Under the pieces are notes generated by a model. It did not search any database and was not told the origin of the DNA. It saw only the letters and a program-made list of their open reading frames with translations. Shown one piece after another: positions 1 to 40,893 of a stretch of DNA of 40,893 nucleotides. This stretch comes from a virus. Its lineage: Duplodnaviria; Caudoviricetes. The stretch spans positions 1 to 40,893 of IMG/VR virus record IMGVR_UViG_3300049009_000676; one strand, 5' to 3'. Position numbers and translations under genes: made by a program. The number at the start of each line of letters is the position of its first letter. Within the stretch, counting starts at the first letter, position 1.

Positions 1-56
1 GGCACTTTTTGGGTCGATCTGGGGGGATCAAATAAAAAAGCACGTAAAATCCGGTC

Positions 57-515
57 ATGAGCAACAGACTACCCCCAGAGCTTCACATCATTAAAGGCAC
101 AACTGGCGAGCGCAAATCAAAACCGCTCCCCAAAGACGTGCGCAGCAGAGTGCCGCAAGCAGATTGGCTGGACGATCCTGGATCATGGAACAGATCAGAA
201 TTCATCAAAGAAACCTCTGAGTTTTTGTGGGATGTTTATGGGATCGGAAGCAAGCAGGATCAGCACATCCTCGCGGCTCTGGGCGCGCAGATGGACATTT
301 ATGTTCGCTGTTGGTATGAGATGCAGTCAGCTGACATCGTGGTGACCCACAACAGCGGCGCAACAGCTGGCCCCAACCCCTATTTCCTAGCCATGGACAG
401 GGCACTGAGCCGCGCCATTGTGCTGATGAATGAGCTTGGTCTAACACCCAAAGGTCGCCTTGCCAGCAAAACGCAAGAGGGTGGCAAATACGCAAAACTC
501 CTGAGCGGCCCATGA
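57..515 (+). CDS. terS: Terminase small subunit (P27-like)
   Basis: N-terminal PPELHIIKGT and C-terminal NPY...ELGLTPKGR, typical of P27-family TerS; ATGA overlap with terL. Confidence 0.88.
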   Translation: MSNRLPPELHIIKGTTGERKSKPLPKDVRSRVPQADWLDDPGSWNRSEFIKETSEFLWDVYGIGSKQDQHILAALGAQMDIYVRCWYEMQSADIVVTHNSGATAGPNPYFLAMDRALSRAIVLMNELGLTPKGRLASKTQEGGKYAKLLSGP

Positions 516-2173
516 GGTACGAAGACGGCATCCTGTATGCCGTAAATGTCGCGGCTGGCAATGTGCTGGTCTGCAAAAATGTTCGGCTCGCGGCACAGCG
601 ATTCCTGGACCAACTTGAAAACAGAACGTGGGCGTGGGAGTTCCACGACAAATATGCGCAGCACGTGCTGGATTTCTTTGCCACCCTAAAGCACACCAAA
701 GGGCCAATGGCCGGGCAACCGCTGGTGCTGGAGCCGTTCCAGATTTTCGCCATCTGCGCCATCTACGGATTCCGAAGCAAAAAAGACGTCTCCCGTCGCA
801 TGGTCACGGACGTCATCATTTTCATCCCTCGCAAAGCAGGCAAATCCACCCTGACGGCAGGGCTGGCGCTGTACGAGCTGGCATTTGGCGAGGCTGGCGC
901 AGAGGTGTATTCGCTGGCCACCACCCGCGATCAGGCCACCATCGTGTTCTCGGCGGCGGTCGGATTTATTGAGGCCATGCCTCCCGACATCGCTGCGATC
1001 TACAATGCAGGTCGCCACACGATCATGAAAGCTGGCGACGCCCAGAGCATGTTTAAGGCGTTGTCCCGAGACAACAAAAAGACTGGCGACGGCAAGAACC
1101 CATCTTGCGCCATTATCGACGAAGCTGCGCAGATCGTGGACCGCAACTCGATCGAGGTGCTCCACTCCGGGATGGTGGCGCGGCGCAACCCTCTCCGCAT
1201 CTACATCACCACGGCCAGTTTCACCAAAGAGACCAAATTCTACGAAGACATGACCATGCTTCAGACCATGCTCAATGGCGAAGCGCAGGACAATCCAGGG
1301 TGGTTCGGGCTGCTGTACAGCCTTGACCCTGGGGATGATTGGCGCGATCCTTCCACGTGGTCCAAGGTAAACCCCATGCACGGCATCAGCGTTTTTGAAG
1401 ACGCCATCGCCGCTCGCGCAGAGGAAGCCAAACACAAGCCTGCCGCGCTGAATGAGTTCCTCTGCAAAACGCTAAACCTCTACGTCAGCGCCAACAGCGC
1501 GTGGGTGGACAGGGAATATTGGGACGACAAACGCTGCGCCATCGTCGCCGAGCGTCAGCCCGAGGCGGTGTTTATCGGGTTCGACCTCGCGGCCACGCGT
1601 GACTTGAATGCGGTGTGCACGCTAAAAAGATTCTCGGAGCTGGACTATGAAGCTGAGTTCAAATTCTTTCTGCCCGAGATCGGCTTCGAGCTGATACCGA
1701 AGCATTATGGCGATATTTTCCGCATGGCCAAGCAATCCGGCATTTTGCACATCACGCAAGGCAACGTGATGGACGACAGGGAGATCAGCGACTACATTCA
1801 AGCGCAGTGCGCCAAGTACGACGCCAAGGAAATTGGTTTCGACGCCTACAACGCTGCGAGCCTCGTGGCGCGGCTGCATGATGCTGCCCTGCCGGTCAAG
1901 AAAGTTGGTCAGGGCATGGCGGTGCTCAGCAACCCAAGCAAGCACGTAGAGAAACTGATCCTCAATTACAACATCAAACACGACGGCAACCCTTTCCTCG
2001 GCTGGCAGCTCGGAAACTGCGAAGTTTATGAGGATGTAAATGGCAACGTTAAAATTAGAAAGAATGGCGCAGACCAAAACGCCAAAGTTGACGGCATAAT
2101 CAGCCTAATCATCGCCATGCATTGCTCGCTCGACAATGCGGCTGTTTCTGGGTTCGGATTTAGGGCATTTTAA
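512..2173 (+). CDS. terL: Terminase large subunit
   Basis: LEPFQ motif, Walker A IPRKAGKST, Walker B IIDEAA, coupling motif ITTAS, nuclease GFDLA and KVDGIIS. Confidence 0.97.
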   Translation: MRYEDGILYAVNVAAGNVLVCKNVRLAAQRFLDQLENRTWAWEFHDKYAQHVLDFFATLKHTKGPMAGQPLVLEPFQIFAICAIYGFRSKKDVSRRMVTDVIIFIPRKAGKSTLTAGLALYELAFGEAGAEVYSLATTRDQATIVFSAAVGFIEAMPPDIAAIYNAGRHTIMKAGDAQSMFKALSRDNKKTGDGKNPSCAIIDEAAQIVDRNSIEVLHSGMVARRNPLRIYITTASFTKETKFYEDMTMLQTMLNGEAQDNPGWFGLLYSLDPGDDWRDPSTWSKVNPMHGISVFEDAIAARAEEAKHKPAALNEFLCKTLNLYVSANSAWVDREYWDDKRCAIVAERQPEAVFIGFDLAATRDLNAVCTLKRFSELDYEAEFKFFLPEIGFELIPKHYGDIFRMAKQSGILHITQGNVMDDREISDYIQAQCAKYDAKEIGFDAYNAASLVARLHDAALPVKKVGQGMAVLSNPSKHVEKLILNYNIKHDGNPFLGWQLGNCEVYEDVNGNVKIRKNGADQNAKVDGIISLIIAMHCSLDNAAVSGFGFRAF

Positions 2174-2182
2174 GGCGCGCAC

Positions 2183-3580
2183 ATGGCAATCCTAGACATT
2201 TTCAAGCGAAAGCAGATTGGTTCCAAGGAATCAAACTCGCTTTTCGGCCAGACTGCACTGGGCAATAATGTTGTCTACCAGAGCGGCAGCAAACCCACAG
2301 TAAACACCCAAATCCTCTACGTCACCACAGCGTCCACCAATAATGCTGGGCGGCCAGTGGACATGTCGTTGCTCACGCGCAACAGCACCATCCTGGCCTG
2401 TATAGCGGCCAAGGCGCGTGCAATCGCGCAGCTCCCGGTCAACGTCATGTGCCAGCTGGATGACGGCTCCTGCGTCAATGCAATCACCTCCGAAGAGGTC
2501 GGAAAACGCGACAAAGCCAAAGCCAAACAAGTTGCTGCGCTGTTGGCTGAGCCAAACAAATTCCAGAGTGCGTACGAATTCTGGTATCAGTGGATCATGT
2601 GGTACGAGCTGTCTGGCGAAGCATTCCTGCTGTGGTGGCGGCAGAACCAGCAAAACTCGCTTGAGACACCGCTGGAGATGTACCTGCTGGACAGCACTCT
2701 GATTGCGGTAACAATCACCCCGACGCGATACCCCAGCTACCGGCTGAGCACGCCTAGCTACGGATTTAGCAGGGACGAGCCGCTGGACGCGCATCAAGTC
2801 ATGCACACCAAGGACATGGCGTGGCAAGGGTCAGCAGGTTTCAACAAAGGCATCCTCGCGGCTGAGTTGGTGAGTTTGGATCAGGACATCGACCTGTACG
2901 CAAACTACGTCATGCAAAATGGCGCCAAACCTTCGGGTATGTTTACCACCGAGCAGGTGATTCCGGACGGCAAATTTAAAGAGATTGCCGCAAGGCTAAA
3001 AGAGGCGTGGTCCAGCATGACTGGGAGCCGGGAAAGTGATCCGTCCAAGCCCGGCCAGGGCATGCTGCTGGATCAGGGCATGAAATACGAGCCACTGAAG
3101 ATGCTCACCCTGCAGGACGCCGACACAGAAAAGCTAAAGACTCAGACCATGAAGCGCATCTGCGGATTGTTCGGGGTGCCGCCTGCAATGATCGGAATTG
3201 CTGATCAGAAATACAACAACACGCAGACGATGTTGGATGAATTCTACAAGTCCACCATTTATCCCACGACAGTCAACATGCAACAGAAACTGAAAACGCA
3301 TTTGTTCCCGGGATACCCCAATTTGTGCATCGAATTCGACACGCGCAACTTCCTGAAAGGCGCACCGCTGGATCAAATGAATTTTGCAGTGTCTGGGGTT
3401 GGCGCAGGCATCATGACTCCCAACGAAGCTCGCAGCTACATGAACATGCCCGCCACAGATGGCGGCAATGAGCTGCAACCCAAAGCAGCCGCTGCGCCTG
3501 CAGCCGAGCCGGGTGCCAGCCCACAAGACACAGGCGGCGGCGGCGGAAATCAGACCAGGAAAATGAACATTGGCAAATGA
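2183..3580 (+). CDS. Portal protein, HK97 family
   Basis: IAQLP, NGAKPSG, ICGLFGVPPAMIG and IMTPNEAR motifs; follows terL. Confidence 0.95.
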   Translation: MAILDIFKRKQIGSKESNSLFGQTALGNNVVYQSGSKPTVNTQILYVTTASTNNAGRPVDMSLLTRNSTILACIAAKARAIAQLPVNVMCQLDDGSCVNAITSEEVGKRDKAKAKQVAALLAEPNKFQSAYEFWYQWIMWYELSGEAFLLWWRQNQQNSLETPLEMYLLDSTLIAVTITPTRYPSYRLSTPSYGFSRDEPLDAHQVMHTKDMAWQGSAGFNKGILAAELVSLDQDIDLYANYVMQNGAKPSGMFTTEQVIPDGKFKEIAARLKEAWSSMTGSRESDPSKPGQGMLLDQGMKYEPLKMLTLQDADTEKLKTQTMKRICGLFGVPPAMIGIADQKYNNTQTMLDEFYKSTIYPTTVNMQQKLKTHLFPGYPNLCIEFDTRNFLKGAPLDQMNFAVSGVGAGIMTPNEARSYMNMPATDGGNELQPKAAAAPAAEPGASPQDTGGGGGNQTRKMNIGK

Positions 3581-3583
3581 TTT

Positions 3584-3781
3584 ATGATGGACAAACTGCT
3601 TCAAGATAAAATTAAAGCGTTGTACATTAAAAAGCATAGTGCAAACAGCGTAAAATTGAAAACAATATATGACATTGACCAAACCCAAGTCGATGAGGTA
3701 ATCAATGACGCACAAACAGTTGACGCTAATCTGCGAGGCCAAGCTCGTCGCAGGGCAACCAGGAAATCCAGGCCAAATTGA
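3584..3781 (+). CDS. Possible small basic protein, in frame with the portal and overlapping the protease
   Basis: 65-aa ORF filling an AT-rich gap; no clear SD; overlaps the next gene by 77 nt. Confidence 0.25.
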   Translation: MMDKLLQDKIKALYIKKHSANSVKLKTIYDIDQTQVDEVINDAQTVDANLRGQARRRATRKSRPN

Positions 3782-4484
3782 GGCCACAGTCACAACCTGG
3801 GGCGCTCGCGAGGGAGCTGACGGGCGGCGGTTCAATTACCAGCCCGAAGGATTCATGGATTGGGCAGAGGCATTCGTGGAAGCTGGCAAACCCCTGCCGA
3901 TGTTCCTTAACCACAACAGCGATGGCATCCCAATTGGCGAATGGAGCTCATTTGAGTTTTCGCACTCTGGCATGACAGCTGAAGGGCGAATCTTTATGAA
4001 CACTGCCGCTGGACGCGACATGCACACCATCATGACGGAGTCTCCGACGCTGTTTGGCGGTGTGTCTGTTGGCGCATACGCAGAATCTTACCAGATGGTC
4101 AATGCCGATGGCGAGCCAGACCAATCGGAAGAGGCCTATTTTCAGATCACCAAAGGTGGCCTGCGGGAAGTGTCCGTTGTGATGTACCCAAACAACCCCG
4201 AAGCCAACGTCAGCCGCCTGGAATATTTCCGGCCTGACGGCACGGCTGATTTAAAAATCATGGAGCAAGCCCTGCGTGATGCAGGACTGTCCAGGACTGA
4301 TGCGGTCGCTGCCGCATCAACTTTCAAGAAGGTGCTGGAGCAGCGTGATGCTGTAAAAGTGCCCAATGAAACTGCGACGTTGCAGCGTGATGCTGATGCG
4401 GAAGCGACCACCAACGCAGCAATTCTCGCGGCTCTTGAGCAACGCGAACTGCTGCAAATTCTCGACAAACGACTCAAAAGGTAA
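3705..4484 (+). CDS. Prohead maturation protease (HK97 gp4-like)
   Basis: MFLNHN, PIGEW, GVSVG and LREVSVVMYPNNPEA motifs; GAGGT SD upstream. Confidence 0.93.
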   Translation: MTHKQLTLICEAKLVAGQPGNPGQIEATVTTWGAREGADGRRFNYQPEGFMDWAEAFVEAGKPLPMFLNHNSDGIPIGEWSSFEFSHSGMTAEGRIFMNTAAGRDMHTIMTESPTLFGGVSVGAYAESYQMVNADGEPDQSEEAYFQITKGGLREVSVVMYPNNPEANVSRLEYFRPDGTADLKIMEQALRDAGLSRTDAVAAASTFKKVLEQRDAVKVPNETATLQRDADAEATTNAAILAALEQRELLQILDKRLKR

Positions 4485-4488
4485 CGCC

Positions 4489-5838
4489 ATGTCTCAAGTA
4501 ATTCTCGACAAACTGGACGCCATCGAAGCCCAGCAGCACAATGCTGTGTTGGCCGTGGAAGCCAAAATCCCCGCAGCCATTGATGCTGCTCGCGCCGATA
4601 TCGACGCCAAAATGGCCGCTCTGGAAGCCAAAATTGCTTCCGTCCAGGCTCCCTCCATCATTCGGATTGCCAAGTCTGTCCGCACTGATGTGAACCGCGC
4701 TGTGCGCGAACAGCTGGCCAGCTATTACAAAGGCTCTCGCCAAGGCGAAAAAGAACTGAAAATGTTCGAAGATCAGGGCCAGTACGACGCCTACATGAAT
4801 GAGGCTGCCGGCCTGACTGCTGGCGGCGATGGCCAAGGCGGTCGCACCGGATACGACCCTGTGTTTGTGGCGCTGCGTTTGGCCAATCAGCTGCGTGGCA
4901 TGTCTCGCACCGTGGCCACCGACGGATCCAGCTATCAGTTCCGTGTCAAAACCGGCAACGCTGGTGCACAGTGGGGCTATGCCGTTCAGAACAACGGTTC
5001 GCCCACCACGGAAAACACCAGCATCTGGCAGTTGGTTCTAAAAGACATCAACGTCCAGTTTCCGATCCGCACTGCAGCTCTGGACGACATTGATGGCCTG
5101 GAAGCCAACATCGTTGACGACATGCTGATGGAATTCGCGCAATCAGAAGCCCAGTCCATGATCAGCAACAACGATCAGTCCGGCACCGGCACTTCTGTGA
5201 CCACTGGCGGCGCTGACGGTCTGCGCGGTTTGAATCAGTACCCTGGCGCCAACAGCACTTACGCAGGCGGCACGACTTCGGCAGCTGCTTTTGGCACTTC
5301 CGGCACCGGCTCCACCACTGGATTGCACAGCTTGGCAACCTACGATCAGTTGACTTCCAACGTTAACACGGTCGGGTTGAATAACGTCACATACAAAGAC
5401 GTCATCAACACCATTTACGCTTTGCCGCAACAGTATTGGACACCGGCAACCAAGTTCATGGTCAATCCCATCCTTGCCCAAGCCATCCGTGGCCTGCAAG
5501 ACACCAATGGTCGTCCGATTTTCAACAGCACTGAGTCGCTGAATCCGAACGGCATTATTGGTCAATTGCTCGGGTTCGATGTGGTGATGAACAAGTATTT
5601 GGACAGCCCAAGTCAGCTGACAACTGCTGCTGCGGCCACCACGAGCAAGTACCCGATGTACTTTGGCGACTGGACTCGCGGCCACACCATCATTGATCGT
5701 TTGAATATGATCATGCGTCGCTACGACCAAACGCTCCCAGGCTACATCACTTTCTACGGCGAGAAGCGTCTGGCCACCAGCGTGCGCGATCCAAACGCAC
5801 TGATCCGTTACCGTTCGACGGCAACTGCTGCCAACTAA
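4489..5838 (+). CDS. Major capsid protein 1 (HK97 fold, with N-terminal coiled-coil delta/scaffold domain)
   Basis: Start moved to ATG 4489 (AAAGG SD). N-terminal ~100 aa are helical. LQDTNGRPIF, LLGFDVV, YFGDW and FYGEKR are HK97-type MCP motifs. Confidence 0.93.
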   Translation: MSQVILDKLDAIEAQQHNAVLAVEAKIPAAIDAARADIDAKMAALEAKIASVQAPSIIRIAKSVRTDVNRAVREQLASYYKGSRQGEKELKMFEDQGQYDAYMNEAAGLTAGGDGQGGRTGYDPVFVALRLANQLRGMSRTVATDGSSYQFRVKTGNAGAQWGYAVQNNGSPTTENTSIWQLVLKDINVQFPIRTAALDDIDGLEANIVDDMLMEFAQSEAQSMISNNDQSGTGTSVTTGGADGLRGLNQYPGANSTYAGGTTSAAAFGTSGTGSTTGLHSLATYDQLTSNVNTVGLNNVTYKDVINTIYALPQQYWTPATKFMVNPILAQAIRGLQDTNGRPIFNSTESLNPNGIIGQLLGFDVVMNKYLDSPSQLTTAAAATTSKYPMYFGDWTRGHTIIDRLNMIMRRYDQTLPGYITFYGEKRLATSVRDPNALIRYRSTATAAN

Positions 5839-5851
5839 TAGTTGTGCGAGA

Positions 5852-5889
5852 AGGGAGAGGCCAAAACCTCTCCCTGCATTTTCGATTTC
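5852..5889 (+). terminator. Hairpin with weak U-tract between the two capsid genes (possible leaky terminator)
   Basis: AGGGAGAGG (5852-5860), loop CCAAAA, CCTCTCCCT (5867-5875), then GCATTTTCGATTTC. Confidence 0.6.
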
Positions 5890-5902
5890 AACTGGAACAA
5901 CA

Positions 5903-6949
5903 ATGAAAACCATTACCGAAAAAATCCTGGACGGCATCAAGCAGACGCTGGAAAATGGCGACAAAGTCAAGATCGATCTGCGCGAGGCAGCAGGTCTTAC
6001 AGGCAGCGGCGATGGTCAAGGTGGACGGACTTATTTTGATGACGCATTCGCGGCCTTGCGATATGCAAATCCATTTCGGCGTAATGCTCGGCAGATTAAA
6101 GTTGCAGGCTCCAGTGCAATGTTTGTGGCCAAGACTGGTAATGCAGCCAACCAAACAAATCCTTGGGGCTACACGTTCACTCCCGACAGCGGAACTCCCG
6201 GAACGAACACCACGATCTGGCAATTGCCTACTCGCGTGATCACGGCTCAATTGCCGATCCGCACGGCAGCCATGTCGGACATTAACTACCTCAATGAAAC
6301 CATCGTTGAAGACTTGATGCTGGAATTCTCGGCTATTGAAGCTGCTTCAATGGCGGCAAACAATGATCAAGCAGGCAGCAGCACCACCAGCACTGGTGGC
6401 ACTGATGGGCTTCGTGGTCTTGATTATTATCCTGGCGCAGCAGGCGCAACTGCCGCTTATGGTTCGTCTGGAACGGCCATTACAAATGGACGCCACACTT
6501 TAACCACTATTGGTCACACAAGTGCTTCGGTAGATATGGAATCATTGCAAGATATGGCGGCAGCTTTGCCTGGTCAATATTGGGGATTGCCAGGAACTTG
6601 TTGGCACATGAGTCCAAGCTATATTCAAGGTCTGAAAAAATACGCTCACAACGGCGCTACAGGCCCATATTCATGGGTTGACACTGGAGATGCCGATGGT
6701 GGCCCAGGCATGTTCTTGCAAGGATTTCCAGTTATCCCAAACCCATATTTGGATGCCACTGGAACCGCAGGCAACTTCCCTGTGTATCTTGCCAACTGGC
6801 CTCAGTTTATGACTATTGCCGACATTGAAGAAATGTCCATTCAAGCGATGGAAGAAACCACGCCAGGGTTCATTACGCTGTACGCAGAGAAACGTATGGT
6901 CAGCACAGTGCGCAATCCATTTGCTGGTGTCCGTCTGATTGAGACTTAA
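5903..6949 (+). CDS. Second capsid protein, paralog of MCP1 lacking most of the delta domain
   Basis: Colinear with MCP1: EAAGLT.GDGQGGRT, KTGNA, IWQL, PIRTAA, NNDQ.G, DGLRGL..YPG, PG.IT.Y.EKR...VR.P. Confidence 0.9.
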   Translation: MKTITEKILDGIKQTLENGDKVKIDLREAAGLTGSGDGQGGRTYFDDAFAALRYANPFRRNARQIKVAGSSAMFVAKTGNAANQTNPWGYTFTPDSGTPGTNTTIWQLPTRVITAQLPIRTAAMSDINYLNETIVEDLMLEFSAIEAASMAANNDQAGSSTTSTGGTDGLRGLDYYPGAAGATAAYGSSGTAITNGRHTLTTIGHTSASVDMESLQDMAAALPGQYWGLPGTCWHMSPSYIQGLKKYAHNGATGPYSWVDTGDADGGPGMFLQGFPVIPNPYLDATGTAGNFPVYLANWPQFMTIADIEEMSIQAMEETTPGFITLYAEKRMVSTVRNPFAGVRLIET

Positions 6950-6952
6950 ACA

Positions 6953-7624
6953 ATGCCTGCGGATCAAAACCAATATGGGCTGCCCTTTGGGGCGGCAACA
7001 CGTAATCCATTCAACTACTCCAAGGTTGAACAGATTACGCGCGACAACACCACTGCATGGTTAACTTCTGCAAGCATCCGGCAGCAGCTCAATTTATTTG
7101 ACGACACCAGCCAGGACACCTACATCAACAGCCTAGAGCTGGCCATCCGGCAGGCAATCGAAGATTATCTGGGGATGTCCATTTTTGCAACCTCCTATCG
7201 GGTGTGGTATGGATTAGAAAGCATCGTTGCTTCGCCAATCTGTTTCGATCTGCCCGAGGTAAGCCAGAACACCAATCCTGCACTTGCTGGCGTAACCATT
7301 GATTCGGTAAAGTATTGGACAGACGACGCACCACCAACCTCGGTGACGGTGGCAGGCTCTCAATATTATTATGATGTTTCTGGCAACAAGGTTGTGCTGC
7401 AGAGTTTGCCCACCAGCATTAACTCCACCATGACTGCTCCCATCTTTATCGACTACTCAACAGTGGCCAGTCCCCTCGCGGCGTACCCTGTCATTCGACA
7501 AGCCGGTTTGCTGCTGTTTACACACCTCTACAACAATCGCAGCAACACAGTTGAGGGCAACCTAAGGGAAATCCCGTTTGGGGTTTCTACGCTGCTTAGG
7601 CCATACAAACCGCTGGTGATGTAG
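6953..7624 (+). CDS. Head-tail connector (gp6/gp15-like)
   Basis: C-terminal IRQAGLLLFTHLYNNR...IPFGVSTLLRPYK motif; position after capsid. Confidence 0.85.
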   Translation: MPADQNQYGLPFGAATRNPFNYSKVEQITRDNTTAWLTSASIRQQLNLFDDTSQDTYINSLELAIRQAIEDYLGMSIFATSYRVWYGLESIVASPICFDLPEVSQNTNPALAGVTIDSVKYWTDDAPPTSVTVAGSQYYYDVSGNKVVLQSLPTSINSTMTAPIFIDYSTVASPLAAYPVIRQAGLLLFTHLYNNRSNTVEGNLREIPFGVSTLLRPYKPLVM

Positions 7625-7626
7625 CC

Positions 7627-7971
7627 ATGGCAATAGCGCGGTTTGAAAACCTCAGCGTCAATTCGTTATCGTTTTTGACTTCCACATTTGGAGCGCAGAG
7701 CACAATCAAAACGCTGTGGTTTGCCACTCGCGGCAAAGTGCACGCAGTGGCAAACCACGTTCGCATTACAGAAAAATATCGCGTCTATTCAGACATCGTA
7801 GAATTCACACTCAACTACACCCCGAACATCAAAACCATTGTCGACAATCAGAATGCCTACTCAATTACATGGCGCGGATTTGATTGGCGCATCGACAATG
7901 TGCGCGAAGCGGATGATCGGATGACAGCGACGCTGTTGTGCGTGCGCAACGACCCTGTGGTGGCGATGTAA
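7627..7971 (+). CDS. Head closure / head-tail adaptor
   Basis: 114-aa beta-rich protein (ITWRGFDWRIDNV); synteny. Confidence 0.7.
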   Translation: MAIARFENLSVNSLSFLTSTFGAQSTIKTLWFATRGKVHAVANHVRITEKYRVYSDIVEFTLNYTPNIKTIVDNQNAYSITWRGFDWRIDNVREADDRMTATLLCVRNDPVVAM

Positions 7972-8474
7972 TGGCGACTCAGCAAAATCCGGTCAATTAC
8001 GCCAAAGCCATTCAGTATCAGCTGTCCAGCATCGTCACGCCTGTGCCTGTTTATGCAGCATTCAACCGCAATTTTGCAACCGAGCCAAAATTTATTACTT
8101 GGATGCTCAGGAATGTTCATCAGCCTGTCTATACAGGAAGCAACCAAGCGAACAAAGGCATTGATCGGCCTGTTTTCCAGATTTCCATTTTTACGCAAGC
8201 CATGGAGGATGGATTCGCCATCTCTAATCAGATCCTGCAGGCGCTGCACGGGTACTCAGGATTTTTTGGAGGAACCACCGGATGGCTTAATGCCTCCGGT
8301 CAAATTGTTCCTTGGACAAATGCTGCTCTGGACACAATAGGCTGGACGTCGCCAAACACAGGCACAGGTTTTTATATTTCCAAAGCAGATGTGGATTGGT
8401 TGTATAATTCCTACGACGACGAGCAGAAATTGGCCCAAGTGTTTTTAGATTGTACGTTAGACATTCCAACATAA
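7971..8474 (+). CDS. Tail completion/terminator protein with a Trp-repeat segment
   Basis: Start moved to ATG 7971 (TAATG coupling). FQISIF...ILQALHGYSG resembles tail terminators; lies directly before the tube genes. Confidence 0.7.
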   Translation: MATQQNPVNYAKAIQYQLSSIVTPVPVYAAFNRNFATEPKFITWMLRNVHQPVYTGSNQANKGIDRPVFQISIFTQAMEDGFAISNQILQALHGYSGFFGGTTGWLNASGQIVPWTNAALDTIGWTSPNTGTGFYISKADVDWLYNSYDDEQKLAQVFLDCTLDIPT

Positions 8475-8507
8475 AATACCTTACCCACTTTTTGAAGGAA
8501 CTGCAAA

Positions 8508-9002
8508 ATGGCTCTGCCCAATAAAATTCTTCCTGGCTTTAGCGCATCAATGTATGCGCAACCGTCAGCCAGCCCGACGCCTTTGACTCTGGCACAACTG
8601 TCTCTGGTGGCCAGCACATCTGGAATTGCCATCTCGGGAAATTTGATGAACATCGAAGCGATTCCAGCCTTTGGCCAGGACGATGCAGTGGCATCTTTCG
8701 GGGTCGCAGGTTCGCGGCAGTCTGACAAAATTCCAGCCCAATCTGCCCCCACTTCGATGACGATCACATCGGCATGGAATCCTTCGGACGCTGTAACGCT
8801 GCTGCTGCGTGCAGACGCTTACAGCGGCACGGTGGATCGCACATTCGTGATTGCTGCCACCGATGGCACCAACATTGTGTACTATGCCTTCAATGGGCGC
8901 GTGTCGCAATTCCAAATTGATGCTCAGCCTGGAGCAGAAGCAAAGTGCATGTACAGCATTCAGCCTCGCGGCAATCTGTACGGCTGGTCCAACAACGCTT
9001 AA
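8508..9002 (+). CDS. Tail tube protein 1
   Basis: GAAGGA SD; beta-rich 164 aa ending YAFNGRVSQFQID...SIQPRG; synteny. Confidence 0.75.
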   Translation: MALPNKILPGFSASMYAQPSASPTPLTLAQLSLVASTSGIAISGNLMNIEAIPAFGQDDAVASFGVAGSRQSDKIPAQSAPTSMTITSAWNPSDAVTLLLRADAYSGTVDRTFVIAATDGTNIVYYAFNGRVSQFQIDAQPGAEAKCMYSIQPRGNLYGWSNNA

Positions 9003-9014
9003 AGAGAATCAATC

Positions 9015-9533
9015 ATGGCAGCACCCGCATTAGTACTACCCGGCTTTAGCGCATCCATGTGGATGCAAACCGGAGCCGCTCCCACTGCATTGTCCACAGC
9101 CAATTTGTCTGTTTGGGCTGCGCAGGTTGCCGCAATTGTCGGCACAGTCGCCAACGGCACTGGCGGATCTGGCACAGCATTGAACATCGAAGCTGTGCCG
9201 GCTTTTGGCCAAGATGACGCAGTGGCCAGCTTCGGTGTGGCAGGGTCACGGCAGTCCGACAAAATCCCGACGCAATCTGCACCAACATCAATGACGATCA
9301 CTGCAGCATGGAATCCTTCGGATGCCGGTTTGCTGTTGATTCGCGGTGACGCTTACAGCGGCGTGATTGATCGAACATTTGTCGTGGCAGCGGTCAGCGG
9401 CGTTAGCACGATTGCTTATGCTTTTAATGGTCGCGTGAGCCAATTTACCATTGATCCGCAGCCAGGTGCAGAAGCCAAATGCATTTTTACGATTCACCCT
9501 CGTGGCAATCAGTACGGCTGGAGCAACACATAA
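9015..9533 (+). CDS. Tail tube protein 2 (paralog of 8508-9002)
   Basis: Shares LPGFSASM, PAFGQDDAVASFGVAGSRQSDKIP.QSAPTSMTIT.AWNPSD, YAFNGRVSQF and QPGAEAKC with tube 1. Confidence 0.75.
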   Translation: MAAPALVLPGFSASMWMQTGAAPTALSTANLSVWAAQVAAIVGTVANGTGGSGTALNIEAVPAFGQDDAVASFGVAGSRQSDKIPTQSAPTSMTITAAWNPSDAGLLLIRGDAYSGVIDRTFVVAAVSGVSTIAYAFNGRVSQFTIDPQPGAEAKCIFTIHPRGNQYGWSNT

Positions 9534-9742
9534 TGACTGCGCTAGAGCTGGCTGTTCAAGAGCTAATCACTACCAGCGGCGATCTGGAAATAATTGCCAG
9601 GTCGTCTCCCGTGGATGCTGCAGAAGTTAATGCGGCGTTGGCAGCCGCAGCCCCAGACTCTGCAGAAGGCGTGGCGCTGCGGCTGTTGGCCAAATACAAC
9701 CCATTCGTGCCGCCTGTAAAAGTCAGCAAAAAGTCGTCATGA
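9533..9742 (+). CDS. Hypothetical protein (69 aa)
   Basis: ATG 9533 in TAATG overlap; ATGA overlap with the next gene. Confidence 0.6.
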   Translation: MTALELAVQELITTSGDLEIIARSSPVDAAEVNAALAAAAPDSAEGVALRLLAKYNPFVPPVKVSKKSS

Positions 9743-10125
9743 AATTTAGCATAGAACAGGCCCAGTCAAATCCGGTCAGCGAATTTGCCACCTGTCTTTT
9801 GCACAGCGTGACTGGCGCTCATATGCTGCACCTGGCCACGTACAGCCTTGCGGAACATAAGGCTCTAGAGGCGTTCTATGCGGCCATAGGAGGCCTCATC
9901 GATTCGTTCGTAGAGGCTTACCAGGGAAAGTACGCCAACCGCGTCTCGTATGTTGCAGGATTTGATGTTCCGTCCAAGCCCAGCGAGTACATACTTTATT
10001 TGAAAGACGAAGTCGCGGCTCTGCGCGTGGCCAAAGGTTTTCCTCAAGACTCCGAGCTTCAGAACATCACAGACGAGATTGCTTCTTTAATTGATGGAAC
10101 CCTTTATCAGCTAACCCTGTCATGA
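9739..10125 (+). CDS. Ferritin/Dps-like four-helix protein (DUF5856-like)
   Basis: H..HL.T.S.AEHKAL..FY...ID.FVEAYQGKY and ELQNITDEI pattern. Confidence 0.65.
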   Translation: MKFSIEQAQSNPVSEFATCLLHSVTGAHMLHLATYSLAEHKALEAFYAAIGGLIDSFVEAYQGKYANRVSYVAGFDVPSKPSEYILYLKDEVAALRVAKGFPQDSELQNITDEIASLIDGTLYQLTLS

Positions 10126-10349
10126 CTCAACATACGACAATACAAAATACAAGCGACCTGCTGAGTTTTCTGGTCAATCAATCTGAAGCGCGAAAAGATT
10201 GGTTTGGCTTTATGCAGCAGCGCATGACCGCAATTACGCTCGCCCATGAAATTGCAGCCAATCACGCTCACCACATGACGCCACCCCAAGTTGTAGCTTA
10301 TGCGATGGCTCTGAATAGCGAAATTTACAACAAGATCATCAAAGCATAA
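10122..10349 (+). CDS. Hypothetical protein
   Basis: ATGA overlap upstream; 1-nt gap to the next gene. Confidence 0.6.
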   Translation: MTQHTTIQNTSDLLSFLVNQSEARKDWFGFMQQRMTAITLAHEIAANHAHHMTPPQVVAYAMALNSEIYNKIIKA

Positions 10350-10350
10350 A

Positions 10351-10818
10351 ATGAATGTCAGCATAAAACTTGAAGGTGTTGGCAATGTCCAATCGATCTT
10401 TAGGCAATTGGCTGACGAAATTGGCGACAAAAAAGCCAACAGCAAAATTTTAGTTCCTGCAGTCCGAGAGGCCATGAAACCTGTGCTGGCCAAAGCAAGA
10501 GCACAAGCACCCGTAGACACAGGCGGTCTTAGGCGCAGCCTGCAAGTTGAAGCTCGTCGTCCGACTCGCAAAGACAAAGGGTCAAAATACATTAGCAGCA
10601 CAGACACAGTCATATCTCTTGTAACCACAGCGCCAGGAAAGAAATTAGCCAAGATGGGCATAAACAGCGATGCTCGGGCAATAGCGCAAGAATTTGGAAC
10701 AGCCAGACATCCAGCGCACCCATATTTGCGCACAGCTTTAGAATCACAATCACAAAGCGTAATACAAAATCTTTCGCAAATATTAGCAAGACGAATTGAT
10801 CAATACAAAAAGGTGTAA
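10351..10818 (+). CDS. HK97 gp10-family neck/tail protein
   Basis: APVDTGGLRRS and QEFGTARHPAHPYLRTA motifs. Confidence 0.88.
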   Translation: MNVSIKLEGVGNVQSIFRQLADEIGDKKANSKILVPAVREAMKPVLAKARAQAPVDTGGLRRSLQVEARRPTRKDKGSKYISSTDTVISLVTTAPGKKLAKMGINSDARAIAQEFGTARHPAHPYLRTALESQSQSVIQNLSQILARRIDQYKKV

Positions 10819-10820
10819 AT

Positions 10821-11288
10821 ATGACAAGACTATCGAGCGCATTGGGGACTGGAGTAAAATTACGCATCAAACAATTTGTCCTTGGAGGGCACACATTTAA
10901 CGTGCGCATTCCTCTGGTATCAGAAAGCGATGCCATGCACAGCCGGATCATGAAACCGGACAGCGAAACGGTGAATAAAATTTACACAGATTTGACCAAA
11001 TCTTTAGATGAATTCAAATCTCTCGAAACTGAAGAGTTAGTTTTTACGGAAAATGATGTTGTTGTAGGTGGCCGTTCAATGCGAGAGGCTGCGACAAACA
11101 AAGCGATGATGGAGTTGCGGATTACAGAGATGGTTCGGCTGCTTCAAGCCGAAGATTCGGCCAACAGTCTGCACGATATTACTTATGCCGAAATTGAACA
11201 AGAATGGCCTTTAAATGTGCAGCGTGAATTGGTAGAAAAGATCGCTGAAGTAATCAGTCCTGTTTACAAGGAAGTACGGGGAAACTAA
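10821..11288 (+). CDS. Tail assembly chaperone (G)
   Basis: Upstream of the tape measure; ends in slippery G GGA AAC just before TAA. Confidence 0.8.
   Translation: MTRLSSALGTGVKLRIKQFVLGGHTFNVRIPLVSESDAMHSRIMKPDSETVNKIYTDLTKSLDEFKSLETEELVFTENDVVVGGRSMREAATNKAMMELRITEMVRLLQAEDSANSLHDITYAEIEQEWPLNVQRELVEKIAEVISPVYKEVRGN
11279..11285 (+). other. Programmed -1 ribosomal frameshift site GGGAAAC
   Basis: X XXY YYZ heptamer in the correct phase. The -1 frame reads GGG AAA CTA ATT GGC TCG TTG and stays open to 11644. Confidence 0.85.
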
Positions 11289-11644
11289 TTGGCTCGTTGA
11301 GGGAACAAGTCGCGGCGGCGATGATCTTCAACGGGCACACAACGGAATCAATTGCAGCGATTGACCAGATAACAATGTTAAATATTCAAGCGATGTATGC
11401 AGATGGAACAATTGGCAATCACGGCCTGTTGGAGCAGCTTGCGACGCTTACTGCTGGAGTGTTTAATTACATGCGACAACCCAATTCGGCAGCATACAAA
11501 TTATCCAATACGCTTGGTGCAGCACACGACTATCTTTATCCGCCAGCAAGCACAGAACAGCGCAAAGAGCAGACCAGCAACAGCTTGTTAGCGTTTATGT
11601 CGCAGGCTCCAGGATTCAGCAAAGGACTATTCGGTCATGGCTAA
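11279..11644 (+). CDS. Frameshifted C-terminal part of chaperone GT
   Basis: ORF 11297-11644 has only a TTG start and is the -1 frame of the upstream gene; overlaps the TMP start. Confidence 0.75.
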   Translation, partial: GKLIGSLREQVAAAMIFNGHTTESIAAIDQITMLNIQAMYADGTIGNHGLLEQLATLTAGVFNYMRQPNSAAYKLSNTLGAAHDYLYPPASTEQRKEQTSNSLLAFMSQAPGFSKGLFGHG

Positions 11645-13853
11645 CATTGCCCGGCTTGGTGTAGCACTTGGACTTAACAGCGCTGAATTTGTCAGCGGCA
11701 TAGAAGCTGCTGGAAAAAAATTAGAGCAGTTTGCCAATAAAGCAACAGGTTATGCAAAGGTCGCGGCGACAGCGTTTGTTGCCTTAACAACTGCAGCAAT
11801 GGCGTATGCAGACGAAATTGCAGACGTAGCCAAAAGCAATGATGTTGCAATTGACTCAGTCATCAAACTGCAGAACGCATTGGCCAACTCCGGCGGATCA
11901 GCAGAAAATGCAGGAAAACTCCTTTCTTCATTTACAAAATTCGTAGACGACGCGGCTGGCGGTTCTTTTGAAGCGCAGCAAAAATTACAAAAGATGGGGC
12001 TGTCTTTAAAAGACATTGGCAGCCTATCAACTGATTCGTTATTTCAAAAAACAATCCAAGGGCTCGCCGCCATTGAAGACCCATTGACCAGAAATGCCAG
12101 GGCGATGGATGCATTTGGCAAAGCAGCAAAAGGTGTTGATTGGTTAGGTGTTTCCGAAGGAATGGCAAGTGGTGCAGCGGCAAGCAAAAAACAAGCTGAA
12201 GCTGTGCAAGCTGCCGCAGATTCGTTTGATATGCTAAAGCAGAGTGCCAGAGATTTTAATTTAATGCTTGCGGAATCCCTTGGGCCATCACTAAAGCTGA
12301 CCCTTGAATATATAAAAGATTTGAAAGGCGAGTCTAATTTTCTGGGTGATGCTTTTAAAGTTGTATTTCAAACAATTGTTGTTCTTGGTTCAGATCTGCA
12401 GTTTATTTTCAAAGGCATTTCAGACGAAATATCGCATACCATTGAAAATATTAAGTTGTTGACAACAGCGCAATTTGAAGCTGCGCGTGCTGCCAATGAA
12501 GCATATGAAAAAAGAAGAAAGCAAGCACGGGAAGATTTAGATCTGTTTCAAGCTCGCATCATGGGCACAGATGCAGGATACCAAGGCAAAGGGTTTGCTG
12601 ATTCAAGAACTGTTGCCCCAGATGATACAACCAAGCGCAAAGTAACGACACCAAAAGAAGTTTTGGCAAAAGATTTTGAATTGAAAAAATTAAGACTTGA
12701 AAATGAATTTTCTATAACAAATAAATTTTTGAGCGAACAGCAAAACCTTGAACTGGAATATAAAAGAAAAACGGCAGAAGCAGATTTAGAAAGAAAACAC
12801 AAAGACGCCGCTGAAGAAAATAAATTTGCGGCAAAAAATTGGACTATCTTGCAAGAAAAATTATTTGGAATTGAGCAAGAGTATAAAGGAAAGAAAAAAT
12901 CATTGGCCATAAAAAATATGGCAGAAGAAGCAAAGCAAGAAATAGCGTTGCAAGAAGAAAGTGCAAAAGCATATTCCGAGCTTAATGCGTTTTATTCGCA
13001 AGGCAATACTGCAGTCAGAGAAAAGCAGGATTTAGAAGCCACAGCACTAGATCGAGCGCAGCAAATGTTTAAGCTGGAACAAAAAGGACGTTTTCTAAAA
13101 GCAGAAGAATTGCAAGAACAGAAAGAAATATTGCAGCAAACATGGAAATATATTGATGCTGTAGAAACAATAAATGCAATGCAAAATCTTGATAGAGAAA
13201 GCAGAAGGGAAGCTCTCGCACGAGAAGACAAACTAAATGAAAAAGCATTGCAGAATATAGTTGAGCGCGGAAGAATATTAAAATCTCAAACAGCAGGCGG
13301 CTTTTATGAAGGTTTTTTGGCAAGGCTAGATGCGGTAAACAGAGACATGGAAACCAGTTTTGAAACTGGCGGCAAAGCATTTGATTCTTTGATGGGCAGT
13401 ATGTCCAAAGCATTGGATGAGTTTGTAACCACAGGCAAATTAAATTTTGGAGATTTTGCCAAGTCTATTATTAAAGACATGTTGGCGATACAACTCCGAG
13501 CAGCCGCACTAAATCTATTTGCTCCGTTAGCAAAATTCATATTTCCGTCTGTAAGTCTCGCACAGCCTTTCTCCGGGCCAAGAGCAGATGGCGGTCCAGT
13601 TGAAAGCAACAGCTCCTATTTGGTGGGCGAACGTGGGCCAGAGCTGTTTGTGCCTCGCGGCGCAGGGGCGATCGTTCCGAATCACACTATCGGCAGCAGC
13701 CAGCAAGCACCAACAATCAATTACAATGGCCCCTACATTGCCAGCATGAGCGCAATTGATACGCAGTCGGGCCTCCAATTTTTGGCTAAGAACAAGCAGT
13801 CTGTCTGGTCTGTGTATCAATCGGCCAATCGCAGTATCCCAATGTCACGTTAA
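11637..13853 (+). CDS. Tape measure protein
   Basis: IARLGVALGLNSAEF N-terminus, long helical body, lambda-like FVTTGKLNFGDFAKSII and RADGGPV...YLVGERGPELFVP. About 110 nm tail by the ~0.15 nm/aa rule of thumb. Confidence 0.93.
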   Translation: MANIARLGVALGLNSAEFVSGIEAAGKKLEQFANKATGYAKVAATAFVALTTAAMAYADEIADVAKSNDVAIDSVIKLQNALANSGGSAENAGKLLSSFTKFVDDAAGGSFEAQQKLQKMGLSLKDIGSLSTDSLFQKTIQGLAAIEDPLTRNARAMDAFGKAAKGVDWLGVSEGMASGAAASKKQAEAVQAAADSFDMLKQSARDFNLMLAESLGPSLKLTLEYIKDLKGESNFLGDAFKVVFQTIVVLGSDLQFIFKGISDEISHTIENIKLLTTAQFEAARAANEAYEKRRKQAREDLDLFQARIMGTDAGYQGKGFADSRTVAPDDTTKRKVTTPKEVLAKDFELKKLRLENEFSITNKFLSEQQNLELEYKRKTAEADLERKHKDAAEENKFAAKNWTILQEKLFGIEQEYKGKKKSLAIKNMAEEAKQEIALQEESAKAYSELNAFYSQGNTAVREKQDLEATALDRAQQMFKLEQKGRFLKAEELQEQKEILQQTWKYIDAVETINAMQNLDRESRREALAREDKLNEKALQNIVERGRILKSQTAGGFYEGFLARLDAVNRDMETSFETGGKAFDSLMGSMSKALDEFVTTGKLNFGDFAKSIIKDMLAIQLRAAALNLFAPLAKFIFPSVSLAQPFSGPRADGGPVESNSSYLVGERGPELFVPRGAGAIVPNHTIGSSQQAPTINYNGPYIASMSAIDTQSGLQFLAKNKQSVWSVYQSANRSIPMSR

Positions 13854-13862
13854 GGAATCACA

Positions 13863-15977
13863 ATGTCAGTTCCAAATACATTCGCAAGCGCAACCAGTTC
13901 CATTCCTCTTGCCAATCTGGACGCAAACTTTGCGTACTATGACGCAGCATTCTCGATCTCAGGCACGGCAGTCACGTTTGCAGGCAGCATCACGCTGACC
14001 ACAGGCACAGCCAACGGAGTGCCGTACCTCAACGCCAGCAAGGTGCTGACCAGTGGCGCTGTGTTGACATTTGATGGCACCACTCTTTTAAGCACAAAGT
14101 TTGCTGGGGCATTGAACGGCACCGTCGGGGCTACATTGCCTACTACGGGGGCATTTACTACGCTGAGTATGACGGGTACGGCGGCAACTAACACTACAGC
14201 TTTATCTGCAACAGGGACTACCACTGGGTTTAATCGCGGAAGGATTTTTAATACTGGCGGCGATTTAAGGTTTGGAATTGACAGTAGTGTGGGCGCTGAA
14301 GCGGTAGCTGGCTCGGCGGCATATTCGTCGTTTATTGGATCGTTTACAAATACTCCGTTTTGCCTTGTTTCAAATAGTGCAATAGTTGGCGCAGTCTCCT
14401 CCACCGGCTTAGCAGTCACCGGGACGCTGAGTGCTACGGGTACAGCGACATTCAACAAAGGGGCCACAGCAATTGACTTGACCCCTGTTAGCACTGCGGC
14501 AAGCGCCAGAACAAATATTTCGTGGACAGCTAAAAACGCAAGTAGCGCAAATCGGACTTCTTACATCGGTTCAAACATCTTTCTTGCTGACGGGTCTACG
14601 GAAATATCGGGTGAATTTGCTGTCAATTTAATGATTGACGGGGTAACAAAAACTGCGCTTACCTCCACCGGACTAGCAGTCACCGGGACGCTGAGTGCTA
14701 CGGGGGCAACTACTCTTTCAGCACAACTTACAGCATCGACGGGTGATGGAACGTATCCAATAATAAGCAAAGACACTAGAGCGTTTAGTGTGGGTGTTAC
14801 TGGCCCACAGTTAGGTTTTTTTGGGCTTGACTCAACATCAACAAATAATTCACTTGGTGCAATTCGCGCACTTGCACAATCAAGCCAAAACGGAACATTA
14901 GAGGCAAGAGTTTTATCAAGCGGTTCCATAGCAACCATAGGTACATTCTCCTCCACCGGACTAGCAGTCACCGGGACGCTGAGTGCGACGAGTAATATTT
15001 ATACTTCTGCTCGTTATTTTGCACAGCGTCAGTCAGGTTCTTTAAGTTTTGCTATTGGTGGCTACTCAGACGGGTCGGCGGCAACTGTGCTGACAGGTGC
15101 AATAGGCGATATTGTTGCTTTCGGTAATGTTGGTGGCGATGGGGTTATCTTTGCCAATAGCAATACAGAGCGTATGCGCCTAACCGATACGGGTCTGGGT
15201 ATTGGGACAAGTTCGCCTGCCTACAGATTAGATGTTGGTGCTACCAGCGATGTAAACATTTCAATGAATAACTCTACGAGTGTTACATCGGGGAATCGTG
15301 GCACTTTGTCAATGTATAACTCGGCTGGCTCAACTGTCGGGTTTATTCGTTTTGGTGCGGTTACAGATAACTCAGGAACCGACATTCAATTTGGAGTAAG
15401 ACCTGCTGGTGGTTCTTTAAACAGTACCGCAATGAAACTCGACTCCAGCGGTAACTTGCTGGTGGGAAATACTGTTGCATCATCTGCTACAGATGCAGGA
15501 TTTAAATTTTTGAAAAGTCTAGAAGGTGCAGGCAACGATAGAACTGCTATTGTTTTTGACTCAAGTTCAAATTCACAAATCCCTTTTACTTTATATTCAA
15601 CAGGCGCAGGTGCGTATCGTTTTTATGTCGGCGCTGGAGGAACTATTTACGCTACCTCAATCGTCATCACAGCTATTTCTGACCAGCGCCTGAAAGAAAA
15701 TGTGCGGGATATTGATACTGGCTTGTCATCAGTCATGGCGCTCAAGCCACGCCGATTTGATTGGAAAGAAGGCAAAGGTCAGGACAAGAAAAATGTGGCT
15801 GGTTTTATTGCCCAAGAGTTTGAAGATGTATTTCCTGAGTGTGTTGGAGTATCAAGGGCTGGTGAAGATGGTGTTGAGTACAAAAACATCAACCATGAAA
15901 CGCTGATCCCCACTTTGGTCAAAGCCATCCAAGAACTCAAAGCAGAATTTGATGCTTACAAAGCATCGCACCCCTAA
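13863..15977 (+). CDS. Tail fibre with C-terminal intramolecular chaperone (peptidase S74)
   Basis: Gly/Ser/Thr-rich; ERMRLTDTGLGIGTSSP fibre motif; SDQRLKENVRDI...LKPRRFDWK...GFIAQE...LVKAIQEL chaperone. Confidence 0.9.
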   Translation: MSVPNTFASATSSIPLANLDANFAYYDAAFSISGTAVTFAGSITLTTGTANGVPYLNASKVLTSGAVLTFDGTTLLSTKFAGALNGTVGATLPTTGAFTTLSMTGTAATNTTALSATGTTTGFNRGRIFNTGGDLRFGIDSSVGAEAVAGSAAYSSFIGSFTNTPFCLVSNSAIVGAVSSTGLAVTGTLSATGTATFNKGATAIDLTPVSTAASARTNISWTAKNASSANRTSYIGSNIFLADGSTEISGEFAVNLMIDGVTKTALTSTGLAVTGTLSATGATTLSAQLTASTGDGTYPIISKDTRAFSVGVTGPQLGFFGLDSTSTNNSLGAIRALAQSSQNGTLEARVLSSGSIATIGTFSSTGLAVTGTLSATSNIYTSARYFAQRQSGSLSFAIGGYSDGSAATVLTGAIGDIVAFGNVGGDGVIFANSNTERMRLTDTGLGIGTSSPAYRLDVGATSDVNISMNNSTSVTSGNRGTLSMYNSAGSTVGFIRFGAVTDNSGTDIQFGVRPAGGSLNSTAMKLDSSGNLLVGNTVASSATDAGFKFLKSLEGAGNDRTAIVFDSSSNSQIPFTLYSTGAGAYRFYVGAGGTIYATSIVITAISDQRLKENVRDIDTGLSSVMALKPRRFDWKEGKGQDKKNVAGFIAQEFEDVFPECVGVSRAGEDGVEYKNINHETLIPTLVKAIQELKAEFDAYKASHP
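14396..14990 (+). repeat. Three ~43-nt near-identical direct repeats inside the fibre gene
   Basis: CCTCCACCGG(C/A)(T/C)TAGCAGTCACCGGGACGCTGAGTGC at 14398, 14662 and 14950; spacings 264 and 288 nt; each encodes STGLAVTGTLSAT. Confidence 0.95.
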
Positions 15978-15992
15978 ACTTGAAAGCAAACC

Positions 15993-16310
15993 ATGACCCA
16001 AATAACTTGGACAGTCACCGCTATGGACTGCTATCCCACCGTGGGCAGCGAAACTGATGTTGTTTTTACCGTGCATTGGACTTGCAGCGGCACTGACGGC
16101 ACCTACACCAGCAGCGTCTACTCAACCTGCTCTGTGCCTACGCCTACCGGCACCTTTACACCCTACGCCGATCTGACGCAAGGGCAAGTGCTTGGCTGGG
16201 TCTGGGCCAACGGCGTGGACAAAGACGCCACAGAAGCCGCTGTGCAGCAGCAGATTGACAACCAGATCAACCCACCTGTAGTAACCCCACCCCTGCCTTG
16301 GGCCGCATAA
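15993..16310 (+). CDS. Fibre-associated hypothetical protein
   Basis: VVFTVHW, FTPYADLT...VLGWV and PPLPW pattern typical of small proteins following fibres. Confidence 0.75.
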   Translation: MTQITWTVTAMDCYPTVGSETDVVFTVHWTCSGTDGTYTSSVYSTCSVPTPTGTFTPYADLTQGQVLGWVWANGVDKDATEAAVQQQIDNQINPPVVTPPLPWAA

Positions 16311-16358
16311 CGGGACGCTGCCACCCGCTTCTGGCAGCACATTGAAAAGGAAAACGAA

Positions 16359-16583
16359 ATGGAAAACAAAAAGCCCCAGATCGTGACAATCGACGGTGTT
16401 GAGCATGACGCCAGCACTTTTACTGATGAGCAAGTCACGCTGCTGAATCACTGCATTGATCTTGATCGCAAGATTGGTTCAACTCAGTTTCAGCTACAGC
16501 AACTCCAAGTGGGCAAAGATGCTTTCTTGAAGATGCTTAAAGATGATCTGGACAAGCCTGAAAAAGCTGGCCTCAACGACTGA
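16359..16583 (+). CDS. Small coiled-coil hypothetical protein (possible fibre chaperone)
   Basis: AAAGGA SD; VTIDGVEH followed by a heptad helix; preceded by hairpin GCTGCCA/TGGCAGC (16317-16338). Confidence 0.75.
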   Translation: MENKKPQIVTIDGVEHDASTFTDEQVTLLNHCIDLDRKIGSTQFQLQQLQVGKDAFLKMLKDDLDKPEKAGLND

Positions 16584-16843
16584 TGAAAACTGCTCCGTTT
16601 CTCGTTCTGTGGTTCCTGAAACTTGCCGGGTCGCTGGCAATCACTATGCCTTGGCGCACGGTTTATTGCCGACCCGGACAAGAAGAGAATTACGCACTCG
16701 CCGCTCACGAGGCGGTGCATGTGTCACAGATTGAACGGGACGGAGCTATCAAATGGACGGTCAAGATTTTCTACTACCTTGTCAGGTACGGCTACATCAA
16801 CAGCCCTTATGAAGTAGAGGCTCGGGCCAAGTCTGGGTACTGA
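16583..16843 (+). CDS. Small HExxH metallopeptidase-like protein
   Basis: AHEAVHVSQ...Y..SPYEVEAR zincin pattern; TGATG overlap. Confidence 0.7.
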   Translation: MKTAPFLVLWFLKLAGSLAITMPWRTVYCRPGQEENYALAAHEAVHVSQIERDGAIKWTVKIFYYLVRYGYINSPYEVEARAKSGY

Positions 16844-16844
16844 C

Positions 16845-16997
16845 ATGGAACTCTTTGAATTGCTCTCCAAAGGTTGGCCGATACTTCTGGCGTTGATCAC
16901 GCTCATTATCGTTTTGAGCAAGCTTGACCTCCGGGTGGCAGTTTTGGAAGAGAAGATCAAGACCTTGTTTGAGATGTGGAATAAAAGGGACAAATAA
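16845..16997 (+). CDS. 50-aa membrane protein (not in ORF track)
   Basis: Hand translation MELFELLSKGWPILLALITLIIVLSKLDLRVAVLEEKIKTLFEMWNKRDK: one TM plus a coiled coil. Fills the gap and ends in a TAATG overlap. Confidence 0.75.
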   Translation: MELFELLSKGWPILLALITLIIVLSKLDLRVAVLEEKIKTLFEMWNKRDK

Positions 16998-17677
16998 TGA
17001 GCCTGCAAACCATCCTGTCAATTGCTGAAACCGTGGCCATCAATGATCACAAGTTTGCAGGCCAAATGCTTTCGCGCAATATGCGGATCAGCACATCGGA
17101 GATTCTGACGGTTCAGCCATTTCAATTCACGATAAAGCCAAATGACTATCTGCTTTACTCGCAGAACCGTGCCGTGCTGTCTGCGCTGCGCGTGGCTGAT
17201 CGGGTGGCAGAGCAGTACCTGAGTTACGCTTCCACAGGCTGGGTCAACTACATCGCCTACCAAGGCAACATGACTTCCGTGCAAGCTGCCGCAGTCACCG
17301 TGGAGGCTGCATCCTCTGGCAAGACCATCGTGCTGGGTACGCTCCCGTCAATCACCTCCACCCTGTTTATTGTCAAGGCTGGCGACTTCATTCAGGTGGG
17401 TCGGTATGCGTACATAGCCACAGCCAACGTCACTCGCGGCGGCGGCTCGACAGTCAGCGTGCCTGTGCATCGGTCATTGATTGATGCACCCACAATCGGG
17501 ATGCTGGCTGTCATCGGACAATACGGCACCACCGTGGCCCTGGGCGGCTCAACGTACACTGGCATAACCTTCCCGGTCATTGTGCGCGATTACCCAACCT
17601 ACACGCTTGTGCCAATGACCAATGACAGCTTTATTGCGTGGTCAAATGCATTCAGCGCAATGGAGGTTGTGTTGTGA
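16997..17677 (+). CDS. Distal tail (Dit)-like protein
   Basis: Beta-rich, with KAGDFIQVG insertion-domain motif; first gene of the tail-tip block. Confidence 0.6.
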   Translation: MSLQTILSIAETVAINDHKFAGQMLSRNMRISTSEILTVQPFQFTIKPNDYLLYSQNRAVLSALRVADRVAEQYLSYASTGWVNYIAYQGNMTSVQAAAVTVEAASSGKTIVLGTLPSITSTLFIVKAGDFIQVGRYAYIATANVTRGGGSTVSVPVHRSLIDAPTIGMLAVIGQYGTTVALGGSTYTGITFPVIVRDYPTYTLVPMTNDSFIAWSNAFSAMEVVL

Positions 17678-18354
17678 ACCAGATTCCTGCCGTTCAAAAT
17701 ACCAACATCATTCGGTATGCGGATTTCTTTCGGCTCACAACGCCAACCGGCACATATCTGTTTTCCACAGCTCCTTATGCAATCGTTGTGCCTTCTATTT
17801 CTGCAGCGCCATTTTCGGCTCTTGGGCAGTTAATAAAAGTCAACTCCGCACAGCGCGACATCAAAAGCACAGCCAACGAAACCACCGTCACCCTGGTGGG
17901 GATTGACACCTCAATGTTGGCTATTGTGCTGGCTGAGAAAATCAAAGGCTCGCAGATTGAACTGTGGCATGGGTTTTTCAATGCCAACAATGAGTTAATT
18001 ACCACCACCCCAATTGCCTGGACAAATAACGCATCCAACGTGATTGGCTGGACAAACAGTTCCTCTGTGTTGACGGATTGGACGGTAGATGCTGGAATTT
18101 CAGGGCTGTACAAATATTTTAATGGTTATGTGAATTCATTCTCAATCTCGGAAGAATGGATGGAAGAGGTTCGCGCATTCACAGGTGTCATTACCATTAG
18201 CGCATCCAGCTTTCAACTAATCTTGCAAAACAGAACAGCAGGCCGATACACAAACGATGCGTCCTGGCAATCATTCAATTCCGGTGATACATCCATGAAC
18301 CGGGTGAATTTCATCTCCACCATCAATTACACATTTGGCAAGACGGCAGCATGA
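17674..18354 (+). CDS. Tail tip/hub protein with a Trp-repeat segment
   Basis: GTG start 17674 (GTGA overlap, GGAGG SD); IELWHGFF and RTAGRYTND..WQ...GDTSM resemble siphophage minor tail proteins. Confidence 0.65.
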   Translation: MNQIPAVQNTNIIRYADFFRLTTPTGTYLFSTAPYAIVVPSISAAPFSALGQLIKVNSAQRDIKSTANETTVTLVGIDTSMLAIVLAEKIKGSQIELWHGFFNANNELITTTPIAWTNNASNVIGWTNSSSVLTDWTVDAGISGLYKYFNGYVNSFSISEEWMEEVRAFTGVITISASSFQLILQNRTAGRYTNDASWQSFNSGDTSMNRVNFISTINYTFGKTAA

Positions 18355-18803
18355 GGCCCACAATCCGAGATGCCAACCCGTTTGACATCCCGGCAATATT
18401 GGGGATGCTGCGGCAGTACCGCGCATTTGCGCCGCTGGAATTCTTGCGGGAAGTGGATGACGAAATCTACATCACGCAGGTGCTGACGGAAATAATGGCG
18501 GGTCGCGGGATTGCCTTGGTCGCGGAGACGGATAAAATTGACGGGATGTTGCTGGCGGCTATTTTGCCAAGTGCCTGGAGCCCCAAGCATCTGGTGATGA
18601 TGGAGATGGCCTTCTGGATCAACGTAGAGGCTCGCGGCGGCTCTGCAGCGCACAGGTTGATAGCAGCCTACGTTGAACATGGAAACGCGCTTAAATCGCA
18701 GAATCGCATCTCGGCCTTCTTCATCAGCAAGATGGTGAATAGCCCAGACTTGAAATATGACAAGTTTGGTTTTAAGAAATTAGAAGATTTTTGGGTGATC
18801 TAA
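18351..18803 (+). CDS. GNAT-fold acetyltransferase-like protein
   Basis: IRDA...DIPAI, EMAFWINVEARGG and YDKFGFK GNAT-like motifs. Confidence 0.7.
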   Translation: MRPTIRDANPFDIPAILGMLRQYRAFAPLEFLREVDDEIYITQVLTEIMAGRGIALVAETDKIDGMLLAAILPSAWSPKHLVMMEMAFWINVEARGGSAAHRLIAAYVEHGNALKSQNRISAFFISKMVNSPDLKYDKFGFKKLEDFWVI

Positions 18804-18804
18804 G

Positions 18805-21800
18805 ATGCCAAGTTCAATAATTCTGACGGCAGTTTTTGGGTCTGTAGCAGCAGCAACCGCTGCCATTGGTGCTGCAGGTGTCGCCATTGCATCGTTCGCC
18901 ATCAACATCGTGGCGTCCATGATCGTCAGCAAAGCATTTGCACCCAACGTGGACAATGCCGCGATCAATGCTGCTGGCGCAAATCCTGGCAATCGTCAGC
19001 AATTGCCACCGGCTGGCGAGAACAAACTGCCGGTGCTGTACGGCTCGGGCTACATTGGCGGCATGGTGACTGACCTAAGCATCACCACCAACAATCAAAT
19101 TCTTTACTATGTGTTGTCGCTGGCAGAAGTCACCAACACCGAAACTGGCGGCACAGCAGACACATACAGTTTCGGAGATGTTTATTTCGGCGGCAAGAAA
19201 TGTGTTTTTGATGGCGCGGATTTGACCAAAGTTGTCGGGCTGCTGGACGAATCCACCGGCTTGACTGACACCACCGTGTCGGGCAATCTGTTTTTCTATC
19301 TTTATCGGAATGGTTCATCGTCTGGAGTAAACACCGCGCAGACTGCCATTGCCGTCATGCAAGACATCGATTGCGTCTACCAGTGGGACAATACCAAGCT
19401 GATGAGCAACTGCGCGTTCGCCATCATGAAGATGGTGTACAACCAAAATGCCAATCTGACGGGCATTCAGCAAACCAAATTTCAACTCACCAACAGCCGC
19501 ACCAAACCGGGCGATTGCTTCACTGATTACTTGACCTCCACTCGGTATGGCGCGGCTGTTCCGGTGGCTGGCATTGATGCCGCGACGATGACTGCGCTGA
19601 ATGTTTACAGTGATGGCGCATTCTCCTACACCAACAGCTCAGGCGTGCAGACGCAAGCCCGATTCAGGTTTGATGGAACCCTGGACACCAACCAGACCAT
19701 CATGAACAATCTGCAACTCATGGCAAGCTGCTGCGATTGTTTGGTCAAGTACAACGAAATCTCTGGCTTGTGGGGTGTGATTGTTCAATCGCCAGCCTAT
19801 ACCGTTGCGATGGCGCTGTCTGATTCCAACATCATCTCAGCATTCCAAATCACACCAACCGATATTGCGTCCAGCTACAACATCGCAGAGGTCAAATTCC
19901 CCGATGGGACAGCGCAAGATGCATTTGCCACAGCCACGTTCAATCTCGCGGTGATCAACCCGGCACTCATGTATTCCAATGAGCCAGTAAACAAACAGGT
20001 CATCAACCTGCCGCTGGTCAGCAACAACGTGCGAGCGCAATATTTAGCCAACAGGTTTTTAAAATCAGGCAGAGAAGACTTGAACCTGCGTTGCTCCATA
20101 AATTATGTCGGCCTGCAGTTGGAAGCTGGCGATGTGGTGACCGTCACCAACACAAATTATGGTTGGGCTGCCAAACTGTTCCGCATTAATCAGGTTGTGG
20201 AGAATTTTGGCGATGATGGCACAATCAACGCGACTCTGGCGTTGATGGAATTTAATCCCACCGTCTATGACGATATAAGCATCACGCAATTTGTGACTGC
20301 CCCAAACACAGGCATCAGTTCGCCTTTGGCCTTTGGCACGTTGTTTGCGCCAAGCATCACCAACCAATTGCCTTCCGCTGCTGTGCCATCTTTTGGCGTT
20401 ATCGTAACTGCCGCAAGTTCAGGCATCACGCAATATGCAGAAGTTTATTATTCTGCCTACGCAACTCCAACGGAATCACAGCGGCTGTTTGCAGGCACAA
20501 CAGCCATCAATCCTGGCGGCAATCCCTACACGCCCAGCTTGAGCATGGGCACTGTGACCTTAAATACGCTGGCTGGTGGCGATTGGTATTTCTTTGTTCG
20601 CATGGTCAATGGCCTTGGCAAAAGTCCATTCTCTTCAGCATCAGCTGTGCTAAAGTGGCGGCCAACAACTTTCCAATATGTGGATAGATATTTGGCAGTT
20701 GCATATGCAGACAACATCACAGGCACATCAGGGTTTAGCTATTCGCCGCGCAACAAAGGGTTCTACGGATTGTTCAACAATACAGTAGCCAACGGAGGAA
20801 CAGACCCAACCCTGTACACATGGTACACAGCCAGTTCCAATTTCAGCACGGACAATTATTTGCTGTACGGCAACCGATCCAACCGCAAGTTTAGTTTTGC
20901 AGTTGGCAACGCTGGCTACATCAATCTTGGCGGTGCATTTGTACCAAGCAACACTGCTGTGTACGATTCCAGCGTCTGGGGCGCGGCAGTTGACCCCACA
21001 GGCGGCTTGCAGACTTTTATTGATCTGGACGCTCGCACCGGGCAATCTATTCTTGTGGGATCGACAGGCAACAACGTGAATGATGGTTTCCTGTCGGTGA
21101 CCAACAATACCGATGGAACAATGAAAGTCAATCTGCACGACTTTCTTAATTTTGGCTCTGGCATTTATACCAAGAATTTTGCAGCCGCGACTTTGACCAT
21201 TGACATCTATGGGCGTGTGGTTGGGTTTACGCAAGAGGATGATTTCTTCTATACGGAAACAGTTTTTATTGCAACAGCCGCGCAGACCACTTTCTCTTTA
21301 ACGCATATCGTTGGTTATATTCTGGTGTTCCGAAATGGCGTGCTTTTGAACTCTGCCGAGTACACGGAGACAAGCACCACGGTGGTCATGACGAATGCTT
21401 GCGCGGCTGGGGAAACGGTTGTGACAATTTACATGCGGGCAGTAAGCACCAGCGCATATTATGAGCCGCTGAACATCACGATTGCATCCAACACCAGTAA
21501 CTCCATCACTTACAGCAGCGCACCCTGGACTGCCATCACCGCTGGCGAGTTGCTGACTTTTAGCAACACGGGAACACCGACTCAATACACGGTGTCTACC
21601 GTCAACACAACCACCAAAGTTATCACCTTCACAGCAACCATTTCAGGCGCAACAGCAGGCAACACGGTTTATCGGTATCGGGCGGCAGGCTCCAACTATG
21701 CACCATTCACCCGGTTTGACCAGGACGTCGCCGCCATTACCACTTTCTCGCCAACAACCTATGCGCTGAACAATGGCTTTGAAATGATCTATGTGAACGG

Positions 21801-22146
21801 ATCACAGATCAACGAAATTGATTACAACTTGGTCGGCAATGTGTTGGATGGTTTTCCTTCGGTTGTGACGGGCAAACTGTCCATCGTCCAGTTCTGGCAG
21901 AACAACCTTGGTGTGCCTGCAAGCAATGTCGCCAACACCACAGCATATTCCACCACAGCACAAACGACATACCCATTCGCCAGCAACCCGTTGTCGATGG
22001 AGTTGTATGCAAATGGTGCATTCCTCACCAAAGGCGCAGGGTATGATTACACGGCAAGTGCGGCAAACTTTATTTTGACCACAGCATACAACAACAACTC
22101 GACATTATTTAATCAGCAAACATTTGCCCGGATTGGAGCCGCCTGA
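18805..22146 (+). CDS. Central tail tip / host-specificity protein (J/Tal-like)
   Basis: LPVLYG, DYLTSTRYGA and LQLEAGDVVTV motifs, an FN3-like segment, and C-terminal repeated beta modules (QTTF...VFRNG...EY). Confidence 0.85.
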   Translation: MPSSIILTAVFGSVAAATAAIGAAGVAIASFAINIVASMIVSKAFAPNVDNAAINAAGANPGNRQQLPPAGENKLPVLYGSGYIGGMVTDLSITTNNQILYYVLSLAEVTNTETGGTADTYSFGDVYFGGKKCVFDGADLTKVVGLLDESTGLTDTTVSGNLFFYLYRNGSSSGVNTAQTAIAVMQDIDCVYQWDNTKLMSNCAFAIMKMVYNQNANLTGIQQTKFQLTNSRTKPGDCFTDYLTSTRYGAAVPVAGIDAATMTALNVYSDGAFSYTNSSGVQTQARFRFDGTLDTNQTIMNNLQLMASCCDCLVKYNEISGLWGVIVQSPAYTVAMALSDSNIISAFQITPTDIASSYNIAEVKFPDGTAQDAFATATFNLAVINPALMYSNEPVNKQVINLPLVSNNVRAQYLANRFLKSGREDLNLRCSINYVGLQLEAGDVVTVTNTNYGWAAKLFRINQVVENFGDDGTINATLALMEFNPTVYDDISITQFVTAPNTGISSPLAFGTLFAPSITNQLPSAAVPSFGVIVTAASSGITQYAEVYYSAYATPTESQRLFAGTTAINPGGNPYTPSLSMGTVTLNTLAGGDWYFFVRMVNGLGKSPFSSASAVLKWRPTTFQYVDRYLAVAYADNITGTSGFSYSPRNKGFYGLFNNTVANGGTDPTLYTWYTASSNFSTDNYLLYGNRSNRKFSFAVGNAGYINLGGAFVPSNTAVYDSSVWGAAVDPTGGLQTFIDLDARTGQSILVGSTGNNVNDGFLSVTNNTDGTMKVNLHDFLNFGSGIYTKNFAAATLTIDIYGRVVGFTQEDDFFYTETVFIATAAQTTFSLTHIVGYILVFRNGVLLNSAEYTETSTTVVMTNACAAGETVVTIYMRAVSTSAYYEPLNITIASNTSNSITYSSAPWTAITAGELLTFSNTGTPTQYTVSTVNTTTKVITFTATISGATAGNTVYRYRAAGSNYAPFTRFDQDVAAITTFSPTTYALNNGFEMIYVNGSQINEIDYNLVGNVLDGFPSVVTGKLSIVQFWQNNLGVPASNVANTTAYSTTAQTTYPFASNPLSMELYANGAFLTKGAGYDYTASAANFILTTAYNNNSTLFNQQTFARIGAA

Positions 22147-22727
22147 TGACACAAGCATACAACCTTTCGCAGCTTGCGAACAACCTCAACAGCACCGGGC
22201 AGCTAGACGCCACGGATGGCTTGGTTAATGCCGTGCCAATTGCAAATGGCGGCACAGGCGCATCAAGTGCCTCCGGAGCCAGGACGAACCTTGATGTGGC
22301 ACAAGCTGTTTACGCAGTGCCTGCAGGCGGCATCATCATGTGGTCAGGCAGCGTGGGTTCAATCCCAACGGGATGGTTCCTCTGCAACGGAGCCAACGGC
22401 ACACCCAACCTGCTAGACCGATTTGTAATTGCCGCAGGATCAACTTATGCAGTTGCAGCGACAGGCGGCAGTGCCAATGCGATTGTGGTCAGCCACACTC
22501 ACACAGCGACGGTCACTGACCCTGGACACGTTCATGCATTCAGTGCTGACCAGCAAGTTCTAAACGCATCTGGGTTTTATGGCGGTGGCCCTGTCGGCAT
22601 TACACAAACCAACAACACATCATCAGCAGTGACTGGCATATCTGTTGCCAACAGCACCGCAGGCAGCAGCGGAACCAACGCCAATTTGCCGCCATATTAC
22701 GCACTTGCGTTTATCATGAAATCTTGA
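22146..22727 (+). CDS. Tail collar domain / short fibre protein
   Basis: PAGGIIMWSG...IPTGWFLCNGANGTPNLLDRF, HTH, NLPPYYALAFIMK. Confidence 0.85.
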   Translation: MTQAYNLSQLANNLNSTGQLDATDGLVNAVPIANGGTGASSASGARTNLDVAQAVYAVPAGGIIMWSGSVGSIPTGWFLCNGANGTPNLLDRFVIAAGSTYAVAATGGSANAIVVSHTHTATVTDPGHVHAFSADQQVLNASGFYGGGPVGITQTNNTSSAVTGISVANSTAGSSGTNANLPPYYALAFIMKS

Positions 22728-22737
22728 TCTGGGGCAA

Positions 22738-22995
22738 ATGATGACTGACGATGATTTCCGACGTTTGGAGAGCAAAGTGGACAAGCTGACAGACGCTGTT
22801 GGCAAGTTAATCCTGTTCGAGGAACGACAGGCAACTCAAGGTCAACGGCTTGGCAATGTAGAAACCAAAATTGGCATTCATGAGGTTTCCCTGCAACGGG
22901 TTGACCGCAAAGTGGATCAATGGGTCAATCGCGGCATCGGCATATGGGCGGCTGCTGCAGTGGTGTTTTCTTTTGTTCAATTCTGGAAGAAATAA
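22738..22995 (+). CDS. Coiled-coil protein with C-terminal TM (lysis-associated)
   Basis: Heptad N-terminus plus hydrophobic GIGIWAAAAVVFSFVQFW; directly before the holin. Confidence 0.65.
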   Translation: MMTDDDFRRLESKVDKLTDAVGKLILFEERQATQGQRLGNVETKIGIHEVSLQRVDRKVDQWVNRGIGIWAAAAVVFSFVQFWKK

Positions 22996-22996
22996 A

Positions 22997-23383
22997 ATGA
23001 TTGGACTAGACGCGCTCCTTGGAATCGGCGGCAAGCTGATTGACAAACTGATCCCTGACCCAGCCGCGCAAGACGCTGCACGGTTGGAGCTGCTCAAGCT
23101 GCAACAGTCGGGCGAGCTGGCGGCCATGACCGCGCAGACCGAGATCAACAAAGTAGAAGCCAGCAACCCGAGCGTGTTTGTCAGCGGCTGGCGTCCCGCA
23201 ATCGGCTGGGTCTGCGCCTTGGCGATGGGTTACCAGTATTTGGCTCGGCCCTTCATGACGGCATTCTATCCTGCGCTGACATTCCCCGGCTTGGACGATA
23301 ACCTGTGGCAGCTGATGATGGGTATGCTTGGGTTGGGCGGTCTGCGGACGTTTGAGAAGACTCAAGGCGTGGCATCAAAATGA
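22997..23383 (+). CDS. Holin (3TM, GTA-holin-like)
   Basis: Start moved to ATG 22997; INKVEA...FVSGWRPAIGWVC and MLGLGGLRTFEK signature. Confidence 0.85.
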   Translation: MIGLDALLGIGGKLIDKLIPDPAAQDAARLELLKLQQSGELAAMTAQTEINKVEASNPSVFVSGWRPAIGWVCALAMGYQYLARPFMTAFYPALTFPGLDDNLWQLMMGMLGLGGLRTFEKTQGVASK

Positions 23384-23811
23384 ACCTGTCGCCGCACTTT
23401 ACGCTTGCGGAGCTAACGGTCACAGATCACCGCGAGTTTGACAACACGCCCAACGCTGCTGAGATTGCCAACCTGACCCGGCTGGCACAGTTTCTGGAGT
23501 TGGGGAAGGCCAAGCTGGACGGCAAGCCAATCATGGTCAACTCAGCTTTTAGGTCTAAGCAGGTCAATGATGCTGTTGGAAGCAAAGACACCAGCCAGCA
23601 CCGACTAGGTTGCGCCGCAGACATTCGCGTCCCCGGCATGACCCCTGACCAAGTTGTGCGAGCCATAATGAGCCATGGGCTCTACTATGACCAGATCATT
23701 CGTGAATTCGACTCATGGACGCACATCAGCATCCCCAACTTGCCCGATTCCCTTCCGCGACGCCAAGCGTTGGTGATTGATCGGGCTGGAACCAGGCCTT
23801 ACACGCGTTAA
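23380..23811 (+). CDS. Endolysin, peptidase M15A-like
   Basis: LSPHFTLAEL, NSAFRS..VN.AVGS..TSQH..G.AADI and WTHIS Zn-peptidase motifs. Confidence 0.9.
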   Translation: MNLSPHFTLAELTVTDHREFDNTPNAAEIANLTRLAQFLELGKAKLDGKPIMVNSAFRSKQVNDAVGSKDTSQHRLGCAADIRVPGMTPDQVVRAIMSHGLYYDQIIREFDSWTHISIPNLPDSLPRRQALVIDRAGTRPYTR

Positions 23812-23849
23812 AAATCCCAGCCCAGGCGGTTGGCGCCTGCAACTGGGAT
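23810..23849 (-). terminator. Rho-independent terminator between the convergent operons
   Basis: ATCCCAG/CTGGGAT outer stem and CAGGCG/CGCCTG inner stem; AAAAA at 23810-23814 gives a U-tract on the - strand. Confidence 0.75.
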
Positions 23850-23866
23850 CGACGTGCCTACGTCGT

Positions 23867-24709
23867 TTAAAAGCCTCGGGTTGCACTTTCCTCGGTTTCG
23901 GCTGGCGCTTCGTACTTGACCTCGATCGATCCAGCCGAAACGGACGCATGGAATGCTTTTGCAGCGGCATAAAGCTCAGCGCGGCCCACGCTCCCAGCCA
24001 GCTCGAATTTCGTTCCAAACCAAGTGCCTTTGTCGTTGCTTTCCGGAATGGTCGTGAGCCGCACCTGATTGGCGAAGGTTGGCGGCGTGTACATGCCGGA
24101 TGGGCCATTGCGTTTGACGCCAGCCAGTGCGCTCATCAGCATCTTGGACTTCTTGATCTGGGTGCTGGTCAAAGACAACAACGCTTGCGCCCAGCCGCCT
24201 GTCACGGCATCCACCAGCAGCACGTAGTGGTTGCGGGTGTCGCTGATGCGGTCGCACTTCTTTTCGTGCAGGGTGCCATCCGGCATCGGCACATACAGCC
24301 GCCCATCCAAGTCCGCCAGCTGCCCGGCAGCGCGCATCCCGGCCACATGGTCAGCCGACATCTCACCTTTAAACCCGGAGCCTTGCGTGCCTTTCGGTGC
24401 CCAGCGCAGGAACACACGGCGATAGGCGCAAGGGATAATGATCACGCCTTCTTTGCCGTCAAACATGCGGCCAGCCACGTTGTCCCAAAGCATCCCAGCC
24501 TTGGCACCTTTGATGGCAGCTCCGGATGCCTCATCCACCTGCGGCGATCCTTTTTGCAGCACAGACAAGAACGGAATGGCAAACGACTCGCTCGTCGCTC
24601 CCTCCATGCCGGAGCCTGCATCTGCAGCAAACATGTCTTCGGGGATTGCCACTGCAGAGTTGGTGACCAAGGCGACTTCTTTCTCAGTTTTTGAATTGGC
24701 TTTTGCCAT
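23867..24709 (-). CDS. Probable single-stranded DNA-binding protein
   Basis: IPFLSVLQKGSPQV family motif; acidic tail ending in Phe (ETEESATRGF); last gene of the replication operon; GGAG SD. Confidence 0.65.
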   Translation of the reverse strand: MAKANSKTEKEVALVTNSAVAIPEDMFAADAGSGMEGATSESFAIPFLSVLQKGSPQVDEASGAAIKGAKAGMLWDNVAGRMFDGKEGVIIIPCAYRRVFLRWAPKGTQGSGFKGEMSADHVAGMRAAGQLADLDGRLYVPMPDGTLHEKKCDRISDTRNHYVLLVDAVTGGWAQALLSLTSTQIKKSKMLMSALAGVKRNGPSGMYTPPTFANQVRLTTIPESNDKGTWFGTKFELAGSVGRAELYAAAKAFHASVSAGSIEVKYEAPAETEESATRGF

Positions 24710-24723
24710 AAAATTCTCCAGTT

Positions 24724-24759
24724 GCTCGCACTTGAAAAGGGCGGCGAGCGTCAGCCCTT
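24724..24759 (-). promoter_or_regulatory. H-type RNA pseudoknot just upstream of the SSB Shine-Dalgarno
   Basis: mRNA reads AAGGGC-UGAC-GCUCGC-C-GCCCUU-UUCAAGU-GCGAGC-AACU-GGAG-AAUUUU-AUG: two interleaved perfect 6-bp stems. Confidence 0.65.
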
Positions 24760-25276
24760 ATTTTGTTTTGGCCTTTGTGAGTTTGGCTTTGCTGTAAGGA
24801 CGAATCCCAAACAGCTCTTGCGGGATGCTGGTGCCAGCCGCCATCTGCTCTTTGATAAATGCCTTGAGCGTCTGTGGGTGGACACCTTCGCGCAGATCCG
24901 GCAAACGGCCAGTGGCGTCGTGGATCTGCCTCGCAACCACCAACGCTTCTTCGTGCTCGTCGCGGCCAAATTCGACTGTGACTGCGGACTTGATGATGCC
25001 GCCGAACCCGTTGTTAGTCAGCCACTCGTGTGCGCGCATGCGGCGATCTTCGCTGATGTTGCAGTCGACTTCGTCCACCACTTTGACGGACGAACCATCA
25101 GCCAGCTTGATCTCAGACAAGCCAAGCTCACGCATCAGCTCCGGCAAATCCTCTTCCTGCAGGCGGCGGACTTCCTCTTTGGCCTCTTGCAGCTCGGTGG
25201 CGAGGGCAGCTGCGCCAGCCTCGGCATTCCGAAGCAACCTGGACAGGTGTGCAATTTGGTTTAGTGCGTCGCTCAT
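24758..25276 (-). CDS. Conserved phage replication-module protein (coiled coil plus HPQTL motif)
   Basis: Start moved to ATG 25276 (ATGA overlap, GGAG SD); LPELM.ELGL...LADG and VHPQTLKAF. Confidence 0.75.
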   Translation of the reverse strand: MSDALNQIAHLSRLLRNAEAGAAALATELQEAKEEVRRLQEEDLPELMRELGLSEIKLADGSSVKVVDEVDCNISEDRRMRAHEWLTNNGFGGIIKSAVTVEFGRDEHEEALVVARQIHDATGRLPDLREGVHPQTLKAFIKEQMAAGTSIPQELFGIRPYSKAKLTKAKTK

Positions 25277-25608
25277 ATTGACATCTCCGCAGCAAGGTAG
25301 TCGGATGTCATGCGATCCCACTTTAGCAGCCGCAGCAGGCCTCCAGTTTTGCGACACGCGATGCACGCAGCCGCAGCAATCAGCGAAGGGTCGCCAACAG
25401 CCACCAGCCAATCGTCTTTGGTGAATTCTTCCATGCCTGACTTCAGCGCAGCCAAAAGCGGCACTGTGTGCAGGCGGTTGGCGTTGGGTGGGAGCAGGAC
25501 AACAAGCTCGCCGAATTTCTCAGCAGGTTGCATGTTCATCGTTGGGATCCACAGCCGTGTCGATACATCGAACCGGCTGGGTTGTTGAGGAGCGAAGACT
25601 CTTGCCAT
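25273..25608 (-). CDS. Hypothetical protein
   Basis: AGAAAGGA SD; FGEL..LL, DDWLVAVGDP, LLKWDR..Y; coupled to the downstream gene. Confidence 0.75.
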   Translation of the reverse strand: MARVFAPQQPSRFDVSTRLWIPTMNMQPAEKFGELVVLLPPNANRLHTVPLLAALKSGMEEFTKDDWLVAVGDPSLIAAAACIACRKTGGLLRLLKWDRMTSDYLAAEMSI

Positions 25609-25644
25609 AAATTAATCCTTTCTAGAAGCGGTAATTATCGCCGG

Positions 25645-27123
25645 TTACGAGCGCGCATCGCCGAGAATTGCAGCTGCCATTTCGGACTTTCTCTGCAGTG
25701 ATCGGGAGATGGATTCGTCCACCGTGCCTGTGGCCACCAAGTCGATGTACACCACGTTGGTTTTTGTGCCAATGCGGTGTGCACGGTCTTCCGATTGTTT
25801 GCGCGTCTCGGAGTTGTAATCGTTGGAATAATACACCACGGTTTGCGCAGCGGTGAGCGTCAACCCAATGCCGCCAGACTGCGGCTGCCCGACGAATACG
25901 TTTGCCGCGCCAGACTGGAACTCATCCACAGCCCGATCCCGGTCAGCATCGCTCACGCTTCCGTGATACTCCACCACCACCCGGCCAGCCTGAGTCAGCG
26001 CGGCGGCGACGGCACGCAGCTCTTCCTTGAACCTTGCCCACACGATGATTTTTCCCTGTGCATCCTCCACCAAATCCAGCAGCGCAGCGAGGCGCGGATT
26101 GCCGTCCCCGACGTACATGATGTCGCGCTGCGGCGTAATGACAAACCCGCTGGTGATCTGCTGCAACTTGACCAATGCCGCGAGCGCCGACACAGTCATC
26201 ATCTCTGCAGGAGCAATCGTGTCCGACTCAATGCGCAGCTCGTCGCGCAGCAGCTCGTATGCGCGTTGTTGCGCTGGCAAAAGCTCAAAGTACACCTGCT
26301 GGTAGATTTTGTCTGGCAAATCCAGGCAGTCTTTTTTGAGCACCCGGAACGAATGCGGCTCAAGCAGCTTCTGCAGCTTGTCAAGGTTCCGCCACCGTGG
26401 CGTGCCATCTTCGTTCCGTGCAACAATCTGCGCGTGCGCGGCCTTGGGGTTGCGCCTCGCCATGTTCATTATCATGGGGCTGTTGGAGCTGACTAGGTCT
26501 GCGTATTCAGAAACGAAAGACCGATAGCTGGTTGTGCCCAACAGCCCCGACTCAAGAAACTCCATCTGCGCAAACACGTCCATCGGCGCATTGGTGATTG
26601 GGGTGCCGGTGGCGATGCGTTTGATCTCGGCAAGATGGGACAGCCGCATGATGGCTTGCGTTCTGCCGGAGCTAGGATTCTTGATGCGGCTGGACTCATC
26701 AATCGCCAGAATCGCTCGTGTGGCGCTCAGGAATCGTTTTGCGTAAACAAACCCTGCATCCGTGTTCAAGGCGTCGATGTTGATCGTGAGGATGCGTAGG
26801 TGCAACTCATCTCCGTGCTGCCGCATCGCCATCACCTCATCAATGTAGGCCAGCTGGCGCTTGGTTGCGCCCGACCTCCAGGCTCGCGCGATCAAAGGGC
26901 AATCCATGTGCGCAGGAATCTCGCGGCGAACCCAGTTGGTGTGCACGCCTTTGGGCGCAATGACCAGCATCGCGTCGATCCGCCCAGCCGCGAACAGCCG
27001 CTCTGCATCCGCCAGCAGCGTCCAGGTCTTCCCTGTCCCCTGCTCCATGAATAGCGCATAGCCATCCCTGCCATTCATCCGTCGCAGGGCTTGCAGCTGA
27101 TGTTTCATGCCGGTAGTTTTCAT
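25645..27123 (-). CDS. SNF2-family (SF2) helicase
   Basis: MEQGTGKT, IDESSRIKN, TGTPITN, GGIGLTLTAA, QSEDRAHRIG. Confidence 0.93.
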   Translation of the reverse strand: MKTTGMKHQLQALRRMNGRDGYALFMEQGTGKTWTLLADAERLFAAGRIDAMLVIAPKGVHTNWVRREIPAHMDCPLIARAWRSGATKRQLAYIDEVMAMRQHGDELHLRILTINIDALNTDAGFVYAKRFLSATRAILAIDESSRIKNPSSGRTQAIMRLSHLAEIKRIATGTPITNAPMDVFAQMEFLESGLLGTTSYRSFVSEYADLVSSNSPMIMNMARRNPKAAHAQIVARNEDGTPRWRNLDKLQKLLEPHSFRVLKKDCLDLPDKIYQQVYFELLPAQQRAYELLRDELRIESDTIAPAEMMTVSALAALVKLQQITSGFVITPQRDIMYVGDGNPRLAALLDLVEDAQGKIIVWARFKEELRAVAAALTQAGRVVVEYHGSVSDADRDRAVDEFQSGAANVFVGQPQSGGIGLTLTAAQTVVYYSNDYNSETRKQSEDRAHRIGTKTNVVYIDLVATGTVDESISRSLQRKSEMAAAILGDARS

Positions 27124-27545
27124 GAGAAAGGATCCAGTTGTTCAAACAAGGTTGCCCAGCTGTCTGCGGCACATTGGCGCTGCAGATCTTTGTGGCTCAT
27201 AAAATTTATCGAGTCGGCCAGAGCACCCGGTATTGCGAACACATCTGCTGTGCCCACCCCAACAACAACAAAGCTCTTGCCGCTGTGCGCGTACCATTCA
27301 TAGTGCCAGTTGCGCTGCGCCACACTCAGCCCTTTTGTCGCGCCAAGGACTCGGGAAACCTCGCGCGCAGGGTATGCGTCCACAGACTTGAGCTCAAGCC
27401 AAACAACCCTGCCCGATGCAATTGCGAGCACATCCGGCATCCCAACCCCAGCCAAATTCTCCACACGCTCCAGCCGCAGCTTTGGGGCCAGCGCGGCAGC
27501 GTGCTTACGCATCCTGTCCCACAGGCGTTGTTCAGTTTTACGCAT
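27120..27545 (-). CDS. PD-(D/E)xK nuclease (VRR-NUC / resolvase-like)
   Basis: E..LW, RVEN..GVGMPDV, WLELK, Q..W motifs. Confidence 0.85.
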   Translation of the reverse strand: MRKTEQRLWDRMRKHAAALAPKLRLERVENLAGVGMPDVLAIASGRVVWLELKSVDAYPAREVSRVLGATKGLSVAQRNWHYEWYAHSGKSFVVVGVGTADVFAIPGALADSINFMSHKDLQRQCAADSWATLFEQLDPFS

Positions 27546-30336
27546 CGAAATTCACCTCCCGATTCAAGCACTTGATTCGCTCGACCTTGACCATTGCGAA
27601 GTTGGGGATGCGCTTGCCGCGAACCAGAATCACATCATCCTCTTCGAGCCGCTCCGCCGCCAATCGGCCCATTGGCTCGAAGGCAAACCGATCAAAGCGA
27701 AGCGTGATGGGCACGCCTGTGTCGTCGGTAATGAACACATCCGAAAAAAGCGTTTTGCCTGTGATGATTCTCCCGTCTCGCTGCGCCACACGGCGTGATT
27801 CATTTTCATCGCGCAGCTGCTTGCGCAACACCTTGCCAATCAGAAGCGTGTCGCCTCGGGAAGGCAAATCGTTCAGCATCGACACGTAGCTGCCAGCACG
27901 ACATCCGTGCAGCTCTGGCGTTGCATAGATGTCGGCATACAGCTTGCTAAGCGGGTACAGCTCTTGAAACCGAATGGAAGCCTTTGCAATCTTTTCTTTG
28001 TCCAGCTTGCCTTCCGCGCGAGCGCGAACAGCAGCGCTGGCCTTTGCGGGCCCATACCCTTCCAAGTTCATAAAGCCGCCGATCAGCCGCCCGTCCACAA
28101 CGGCCCAATCCACGTCGCTCACCTCGACGTCAAACGCCGTGTACTCAATGCCCTCCGAGTGCATGTCGCGGAGCAGCTCGAATGCTTGGTATTCATCCTT
28201 CGCGTTGCGCAAACACGCGGCGGCATACGCCAACCCGTGGTACGTCTTCATCCACGCGCACCAGTAGCTAATAATGCCGTAGCTGGTGGTGTGGCTCGCG
28301 TTCATGCCCCACGCGCCGAAGCTGCAAATCTCTGCCCAGATAATCCGCGCCGTGTCCTCCGTCAAGCCGCGTTGCTTCGCTCCCTCGACAAACTGTTCGC
28401 CGCGTCGGTCGAAGTATTCTTTGCCCTTGCGTCCGCTCATCGCCTTGCGAACCTCCGACACCAGCTCCCAGCTGAATTTGCCCAGCTCAAAACATATGCG
28501 CATGACTTGCTCTTGGTAAAGCACGACGCCCATTGTTTGTCCGAGGTATTCGGCCATGGATGGGTGCCTGTATGCGATCTCTTCGCGGCCAGCGGCCCTT
28601 GCGATGTAATGCTGCGAAGCGCCGCCGCCCAGCGGCCCCGGTCGAGCCAGCGCCGTAACGTGGTCGATCCGGCGAAACGAGTCGATGTTCACCTCCGACG
28701 CCACCATGCGCTGGGCCTGTCCCTCAAATTGAAAGATGCCGGCATACCGCCTTGAGTTGAACAGATCAAAAACGGCCTGATCATTGAGCTTCAGCGCATA
28801 TAGCTCATCCGATGTCACCACGCCTGCATCCTCGATCACGCCCAGCGTGCGAAGCCCCAAGGCGTCGATCTTAAGCAGCCCGATCGCTTCGGCATATGGC
28901 TTGTCGATCTGAGCAACACCCTCCGAGCCGACGGTGCAAAAGTCGCTGATCGGCTCATTACAAACAATCACACCTGCTGCGTGGACGCCTGTGTGAGATG
29001 CGTGATTTTCCAACTGAAACATCACTTCAGCTTCCGGGTGCGCGGCAATAAACTTGCGACCCGGCTCGGTCTGCTGCATGGTGTCTTCCAGCGAGTGGCC
29101 ATATCGCGCATCGCCCGAAGAGTATTCGACAAGCACATTAAGCACATCAAATTTCTCGCGATCGGGAATGCCCAGCTTCTCGGTGACGCGAGCAATCACG
29201 CTTCGGGCACGCAAGTTGTTGATGCTGCCGATTCGCGCGACTTTCTCCGGCCCGTATTTCTCAGACAAGTATGTAAAGCACTGTTCGCGCTTGGAGTCGC
29301 TGAAGTCGATGTCGATGTCTGGCAAGTCGTTGCGGGTCAGGTCAATGAACCGCTCGAACAGCAACTCATGCACAAGTGGATCGACCTCGGTGATGCGCAA
29401 CAAGTAGCAAACGAGCGAACCGGCGGACGAGCCGCGACCCGGCCCGACCAGCATGCGTTGCTTCGCCCAAGCGATCAAGTCCGCCACAATCAAAAAGTAG
29501 CTCTCAAATTCCTTCTTGGCAATCATCGCCAGCTCGCGCTCCATCCGATCCTCATACTCCGAATCCCACACATCAATGTGTCCAAGGGCAATGCGCGTGG
29601 CTTTCCCGGCCAAAACCAGTTGGCGCAGGTCGCCTGGGAAGTTGATCAGCGGCGCTTGGGGCAGCGTGCTGGCGCATCGCTCGGCGATCTCGTGCACGTT
29701 GTTGGTGGCACGCTTGAACTGAGAAGCAGTCAACATCGGCAGCCATGCACGCAACTCTTGCAGCGTCAGCAGGTGCTGCGGCGTGACACGCTCCTTGCCT
29801 GAAATGGCCATAAAGGCGTGGTAGTCGTCTCGGGTTGGGTAGGCGTTGTCGCTGGTGATGACCAGTGGTTTCTTGGTGCGCTTGTGCAGCTCCAGCGCAG
29901 CGCGTTGTTGGAGTGGGCTGGCAGGGTTGACGTCGATAAAGTCAAAACAGTCTGGATCCGTCAGCGCGGCTCCGGCAAACCGGATGATGCCTTTGGACTC
30001 GCGGAACAGCGCGTGCAGATCGGCCTCGGGTTGCCGGGCGGCGGTGCTGAAGTTGTAGAACAGGCGCGTGTCCTCGGCCAGCGCCCATGCCACCGGCTTG
30101 CGCCCATCCTCGCGCGGCAGCACCAGCTCCGTGCCGAACAGCGGCTTGATGCCAATTTTGTTCAGCTGCTTGAGCCAAGTCGCGTGGCCCCAAGTCCCAC
30201 CGTCCACAATAGCCGCAGCGCCACACCCTAAACCATGCAGGGCGGTCGCAACCGATGGGACTGGGCCGAACCCCTGCCGGAACGAAAACTCCGTCCTTAC
30301 ACGGAGCTGGGGGAATGTTGTCAGACCACTTGCCAT
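27538..30336 (-). CDS. dnaE: DNA polymerase III alpha-like (family C) polymerase
   Basis: GPGRGSSAGSLVCYLL.IT.VDP...LLFERF, catalytic PDIDIDF, HAAGVI, KIDALGL, GIFQFE, RPGP, YQEQVM, C-terminal OB fold. Confidence 0.96.
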   Translation of the reverse strand: MASGLTTFPQLRVRTEFSFRQGFGPVPSVATALHGLGCGAAAIVDGGTWGHATWLKQLNKIGIKPLFGTELVLPREDGRKPVAWALAEDTRLFYNFSTAARQPEADLHALFRESKGIIRFAGAALTDPDCFDFIDVNPASPLQQRAALELHKRTKKPLVITSDNAYPTRDDYHAFMAISGKERVTPQHLLTLQELRAWLPMLTASQFKRATNNVHEIAERCASTLPQAPLINFPGDLRQLVLAGKATRIALGHIDVWDSEYEDRMERELAMIAKKEFESYFLIVADLIAWAKQRMLVGPGRGSSAGSLVCYLLRITEVDPLVHELLFERFIDLTRNDLPDIDIDFSDSKREQCFTYLSEKYGPEKVARIGSINNLRARSVIARVTEKLGIPDREKFDVLNVLVEYSSGDARYGHSLEDTMQQTEPGRKFIAAHPEAEVMFQLENHASHTGVHAAGVIVCNEPISDFCTVGSEGVAQIDKPYAEAIGLLKIDALGLRTLGVIEDAGVVTSDELYALKLNDQAVFDLFNSRRYAGIFQFEGQAQRMVASEVNIDSFRRIDHVTALARPGPLGGGASQHYIARAAGREEIAYRHPSMAEYLGQTMGVVLYQEQVMRICFELGKFSWELVSEVRKAMSGRKGKEYFDRRGEQFVEGAKQRGLTEDTARIIWAEICSFGAWGMNASHTTSYGIISYWCAWMKTYHGLAYAAACLRNAKDEYQAFELLRDMHSEGIEYTAFDVEVSDVDWAVVDGRLIGGFMNLEGYGPAKASAAVRARAEGKLDKEKIAKASIRFQELYPLSKLYADIYATPELHGCRAGSYVSMLNDLPSRGDTLLIGKVLRKQLRDENESRRVAQRDGRIITGKTLFSDVFITDDTGVPITLRFDRFAFEPMGRLAAERLEEDDVILVRGKRIPNFAMVKVERIKCLNREVNFDA

Positions 30337-30857
30337 AGCAGCTCCTTCTGGAAAATCTCCACGAGAGCCATCACATCGTCCAGTGCCCTGTGCGTCTGCG
30401 CCAGCGGCTTGCCCATCACCGACTCATACAGCTCGGTCAACTTGGGGTTGCGACCCCATTCGTCCTTGTACAGCCCCACGGTGCAGATCTCACGCTTGGG
30501 CCATGGGAAGTCAAACACATCCAGCCGCGCCAGCTCTCCACGCAGGATTGCCCGGTCAAAGGGCAGGTTGTGCGCCACGACGCAGGTGGCTCGCTCAAAC
30601 ATCATCCGCATCGCTGGGAGCACAGCCGCAAAAGAGCTTGCGCCCTGCAGCTCTGCGTCGGTGATGCCGGTGATCTTGATGATGACGGGGTCGAGCGGCA
30701 CGCCTGGATCGATCAACACATTCCAAGTGTCCACCACCTCGCCATTTTTCGGGTTCAGCAGCGCAGCTCCAAACTCGATCATGCGCGGCTGCTTGCGCAC
30801 CTCTGCTTGCGGGTGCAGGGTCAGCCCTGTTGTTTCGGTGTCGTATACGAGGATCAT
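30321..30857 (-). CDS. DEDDh 3'-5' exonuclease (DnaQ/epsilon-like)
   Basis: Start moved to ATG 30857; YDTETTG, AHNLPFD, HRALDD. Confidence 0.93.
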   Translation of the reverse strand: MILVYDTETTGLTLHPQAEVRKQPRMIEFGAALLNPKNGEVVDTWNVLIDPGVPLDPVIIKITGITDAELQGASSFAAVLPAMRMMFERATCVVAHNLPFDRAILRGELARLDVFDFPWPKREICTVGLYKDEWGRNPKLTELYESVMGKPLAQTHRALDDVMALVEIFQKELLWQVV

Positions 30858-31321
30858 GCGGCCTCGCGGCGAACGATGAATTTGAGGTCGATGCCGAGGA
30901 TGGCGCGGGTGTCGAATATGACATATTTGTACCAACGCTTGCCCGCGATCACCGGGTTGGTGTGCGACAACGTGGCGACCTCTTGCGCAATCGCAATCTT
31001 TTCTTCAGCAAAGAACCACCGCCACCCAACAAGCTCTTCTTCCGTCACGTGCATGCCCAAGTGTGACGCGCTGGTGCCGTACCGCTCCATCCAGTTCGGC
31101 GAGGACGTGTAATGCAACACCTCCAGCTCCAGCGCCTTGTCGCCGGTGGCTTGGTAGTTGAAGGCCAAGTCAGCGCCATTGCTGCCGCCAACACCCCACA
31201 CCTTGCCGGTCGCAACAACGTGATCCTTGGCCCAATCGGTCAGCCCAATCTTGGCAAACAGCCGCATGGCGCGCTCTGGGTCATTGGGGACGATGGCAAT
31301 TTGTTCGATTTTGAATTTCAT
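30854..31321 (-). CDS. VOC/glyoxalase-fold protein (methylmalonyl-CoA epimerase-like)
   Basis: IEQIAIV, ELEVL, SHLGMHV and Y..FDTR...G..LKFI paired beta-alpha-beta-beta-beta pattern. Confidence 0.75.
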   Translation of the reverse strand: MKFKIEQIAIVPNDPERAMRLFAKIGLTDWAKDHVVATGKVWGVGGSNGADLAFNYQATGDKALELEVLHYTSSPNWMERYGTSASHLGMHVTEEELVGWRWFFAEEKIAIAQEVATLSHTNPVIAGKRWYKYVIFDTRAILGIDLKFIVRREAA

Positions 31322-31322
31322 A

Positions 31323-32003
31323 TTAAGCTCCGTAAGGAATGATGCAACCAGAAAGAAAGATGTGACGCTCTTTTGAGCTCAACAAAAACGCGATAAATTC
31401 AGCCAACACGCTCGGCTCCGTCTCTGCGCCAGCCAGCAGGGCATTGAGCTGGTACTGTGCGGCGAATTCCGGCGTCCAACCGCGATGCTTCACAACCTGC
31501 ATCTCGATATCCTTGCTCATGCCCGTGCCGCGCAGCTTGTTGGGGCTAACGCCAAACACCGTGATGCCGTGCGCCCGACTCAGCTCCCGCGCCAGTTGCA
31601 GCGTCATGATGTGCGCCGCGCCCTTAGACGCGTTGTACGCCAGCGATGTGGTCATCGGCATGTGCGACGCATTGGACACGATGTTCACGACCGCGCCCTT
31701 GGACGCCTTGAGTCGCGGCAATGCCCACTGGGTCATCTTGAAGATGCCCTTGGCGTTAATTTCCATGGTGTCGTCCCAGTCCTTGTCTGTGACGTTCTCT
31801 AACCAGTTAGTGATGTTTATGCCGGCGCAGTTGATCAGCACATCCACCTCTTCTGGAGGGTTGCCCCAAGTGCCTTGTGGATCGCGCACATCGCAACCTG
31901 CCTTGAGATCGAAAGAAATCACGTCATGTTGCGCCATGCTCAGCTGAGTCACCAGTGCTTTCCCAAGTCCCGATGAGCTGCCGGTAACAATAATTTTGCT
32001 CAT
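31323..32003 (-). CDS. Short-chain dehydrogenase/reductase
   Basis: Start ATG 32003; TGSSSGLG, LINCAG, VNIVS, catalytic YNASK, VSP. Confidence 0.93.
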   Translation of the reverse strand: MSKIIVTGSSSGLGKALVTQLSMAQHDVISFDLKAGCDVRDPQGTWGNPPEEVDVLINCAGINITNWLENVTDKDWDDTMEINAKGIFKMTQWALPRLKASKGAVVNIVSNASHMPMTTSLAYNASKGAAHIMTLQLARELSRAHGITVFGVSPNKLRGTGMSKDIEMQVVKHRGWTPEFAAQYQLNALLAGAETEPSVLAEFIAFLLSSKERHIFLSGCIIPYGA

Positions 32004-32785
32004 TTTGCGTTCTCCGTATTTAACAAACAAGCCTCGATCATTGCGGAATAAACTGCGTCGTCGTGGATGGAATCGAGGTGCTTCAACCCGCTTATTGCAA
32101 ACCGACTCAGCTTAACTAGTTTCAACTCAAAAAGATGCCATTGCGGCGAAAAAAGAATCTCCGGCGGCACGCCTTCCGGGAACAACACCTCGCACAGCTT
32201 CGGCACCATTTTGTAGTTGTCCTTGTAAGTGCCGGAACGTTCCAGGAACGTCGCCGCCATCGCACCCAGCACCTCGCCAGCGTTAATCGCCTTCACCGGC
32301 GGCGTGTAGGCGCAGGCGTCGTGAATGGCAAGCACATGCGCTAGGATGCCGTGGTCCTGATACATCTGCACGATGTCAGCTCGGTCATCATAAGCGCAAA
32401 CGATGTCTTTCAGCGAAACGTCATAATCGGCAAGATGCTTAAGCTGTTCCCTCTTCAACTCGACCGATGGCCGGTTGTCGCCCACATTGCGCATGATCAG
32501 GAGTGGATTTTCTACGCCCAAGTGATCTCTGATCCACTCTCGGGTCTGCTGACGCACGTTGCTTCGGCCAACCGTATGGGGGCGTGCAGTCATGAAAATT
32601 GGCGTGTGGCCTTCCCCCAAAATCATGTCCGAATAAATTTCGTAGTTGCCTGCGCGATCATTGCTGACGTCGCGGTGGTACTCGGCGTAGCGTTTGTCGG
32701 GGTGCGTCTCGCTCCAGTTGATCAGCGGGATGCGCTCCCGGTCATCGGCGAGGCAGTTGTCAAGGTCAAAGATCACGTATTTCAT
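32000..32785 (-). CDS. HAD phosphatase (PNKP-phosphatase-like) fused to a helical DUF6378-like domain
   Basis: FDLDNCL, TARP, K and YDDR (HAD motifs I-IV); C-terminal ER...Y..NY...KLSRF.....HLDSIHD..VY. Confidence 0.75.
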   Translation of the reverse strand: MKYVIFDLDNCLADDRERIPLINWSETHPDKRYAEYHRDVSNDRAGNYEIYSDMILGEGHTPIFMTARPHTVGRSNVRQQTREWIRDHLGVENPLLIMRNVGDNRPSVELKREQLKHLADYDVSLKDIVCAYDDRADIVQMYQDHGILAHVLAIHDACAYTPPVKAINAGEVLGAMAATFLERSGTYKDNYKMVPKLCEVLFPEGVPPEILFSPQWHLFELKLVKLSRFAISGLKHLDSIHDDAVYSAMIEACLLNTENAK

Positions 32786-33144
32786 TTGGATGTTCTTTCT
32801 AAGATTCGTTGTCGATTGATGTTCATTGCAGCAGCGTCCGGCTCCCAGTCAGCCCACCACGCAGAGGCCACAGCCGGCAATGGCACGCTGTCATACTTCG
32901 GGCTGTAGCCGCGCCGCAGCATTTCCTCACGCAGCTCATGAAACCTGCGGCGGCAGTACCCGAGCCGCTGGTAGAAAAACTTCACATGCCCAGTGCCCAG
33001 TGTGTAAATTGCGGGTGCCACTACCGTTCTGCGCGCATCGTAGGCCTTGCACGCGAGGGCGAACACGCGTGGCAGCTCCCGGTACTCGGCCACCAAATGC
33101 TGCCGAGAAAGCTCGGCAACAGGGACGCAGTTGATGCGGGTCAC
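32782..33144 (-). CDS. denV: Pyrimidine-dimer DNA glycosylase (T4 endonuclease V-like)
   Basis: MTRIN...EL..QHL.AEYRELPRVF and LGTGHVKFFY closely match T4 DenV, with catalytic Thr2 and Glu23 retained. Confidence 0.92.
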   Translation of the reverse strand: MTRINCVPVAELSRQHLVAEYRELPRVFALACKAYDARRTVVAPAIYTLGTGHVKFFYQRLGYCRRRFHELREEMLRRGYSPKYDSVPLPAVASAWWADWEPDAAAMNINRQRILERTSK

Positions 33145-33863
33145 TTTGCAGCCTTGCGCATCTGGTCCACGATCTTCAGCAGCTGCCCTTTCTTGAGCAA
33201 GTCGCCACCGAACTCCTCCTTGGCGAACTGCTCAATCTCGTCGAACGCATCACGCTTGGCCGGGAACAGGAACTGCTCAGCCCACGGATGCACCGCCAGC
33301 ACTGCGTCGGCCATGGCGTTGACCACCTGCTGGTACTCGCCCTGCGTGCGACCTCCGGTGCGGCTCTTGCAAAGCTCGCTGAAGGTGCGCAGGTTGAATT
33401 TGCAGACGATGTTGGTGGCGATGTTGGTGGGCAGGATGCCGCGAGCGTCCTCGGGAGCGACGCCGGACTTGATCAGCGTGGCGTAGCTGTTGCGGATGTA
33501 GCGGTTGGTGTTTGCGATGATGCTCATCGACACGTTGTCAGCTTTGTTGCGCTCGGTGTGCACGTAGTCGTACTCGCCCATGTTGAGGACGCGCATGGTC
33601 TGCTGGGCGAAGCTGGCGTTGCGGGTGCGGACTTGCTGATGAGTGTAGGCGCGGCTCACACCCTCGACCAAGAACACATAGTCCACAAACTCCCAGCTGC
33701 TCGGGATGGTGTTGGCCATGTAGGCCAGTTCCTCCTCGATGCGGCTCTGGGGCCATTCCATAATCTTGTCCAGCAAACCGGGCGACATCGTCAGCCGGGT
33801 GGACTTGGTGAACACGAGTAGCTGCGCCGCATGGGGCGTGTAACTGATAAGGGTGACTTTCAT
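33141..33863 (-). CDS. thyX: ThyX-fold flavin-dependent thymidylate synthase-like protein with altered signature
   Basis: S.WEF..Y.F..EGVSR..THQ.VR.R..SF.Q, EDARGILP, NLR, Q.EY; the canonical RHRx7S reads RTRx7T. Confidence 0.8.
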   Translation of the reverse strand: MKVTLISYTPHAAQLLVFTKSTRLTMSPGLLDKIMEWPQSRIEEELAYMANTIPSSWEFVDYVFLVEGVSRAYTHQQVRTRNASFAQQTMRVLNMGEYDYVHTERNKADNVSMSIIANTNRYIRNSYATLIKSGVAPEDARGILPTNIATNIVCKFNLRTFSELCKSRTGGRTQGEYQQVVNAMADAVLAVHPWAEQFLFPAKRDAFDEIEQFAKEEFGGDLLKKGQLLKIVDQMRKAAK

Positions 33864-33926
33864 GGCTCTTTCTTTCTAAGGTTAAGTGGCTCCGAATCCC
33901 CGGAGCCGAGGGAAATTATCGCCTGA

Positions 33927-34844
33927 TTATCCGATGCTTCGCTTCACGTCATACGGCTGTGAATTCATCAGACGCTTGATCACGTGGATGTCCTGCGCCA
34001 CGTCGTCCAGCAGGATGTTACGCCAAGTGGCAAACCGACCAAGCGAGTAAATGTTGTGCTGCTGCGTGAGCCCAAACAGCAGTCGCTTGCGGTCAGCGTC
34101 GGCGATGGGCACGATCTTGCCGTACTTCTGGTCCACGGTCTCGATCACCTGCGACACTTCAGCCGCGAAAGCACGCTCAATCAGCACCAGCGCACGTGGC
34201 AACCACTCTTTCGCGGCAACGTCTCCGAGCATGGCCTCGATGATGAGGGCGCTGCCGGTGATGCTGGCTCGGTACATTGGCGTCTCTTCGTCGGGGAAGT
34301 ACACCGTCTGGAACACATCCGCGCCAATCACCCTGCACCGCGCCACCACGATCCCTGCGCGCTCGAATGTCAACTCCGGGTGGATGCCTAACATCTGAAG
34401 CGCAACCGGCAATGGGGCGGTGCTGATGATGCGAGAGCGCATGTTGGCTAGGTCGGCGCTGGTGTTCCAGAACGTGCGCTGGTGCGCGGCCTCCACCAAC
34501 TGTTCGTAGAACGTGTCCGGAGCAACATAACGGTCCACGGGGTCCAGGCTCCAAATGCTCCGGTCACCCGCCAGCCGCCCAGCGACTTTCTTGGCGTACT
34601 GGTTGGCGACCCGGATGTTGGGCTGCACGAACCGGCCCTCGCTCCAGATGCCTTTGTGCACGCGCACCTTGCGGAATTCGATGCCTGTGAGGTTGGCCAC
34701 AGCGTCGCTCCGGAACCGCAGCAGCGCACGGTGCATGGCGCGTGGGGCTGGCTGGGCTTCTAGGACGCTGGCGGTGGGCCAAGCATGGGCTGCGATGAGC
34801 CCAGCCAGCCCAGCCCCAACAATAATGGGCTGAGCAGCTGGCAT
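33927..34844 (-). CDS. FAD-dependent oxidoreductase (UDP-galactopyranose mutase-like fold)
   Basis: Start ATG 34844; IIVGAGLAGL.AA dinucleotide-binding motif, IISTAPL, C-terminal LGRFATWR..LLDDV. Confidence 0.75.
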   Translation of the reverse strand: MPAAQPIIVGAGLAGLIAAHAWPTASVLEAQPAPRAMHRALLRFRSDAVANLTGIEFRKVRVHKGIWSEGRFVQPNIRVANQYAKKVAGRLAGDRSIWSLDPVDRYVAPDTFYEQLVEAAHQRTFWNTSADLANMRSRIISTAPLPVALQMLGIHPELTFERAGIVVARCRVIGADVFQTVYFPDEETPMYRASITGSALIIEAMLGDVAAKEWLPRALVLIERAFAAEVSQVIETVDQKYGKIVPIADADRKRLLFGLTQQHNIYSLGRFATWRNILLDDVAQDIHVIKRLMNSQPYDVKRSIG

Positions 34845-34845
34845 G

Positions 34846-35487
34846 TTACAACACCTCCAGGTGTTTCTTCTCAACCAGTTTCTGGATGTAGCCCCGAGTG
34901 GGCTCGCCCATCTCGGCCTCCAGCGTTGCCAGGGTCATGGTGGCATCCTGCGCTTCCTGCACCAGCTTGAGCACTGCGGCACGTTTGCTGCCGGCTTGGA
35001 TCTTGCTCGTCCCGGCGAAGGTTGCCTTCACCACCATCTCTTTGTTGCGCGGCTTGCTGGGCTCAGTTTTGGCCTTTGGCGCCTTCTTGATGCGGGCAGG
35101 ATCGTTGGCCTCGGCGCTCTTGGTTGCGACCCAAAGGCTGTAAGCCAGCGTGCCCGGCTTGAAGGGGTTTTCGCCATTATCTGGGGCAACCGTACCCTCG
35201 TCGGATTTGCTGGGCTCCTGCACAGGTTTAGCTGCCTCGGCAGCAGGTTCCTGCGCAGCCGCCAGCTCTTCCTTGGTCATGGCCGTTGCGTCGGAGCCTT
35301 TCGGCACACCCAGATGCCCAGCAGCGTCCTCAGCCGCCATCAACGCCATGTCCACGCGACGCTCGGCGATTGCGCGGCTGGAAAACCGCTCGACGGCATT
35401 GCCGGTCAGGGCGTTGTAGGTGGCCACCAGATCGGCGGTGCTCGCGGCAGAGACGTCTGCGCGGTTGCGGATGATGTTTGTTGTCAT
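34846..35487 (-). CDS. Early hypothetical protein, possible C-terminal winged helix
   Basis: Start ATG 35487 after AGAAAGAAA; acidic linker and basic C-terminal domain. Confidence 0.7.
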   Translation of the reverse strand: MTTNIIRNRADVSAASTADLVATYNALTGNAVERFSSRAIAERRVDMALMAAEDAAGHLGVPKGSDATAMTKEELAAAQEPAAEAAKPVQEPSKSDEGTVAPDNGENPFKPGTLAYSLWVATKSAEANDPARIKKAPKAKTEPSKPRNKEMVVKATFAGTSKIQAGSKRAAVLKLVQEAQDATMTLATLEAEMGEPTRGYIQKLVEKKHLEVL

Positions 35488-35504
35488 GATTTTCTTTCTG
35501 AAGT

Positions 35505-35597
35505 TCAAATGTTGAGGAAGATGGCACAGGCGAGGGCAACACCAATGACTATGGCCAACACATAGTCACCGATGATTTCGAGGCGAGAGGGTTTCAT
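35505..35597 (-). CDS. 30-aa single-TM peptide
   Basis: MKPSRLEIIGDYVLAIVIGVALACAIFLNI, with AGAAAGGA SD 5 nt upstream. Confidence 0.65.
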   Translation of the reverse strand: MKPSRLEIIGDYVLAIVIGVALACAIFLNI

Positions 35598-35680
35598 AAT
35601 TTCCTTTCTGGTAGGCAACTTGCCTGAGCGAATTTTGCCTGAAGAAAAGCAGAAAACGCTCAGGTGCTGAAAATATATTT

Positions 35681-36433
35681 TCAGGTAATGTTGGAAAATT
35701 CCTCGGCCAGCTCCCACAGCTGGGCGTTGTAGGTGAGGTTGGACTGGATCTCTTTGAGCGGACGGGCGGTGGTGACGCGACCTGTGCGGGTCAGCCCTTC
35801 CAGGCCATGGCCTTGGGTGGTGGTTTCCTGCAGGCGGTTGAACACTGTCCACAGGTCACCACGATCGTCCTCCGGGCGGCGCACCTGGATCAGGTCTTCC
35901 ACCGTGAACCGATCCGCATCACCCCAGCGCAGCTGTGCCGCCATGCGCGCAAATTCGCGGGTGCGGGCAGAGCTCATGTCGATGTGGCTCCAGCGGTCAA
36001 TCTGCGCGAACAACGGAGCAGTGTTCTTGGCCAGAGCCTGCATGCGCTCGACCAACGTGGCCGCAGCCGCGCCACTGTGGCGCAACTTCTCCTGGTACAT
36101 TGTGTTGCCCACCACCAGCCCATTGCTGCAGACGAACCGGAAAATCCCGGCCAGCGCCGATGCGCGGGTGCTGCCGTCGTGGCTGTTCACGAACACGATG
36201 CGCGGCACTGCGTCGCCGATGACCGGCATGTCGGGGTGCCGGAAATCGATCATGTGCCGTCCGAACTGGCTGGCTGCACCGGAGCGACCCAAGGTGTTCT
36301 GTACGCTGGCCACCTGAAAGCCCTCGGCGACCATGGCGTTGACCACCTGCTCGGAGTCCACGTGCACGTAGCGCGCAGACAGATGGGCGGCAGGGGTTTT
36401 GTTGAAGACGGAGCTGGGCAGAACGATTGTCAT
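35681..36433 (-). CDS. DUF932/DUF945-family protein
   Basis: S.RY, NSHDGS, GIFRFVCSNGLVVG, RR.ED...DLW.VFNRLQE. Confidence 0.88.
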   Translation of the reverse strand: MTIVLPSSVFNKTPAAHLSARYVHVDSEQVVNAMVAEGFQVASVQNTLGRSGAASQFGRHMIDFRHPDMPVIGDAVPRIVFVNSHDGSTRASALAGIFRFVCSNGLVVGNTMYQEKLRHSGAAAATLVERMQALAKNTAPLFAQIDRWSHIDMSSARTREFARMAAQLRWGDADRFTVEDLIQVRRPEDDRGDLWTVFNRLQETTTQGHGLEGLTRTGRVTTARPLKEIQSNLTYNAQLWELAEEFSNIT

Positions 36434-36454
36434 GATGTTGTCCTATAGTGAGTT

Positions 36455-36476
36455 AAAAATGGAGGCCAAGGCCTCC
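36455..36476 (-). terminator. Rho-independent terminator after the first early gene
   Basis: - strand GGAGGC-CTTG-GCCTCC-ATTTTT. Confidence 0.65.
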
Positions 36477-36489
36477 GTGGGGGTTGAGT

Positions 36490-37116
36490 TTACGCTGCGA
36501 CGGTGGTGAATTTGTAAGGGCCAAATTCTTTTGCGCCTTCAGCCTTCAGAGCCATGCGGAAGGCGATGTGCTTGCCCATGGGCAGACCCAGGCTGGAGAA
36601 GGCATTTGCGACGCTGCGGTAGGTGCGGCCAACACCGGCTGCATCAACCACTTGCACCTGGGTGCGCTGGGCGCGAGCCATCGCAACACTGGTGTCGGTC
36701 CAGCTCTTGGCGATTGCGGCGCTGCGGGTGGAGCTGTTGCCGACTTTGCGGAGGAGCTTGCCGAAGCCAGCGCCGCAGCCCATGCACTCAAACTCGTGGG
36801 TGTCATGGCGCAGGGGCTTGCCGTTGACGTCGTCGCCGTGCTGGCTGACACCGTTGCGGAGGTCGATGCCGCAGGAAGGGCAATCAACACAACCGTGGTC
36901 AGCGAAGCCAGACACTTGGGCGCGACGGTTGGCTTCGTGCTTGGCTTTGTTTTCGACTTCGCGCGCAGCAACCAAGGACTCAAGCAGCGCAGCGCAACGA
37001 CGCAAGCCGGTGGCGCGGTCAGCAAACTTCTTGATCTGCTTGTCAGCAGCGACGTTGGCGTTGTAGAACAGGACGAGTTCTGCGGAGGTGAAGGTAGCGA
37101 AGGTAGCGTTGTTCAT
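36490..37116 (-). CDS. Early hypothetical protein with Zn ribbon
   Basis: AGAAAGGA SD; CPSC...CMGC; N-terminal domain shared with 34846-35487. Confidence 0.8.
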   Translation of the reverse strand: MNNATFATFTSAELVLFYNANVAADKQIKKFADRATGLRRCAALLESLVAAREVENKAKHEANRRAQVSGFADHGCVDCPSCGIDLRNGVSQHGDDVNGKPLRHDTHEFECMGCGAGFGKLLRKVGNSSTRSAAIAKSWTDTSVAMARAQRTQVQVVDAAGVGRTYRSVANAFSSLGLPMGKHIAFRMALKAEGAKEFGPYKFTTVAA

Positions 37117-37160
37117 GGTAAGTTCCTTTCTGAGTGGCTTCGAGAATTTCTTGGCCTGTA

Positions 37161-37174
37161 CGAATTATGCCTGA
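37161..37174 (-). promoter_or_regulatory. Repeated -10-like promoter motif TCAGGCATAATTCG
   Basis: Related copies lie upstream of - strand genes at 35629-35642, 33914-33926 and 25633-25642. Confidence 0.55.
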
Positions 37175-37292
37175 GAAATTTTGCGTTTTTGGCACTTTTT
37201 TGAAAAAAGATGAAAAAAGTTGAAAATAATTTTTTTTGACGTGCCGAGAGCACCGAGAATTAGCGACTTACCAACCCAGAAAGGATAAATTG

Positions 37293-38228
37293 ATGAGTGC
37301 TGAATACGAGTTTTTAGACGCCTTGGCGCAGGGCGTTGCCCCTGAAGAGAGGCTGATTGTGTGCGGTTTTGGGGGTGACCCGGCGGCGGCTGGCCCTGCC
37401 GCGTGGAAACCTCGCCCATGGCGCGTCGGGACGGAGCTGAACCTGGGGCGGCAGTGGAATGCCTACGTCACGGTGGCCACTTTTGGGCGTGCCGGGGATG
37501 GTTCGTTCCGCCGCAGGACGGAAACATTCGGCTCGGGCAGGGCGTTGATGGTGGACGATGTTGGCACCAAGGTCAACCCAGTCCTCGTGCGCGATGTGCC
37601 GCCGAGCGTGCGCATTGAAACATCGCCGGGCAATGAGCAATGGTGGTACATCCTGGACCAGCCCGAGCGCGATGCGTCGCGGTTTGATGGGGTGATCCGA
37701 GCGTTCATCAGCAGCAAGTTGTTGGGCGCTGATCCGGGGATGAGCGGTGTGACGCGAGTGGGGCGGCTCCCCAACTACTACAACTGCAAACCAGCGTATG
37801 GCGGCTGGCGCGTGGAGATGCGTGAGCTCAGTGCTCGGCGATTCTCGCTCGATGAGTTGTTGGCAGCGTTCAGCCTCCAGATCAACGGACGCCGCATGAG
37901 CCGGGAAAAGCTGCTGACCGAGGACGCGCTGGAGCGCAACCGGGCATTCTTGGGCGCGTACAAATTCCTGGATGATCGGGGGATGTTGAAGCGTCACGAG
38001 CCAGACCGCAGCGGGTGGACCGAGATGCGGTGTCCTTGGGCGAGCGACCACACAGGCCGAGCCGACAATGGCGCGGCGTTGCGCGAGCCAGCTCCCGAGA
38101 ATGAACACTATGGAGCATTCCGCTGCCACCATGGCCACTGCATCGACAAGGGCTGGGCCGAGTTGACCGATTGGATTAACGACGAAGCGTTGGAAGAACT
38201 GGAACATGCAGCGAGGAGCTCAAAATGA
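37293..38228 (+). CDS. RepB-like DNA primase with C-terminal Zn finger
   Basis: Start ATG 37293 (AGAAAGGA SD); MVDDVGTK, IETSPGNEQWWY, RVGRLP, CPW...H...CHHGHC. Confidence 0.85.
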   Translation: MSAEYEFLDALAQGVAPEERLIVCGFGGDPAAAGPAAWKPRPWRVGTELNLGRQWNAYVTVATFGRAGDGSFRRRTETFGSGRALMVDDVGTKVNPVLVRDVPPSVRIETSPGNEQWWYILDQPERDASRFDGVIRAFISSKLLGADPGMSGVTRVGRLPNYYNCKPAYGGWRVEMRELSARRFSLDELLAAFSLQINGRRMSREKLLTEDALERNRAFLGAYKFLDDRGMLKRHEPDRSGWTEMRCPWASDHTGRADNGAALREPAPENEHYGAFRCHHGHCIDKGWAELTDWINDEALEELEHAARSSK

Positions 38229-38503
38229 CTGGATTTCAATCAAAGCGTCGCATGGCGCAGGACAAGCAGCACTGCTGCACGCAAGCGTGCGACCAAGGGC
38301 GTAACTGCCCACTCACCTATCGCTACCCACGCACACTGCGCGAGGCGTTCCCGTATTCAGATCAGGTCAAAATGGAGCTGGAGCTGGAGTCGGAGCGTCA
38401 TTTTATGCGTGAGGTGATGTTCTGGGGCGATGTGGTGCTCACAGGGCTGGGCATGATCGCGACGTTGTTGGTGGTTGCGTTTTGGTGGGGGTATTATTTA
38501 TGA
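38225..38503 (+). CDS. Hypothetical protein (Cys cluster, C-terminal TM)
   Basis: GAGGAG SD; CC..ACDQGRNCP; hydrophobic C-terminus; ATGA overlaps at both ends. Confidence 0.7.
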   Translation: MTGFQSKRRMAQDKQHCCTQACDQGRNCPLTYRYPRTLREAFPYSDQVKMELELESERHFMREVMFWGDVVLTGLGMIATLLVVAFWWGYYL

Positions 38504-38796
38504 CACTCTGCCCCGAATGCCGCGCGCACTCGACCGTGATGTCGACGCGCAGAACTGCGGCTGGTGTGCGTCGCCGATACGAGTGCGGCAATGAACATCG
38601 GTTCACCACTCACGAGGCGCTGGTGAACGCACCACCCAAACCACCACCCAAACCAAAGCCGGTGTCGACTGCGCTGGGAGCGTCGCCTGCATCTCGCCTG
38701 AGCATTTGGGACTTGCCGCCCTTGGTGCTTACCCCTGTCGACGCGAGCAGAGCTGGCGCTGATGACCATTTAAAATACAAAAGCAGAGGCGTCTGA
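38500..38796 (+). CDS. Zn-ribbon protein (NrdR N-terminal-like)
   Basis: Start ATG 38500; CPEC...V.STR....RRRYEC...HRFTT.E. Confidence 0.75.
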   Translation: MTLCPECRAHSTVMSTRRTAAGVRRRYECGNEHRFTTHEALVNAPPKPPPKPKPVSTALGASPASRLSIWDLPPLVLTPVDASRAGADDHLKYKSRGV

Positions 38797-40286
38797 TGCC
38801 AACAATTGAAGAACGCACCGCGATGCGGGAAGCCGCGCTGAAAGCCATGACCTCTGGGCAACGTCGGCTGGCGCGGCCTGAGGATTACGTGTACGACAAG
38901 GCGCAAGAAGCATTCTGGGACTTGCAGGATGGCACCCTGCACACCGAAAAGGCTGTGGACGCGAGCGTGCCTATTGAGCTATGGCGCGTGGAGGTGGAGG
39001 AAGCCCCACCCGAAGAAGCCCCACGAGGTCGAGGTCGACCCAGGCAAAGGCGCGAGCGACTTATCCCACCCAGCCGCGACATCATGCGCGTGGAGAATGA
39101 CCAATTTGTGGAGAGCAGCACGTGGTGGCCGGGCAAGACCCAGATCATCAAGGACTGGTTCATCGACAAGGATGGTTTTTACCCAGCCGCTGGGCGACGC
39201 GTCTACAACCAGTACAAAGGGCCACCCGCCATGGGCGGCGACCCCGAGGCGGCAGAGCCTTGGCTCGAACACGTGCGCAAGCTGTGGCCCGACCCCAAGG
39301 AGCACAATTTCTTTTTTGATTATTGCGCACAGATGGTGCAACAGCCGCAGGAAAAGTGCAATGCCGCCATTGTGCTTAGCGGCACGCAGGGCATCGGCAA
39401 GGATGCTGCGCTGATGCCTGTGAAGGCTGCTGCGGGAGCGTGGAACGTGAAGGGCATTGACCCCGACGAGCTGTTTTCGGCGTATCGGCCTTGGTTGCAG
39501 ACGCTGATGTTGACGATTGATGAGGTGCGCCCCACCAAGGATGAGTTCCACGCCTCCAGCATGTACAACATCCTGAAACCGATGATTGTGGCGCCTCCGG
39601 ACACGCTGCCGCTGAATGACAAGTACCAAAAGCTCCGGTACGTGATTAATGTGCTGCGGGTGTTCATCACCACCAATGATTGGATGGCTATGTACATCCC
39701 GGCTGAAGACCGACGCATGTTTATTATGCACAGCACGTTGCCGCAGAAGTGGCACGAGACAGAGGGCAAACCAGAGTATTTCGTGCGGCTGTTCGCTTGG
39801 CTCCAGCAGGGAGGGTGTGCCAACGTAGCTGCATGGCTCCAGGCACGCGATTTGTCCGGGTTTAATCCCAAAGCCCAGGTTGAGAAGACAATGGGCTGGG
39901 AGGCTGTTGCAAACACGTGGGGTGAACCCGAGGACGCCATCACGCTGGCCCTTGATCAGCTTGGGTCGCCGCAGGTGCTGTTCACGGCAGAGCTGCTGCG
40001 TGTGCAGTTTGACGGGAAAGAGGAGCTGGAGGGAATGCTCAAGTCGCCGCGCAAGATAGGGCATCGGATGCAACGGTCTGGGTATTTGGCGATGAAGCCG
40101 CCGAATGGTGATCCGCGTTGGGTTTTCCGACATGAAGGAGCATCGTTCAGTTCGCGCATGGCGTTTGTGAAGCAGGAATTGATGCGAGATTCGGCTGCCG
40201 CGCTCGATGCAGTGCGTTCCCATGGGAAGAAAGTTGCCGCGCTGATGGCTCGCCCGACTTTGATCTCTTCCAATAAAACCATGTGA
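38796..40286 (+). CDS. Primase-associated helicase (D5/DUF5906-like P-loop ATPase)
   Basis: Walker A SGTQGIGKD, IDEV, N.KY, ITTN, EDRR.F. Confidence 0.85.
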   Translation: MPTIEERTAMREAALKAMTSGQRRLARPEDYVYDKAQEAFWDLQDGTLHTEKAVDASVPIELWRVEVEEAPPEEAPRGRGRPRQRRERLIPPSRDIMRVENDQFVESSTWWPGKTQIIKDWFIDKDGFYPAAGRRVYNQYKGPPAMGGDPEAAEPWLEHVRKLWPDPKEHNFFFDYCAQMVQQPQEKCNAAIVLSGTQGIGKDAALMPVKAAAGAWNVKGIDPDELFSAYRPWLQTLMLTIDEVRPTKDEFHASSMYNILKPMIVAPPDTLPLNDKYQKLRYVINVLRVFITTNDWMAMYIPAEDRRMFIMHSTLPQKWHETEGKPEYFVRLFAWLQQGGCANVAAWLQARDLSGFNPKAQVEKTMGWEAVANTWGEPEDAITLALDQLGSPQVLFTAELLRVQFDGKEELEGMLKSPRKIGHRMQRSGYLAMKPPNGDPRWVFRHEGASFSSRMAFVKQELMRDSAAALDAVRSHGKKVAALMARPTLISSNKTM

Positions 40287-40300
40287 TTGCAGCAAAACGC

Positions 40301-40424
40301 ACCGAGATAACCAAGAAAACCAAGTTACTAATTGTTGGATATTTTCATAATTAAATTAATTATATTTAAGTAAAAGGTAACAAAGGGAAAACTTGGTTAA
40401 CTCGGCTATCTCGGTGAACTCGGT
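40301..40424. other. Candidate replication origin: inverted 9-bp iteron arrays around an AT-rich core
   Basis: Three direct RCCRAG-core 9-bp units (40301-40327), four inverted units (40389-40424), and a 23-nt pure A/T run (40347-40369). Confidence 0.65.
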
Positions 40425-40432
40425 AAAACAAG

Positions 40433-40852
40433 ATGCCAACACTTCCAAGCAACACATTATGCGCGGCATTCAACTGCCATGAGCTTAGATCGAAGCTGAA
40501 TAGTTATTGCCACATCCATGGCGGAAAAGATGCGTTGCCTGCAAGGCACACAGACAAACGCTACAACTCGCCAGCGTGGAGAAGCATTAGGAGGCGACAA
40601 CTCAGCACCCAACCCTTGTGCCAAGCATGTCTCACGCGAGGGCATATATGCGCGGCTGCTCATGTGGACCATCTGTTCCCGTGGACAACAGTCGGCGGCG
40701 AGTCATTCCTTCAGAACATATTCCAGAGCCTTTGCCAGCCTTGTCATAGCCACAAAACAGCCCTTGAACAACGCAATGTGATTGAACACTATGTTGATGA
40801 GGTCGTAACATATTCTGTTGAAGATTATGGATTTTTAATGAAAAATCGTTGA
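40433..40852 (+). CDS. HNH endonuclease, terminase-associated (HK97 gp74-like)
   Basis: Y.S..W...R...L...PLCQAC, VDH, QSLCQPCHSHKT..E; circularly adjacent to terS, as in cos phages. Confidence 0.9.
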   Translation: MPTLPSNTLCAAFNCHELRSKLNSYCHIHGGKDALPARHTDKRYNSPAWRSIRRRQLSTQPLCQACLTRGHICAAAHVDHLFPWTTVGGESFLQNIFQSLCQPCHSHKTALEQRNVIEHYVDEVVTYSVEDYGFLMKNR

Positions 40853-40893
40853 CTTTTTAGAAAATTTGGAGATTTTCTGAGAAACTTAAACAT

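Follow-up and report, generated by a model that had tools for sequence, protein, structure and literature searches.

A candidate thymine-hypermodification module with an exchangeable tailoring cassette in the genome of a tailed phage

Gene content of the locus

The window analyzed here, a stretch of 40,893 nucleotides comprising the tailed-phage record IMGVR_UViG_3300049009_000676 (Caudoviricetes), carries a run of eight genes on its minus strand, all found in the order given by the first-pass annotation, from a flavoprotein to a DNA polymerase. The flavoprotein gene (33927..34844) encodes 305 amino acids, belongs to PHROG 4828, and is orthologous to F8 gp65 and XcP1 gp50. It lies 63 nt from a gene for a ThyX variant (33141..33863; Thy1, E 5e-30), from which point the close packing described earlier was confirmed, with gaps of -4, -4, -4, +1, -4, and -16 nt. 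There follow a DenV-like pyrimidine-dimer glycosylase (32782..33144; Pyr_excise, E 5e-14), a fusion gene (32000..32785) that joins an N-terminal HAD phosphatase domain (32298..32785; motif DLDNCL...DDR; HAD_PNKP, E 4e-11) to a C-terminal DUF6378-like helical domain (32000..32297; assigned from homologue profile matches), a classical SDR (31323..32003; adh_short, E 3e-33), a VOC/glyoxalase-fold protein (30854..31321; Glyoxalase_4, E 1e-4, below the cut-off), a DnaQ-like DEDD 3'-5' exonuclease (30321..30857; RNase_T, E 8e-25; PHROG 192), and the family C DNA polymerase DnaE (27538..30336; DNA_pol3_alpha, E 2e-66; TIGR00594 above cut-off), with a PDIDID motif at residue 339. Neither a glycosyltransferase nor a dNMP kinase was recognized among the window ORFs scanned (overlapping sets of 21, 31, and 30), in agreement with the earlier reading, and no dUTPase or dCMP deaminase was recognized in the window; promoter and terminator scans gave chance-level counts (5 vs 4.8 and 16 vs 14.7, respectively). 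The assembly is sound: over 27400-35600, one contig from a public run agrees with the window at every base, and a second study likewise shows 0 differences over the two stretches 29384-32314 and 32381-35600, though either may be the source sample.

The ThyX variant scores 105 bits against PF02511 (cut-off 24.8) and 87.6 bits against TIGR02170, 0.3 bits under the cut-off of 87.9. It has in common with canonical ThyX (Thy1, PF02511; T. maritima TM0449) the fold family and the arginines for FAD and dUMP. Alignment to the T. maritima, M. tuberculosis, and C. glutamicum enzymes bears out the altered motif noted previously, RHRx7S having become RTRx7T (R79-T80-R81...T89), and further places I53 at H53, T80 at H79, T89 at S88, and V92 at Y91. 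In a census of 85 homologues, none has His at 53, His at 79, or Tyr at 91, while the equivalents of R78, R80, R90, and R174 (window R79, R81, R91, and R168; R174 is presumably the T. maritima residue number) are Arg in all 85, and the S88 equivalent is T or S in 84. RHR is described as the ThyX motif (PMC6514825); His53 stacks the folate, and mutation of Y91 slows flavin oxidation 1000-fold (PMC11940539).

The flavoprotein had been called UGM-like, a description that is borne out by structure and finds no support from sequence. The protein matches no Pfam or NCBIfam family, including the GLF profile, and its profile reaches PDB UGM sequences at a non-significant E of 0.54 over 18 residues, whereas UDP-galactopyranose mutase is the best fold match of its predicted model (pLDDT 92.7; Foldseek E 5.8e-11). 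The likeness to the UGM structures (4dsg, 5hhf, 3hdq) extends over nearly the whole chain, with 288 aligned residues at 19% identity (VIA Z 21.4, rmsd 3.2), although UGM chains are longer, at 363-510 amino acids. Next, at Z 16-18.6, come PPO (the highest of them, at 18.6) and the amine oxidases, and the fold therefore does not fix the reaction. The alternative of a DprE1/DprE2-style system gains nothing from these searches: the fold matches listed are all Rossmann-type flavoproteins and include no DprE1-type oxidase, an enzyme with the vanillyl-alcohol-oxidase fold. The family comprises 1139 clusters at 50% identity and conserves GAGLAG and C-terminal GRF motifs together with ten invariant Arg/Lys positions.

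Conserved core and exchangeable cassette

About 360 phage records are matched by the flavoprotein, and about as many by ThyX. Wherever a ThyX locus extends 4 kb or more upstream (69 loci), the flavoprotein is there, and wherever one extends 6 kb or more downstream (62 loci), so is DnaE, redundant loci being included in both counts. The association exceeds chance; the constant pairing with a second flavoprotein in the tested loci further sets this ThyX type apart from canonical ThyX. The flavoprotein, the rewired ThyX, HAD, the helical domain, DnaQ, and DnaE form the core of a replication-side module of Pbunavirus and its kin. Both this census and the lost folate-site residues uphold the proposal of a conserved cluster built around an altered ThyX. 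The expected co-conservation holds for flavoprotein, ThyX, and DnaE, but the tie to the polymerase can be broken: Rhizobium phage RHph_TM40 carries the core without DnaE. Nor does co-conservation extend to the SDR and VOC genes, which are paired in 57 of 82 loci and missing from 23; as the flavoprotein is core while this pair is optional and moves with the helical domain, the three do not make up the single "redox trio" that had been envisaged. DenV, also counted as a pathway member at first, is accessory (20 of 82 loci). Among loci that lack SDR and VOC, five have a NodU-type carbamoyltransferase inside the module and four a methyltransferase. Annotated genomes frequently contain the module. 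An actinophage oxidoreductase is linked weakly (HHalign probability 65%, E 6e-5; HMM E 0.015 and 0.29) and is therefore taken as likely a distant counterpart only.

In most relatives, HAD is a separate gene. DUF6378 is matched by 32 of 37 homologues of the helical domain at E<=0.1 (best 1.7e-5), the window copy itself giving no match; its invariant residues are K, R, D-S-x-x-D, and Y, and fold searches returned no clear match, the best (Z 7.1) not being a pyrophosphatase. We take DUF6378-like domains to be linked to the all-alpha NTP pyrophosphatases (MazG/Nmad1-like), and the domain is regarded as a putative nucleotide-pool gatekeeper. The SDR, which has intact TGxxxGxG, NCAG, and S-YxxxK motifs, finds its best PDB match in an EntA-type dehydrogenase and has homologues of 40-55% identity in Lindbergviridae-type phages; PHROG files it as moron/AMG. 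The VOC protein, found in 55 phage records, has no PDB sequence match, yet its Atlas structure resembles glyoxalase-family clusters (TM 0.75-0.80), and 12 of 28 VOC sequences match Glyoxalase_4 at E<=0.1. Alignment of the 28 reveals invariant Q7, E65, E67, H87, and K147, of which Q7, E67, and H87 occupy what we take to be metal-ligand positions, and K147 presumably stands at the fourth, where Glu would be expected.

The helical domain, SDR, and VOC move as one unit, a finding that is new here. Presence of SDR and VOC changes only twice on the helical-domain tree (shuffled mean 14.4, minimum 8), against 10 changes on the HAD tree, 11 on that of the flavoprotein, and 13 each for ThyX and DnaQ, and two relatives that are 96-98% identical swap exactly this block (30845..32298). 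One, a contig of 40,381 bp (X5), skips 1452 bases of the block and has 321 other bases there; the other (locus L027) shows the same replacement, the block giving way in both to another helical domain. Helical domains without SDR and VOC differ at specific columns (E220 in 30/33 vs 0/17), and by score both SDR-only loci fall with the type that accompanies neither gene. A held-out test of helical subtype was right in three of the four labelled phages with a match, Microbacterium phage RikSengupta giving a tie (79.9 vs 82.0). Part of the signal on the helical tree is explained by linkage alone, because the domain adjoins SDR. From proteobacterial phages out to RikSengupta, SDR and VOC nonetheless keep their place beside the helical domain and the polymerase.

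Relatives with modified thymidine

Two Pbunaviruses, F8 and 14-1, contain sugar-type modified thymidines of 362 and 390 Da, respectively (Yee et al., 2025; bioRxiv 2025.03.31.646159/PMC12191111). The modification is reported to lie in TG context and to affect roughly one T in four, the remaining three quarters being canonical T rather than 5hmdU (PMC12191111). The F8 module (gp65-gp59-gp57-gp56-gp55) has the gene order of the window core and the same rewired ThyX site, at identities of 43% for the flavoprotein, 37% for ThyX, 38% for DnaQ, and 49% for DnaE, with HAD-helical proteins common to both. It differs in lacking SDR, VOC, and DenV and in having a helical domain of another subtype, and the two phages gave no match to each other in terminase, portal, capsid, or tape-measure proteins; the base has been measured in F8, whereas the window is known from its genes alone. 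The suggestion of a sugar-derived unit thus gains from the bases of core-sharing relatives, while its chemistry in the window is inferred. F8 and 14-1 are 97% identical in the flavoprotein and 94% in ThyX; since their bases nevertheless differ in mass, this pair alone does not fix the product. Among a further 50 F8 ORFs that lack an assignment, Pfam recognized no modification enzyme, and most have no family. In the literature covered, which takes in few subscription journals, no paper was found that assigns genes to the Pbunavirus base or describes the cluster.

The full cassette is present in Carpasinavirus XcP1, Wifcevirus Bas98-101, Serratia MTx/MyoSmar, and Pantoea Kyle, where annotation of the genes goes no further than hypothetical, FabG-like, or thymidylate synthase. 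The cultured phages XcP1 and Bas99, the latter able to grow on a derivative of E. coli K-12, have flavoprotein, ThyX, HAD-helical, SDR, VOC, DnaQ, and DnaE in window order. SDR is 50-55% and VOC 50-62% identical to the window proteins across these phages, which have genomes of 61-73 kb and virion genes other than those of the window (tested for XcP1). The XcP1 module, unlike the window, has no DenV, and tblastn at E 1e-4 found no DenV match in the F8 or XcP1 regions. No nucleoside analysis of these phages was found in the literature. Full-cassette Wifceviruses withstand every RM system tested on them but EcoP1_I, a resistance for which no mechanism is known (PMC11990801).

The earlier comparison with SP-15 would hold at the level of chemistry: its dihydroxypentyl-uracil and the linkers of YerA41 and Carin-5 are C5 polyol chains on uracil, like the base proposed for the window, and the measured linkers of Carin-5 (SP-15 type; dT+88), YerA41 (+104), and F8 (+120) are each one oxygen apart. 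Kinship of the genes was not borne out. SP-15 gp130 and YerA41 gp81, 25% identical to each other, form their own family (HHalign probability under 1% to the window ThyX, 0.8% for gp130), and although the SDR gp129 adjoins the Thy1-fold gp130, this is a class-level likeness, gp129 giving no match to the window SDR. Orthology was rejected, the window proteins being unmatched in SP-15 at 75-120 kb at E 0.5. Neither the flavoprotein profile nor the helical one matched anywhere in the whole of SP-15 or YerA41 (F8 and XcP1, as positive controls, were matched), and that of ThyX picked up a single weak site in SP-15, at 6061-6345, which is not gp130. These systems use PolA and add further sugars, whereas the window has DnaE and no recognized glycosyltransferase. 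As the +88 and +104 linkers arise in SP-15 and YerA41 through another ThyX-like family, with no flavoprotein detected, the mass series may reflect convergence.

Avoidance of six-base palindromes, an indirect test, gave a weak signal of modified T in the window, where TG-containing sites are less depleted than others (O/E 0.82 vs 0.47; ratio 1.73, p=0.016 uncorrected over seven contexts, the AT context giving p=0.010); the sparing is absent in four-base palindromes. Elsewhere, F8 gave p=0.20, the carriers XcP1 and TM40 a ratio of 0.91, and the control phiKMV 1.58; 12 carriers against nine controls gave p=0.021, or 0.056 without two close kin.

Candidate pathway and alternative readings

The reading favored here, at a probability of about one half, is that the locus serves to hypermodify thymine: a polyol chain derived from a sugar would be placed on C5 of uracil and then altered by tailoring cassettes that can be interchanged. 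The UGM-fold flavoprotein would activate or ring-open a sugar donor; UGM chemistry passes through a flavin-N5 sugar adduct, according to the title of PDB entry 5hhf. ThyX, having neither the folate-stacking His nor the Tyr lid, would join the sugar unit, instead of the methylene that folate provides, to dUMP C5. The product would be a dUMP of polyhydroxypentyl type, which when fully hydroxylated matches the 362 Da nucleoside mass measured in F8. HAD would remove a side-chain phosphate, and SDR and VOC would oxidize and then epimerize or deoxygenate the chain, so that the window phage would carry a base unlike that of F8, for example of 346 or 330 Da. The helical domain may act on the finished or half-finished nucleotide and would thus change along with the cassette. 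Host kinases would supply the triphosphate, to be used by DnaE and DnaQ beside host-made dTTP, and the modified base would block restriction enzymes. Only tentatively is the chemistry narrowed further: a folate-independent ThyX, supplied by its UGM-fold partner, would couple dUMP C5 to a five-carbon sugar through a C-C bond, and the cassette would strip or invert hydroxyls to yield a family of polyhydroxypentyl-uracils of 362, 346, and 330 Da.

A purely pre-replicative substitution of the pool, as first envisaged, is hard to reconcile with the base of F8: its reported TG context and its presence on roughly one T in four suggest that a step takes place on DNA. It is conceivable, if rather improbable, that the whole decoration is post-replicative: ThyX would make a handle such as 5-hydroxymethyl-dUMP, to which the basic UGM-fold protein would O-link a sugar or polyol at TG sites, SDR and VOC reshaping the donor beforehand. 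The TG context and partial replacement in F8 and 14-1, the ten invariant basic residues, and the carbamoyltransferase as alternative partner all agree with this, as do the masses, 390 Da being that of a 5hmdU pentoside and 362 Da that of a 5hmdU tetritol ether; post-replicative 5hmdU routes are established (PMC8989533). Against it, the unmodified three quarters are canonical T, a 5hmdU DNA kinase or glycosyltransferase is unrecognized in the window and F8, and loss of the folate-stacking His poorly fits a one-carbon product.

Ordinary dTMP supply by a two-flavoprotein thymidylate synthase, with HAD and the helical domain cleaning the pool and the F8 base stemming from other, unrecognized genes, is unlikely. 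The near-threshold TIGR02170 score, the retained active-site arginines and T/S at S88, and the many scanned F8 ORFs without a family would suit it, but His53, His79, and Tyr91 are absent throughout, the change of helical domain with the cassette is left unexplained, and to our knowledge UGM folds, SDR, VOC, carbamoyltransferases, and methyltransferases have no role in dTMP synthesis. More doubtful still is that the core modifies DNA while SDR and VOC are unrelated passengers, serving carbonyl detoxification or host metabolism and hitch-hiking with the helical gene. Adjacent genes do recombine together, the pair is missing from many loci and from F8, and its SDR falls in a moron/AMG class; yet its constant position as far as RikSengupta, the altered helical columns where it is missing, and the scoring of both SDR-only loci speak against it.

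For the favored polyol pathway, the module names candidate genes for the modified thymine of Pbunaviruses, which are among the most-used phages in P. aeruginosa therapy, and predicts that the base of full-cassette phages differs from that of F8. It bears on the attachment of five-carbon chains to uracil, a question dating from the SP-15 work of the 1970s. If the pathway is correct, the transfer of more than one carbon by a ThyX would represent new flavin chemistry; on the narrower, tentative C-C version, hundreds of phages, therapeutic Pbunaviruses included, would have a second, simpler route to SP-15-type bases.

Genome setting of the gene run

The eight genes proposed in the first-pass annotation to form a contiguous run (flavoprotein, ThyX, DenV, HAD-helical fusion, SDR, VOC, DnaQ and DnaE) are all present as described, on the - strand, in the window, which is an entire virus record of 40,893 bases. 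The starts placed in this analysis lie at 34844 for the flavoprotein, 32003 for the SDR and 30857 for DnaQ, and from thyX onward neighbouring genes overlap by 4-16 nt or sit 1 nt apart. The replication block is on the - strand, with primase, primase/helicase and HNH genes on the + strand, where small and large terminase, portal, protease, capsid, tape measure, tail and lysis genes are also found. The region is reproduced without differences by contigs from two studies, and the full stretch occurs in two metagenomes, freshwater and marine, either of which is a possible source sample.

Two tandem capsid-fold genes are present (4366-5838 and 5903-6949; Phage_capsid E 7e-31 and 8e-11). Two PHROG 4730 paralogues lie upstream of the module (34846-35487 and 36490-37116), and the first ends 1 nt ahead of where the flavoprotein starts. 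In three fetched loci (L071, L073, L090) the flavoprotein ORF is much longer at its N-terminal end. GC content is 39-49% over the tail region (10001-16000) versus 55-62% in the replication block, which suggests a mosaic genome. Genes resembling DenV turn up repeatedly within or beside the module, in at least three distinct kinds (window 32782-33144; L013-L015, L058; L118:6249-6797), and may conceivably have a role beyond UV repair.

Enzymes of the module

In an alignment with solved ThyX, residues M49-A-N-T-I53-P-S-S-W-E58 of the window protein pair with MKHGHETPFEH of the T. maritima enzyme, and RTR stands where the solved proteins have RHR. Among 85 non-identical homologues, His53, His79 and Tyr91 (T. 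maritima numbering) occur in none and four arginines are kept in all. In canonical ThyX the folate pteridine is stacked by H53 and Y91 is the proposed acid (accessible text of PMC11940539); the RHR motif and tyrosine lid are described in the available part of PMC6514825. The flavoprotein model (pLDDT 92.7) has UDP-galactopyranose mutase as its best match by two methods, with PPO and amine oxidases scoring 3-5 Z units lower, and the predicted fold sets the class while leaving the reaction undefined. The family comprises 1139 clusters at 50% identity, and the nearest Atlas clusters are 96-100% viral. The catalytic set of the SDR reads as intact in sequence. The VOC protein has the fold of glyoxalases, and where a fourth Glu ligand would be expected it carries an invariant Lys. 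The helical domain is DUF6378-like and possibly linked to all-alpha pyrophosphatases, a link for which a fold search of the domain gave no confirmation.

A conserved core and an exchangeable cassette

A tblastn search of 50,697 phage records gave 359 with a ThyX match (E<=1e-15), 362 with a flavoprotein match, 124 with an SDR match and 55 with a VOC match, with Pseudomonas PB1-like phages making up the majority of the ThyX and flavoprotein matches. The Pbunavirus F8 carries flavoprotein, ThyX, HAD-helical, DnaQ and DnaE genes; SDR and VOC were not found in it. The cultured phages XcP1 and Bas99 (Wifcevirus) possess every module gene but DenV, in the same order as the window. Wifceviruses resist the tested RM systems, EcoP1_I excepted, by a mechanism described as not known in the accessible text of PMC11990801. 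The terminase, portal, capsid and tape measure of the window found no counterpart in F8 or in the stretches searched of XcP1 (first 60 kb) and PY059 (first 40 kb), so the module rides on differing virion types.

From IMG/VR, 22 loci carrying VOC were fetched, together with the best 80 of the 123 that carry ThyX; once the duplicates L028 and L029 had been removed and L001, L003 and L004 added, 82 loci spanned ThyX to DnaQ, with DenV in 20. The expectation that ThyX, SDR, VOC, flavoprotein and DnaE would be conserved together held for the flavoprotein (69/69) and DnaE (62/62) in loci with enough flank (L003 excluded); it failed for SDR and VOC, both of which are present in 57 of the 82 loci (a count inflated by VOC-seeded loci), with neither in 23 and SDR only in 2. 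It failed also in the 207-kb Rhizobium phage RHph_TM40 (L116, 70489-77151), which has the flavoprotein, ThyX variant and HAD-helical genes and in which no DnaE match was found; its relative TM30 is among phages listed with a YerA41-like polymerase (available part of PMC12686479). Other distant versions occur in Vibrio phage PVA7 and the actinophages Giuseppe and RikSengupta, whose ThyX proteins match the profile at E 7e-31 and 3e-25, both without the RHR histidine. The actinophages (L117, L118) hold a distant parallel cluster of oxidoreductase, HAD, DnaE, histidine-less ThyX and GT2, which in RikSengupta includes SDR, VOC and helical domain. Both phages are SEA-PHAGES isolates in culture, and their DNA is a candidate for modification.

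Of 75 loci in which helical domain, ThyX and DnaQ are all present, 49 were kept once near-duplicates had been removed; with the window added, 33 have SDR and VOC and 17 do not (two SDR-only loci excluded). The SDR+VOC label changes twice on the helical-domain tree (over 300 shuffles the mean was 14.4 and the minimum 8), a tree of a short domain with several weakly supported nodes, against 10 changes for HAD (43 rows), 11 for the flavoprotein (42 rows) and 13 each for ThyX and DnaQ. Glu220 (E220) of the helical domain is found in 30/33 loci with the pair and 0/17 without it. Held-out helical-subtype scoring was correct for Bas99, TM40 and 14-1, the last a near relative of the training sequence F8; RikSengupta tied, and PVA7 and Giuseppe gave no match. 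The exchange can be seen in locus L027, which is 96-98% identical to the window in flavoprotein, ThyX, DenV and DnaQ, is 56% identical in HAD-helical and lacks SDR and VOC, and in a 40,381-bp contig of public sequencing run X5, in which 30845-32298 is replaced by 321 other bases between flanks 96-97% alike. Simple deletion of SDR and VOC is disfavoured, as it would leave a helical domain of the SDR+VOC type, and E220 is kept in none of the 17 pair-less loci.

Pair-less loci hold within the module a carbamoyltransferase (five loci) or methyltransferase (four loci). The former is NodU-type (L058, L059, L071, L073, L104; e.g., L071:6221-7933) and is possibly another tailoring variant for the same base. 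The latter is a small SAM methyltransferase (L046, L058, L059, L102; e.g., L102:9793-10290), seen also in mycobacteriophage Giuseppe as gp65 (L117:8008-8538). The RikSengupta module gains a GT2 glycosyltransferase.

Measured bases and the role of the module

F8 is reported to carry a modified T of 362 Da and 14-1 one of 390 Da, each at about one quarter of T and in TG context (Yee et al., bioRxiv 2025.03.31.646159 / PMC12191111), with the responsible genes unnamed in the accessible text. Pfam searches of 50 unassigned F8 ORFs gave no modification-enzyme match, most having no family at all. Between F8 and 14-1, HAD-helical gp57 (84.6%) is the least conserved named enzyme among 21 genes compared (gp48-gp68), and only the small ORFs gp58, gp60 and gp61 fall lower (78-83%); these four are candidates for the mass difference. 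Calculated masses of di-, tri- and tetrahydroxypentyl-dU are 330, 346 and 362 (dT+88, +104 and +120), and 362 is also that of an O-linked tetritol ether; dT linkers of 88 Da in Carin-5 and 104 Da in YerA41 are given in the available parts of PMC12686479 and PMC13697223.

In its way of working the module is likened to phage thymine hypermodification. In SP-15, SDR gp129 adjoins Thy1-fold gp130 (accessible text of PMC5977210), near which a nucleoside 2-deoxyribosyltransferase-like gene also lies. Identity with the SP-15 system by orthology was rejected, as gp130 and YerA41 gp81 belong to a separate, long Thy1-derived family (L002:38730-41911, gp127-gp130; L107:38235-39398), unlike the window ThyX; the two proteins are candidates for the +88 and +104 linkers. 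The cluster is not covered in the available portions of PMC8989533, PMC13326640 and PMC13307970, and no published description was found in the literature searched.

Six-base palindromes in the window have an O/E of 0.82 with TG versus 0.47 for others (ratio 1.73; p=0.016, uncorrected over seven contexts, with AT at p=0.010). Over whole genomes or 34-66 kb portions, ratios span 0.91-2.58 in 12 carriers and 0.90-1.58 in nine controls (p=0.021; 0.056 once two close kin are omitted), and F8 by itself gave no significant signal. Support for TG-context modification from these data is weak at most.

The favoured reading, given a probability of about 0.5, is that the flavoprotein and ThyX variant would build a polyol-uracil nucleotide before replication, which SDR and VOC would tailor and the helical domain would gate. 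A post-replicative route is appreciably less probable. By its site residues the window protein is not a canonical ThyX. Plain dTMP supply is considered unlikely. The joint movement of helical domain, SDR and VOC could be explained by adjacency alone. That SDR and VOC are a passenger pair is the least probable reading. A DNA-modification role for the core is very probable, because the pre-replicative, post-replicative and passenger readings all include it. From the cassette pattern we infer a pathway of modification in which one tailoring step can be exchanged for another.
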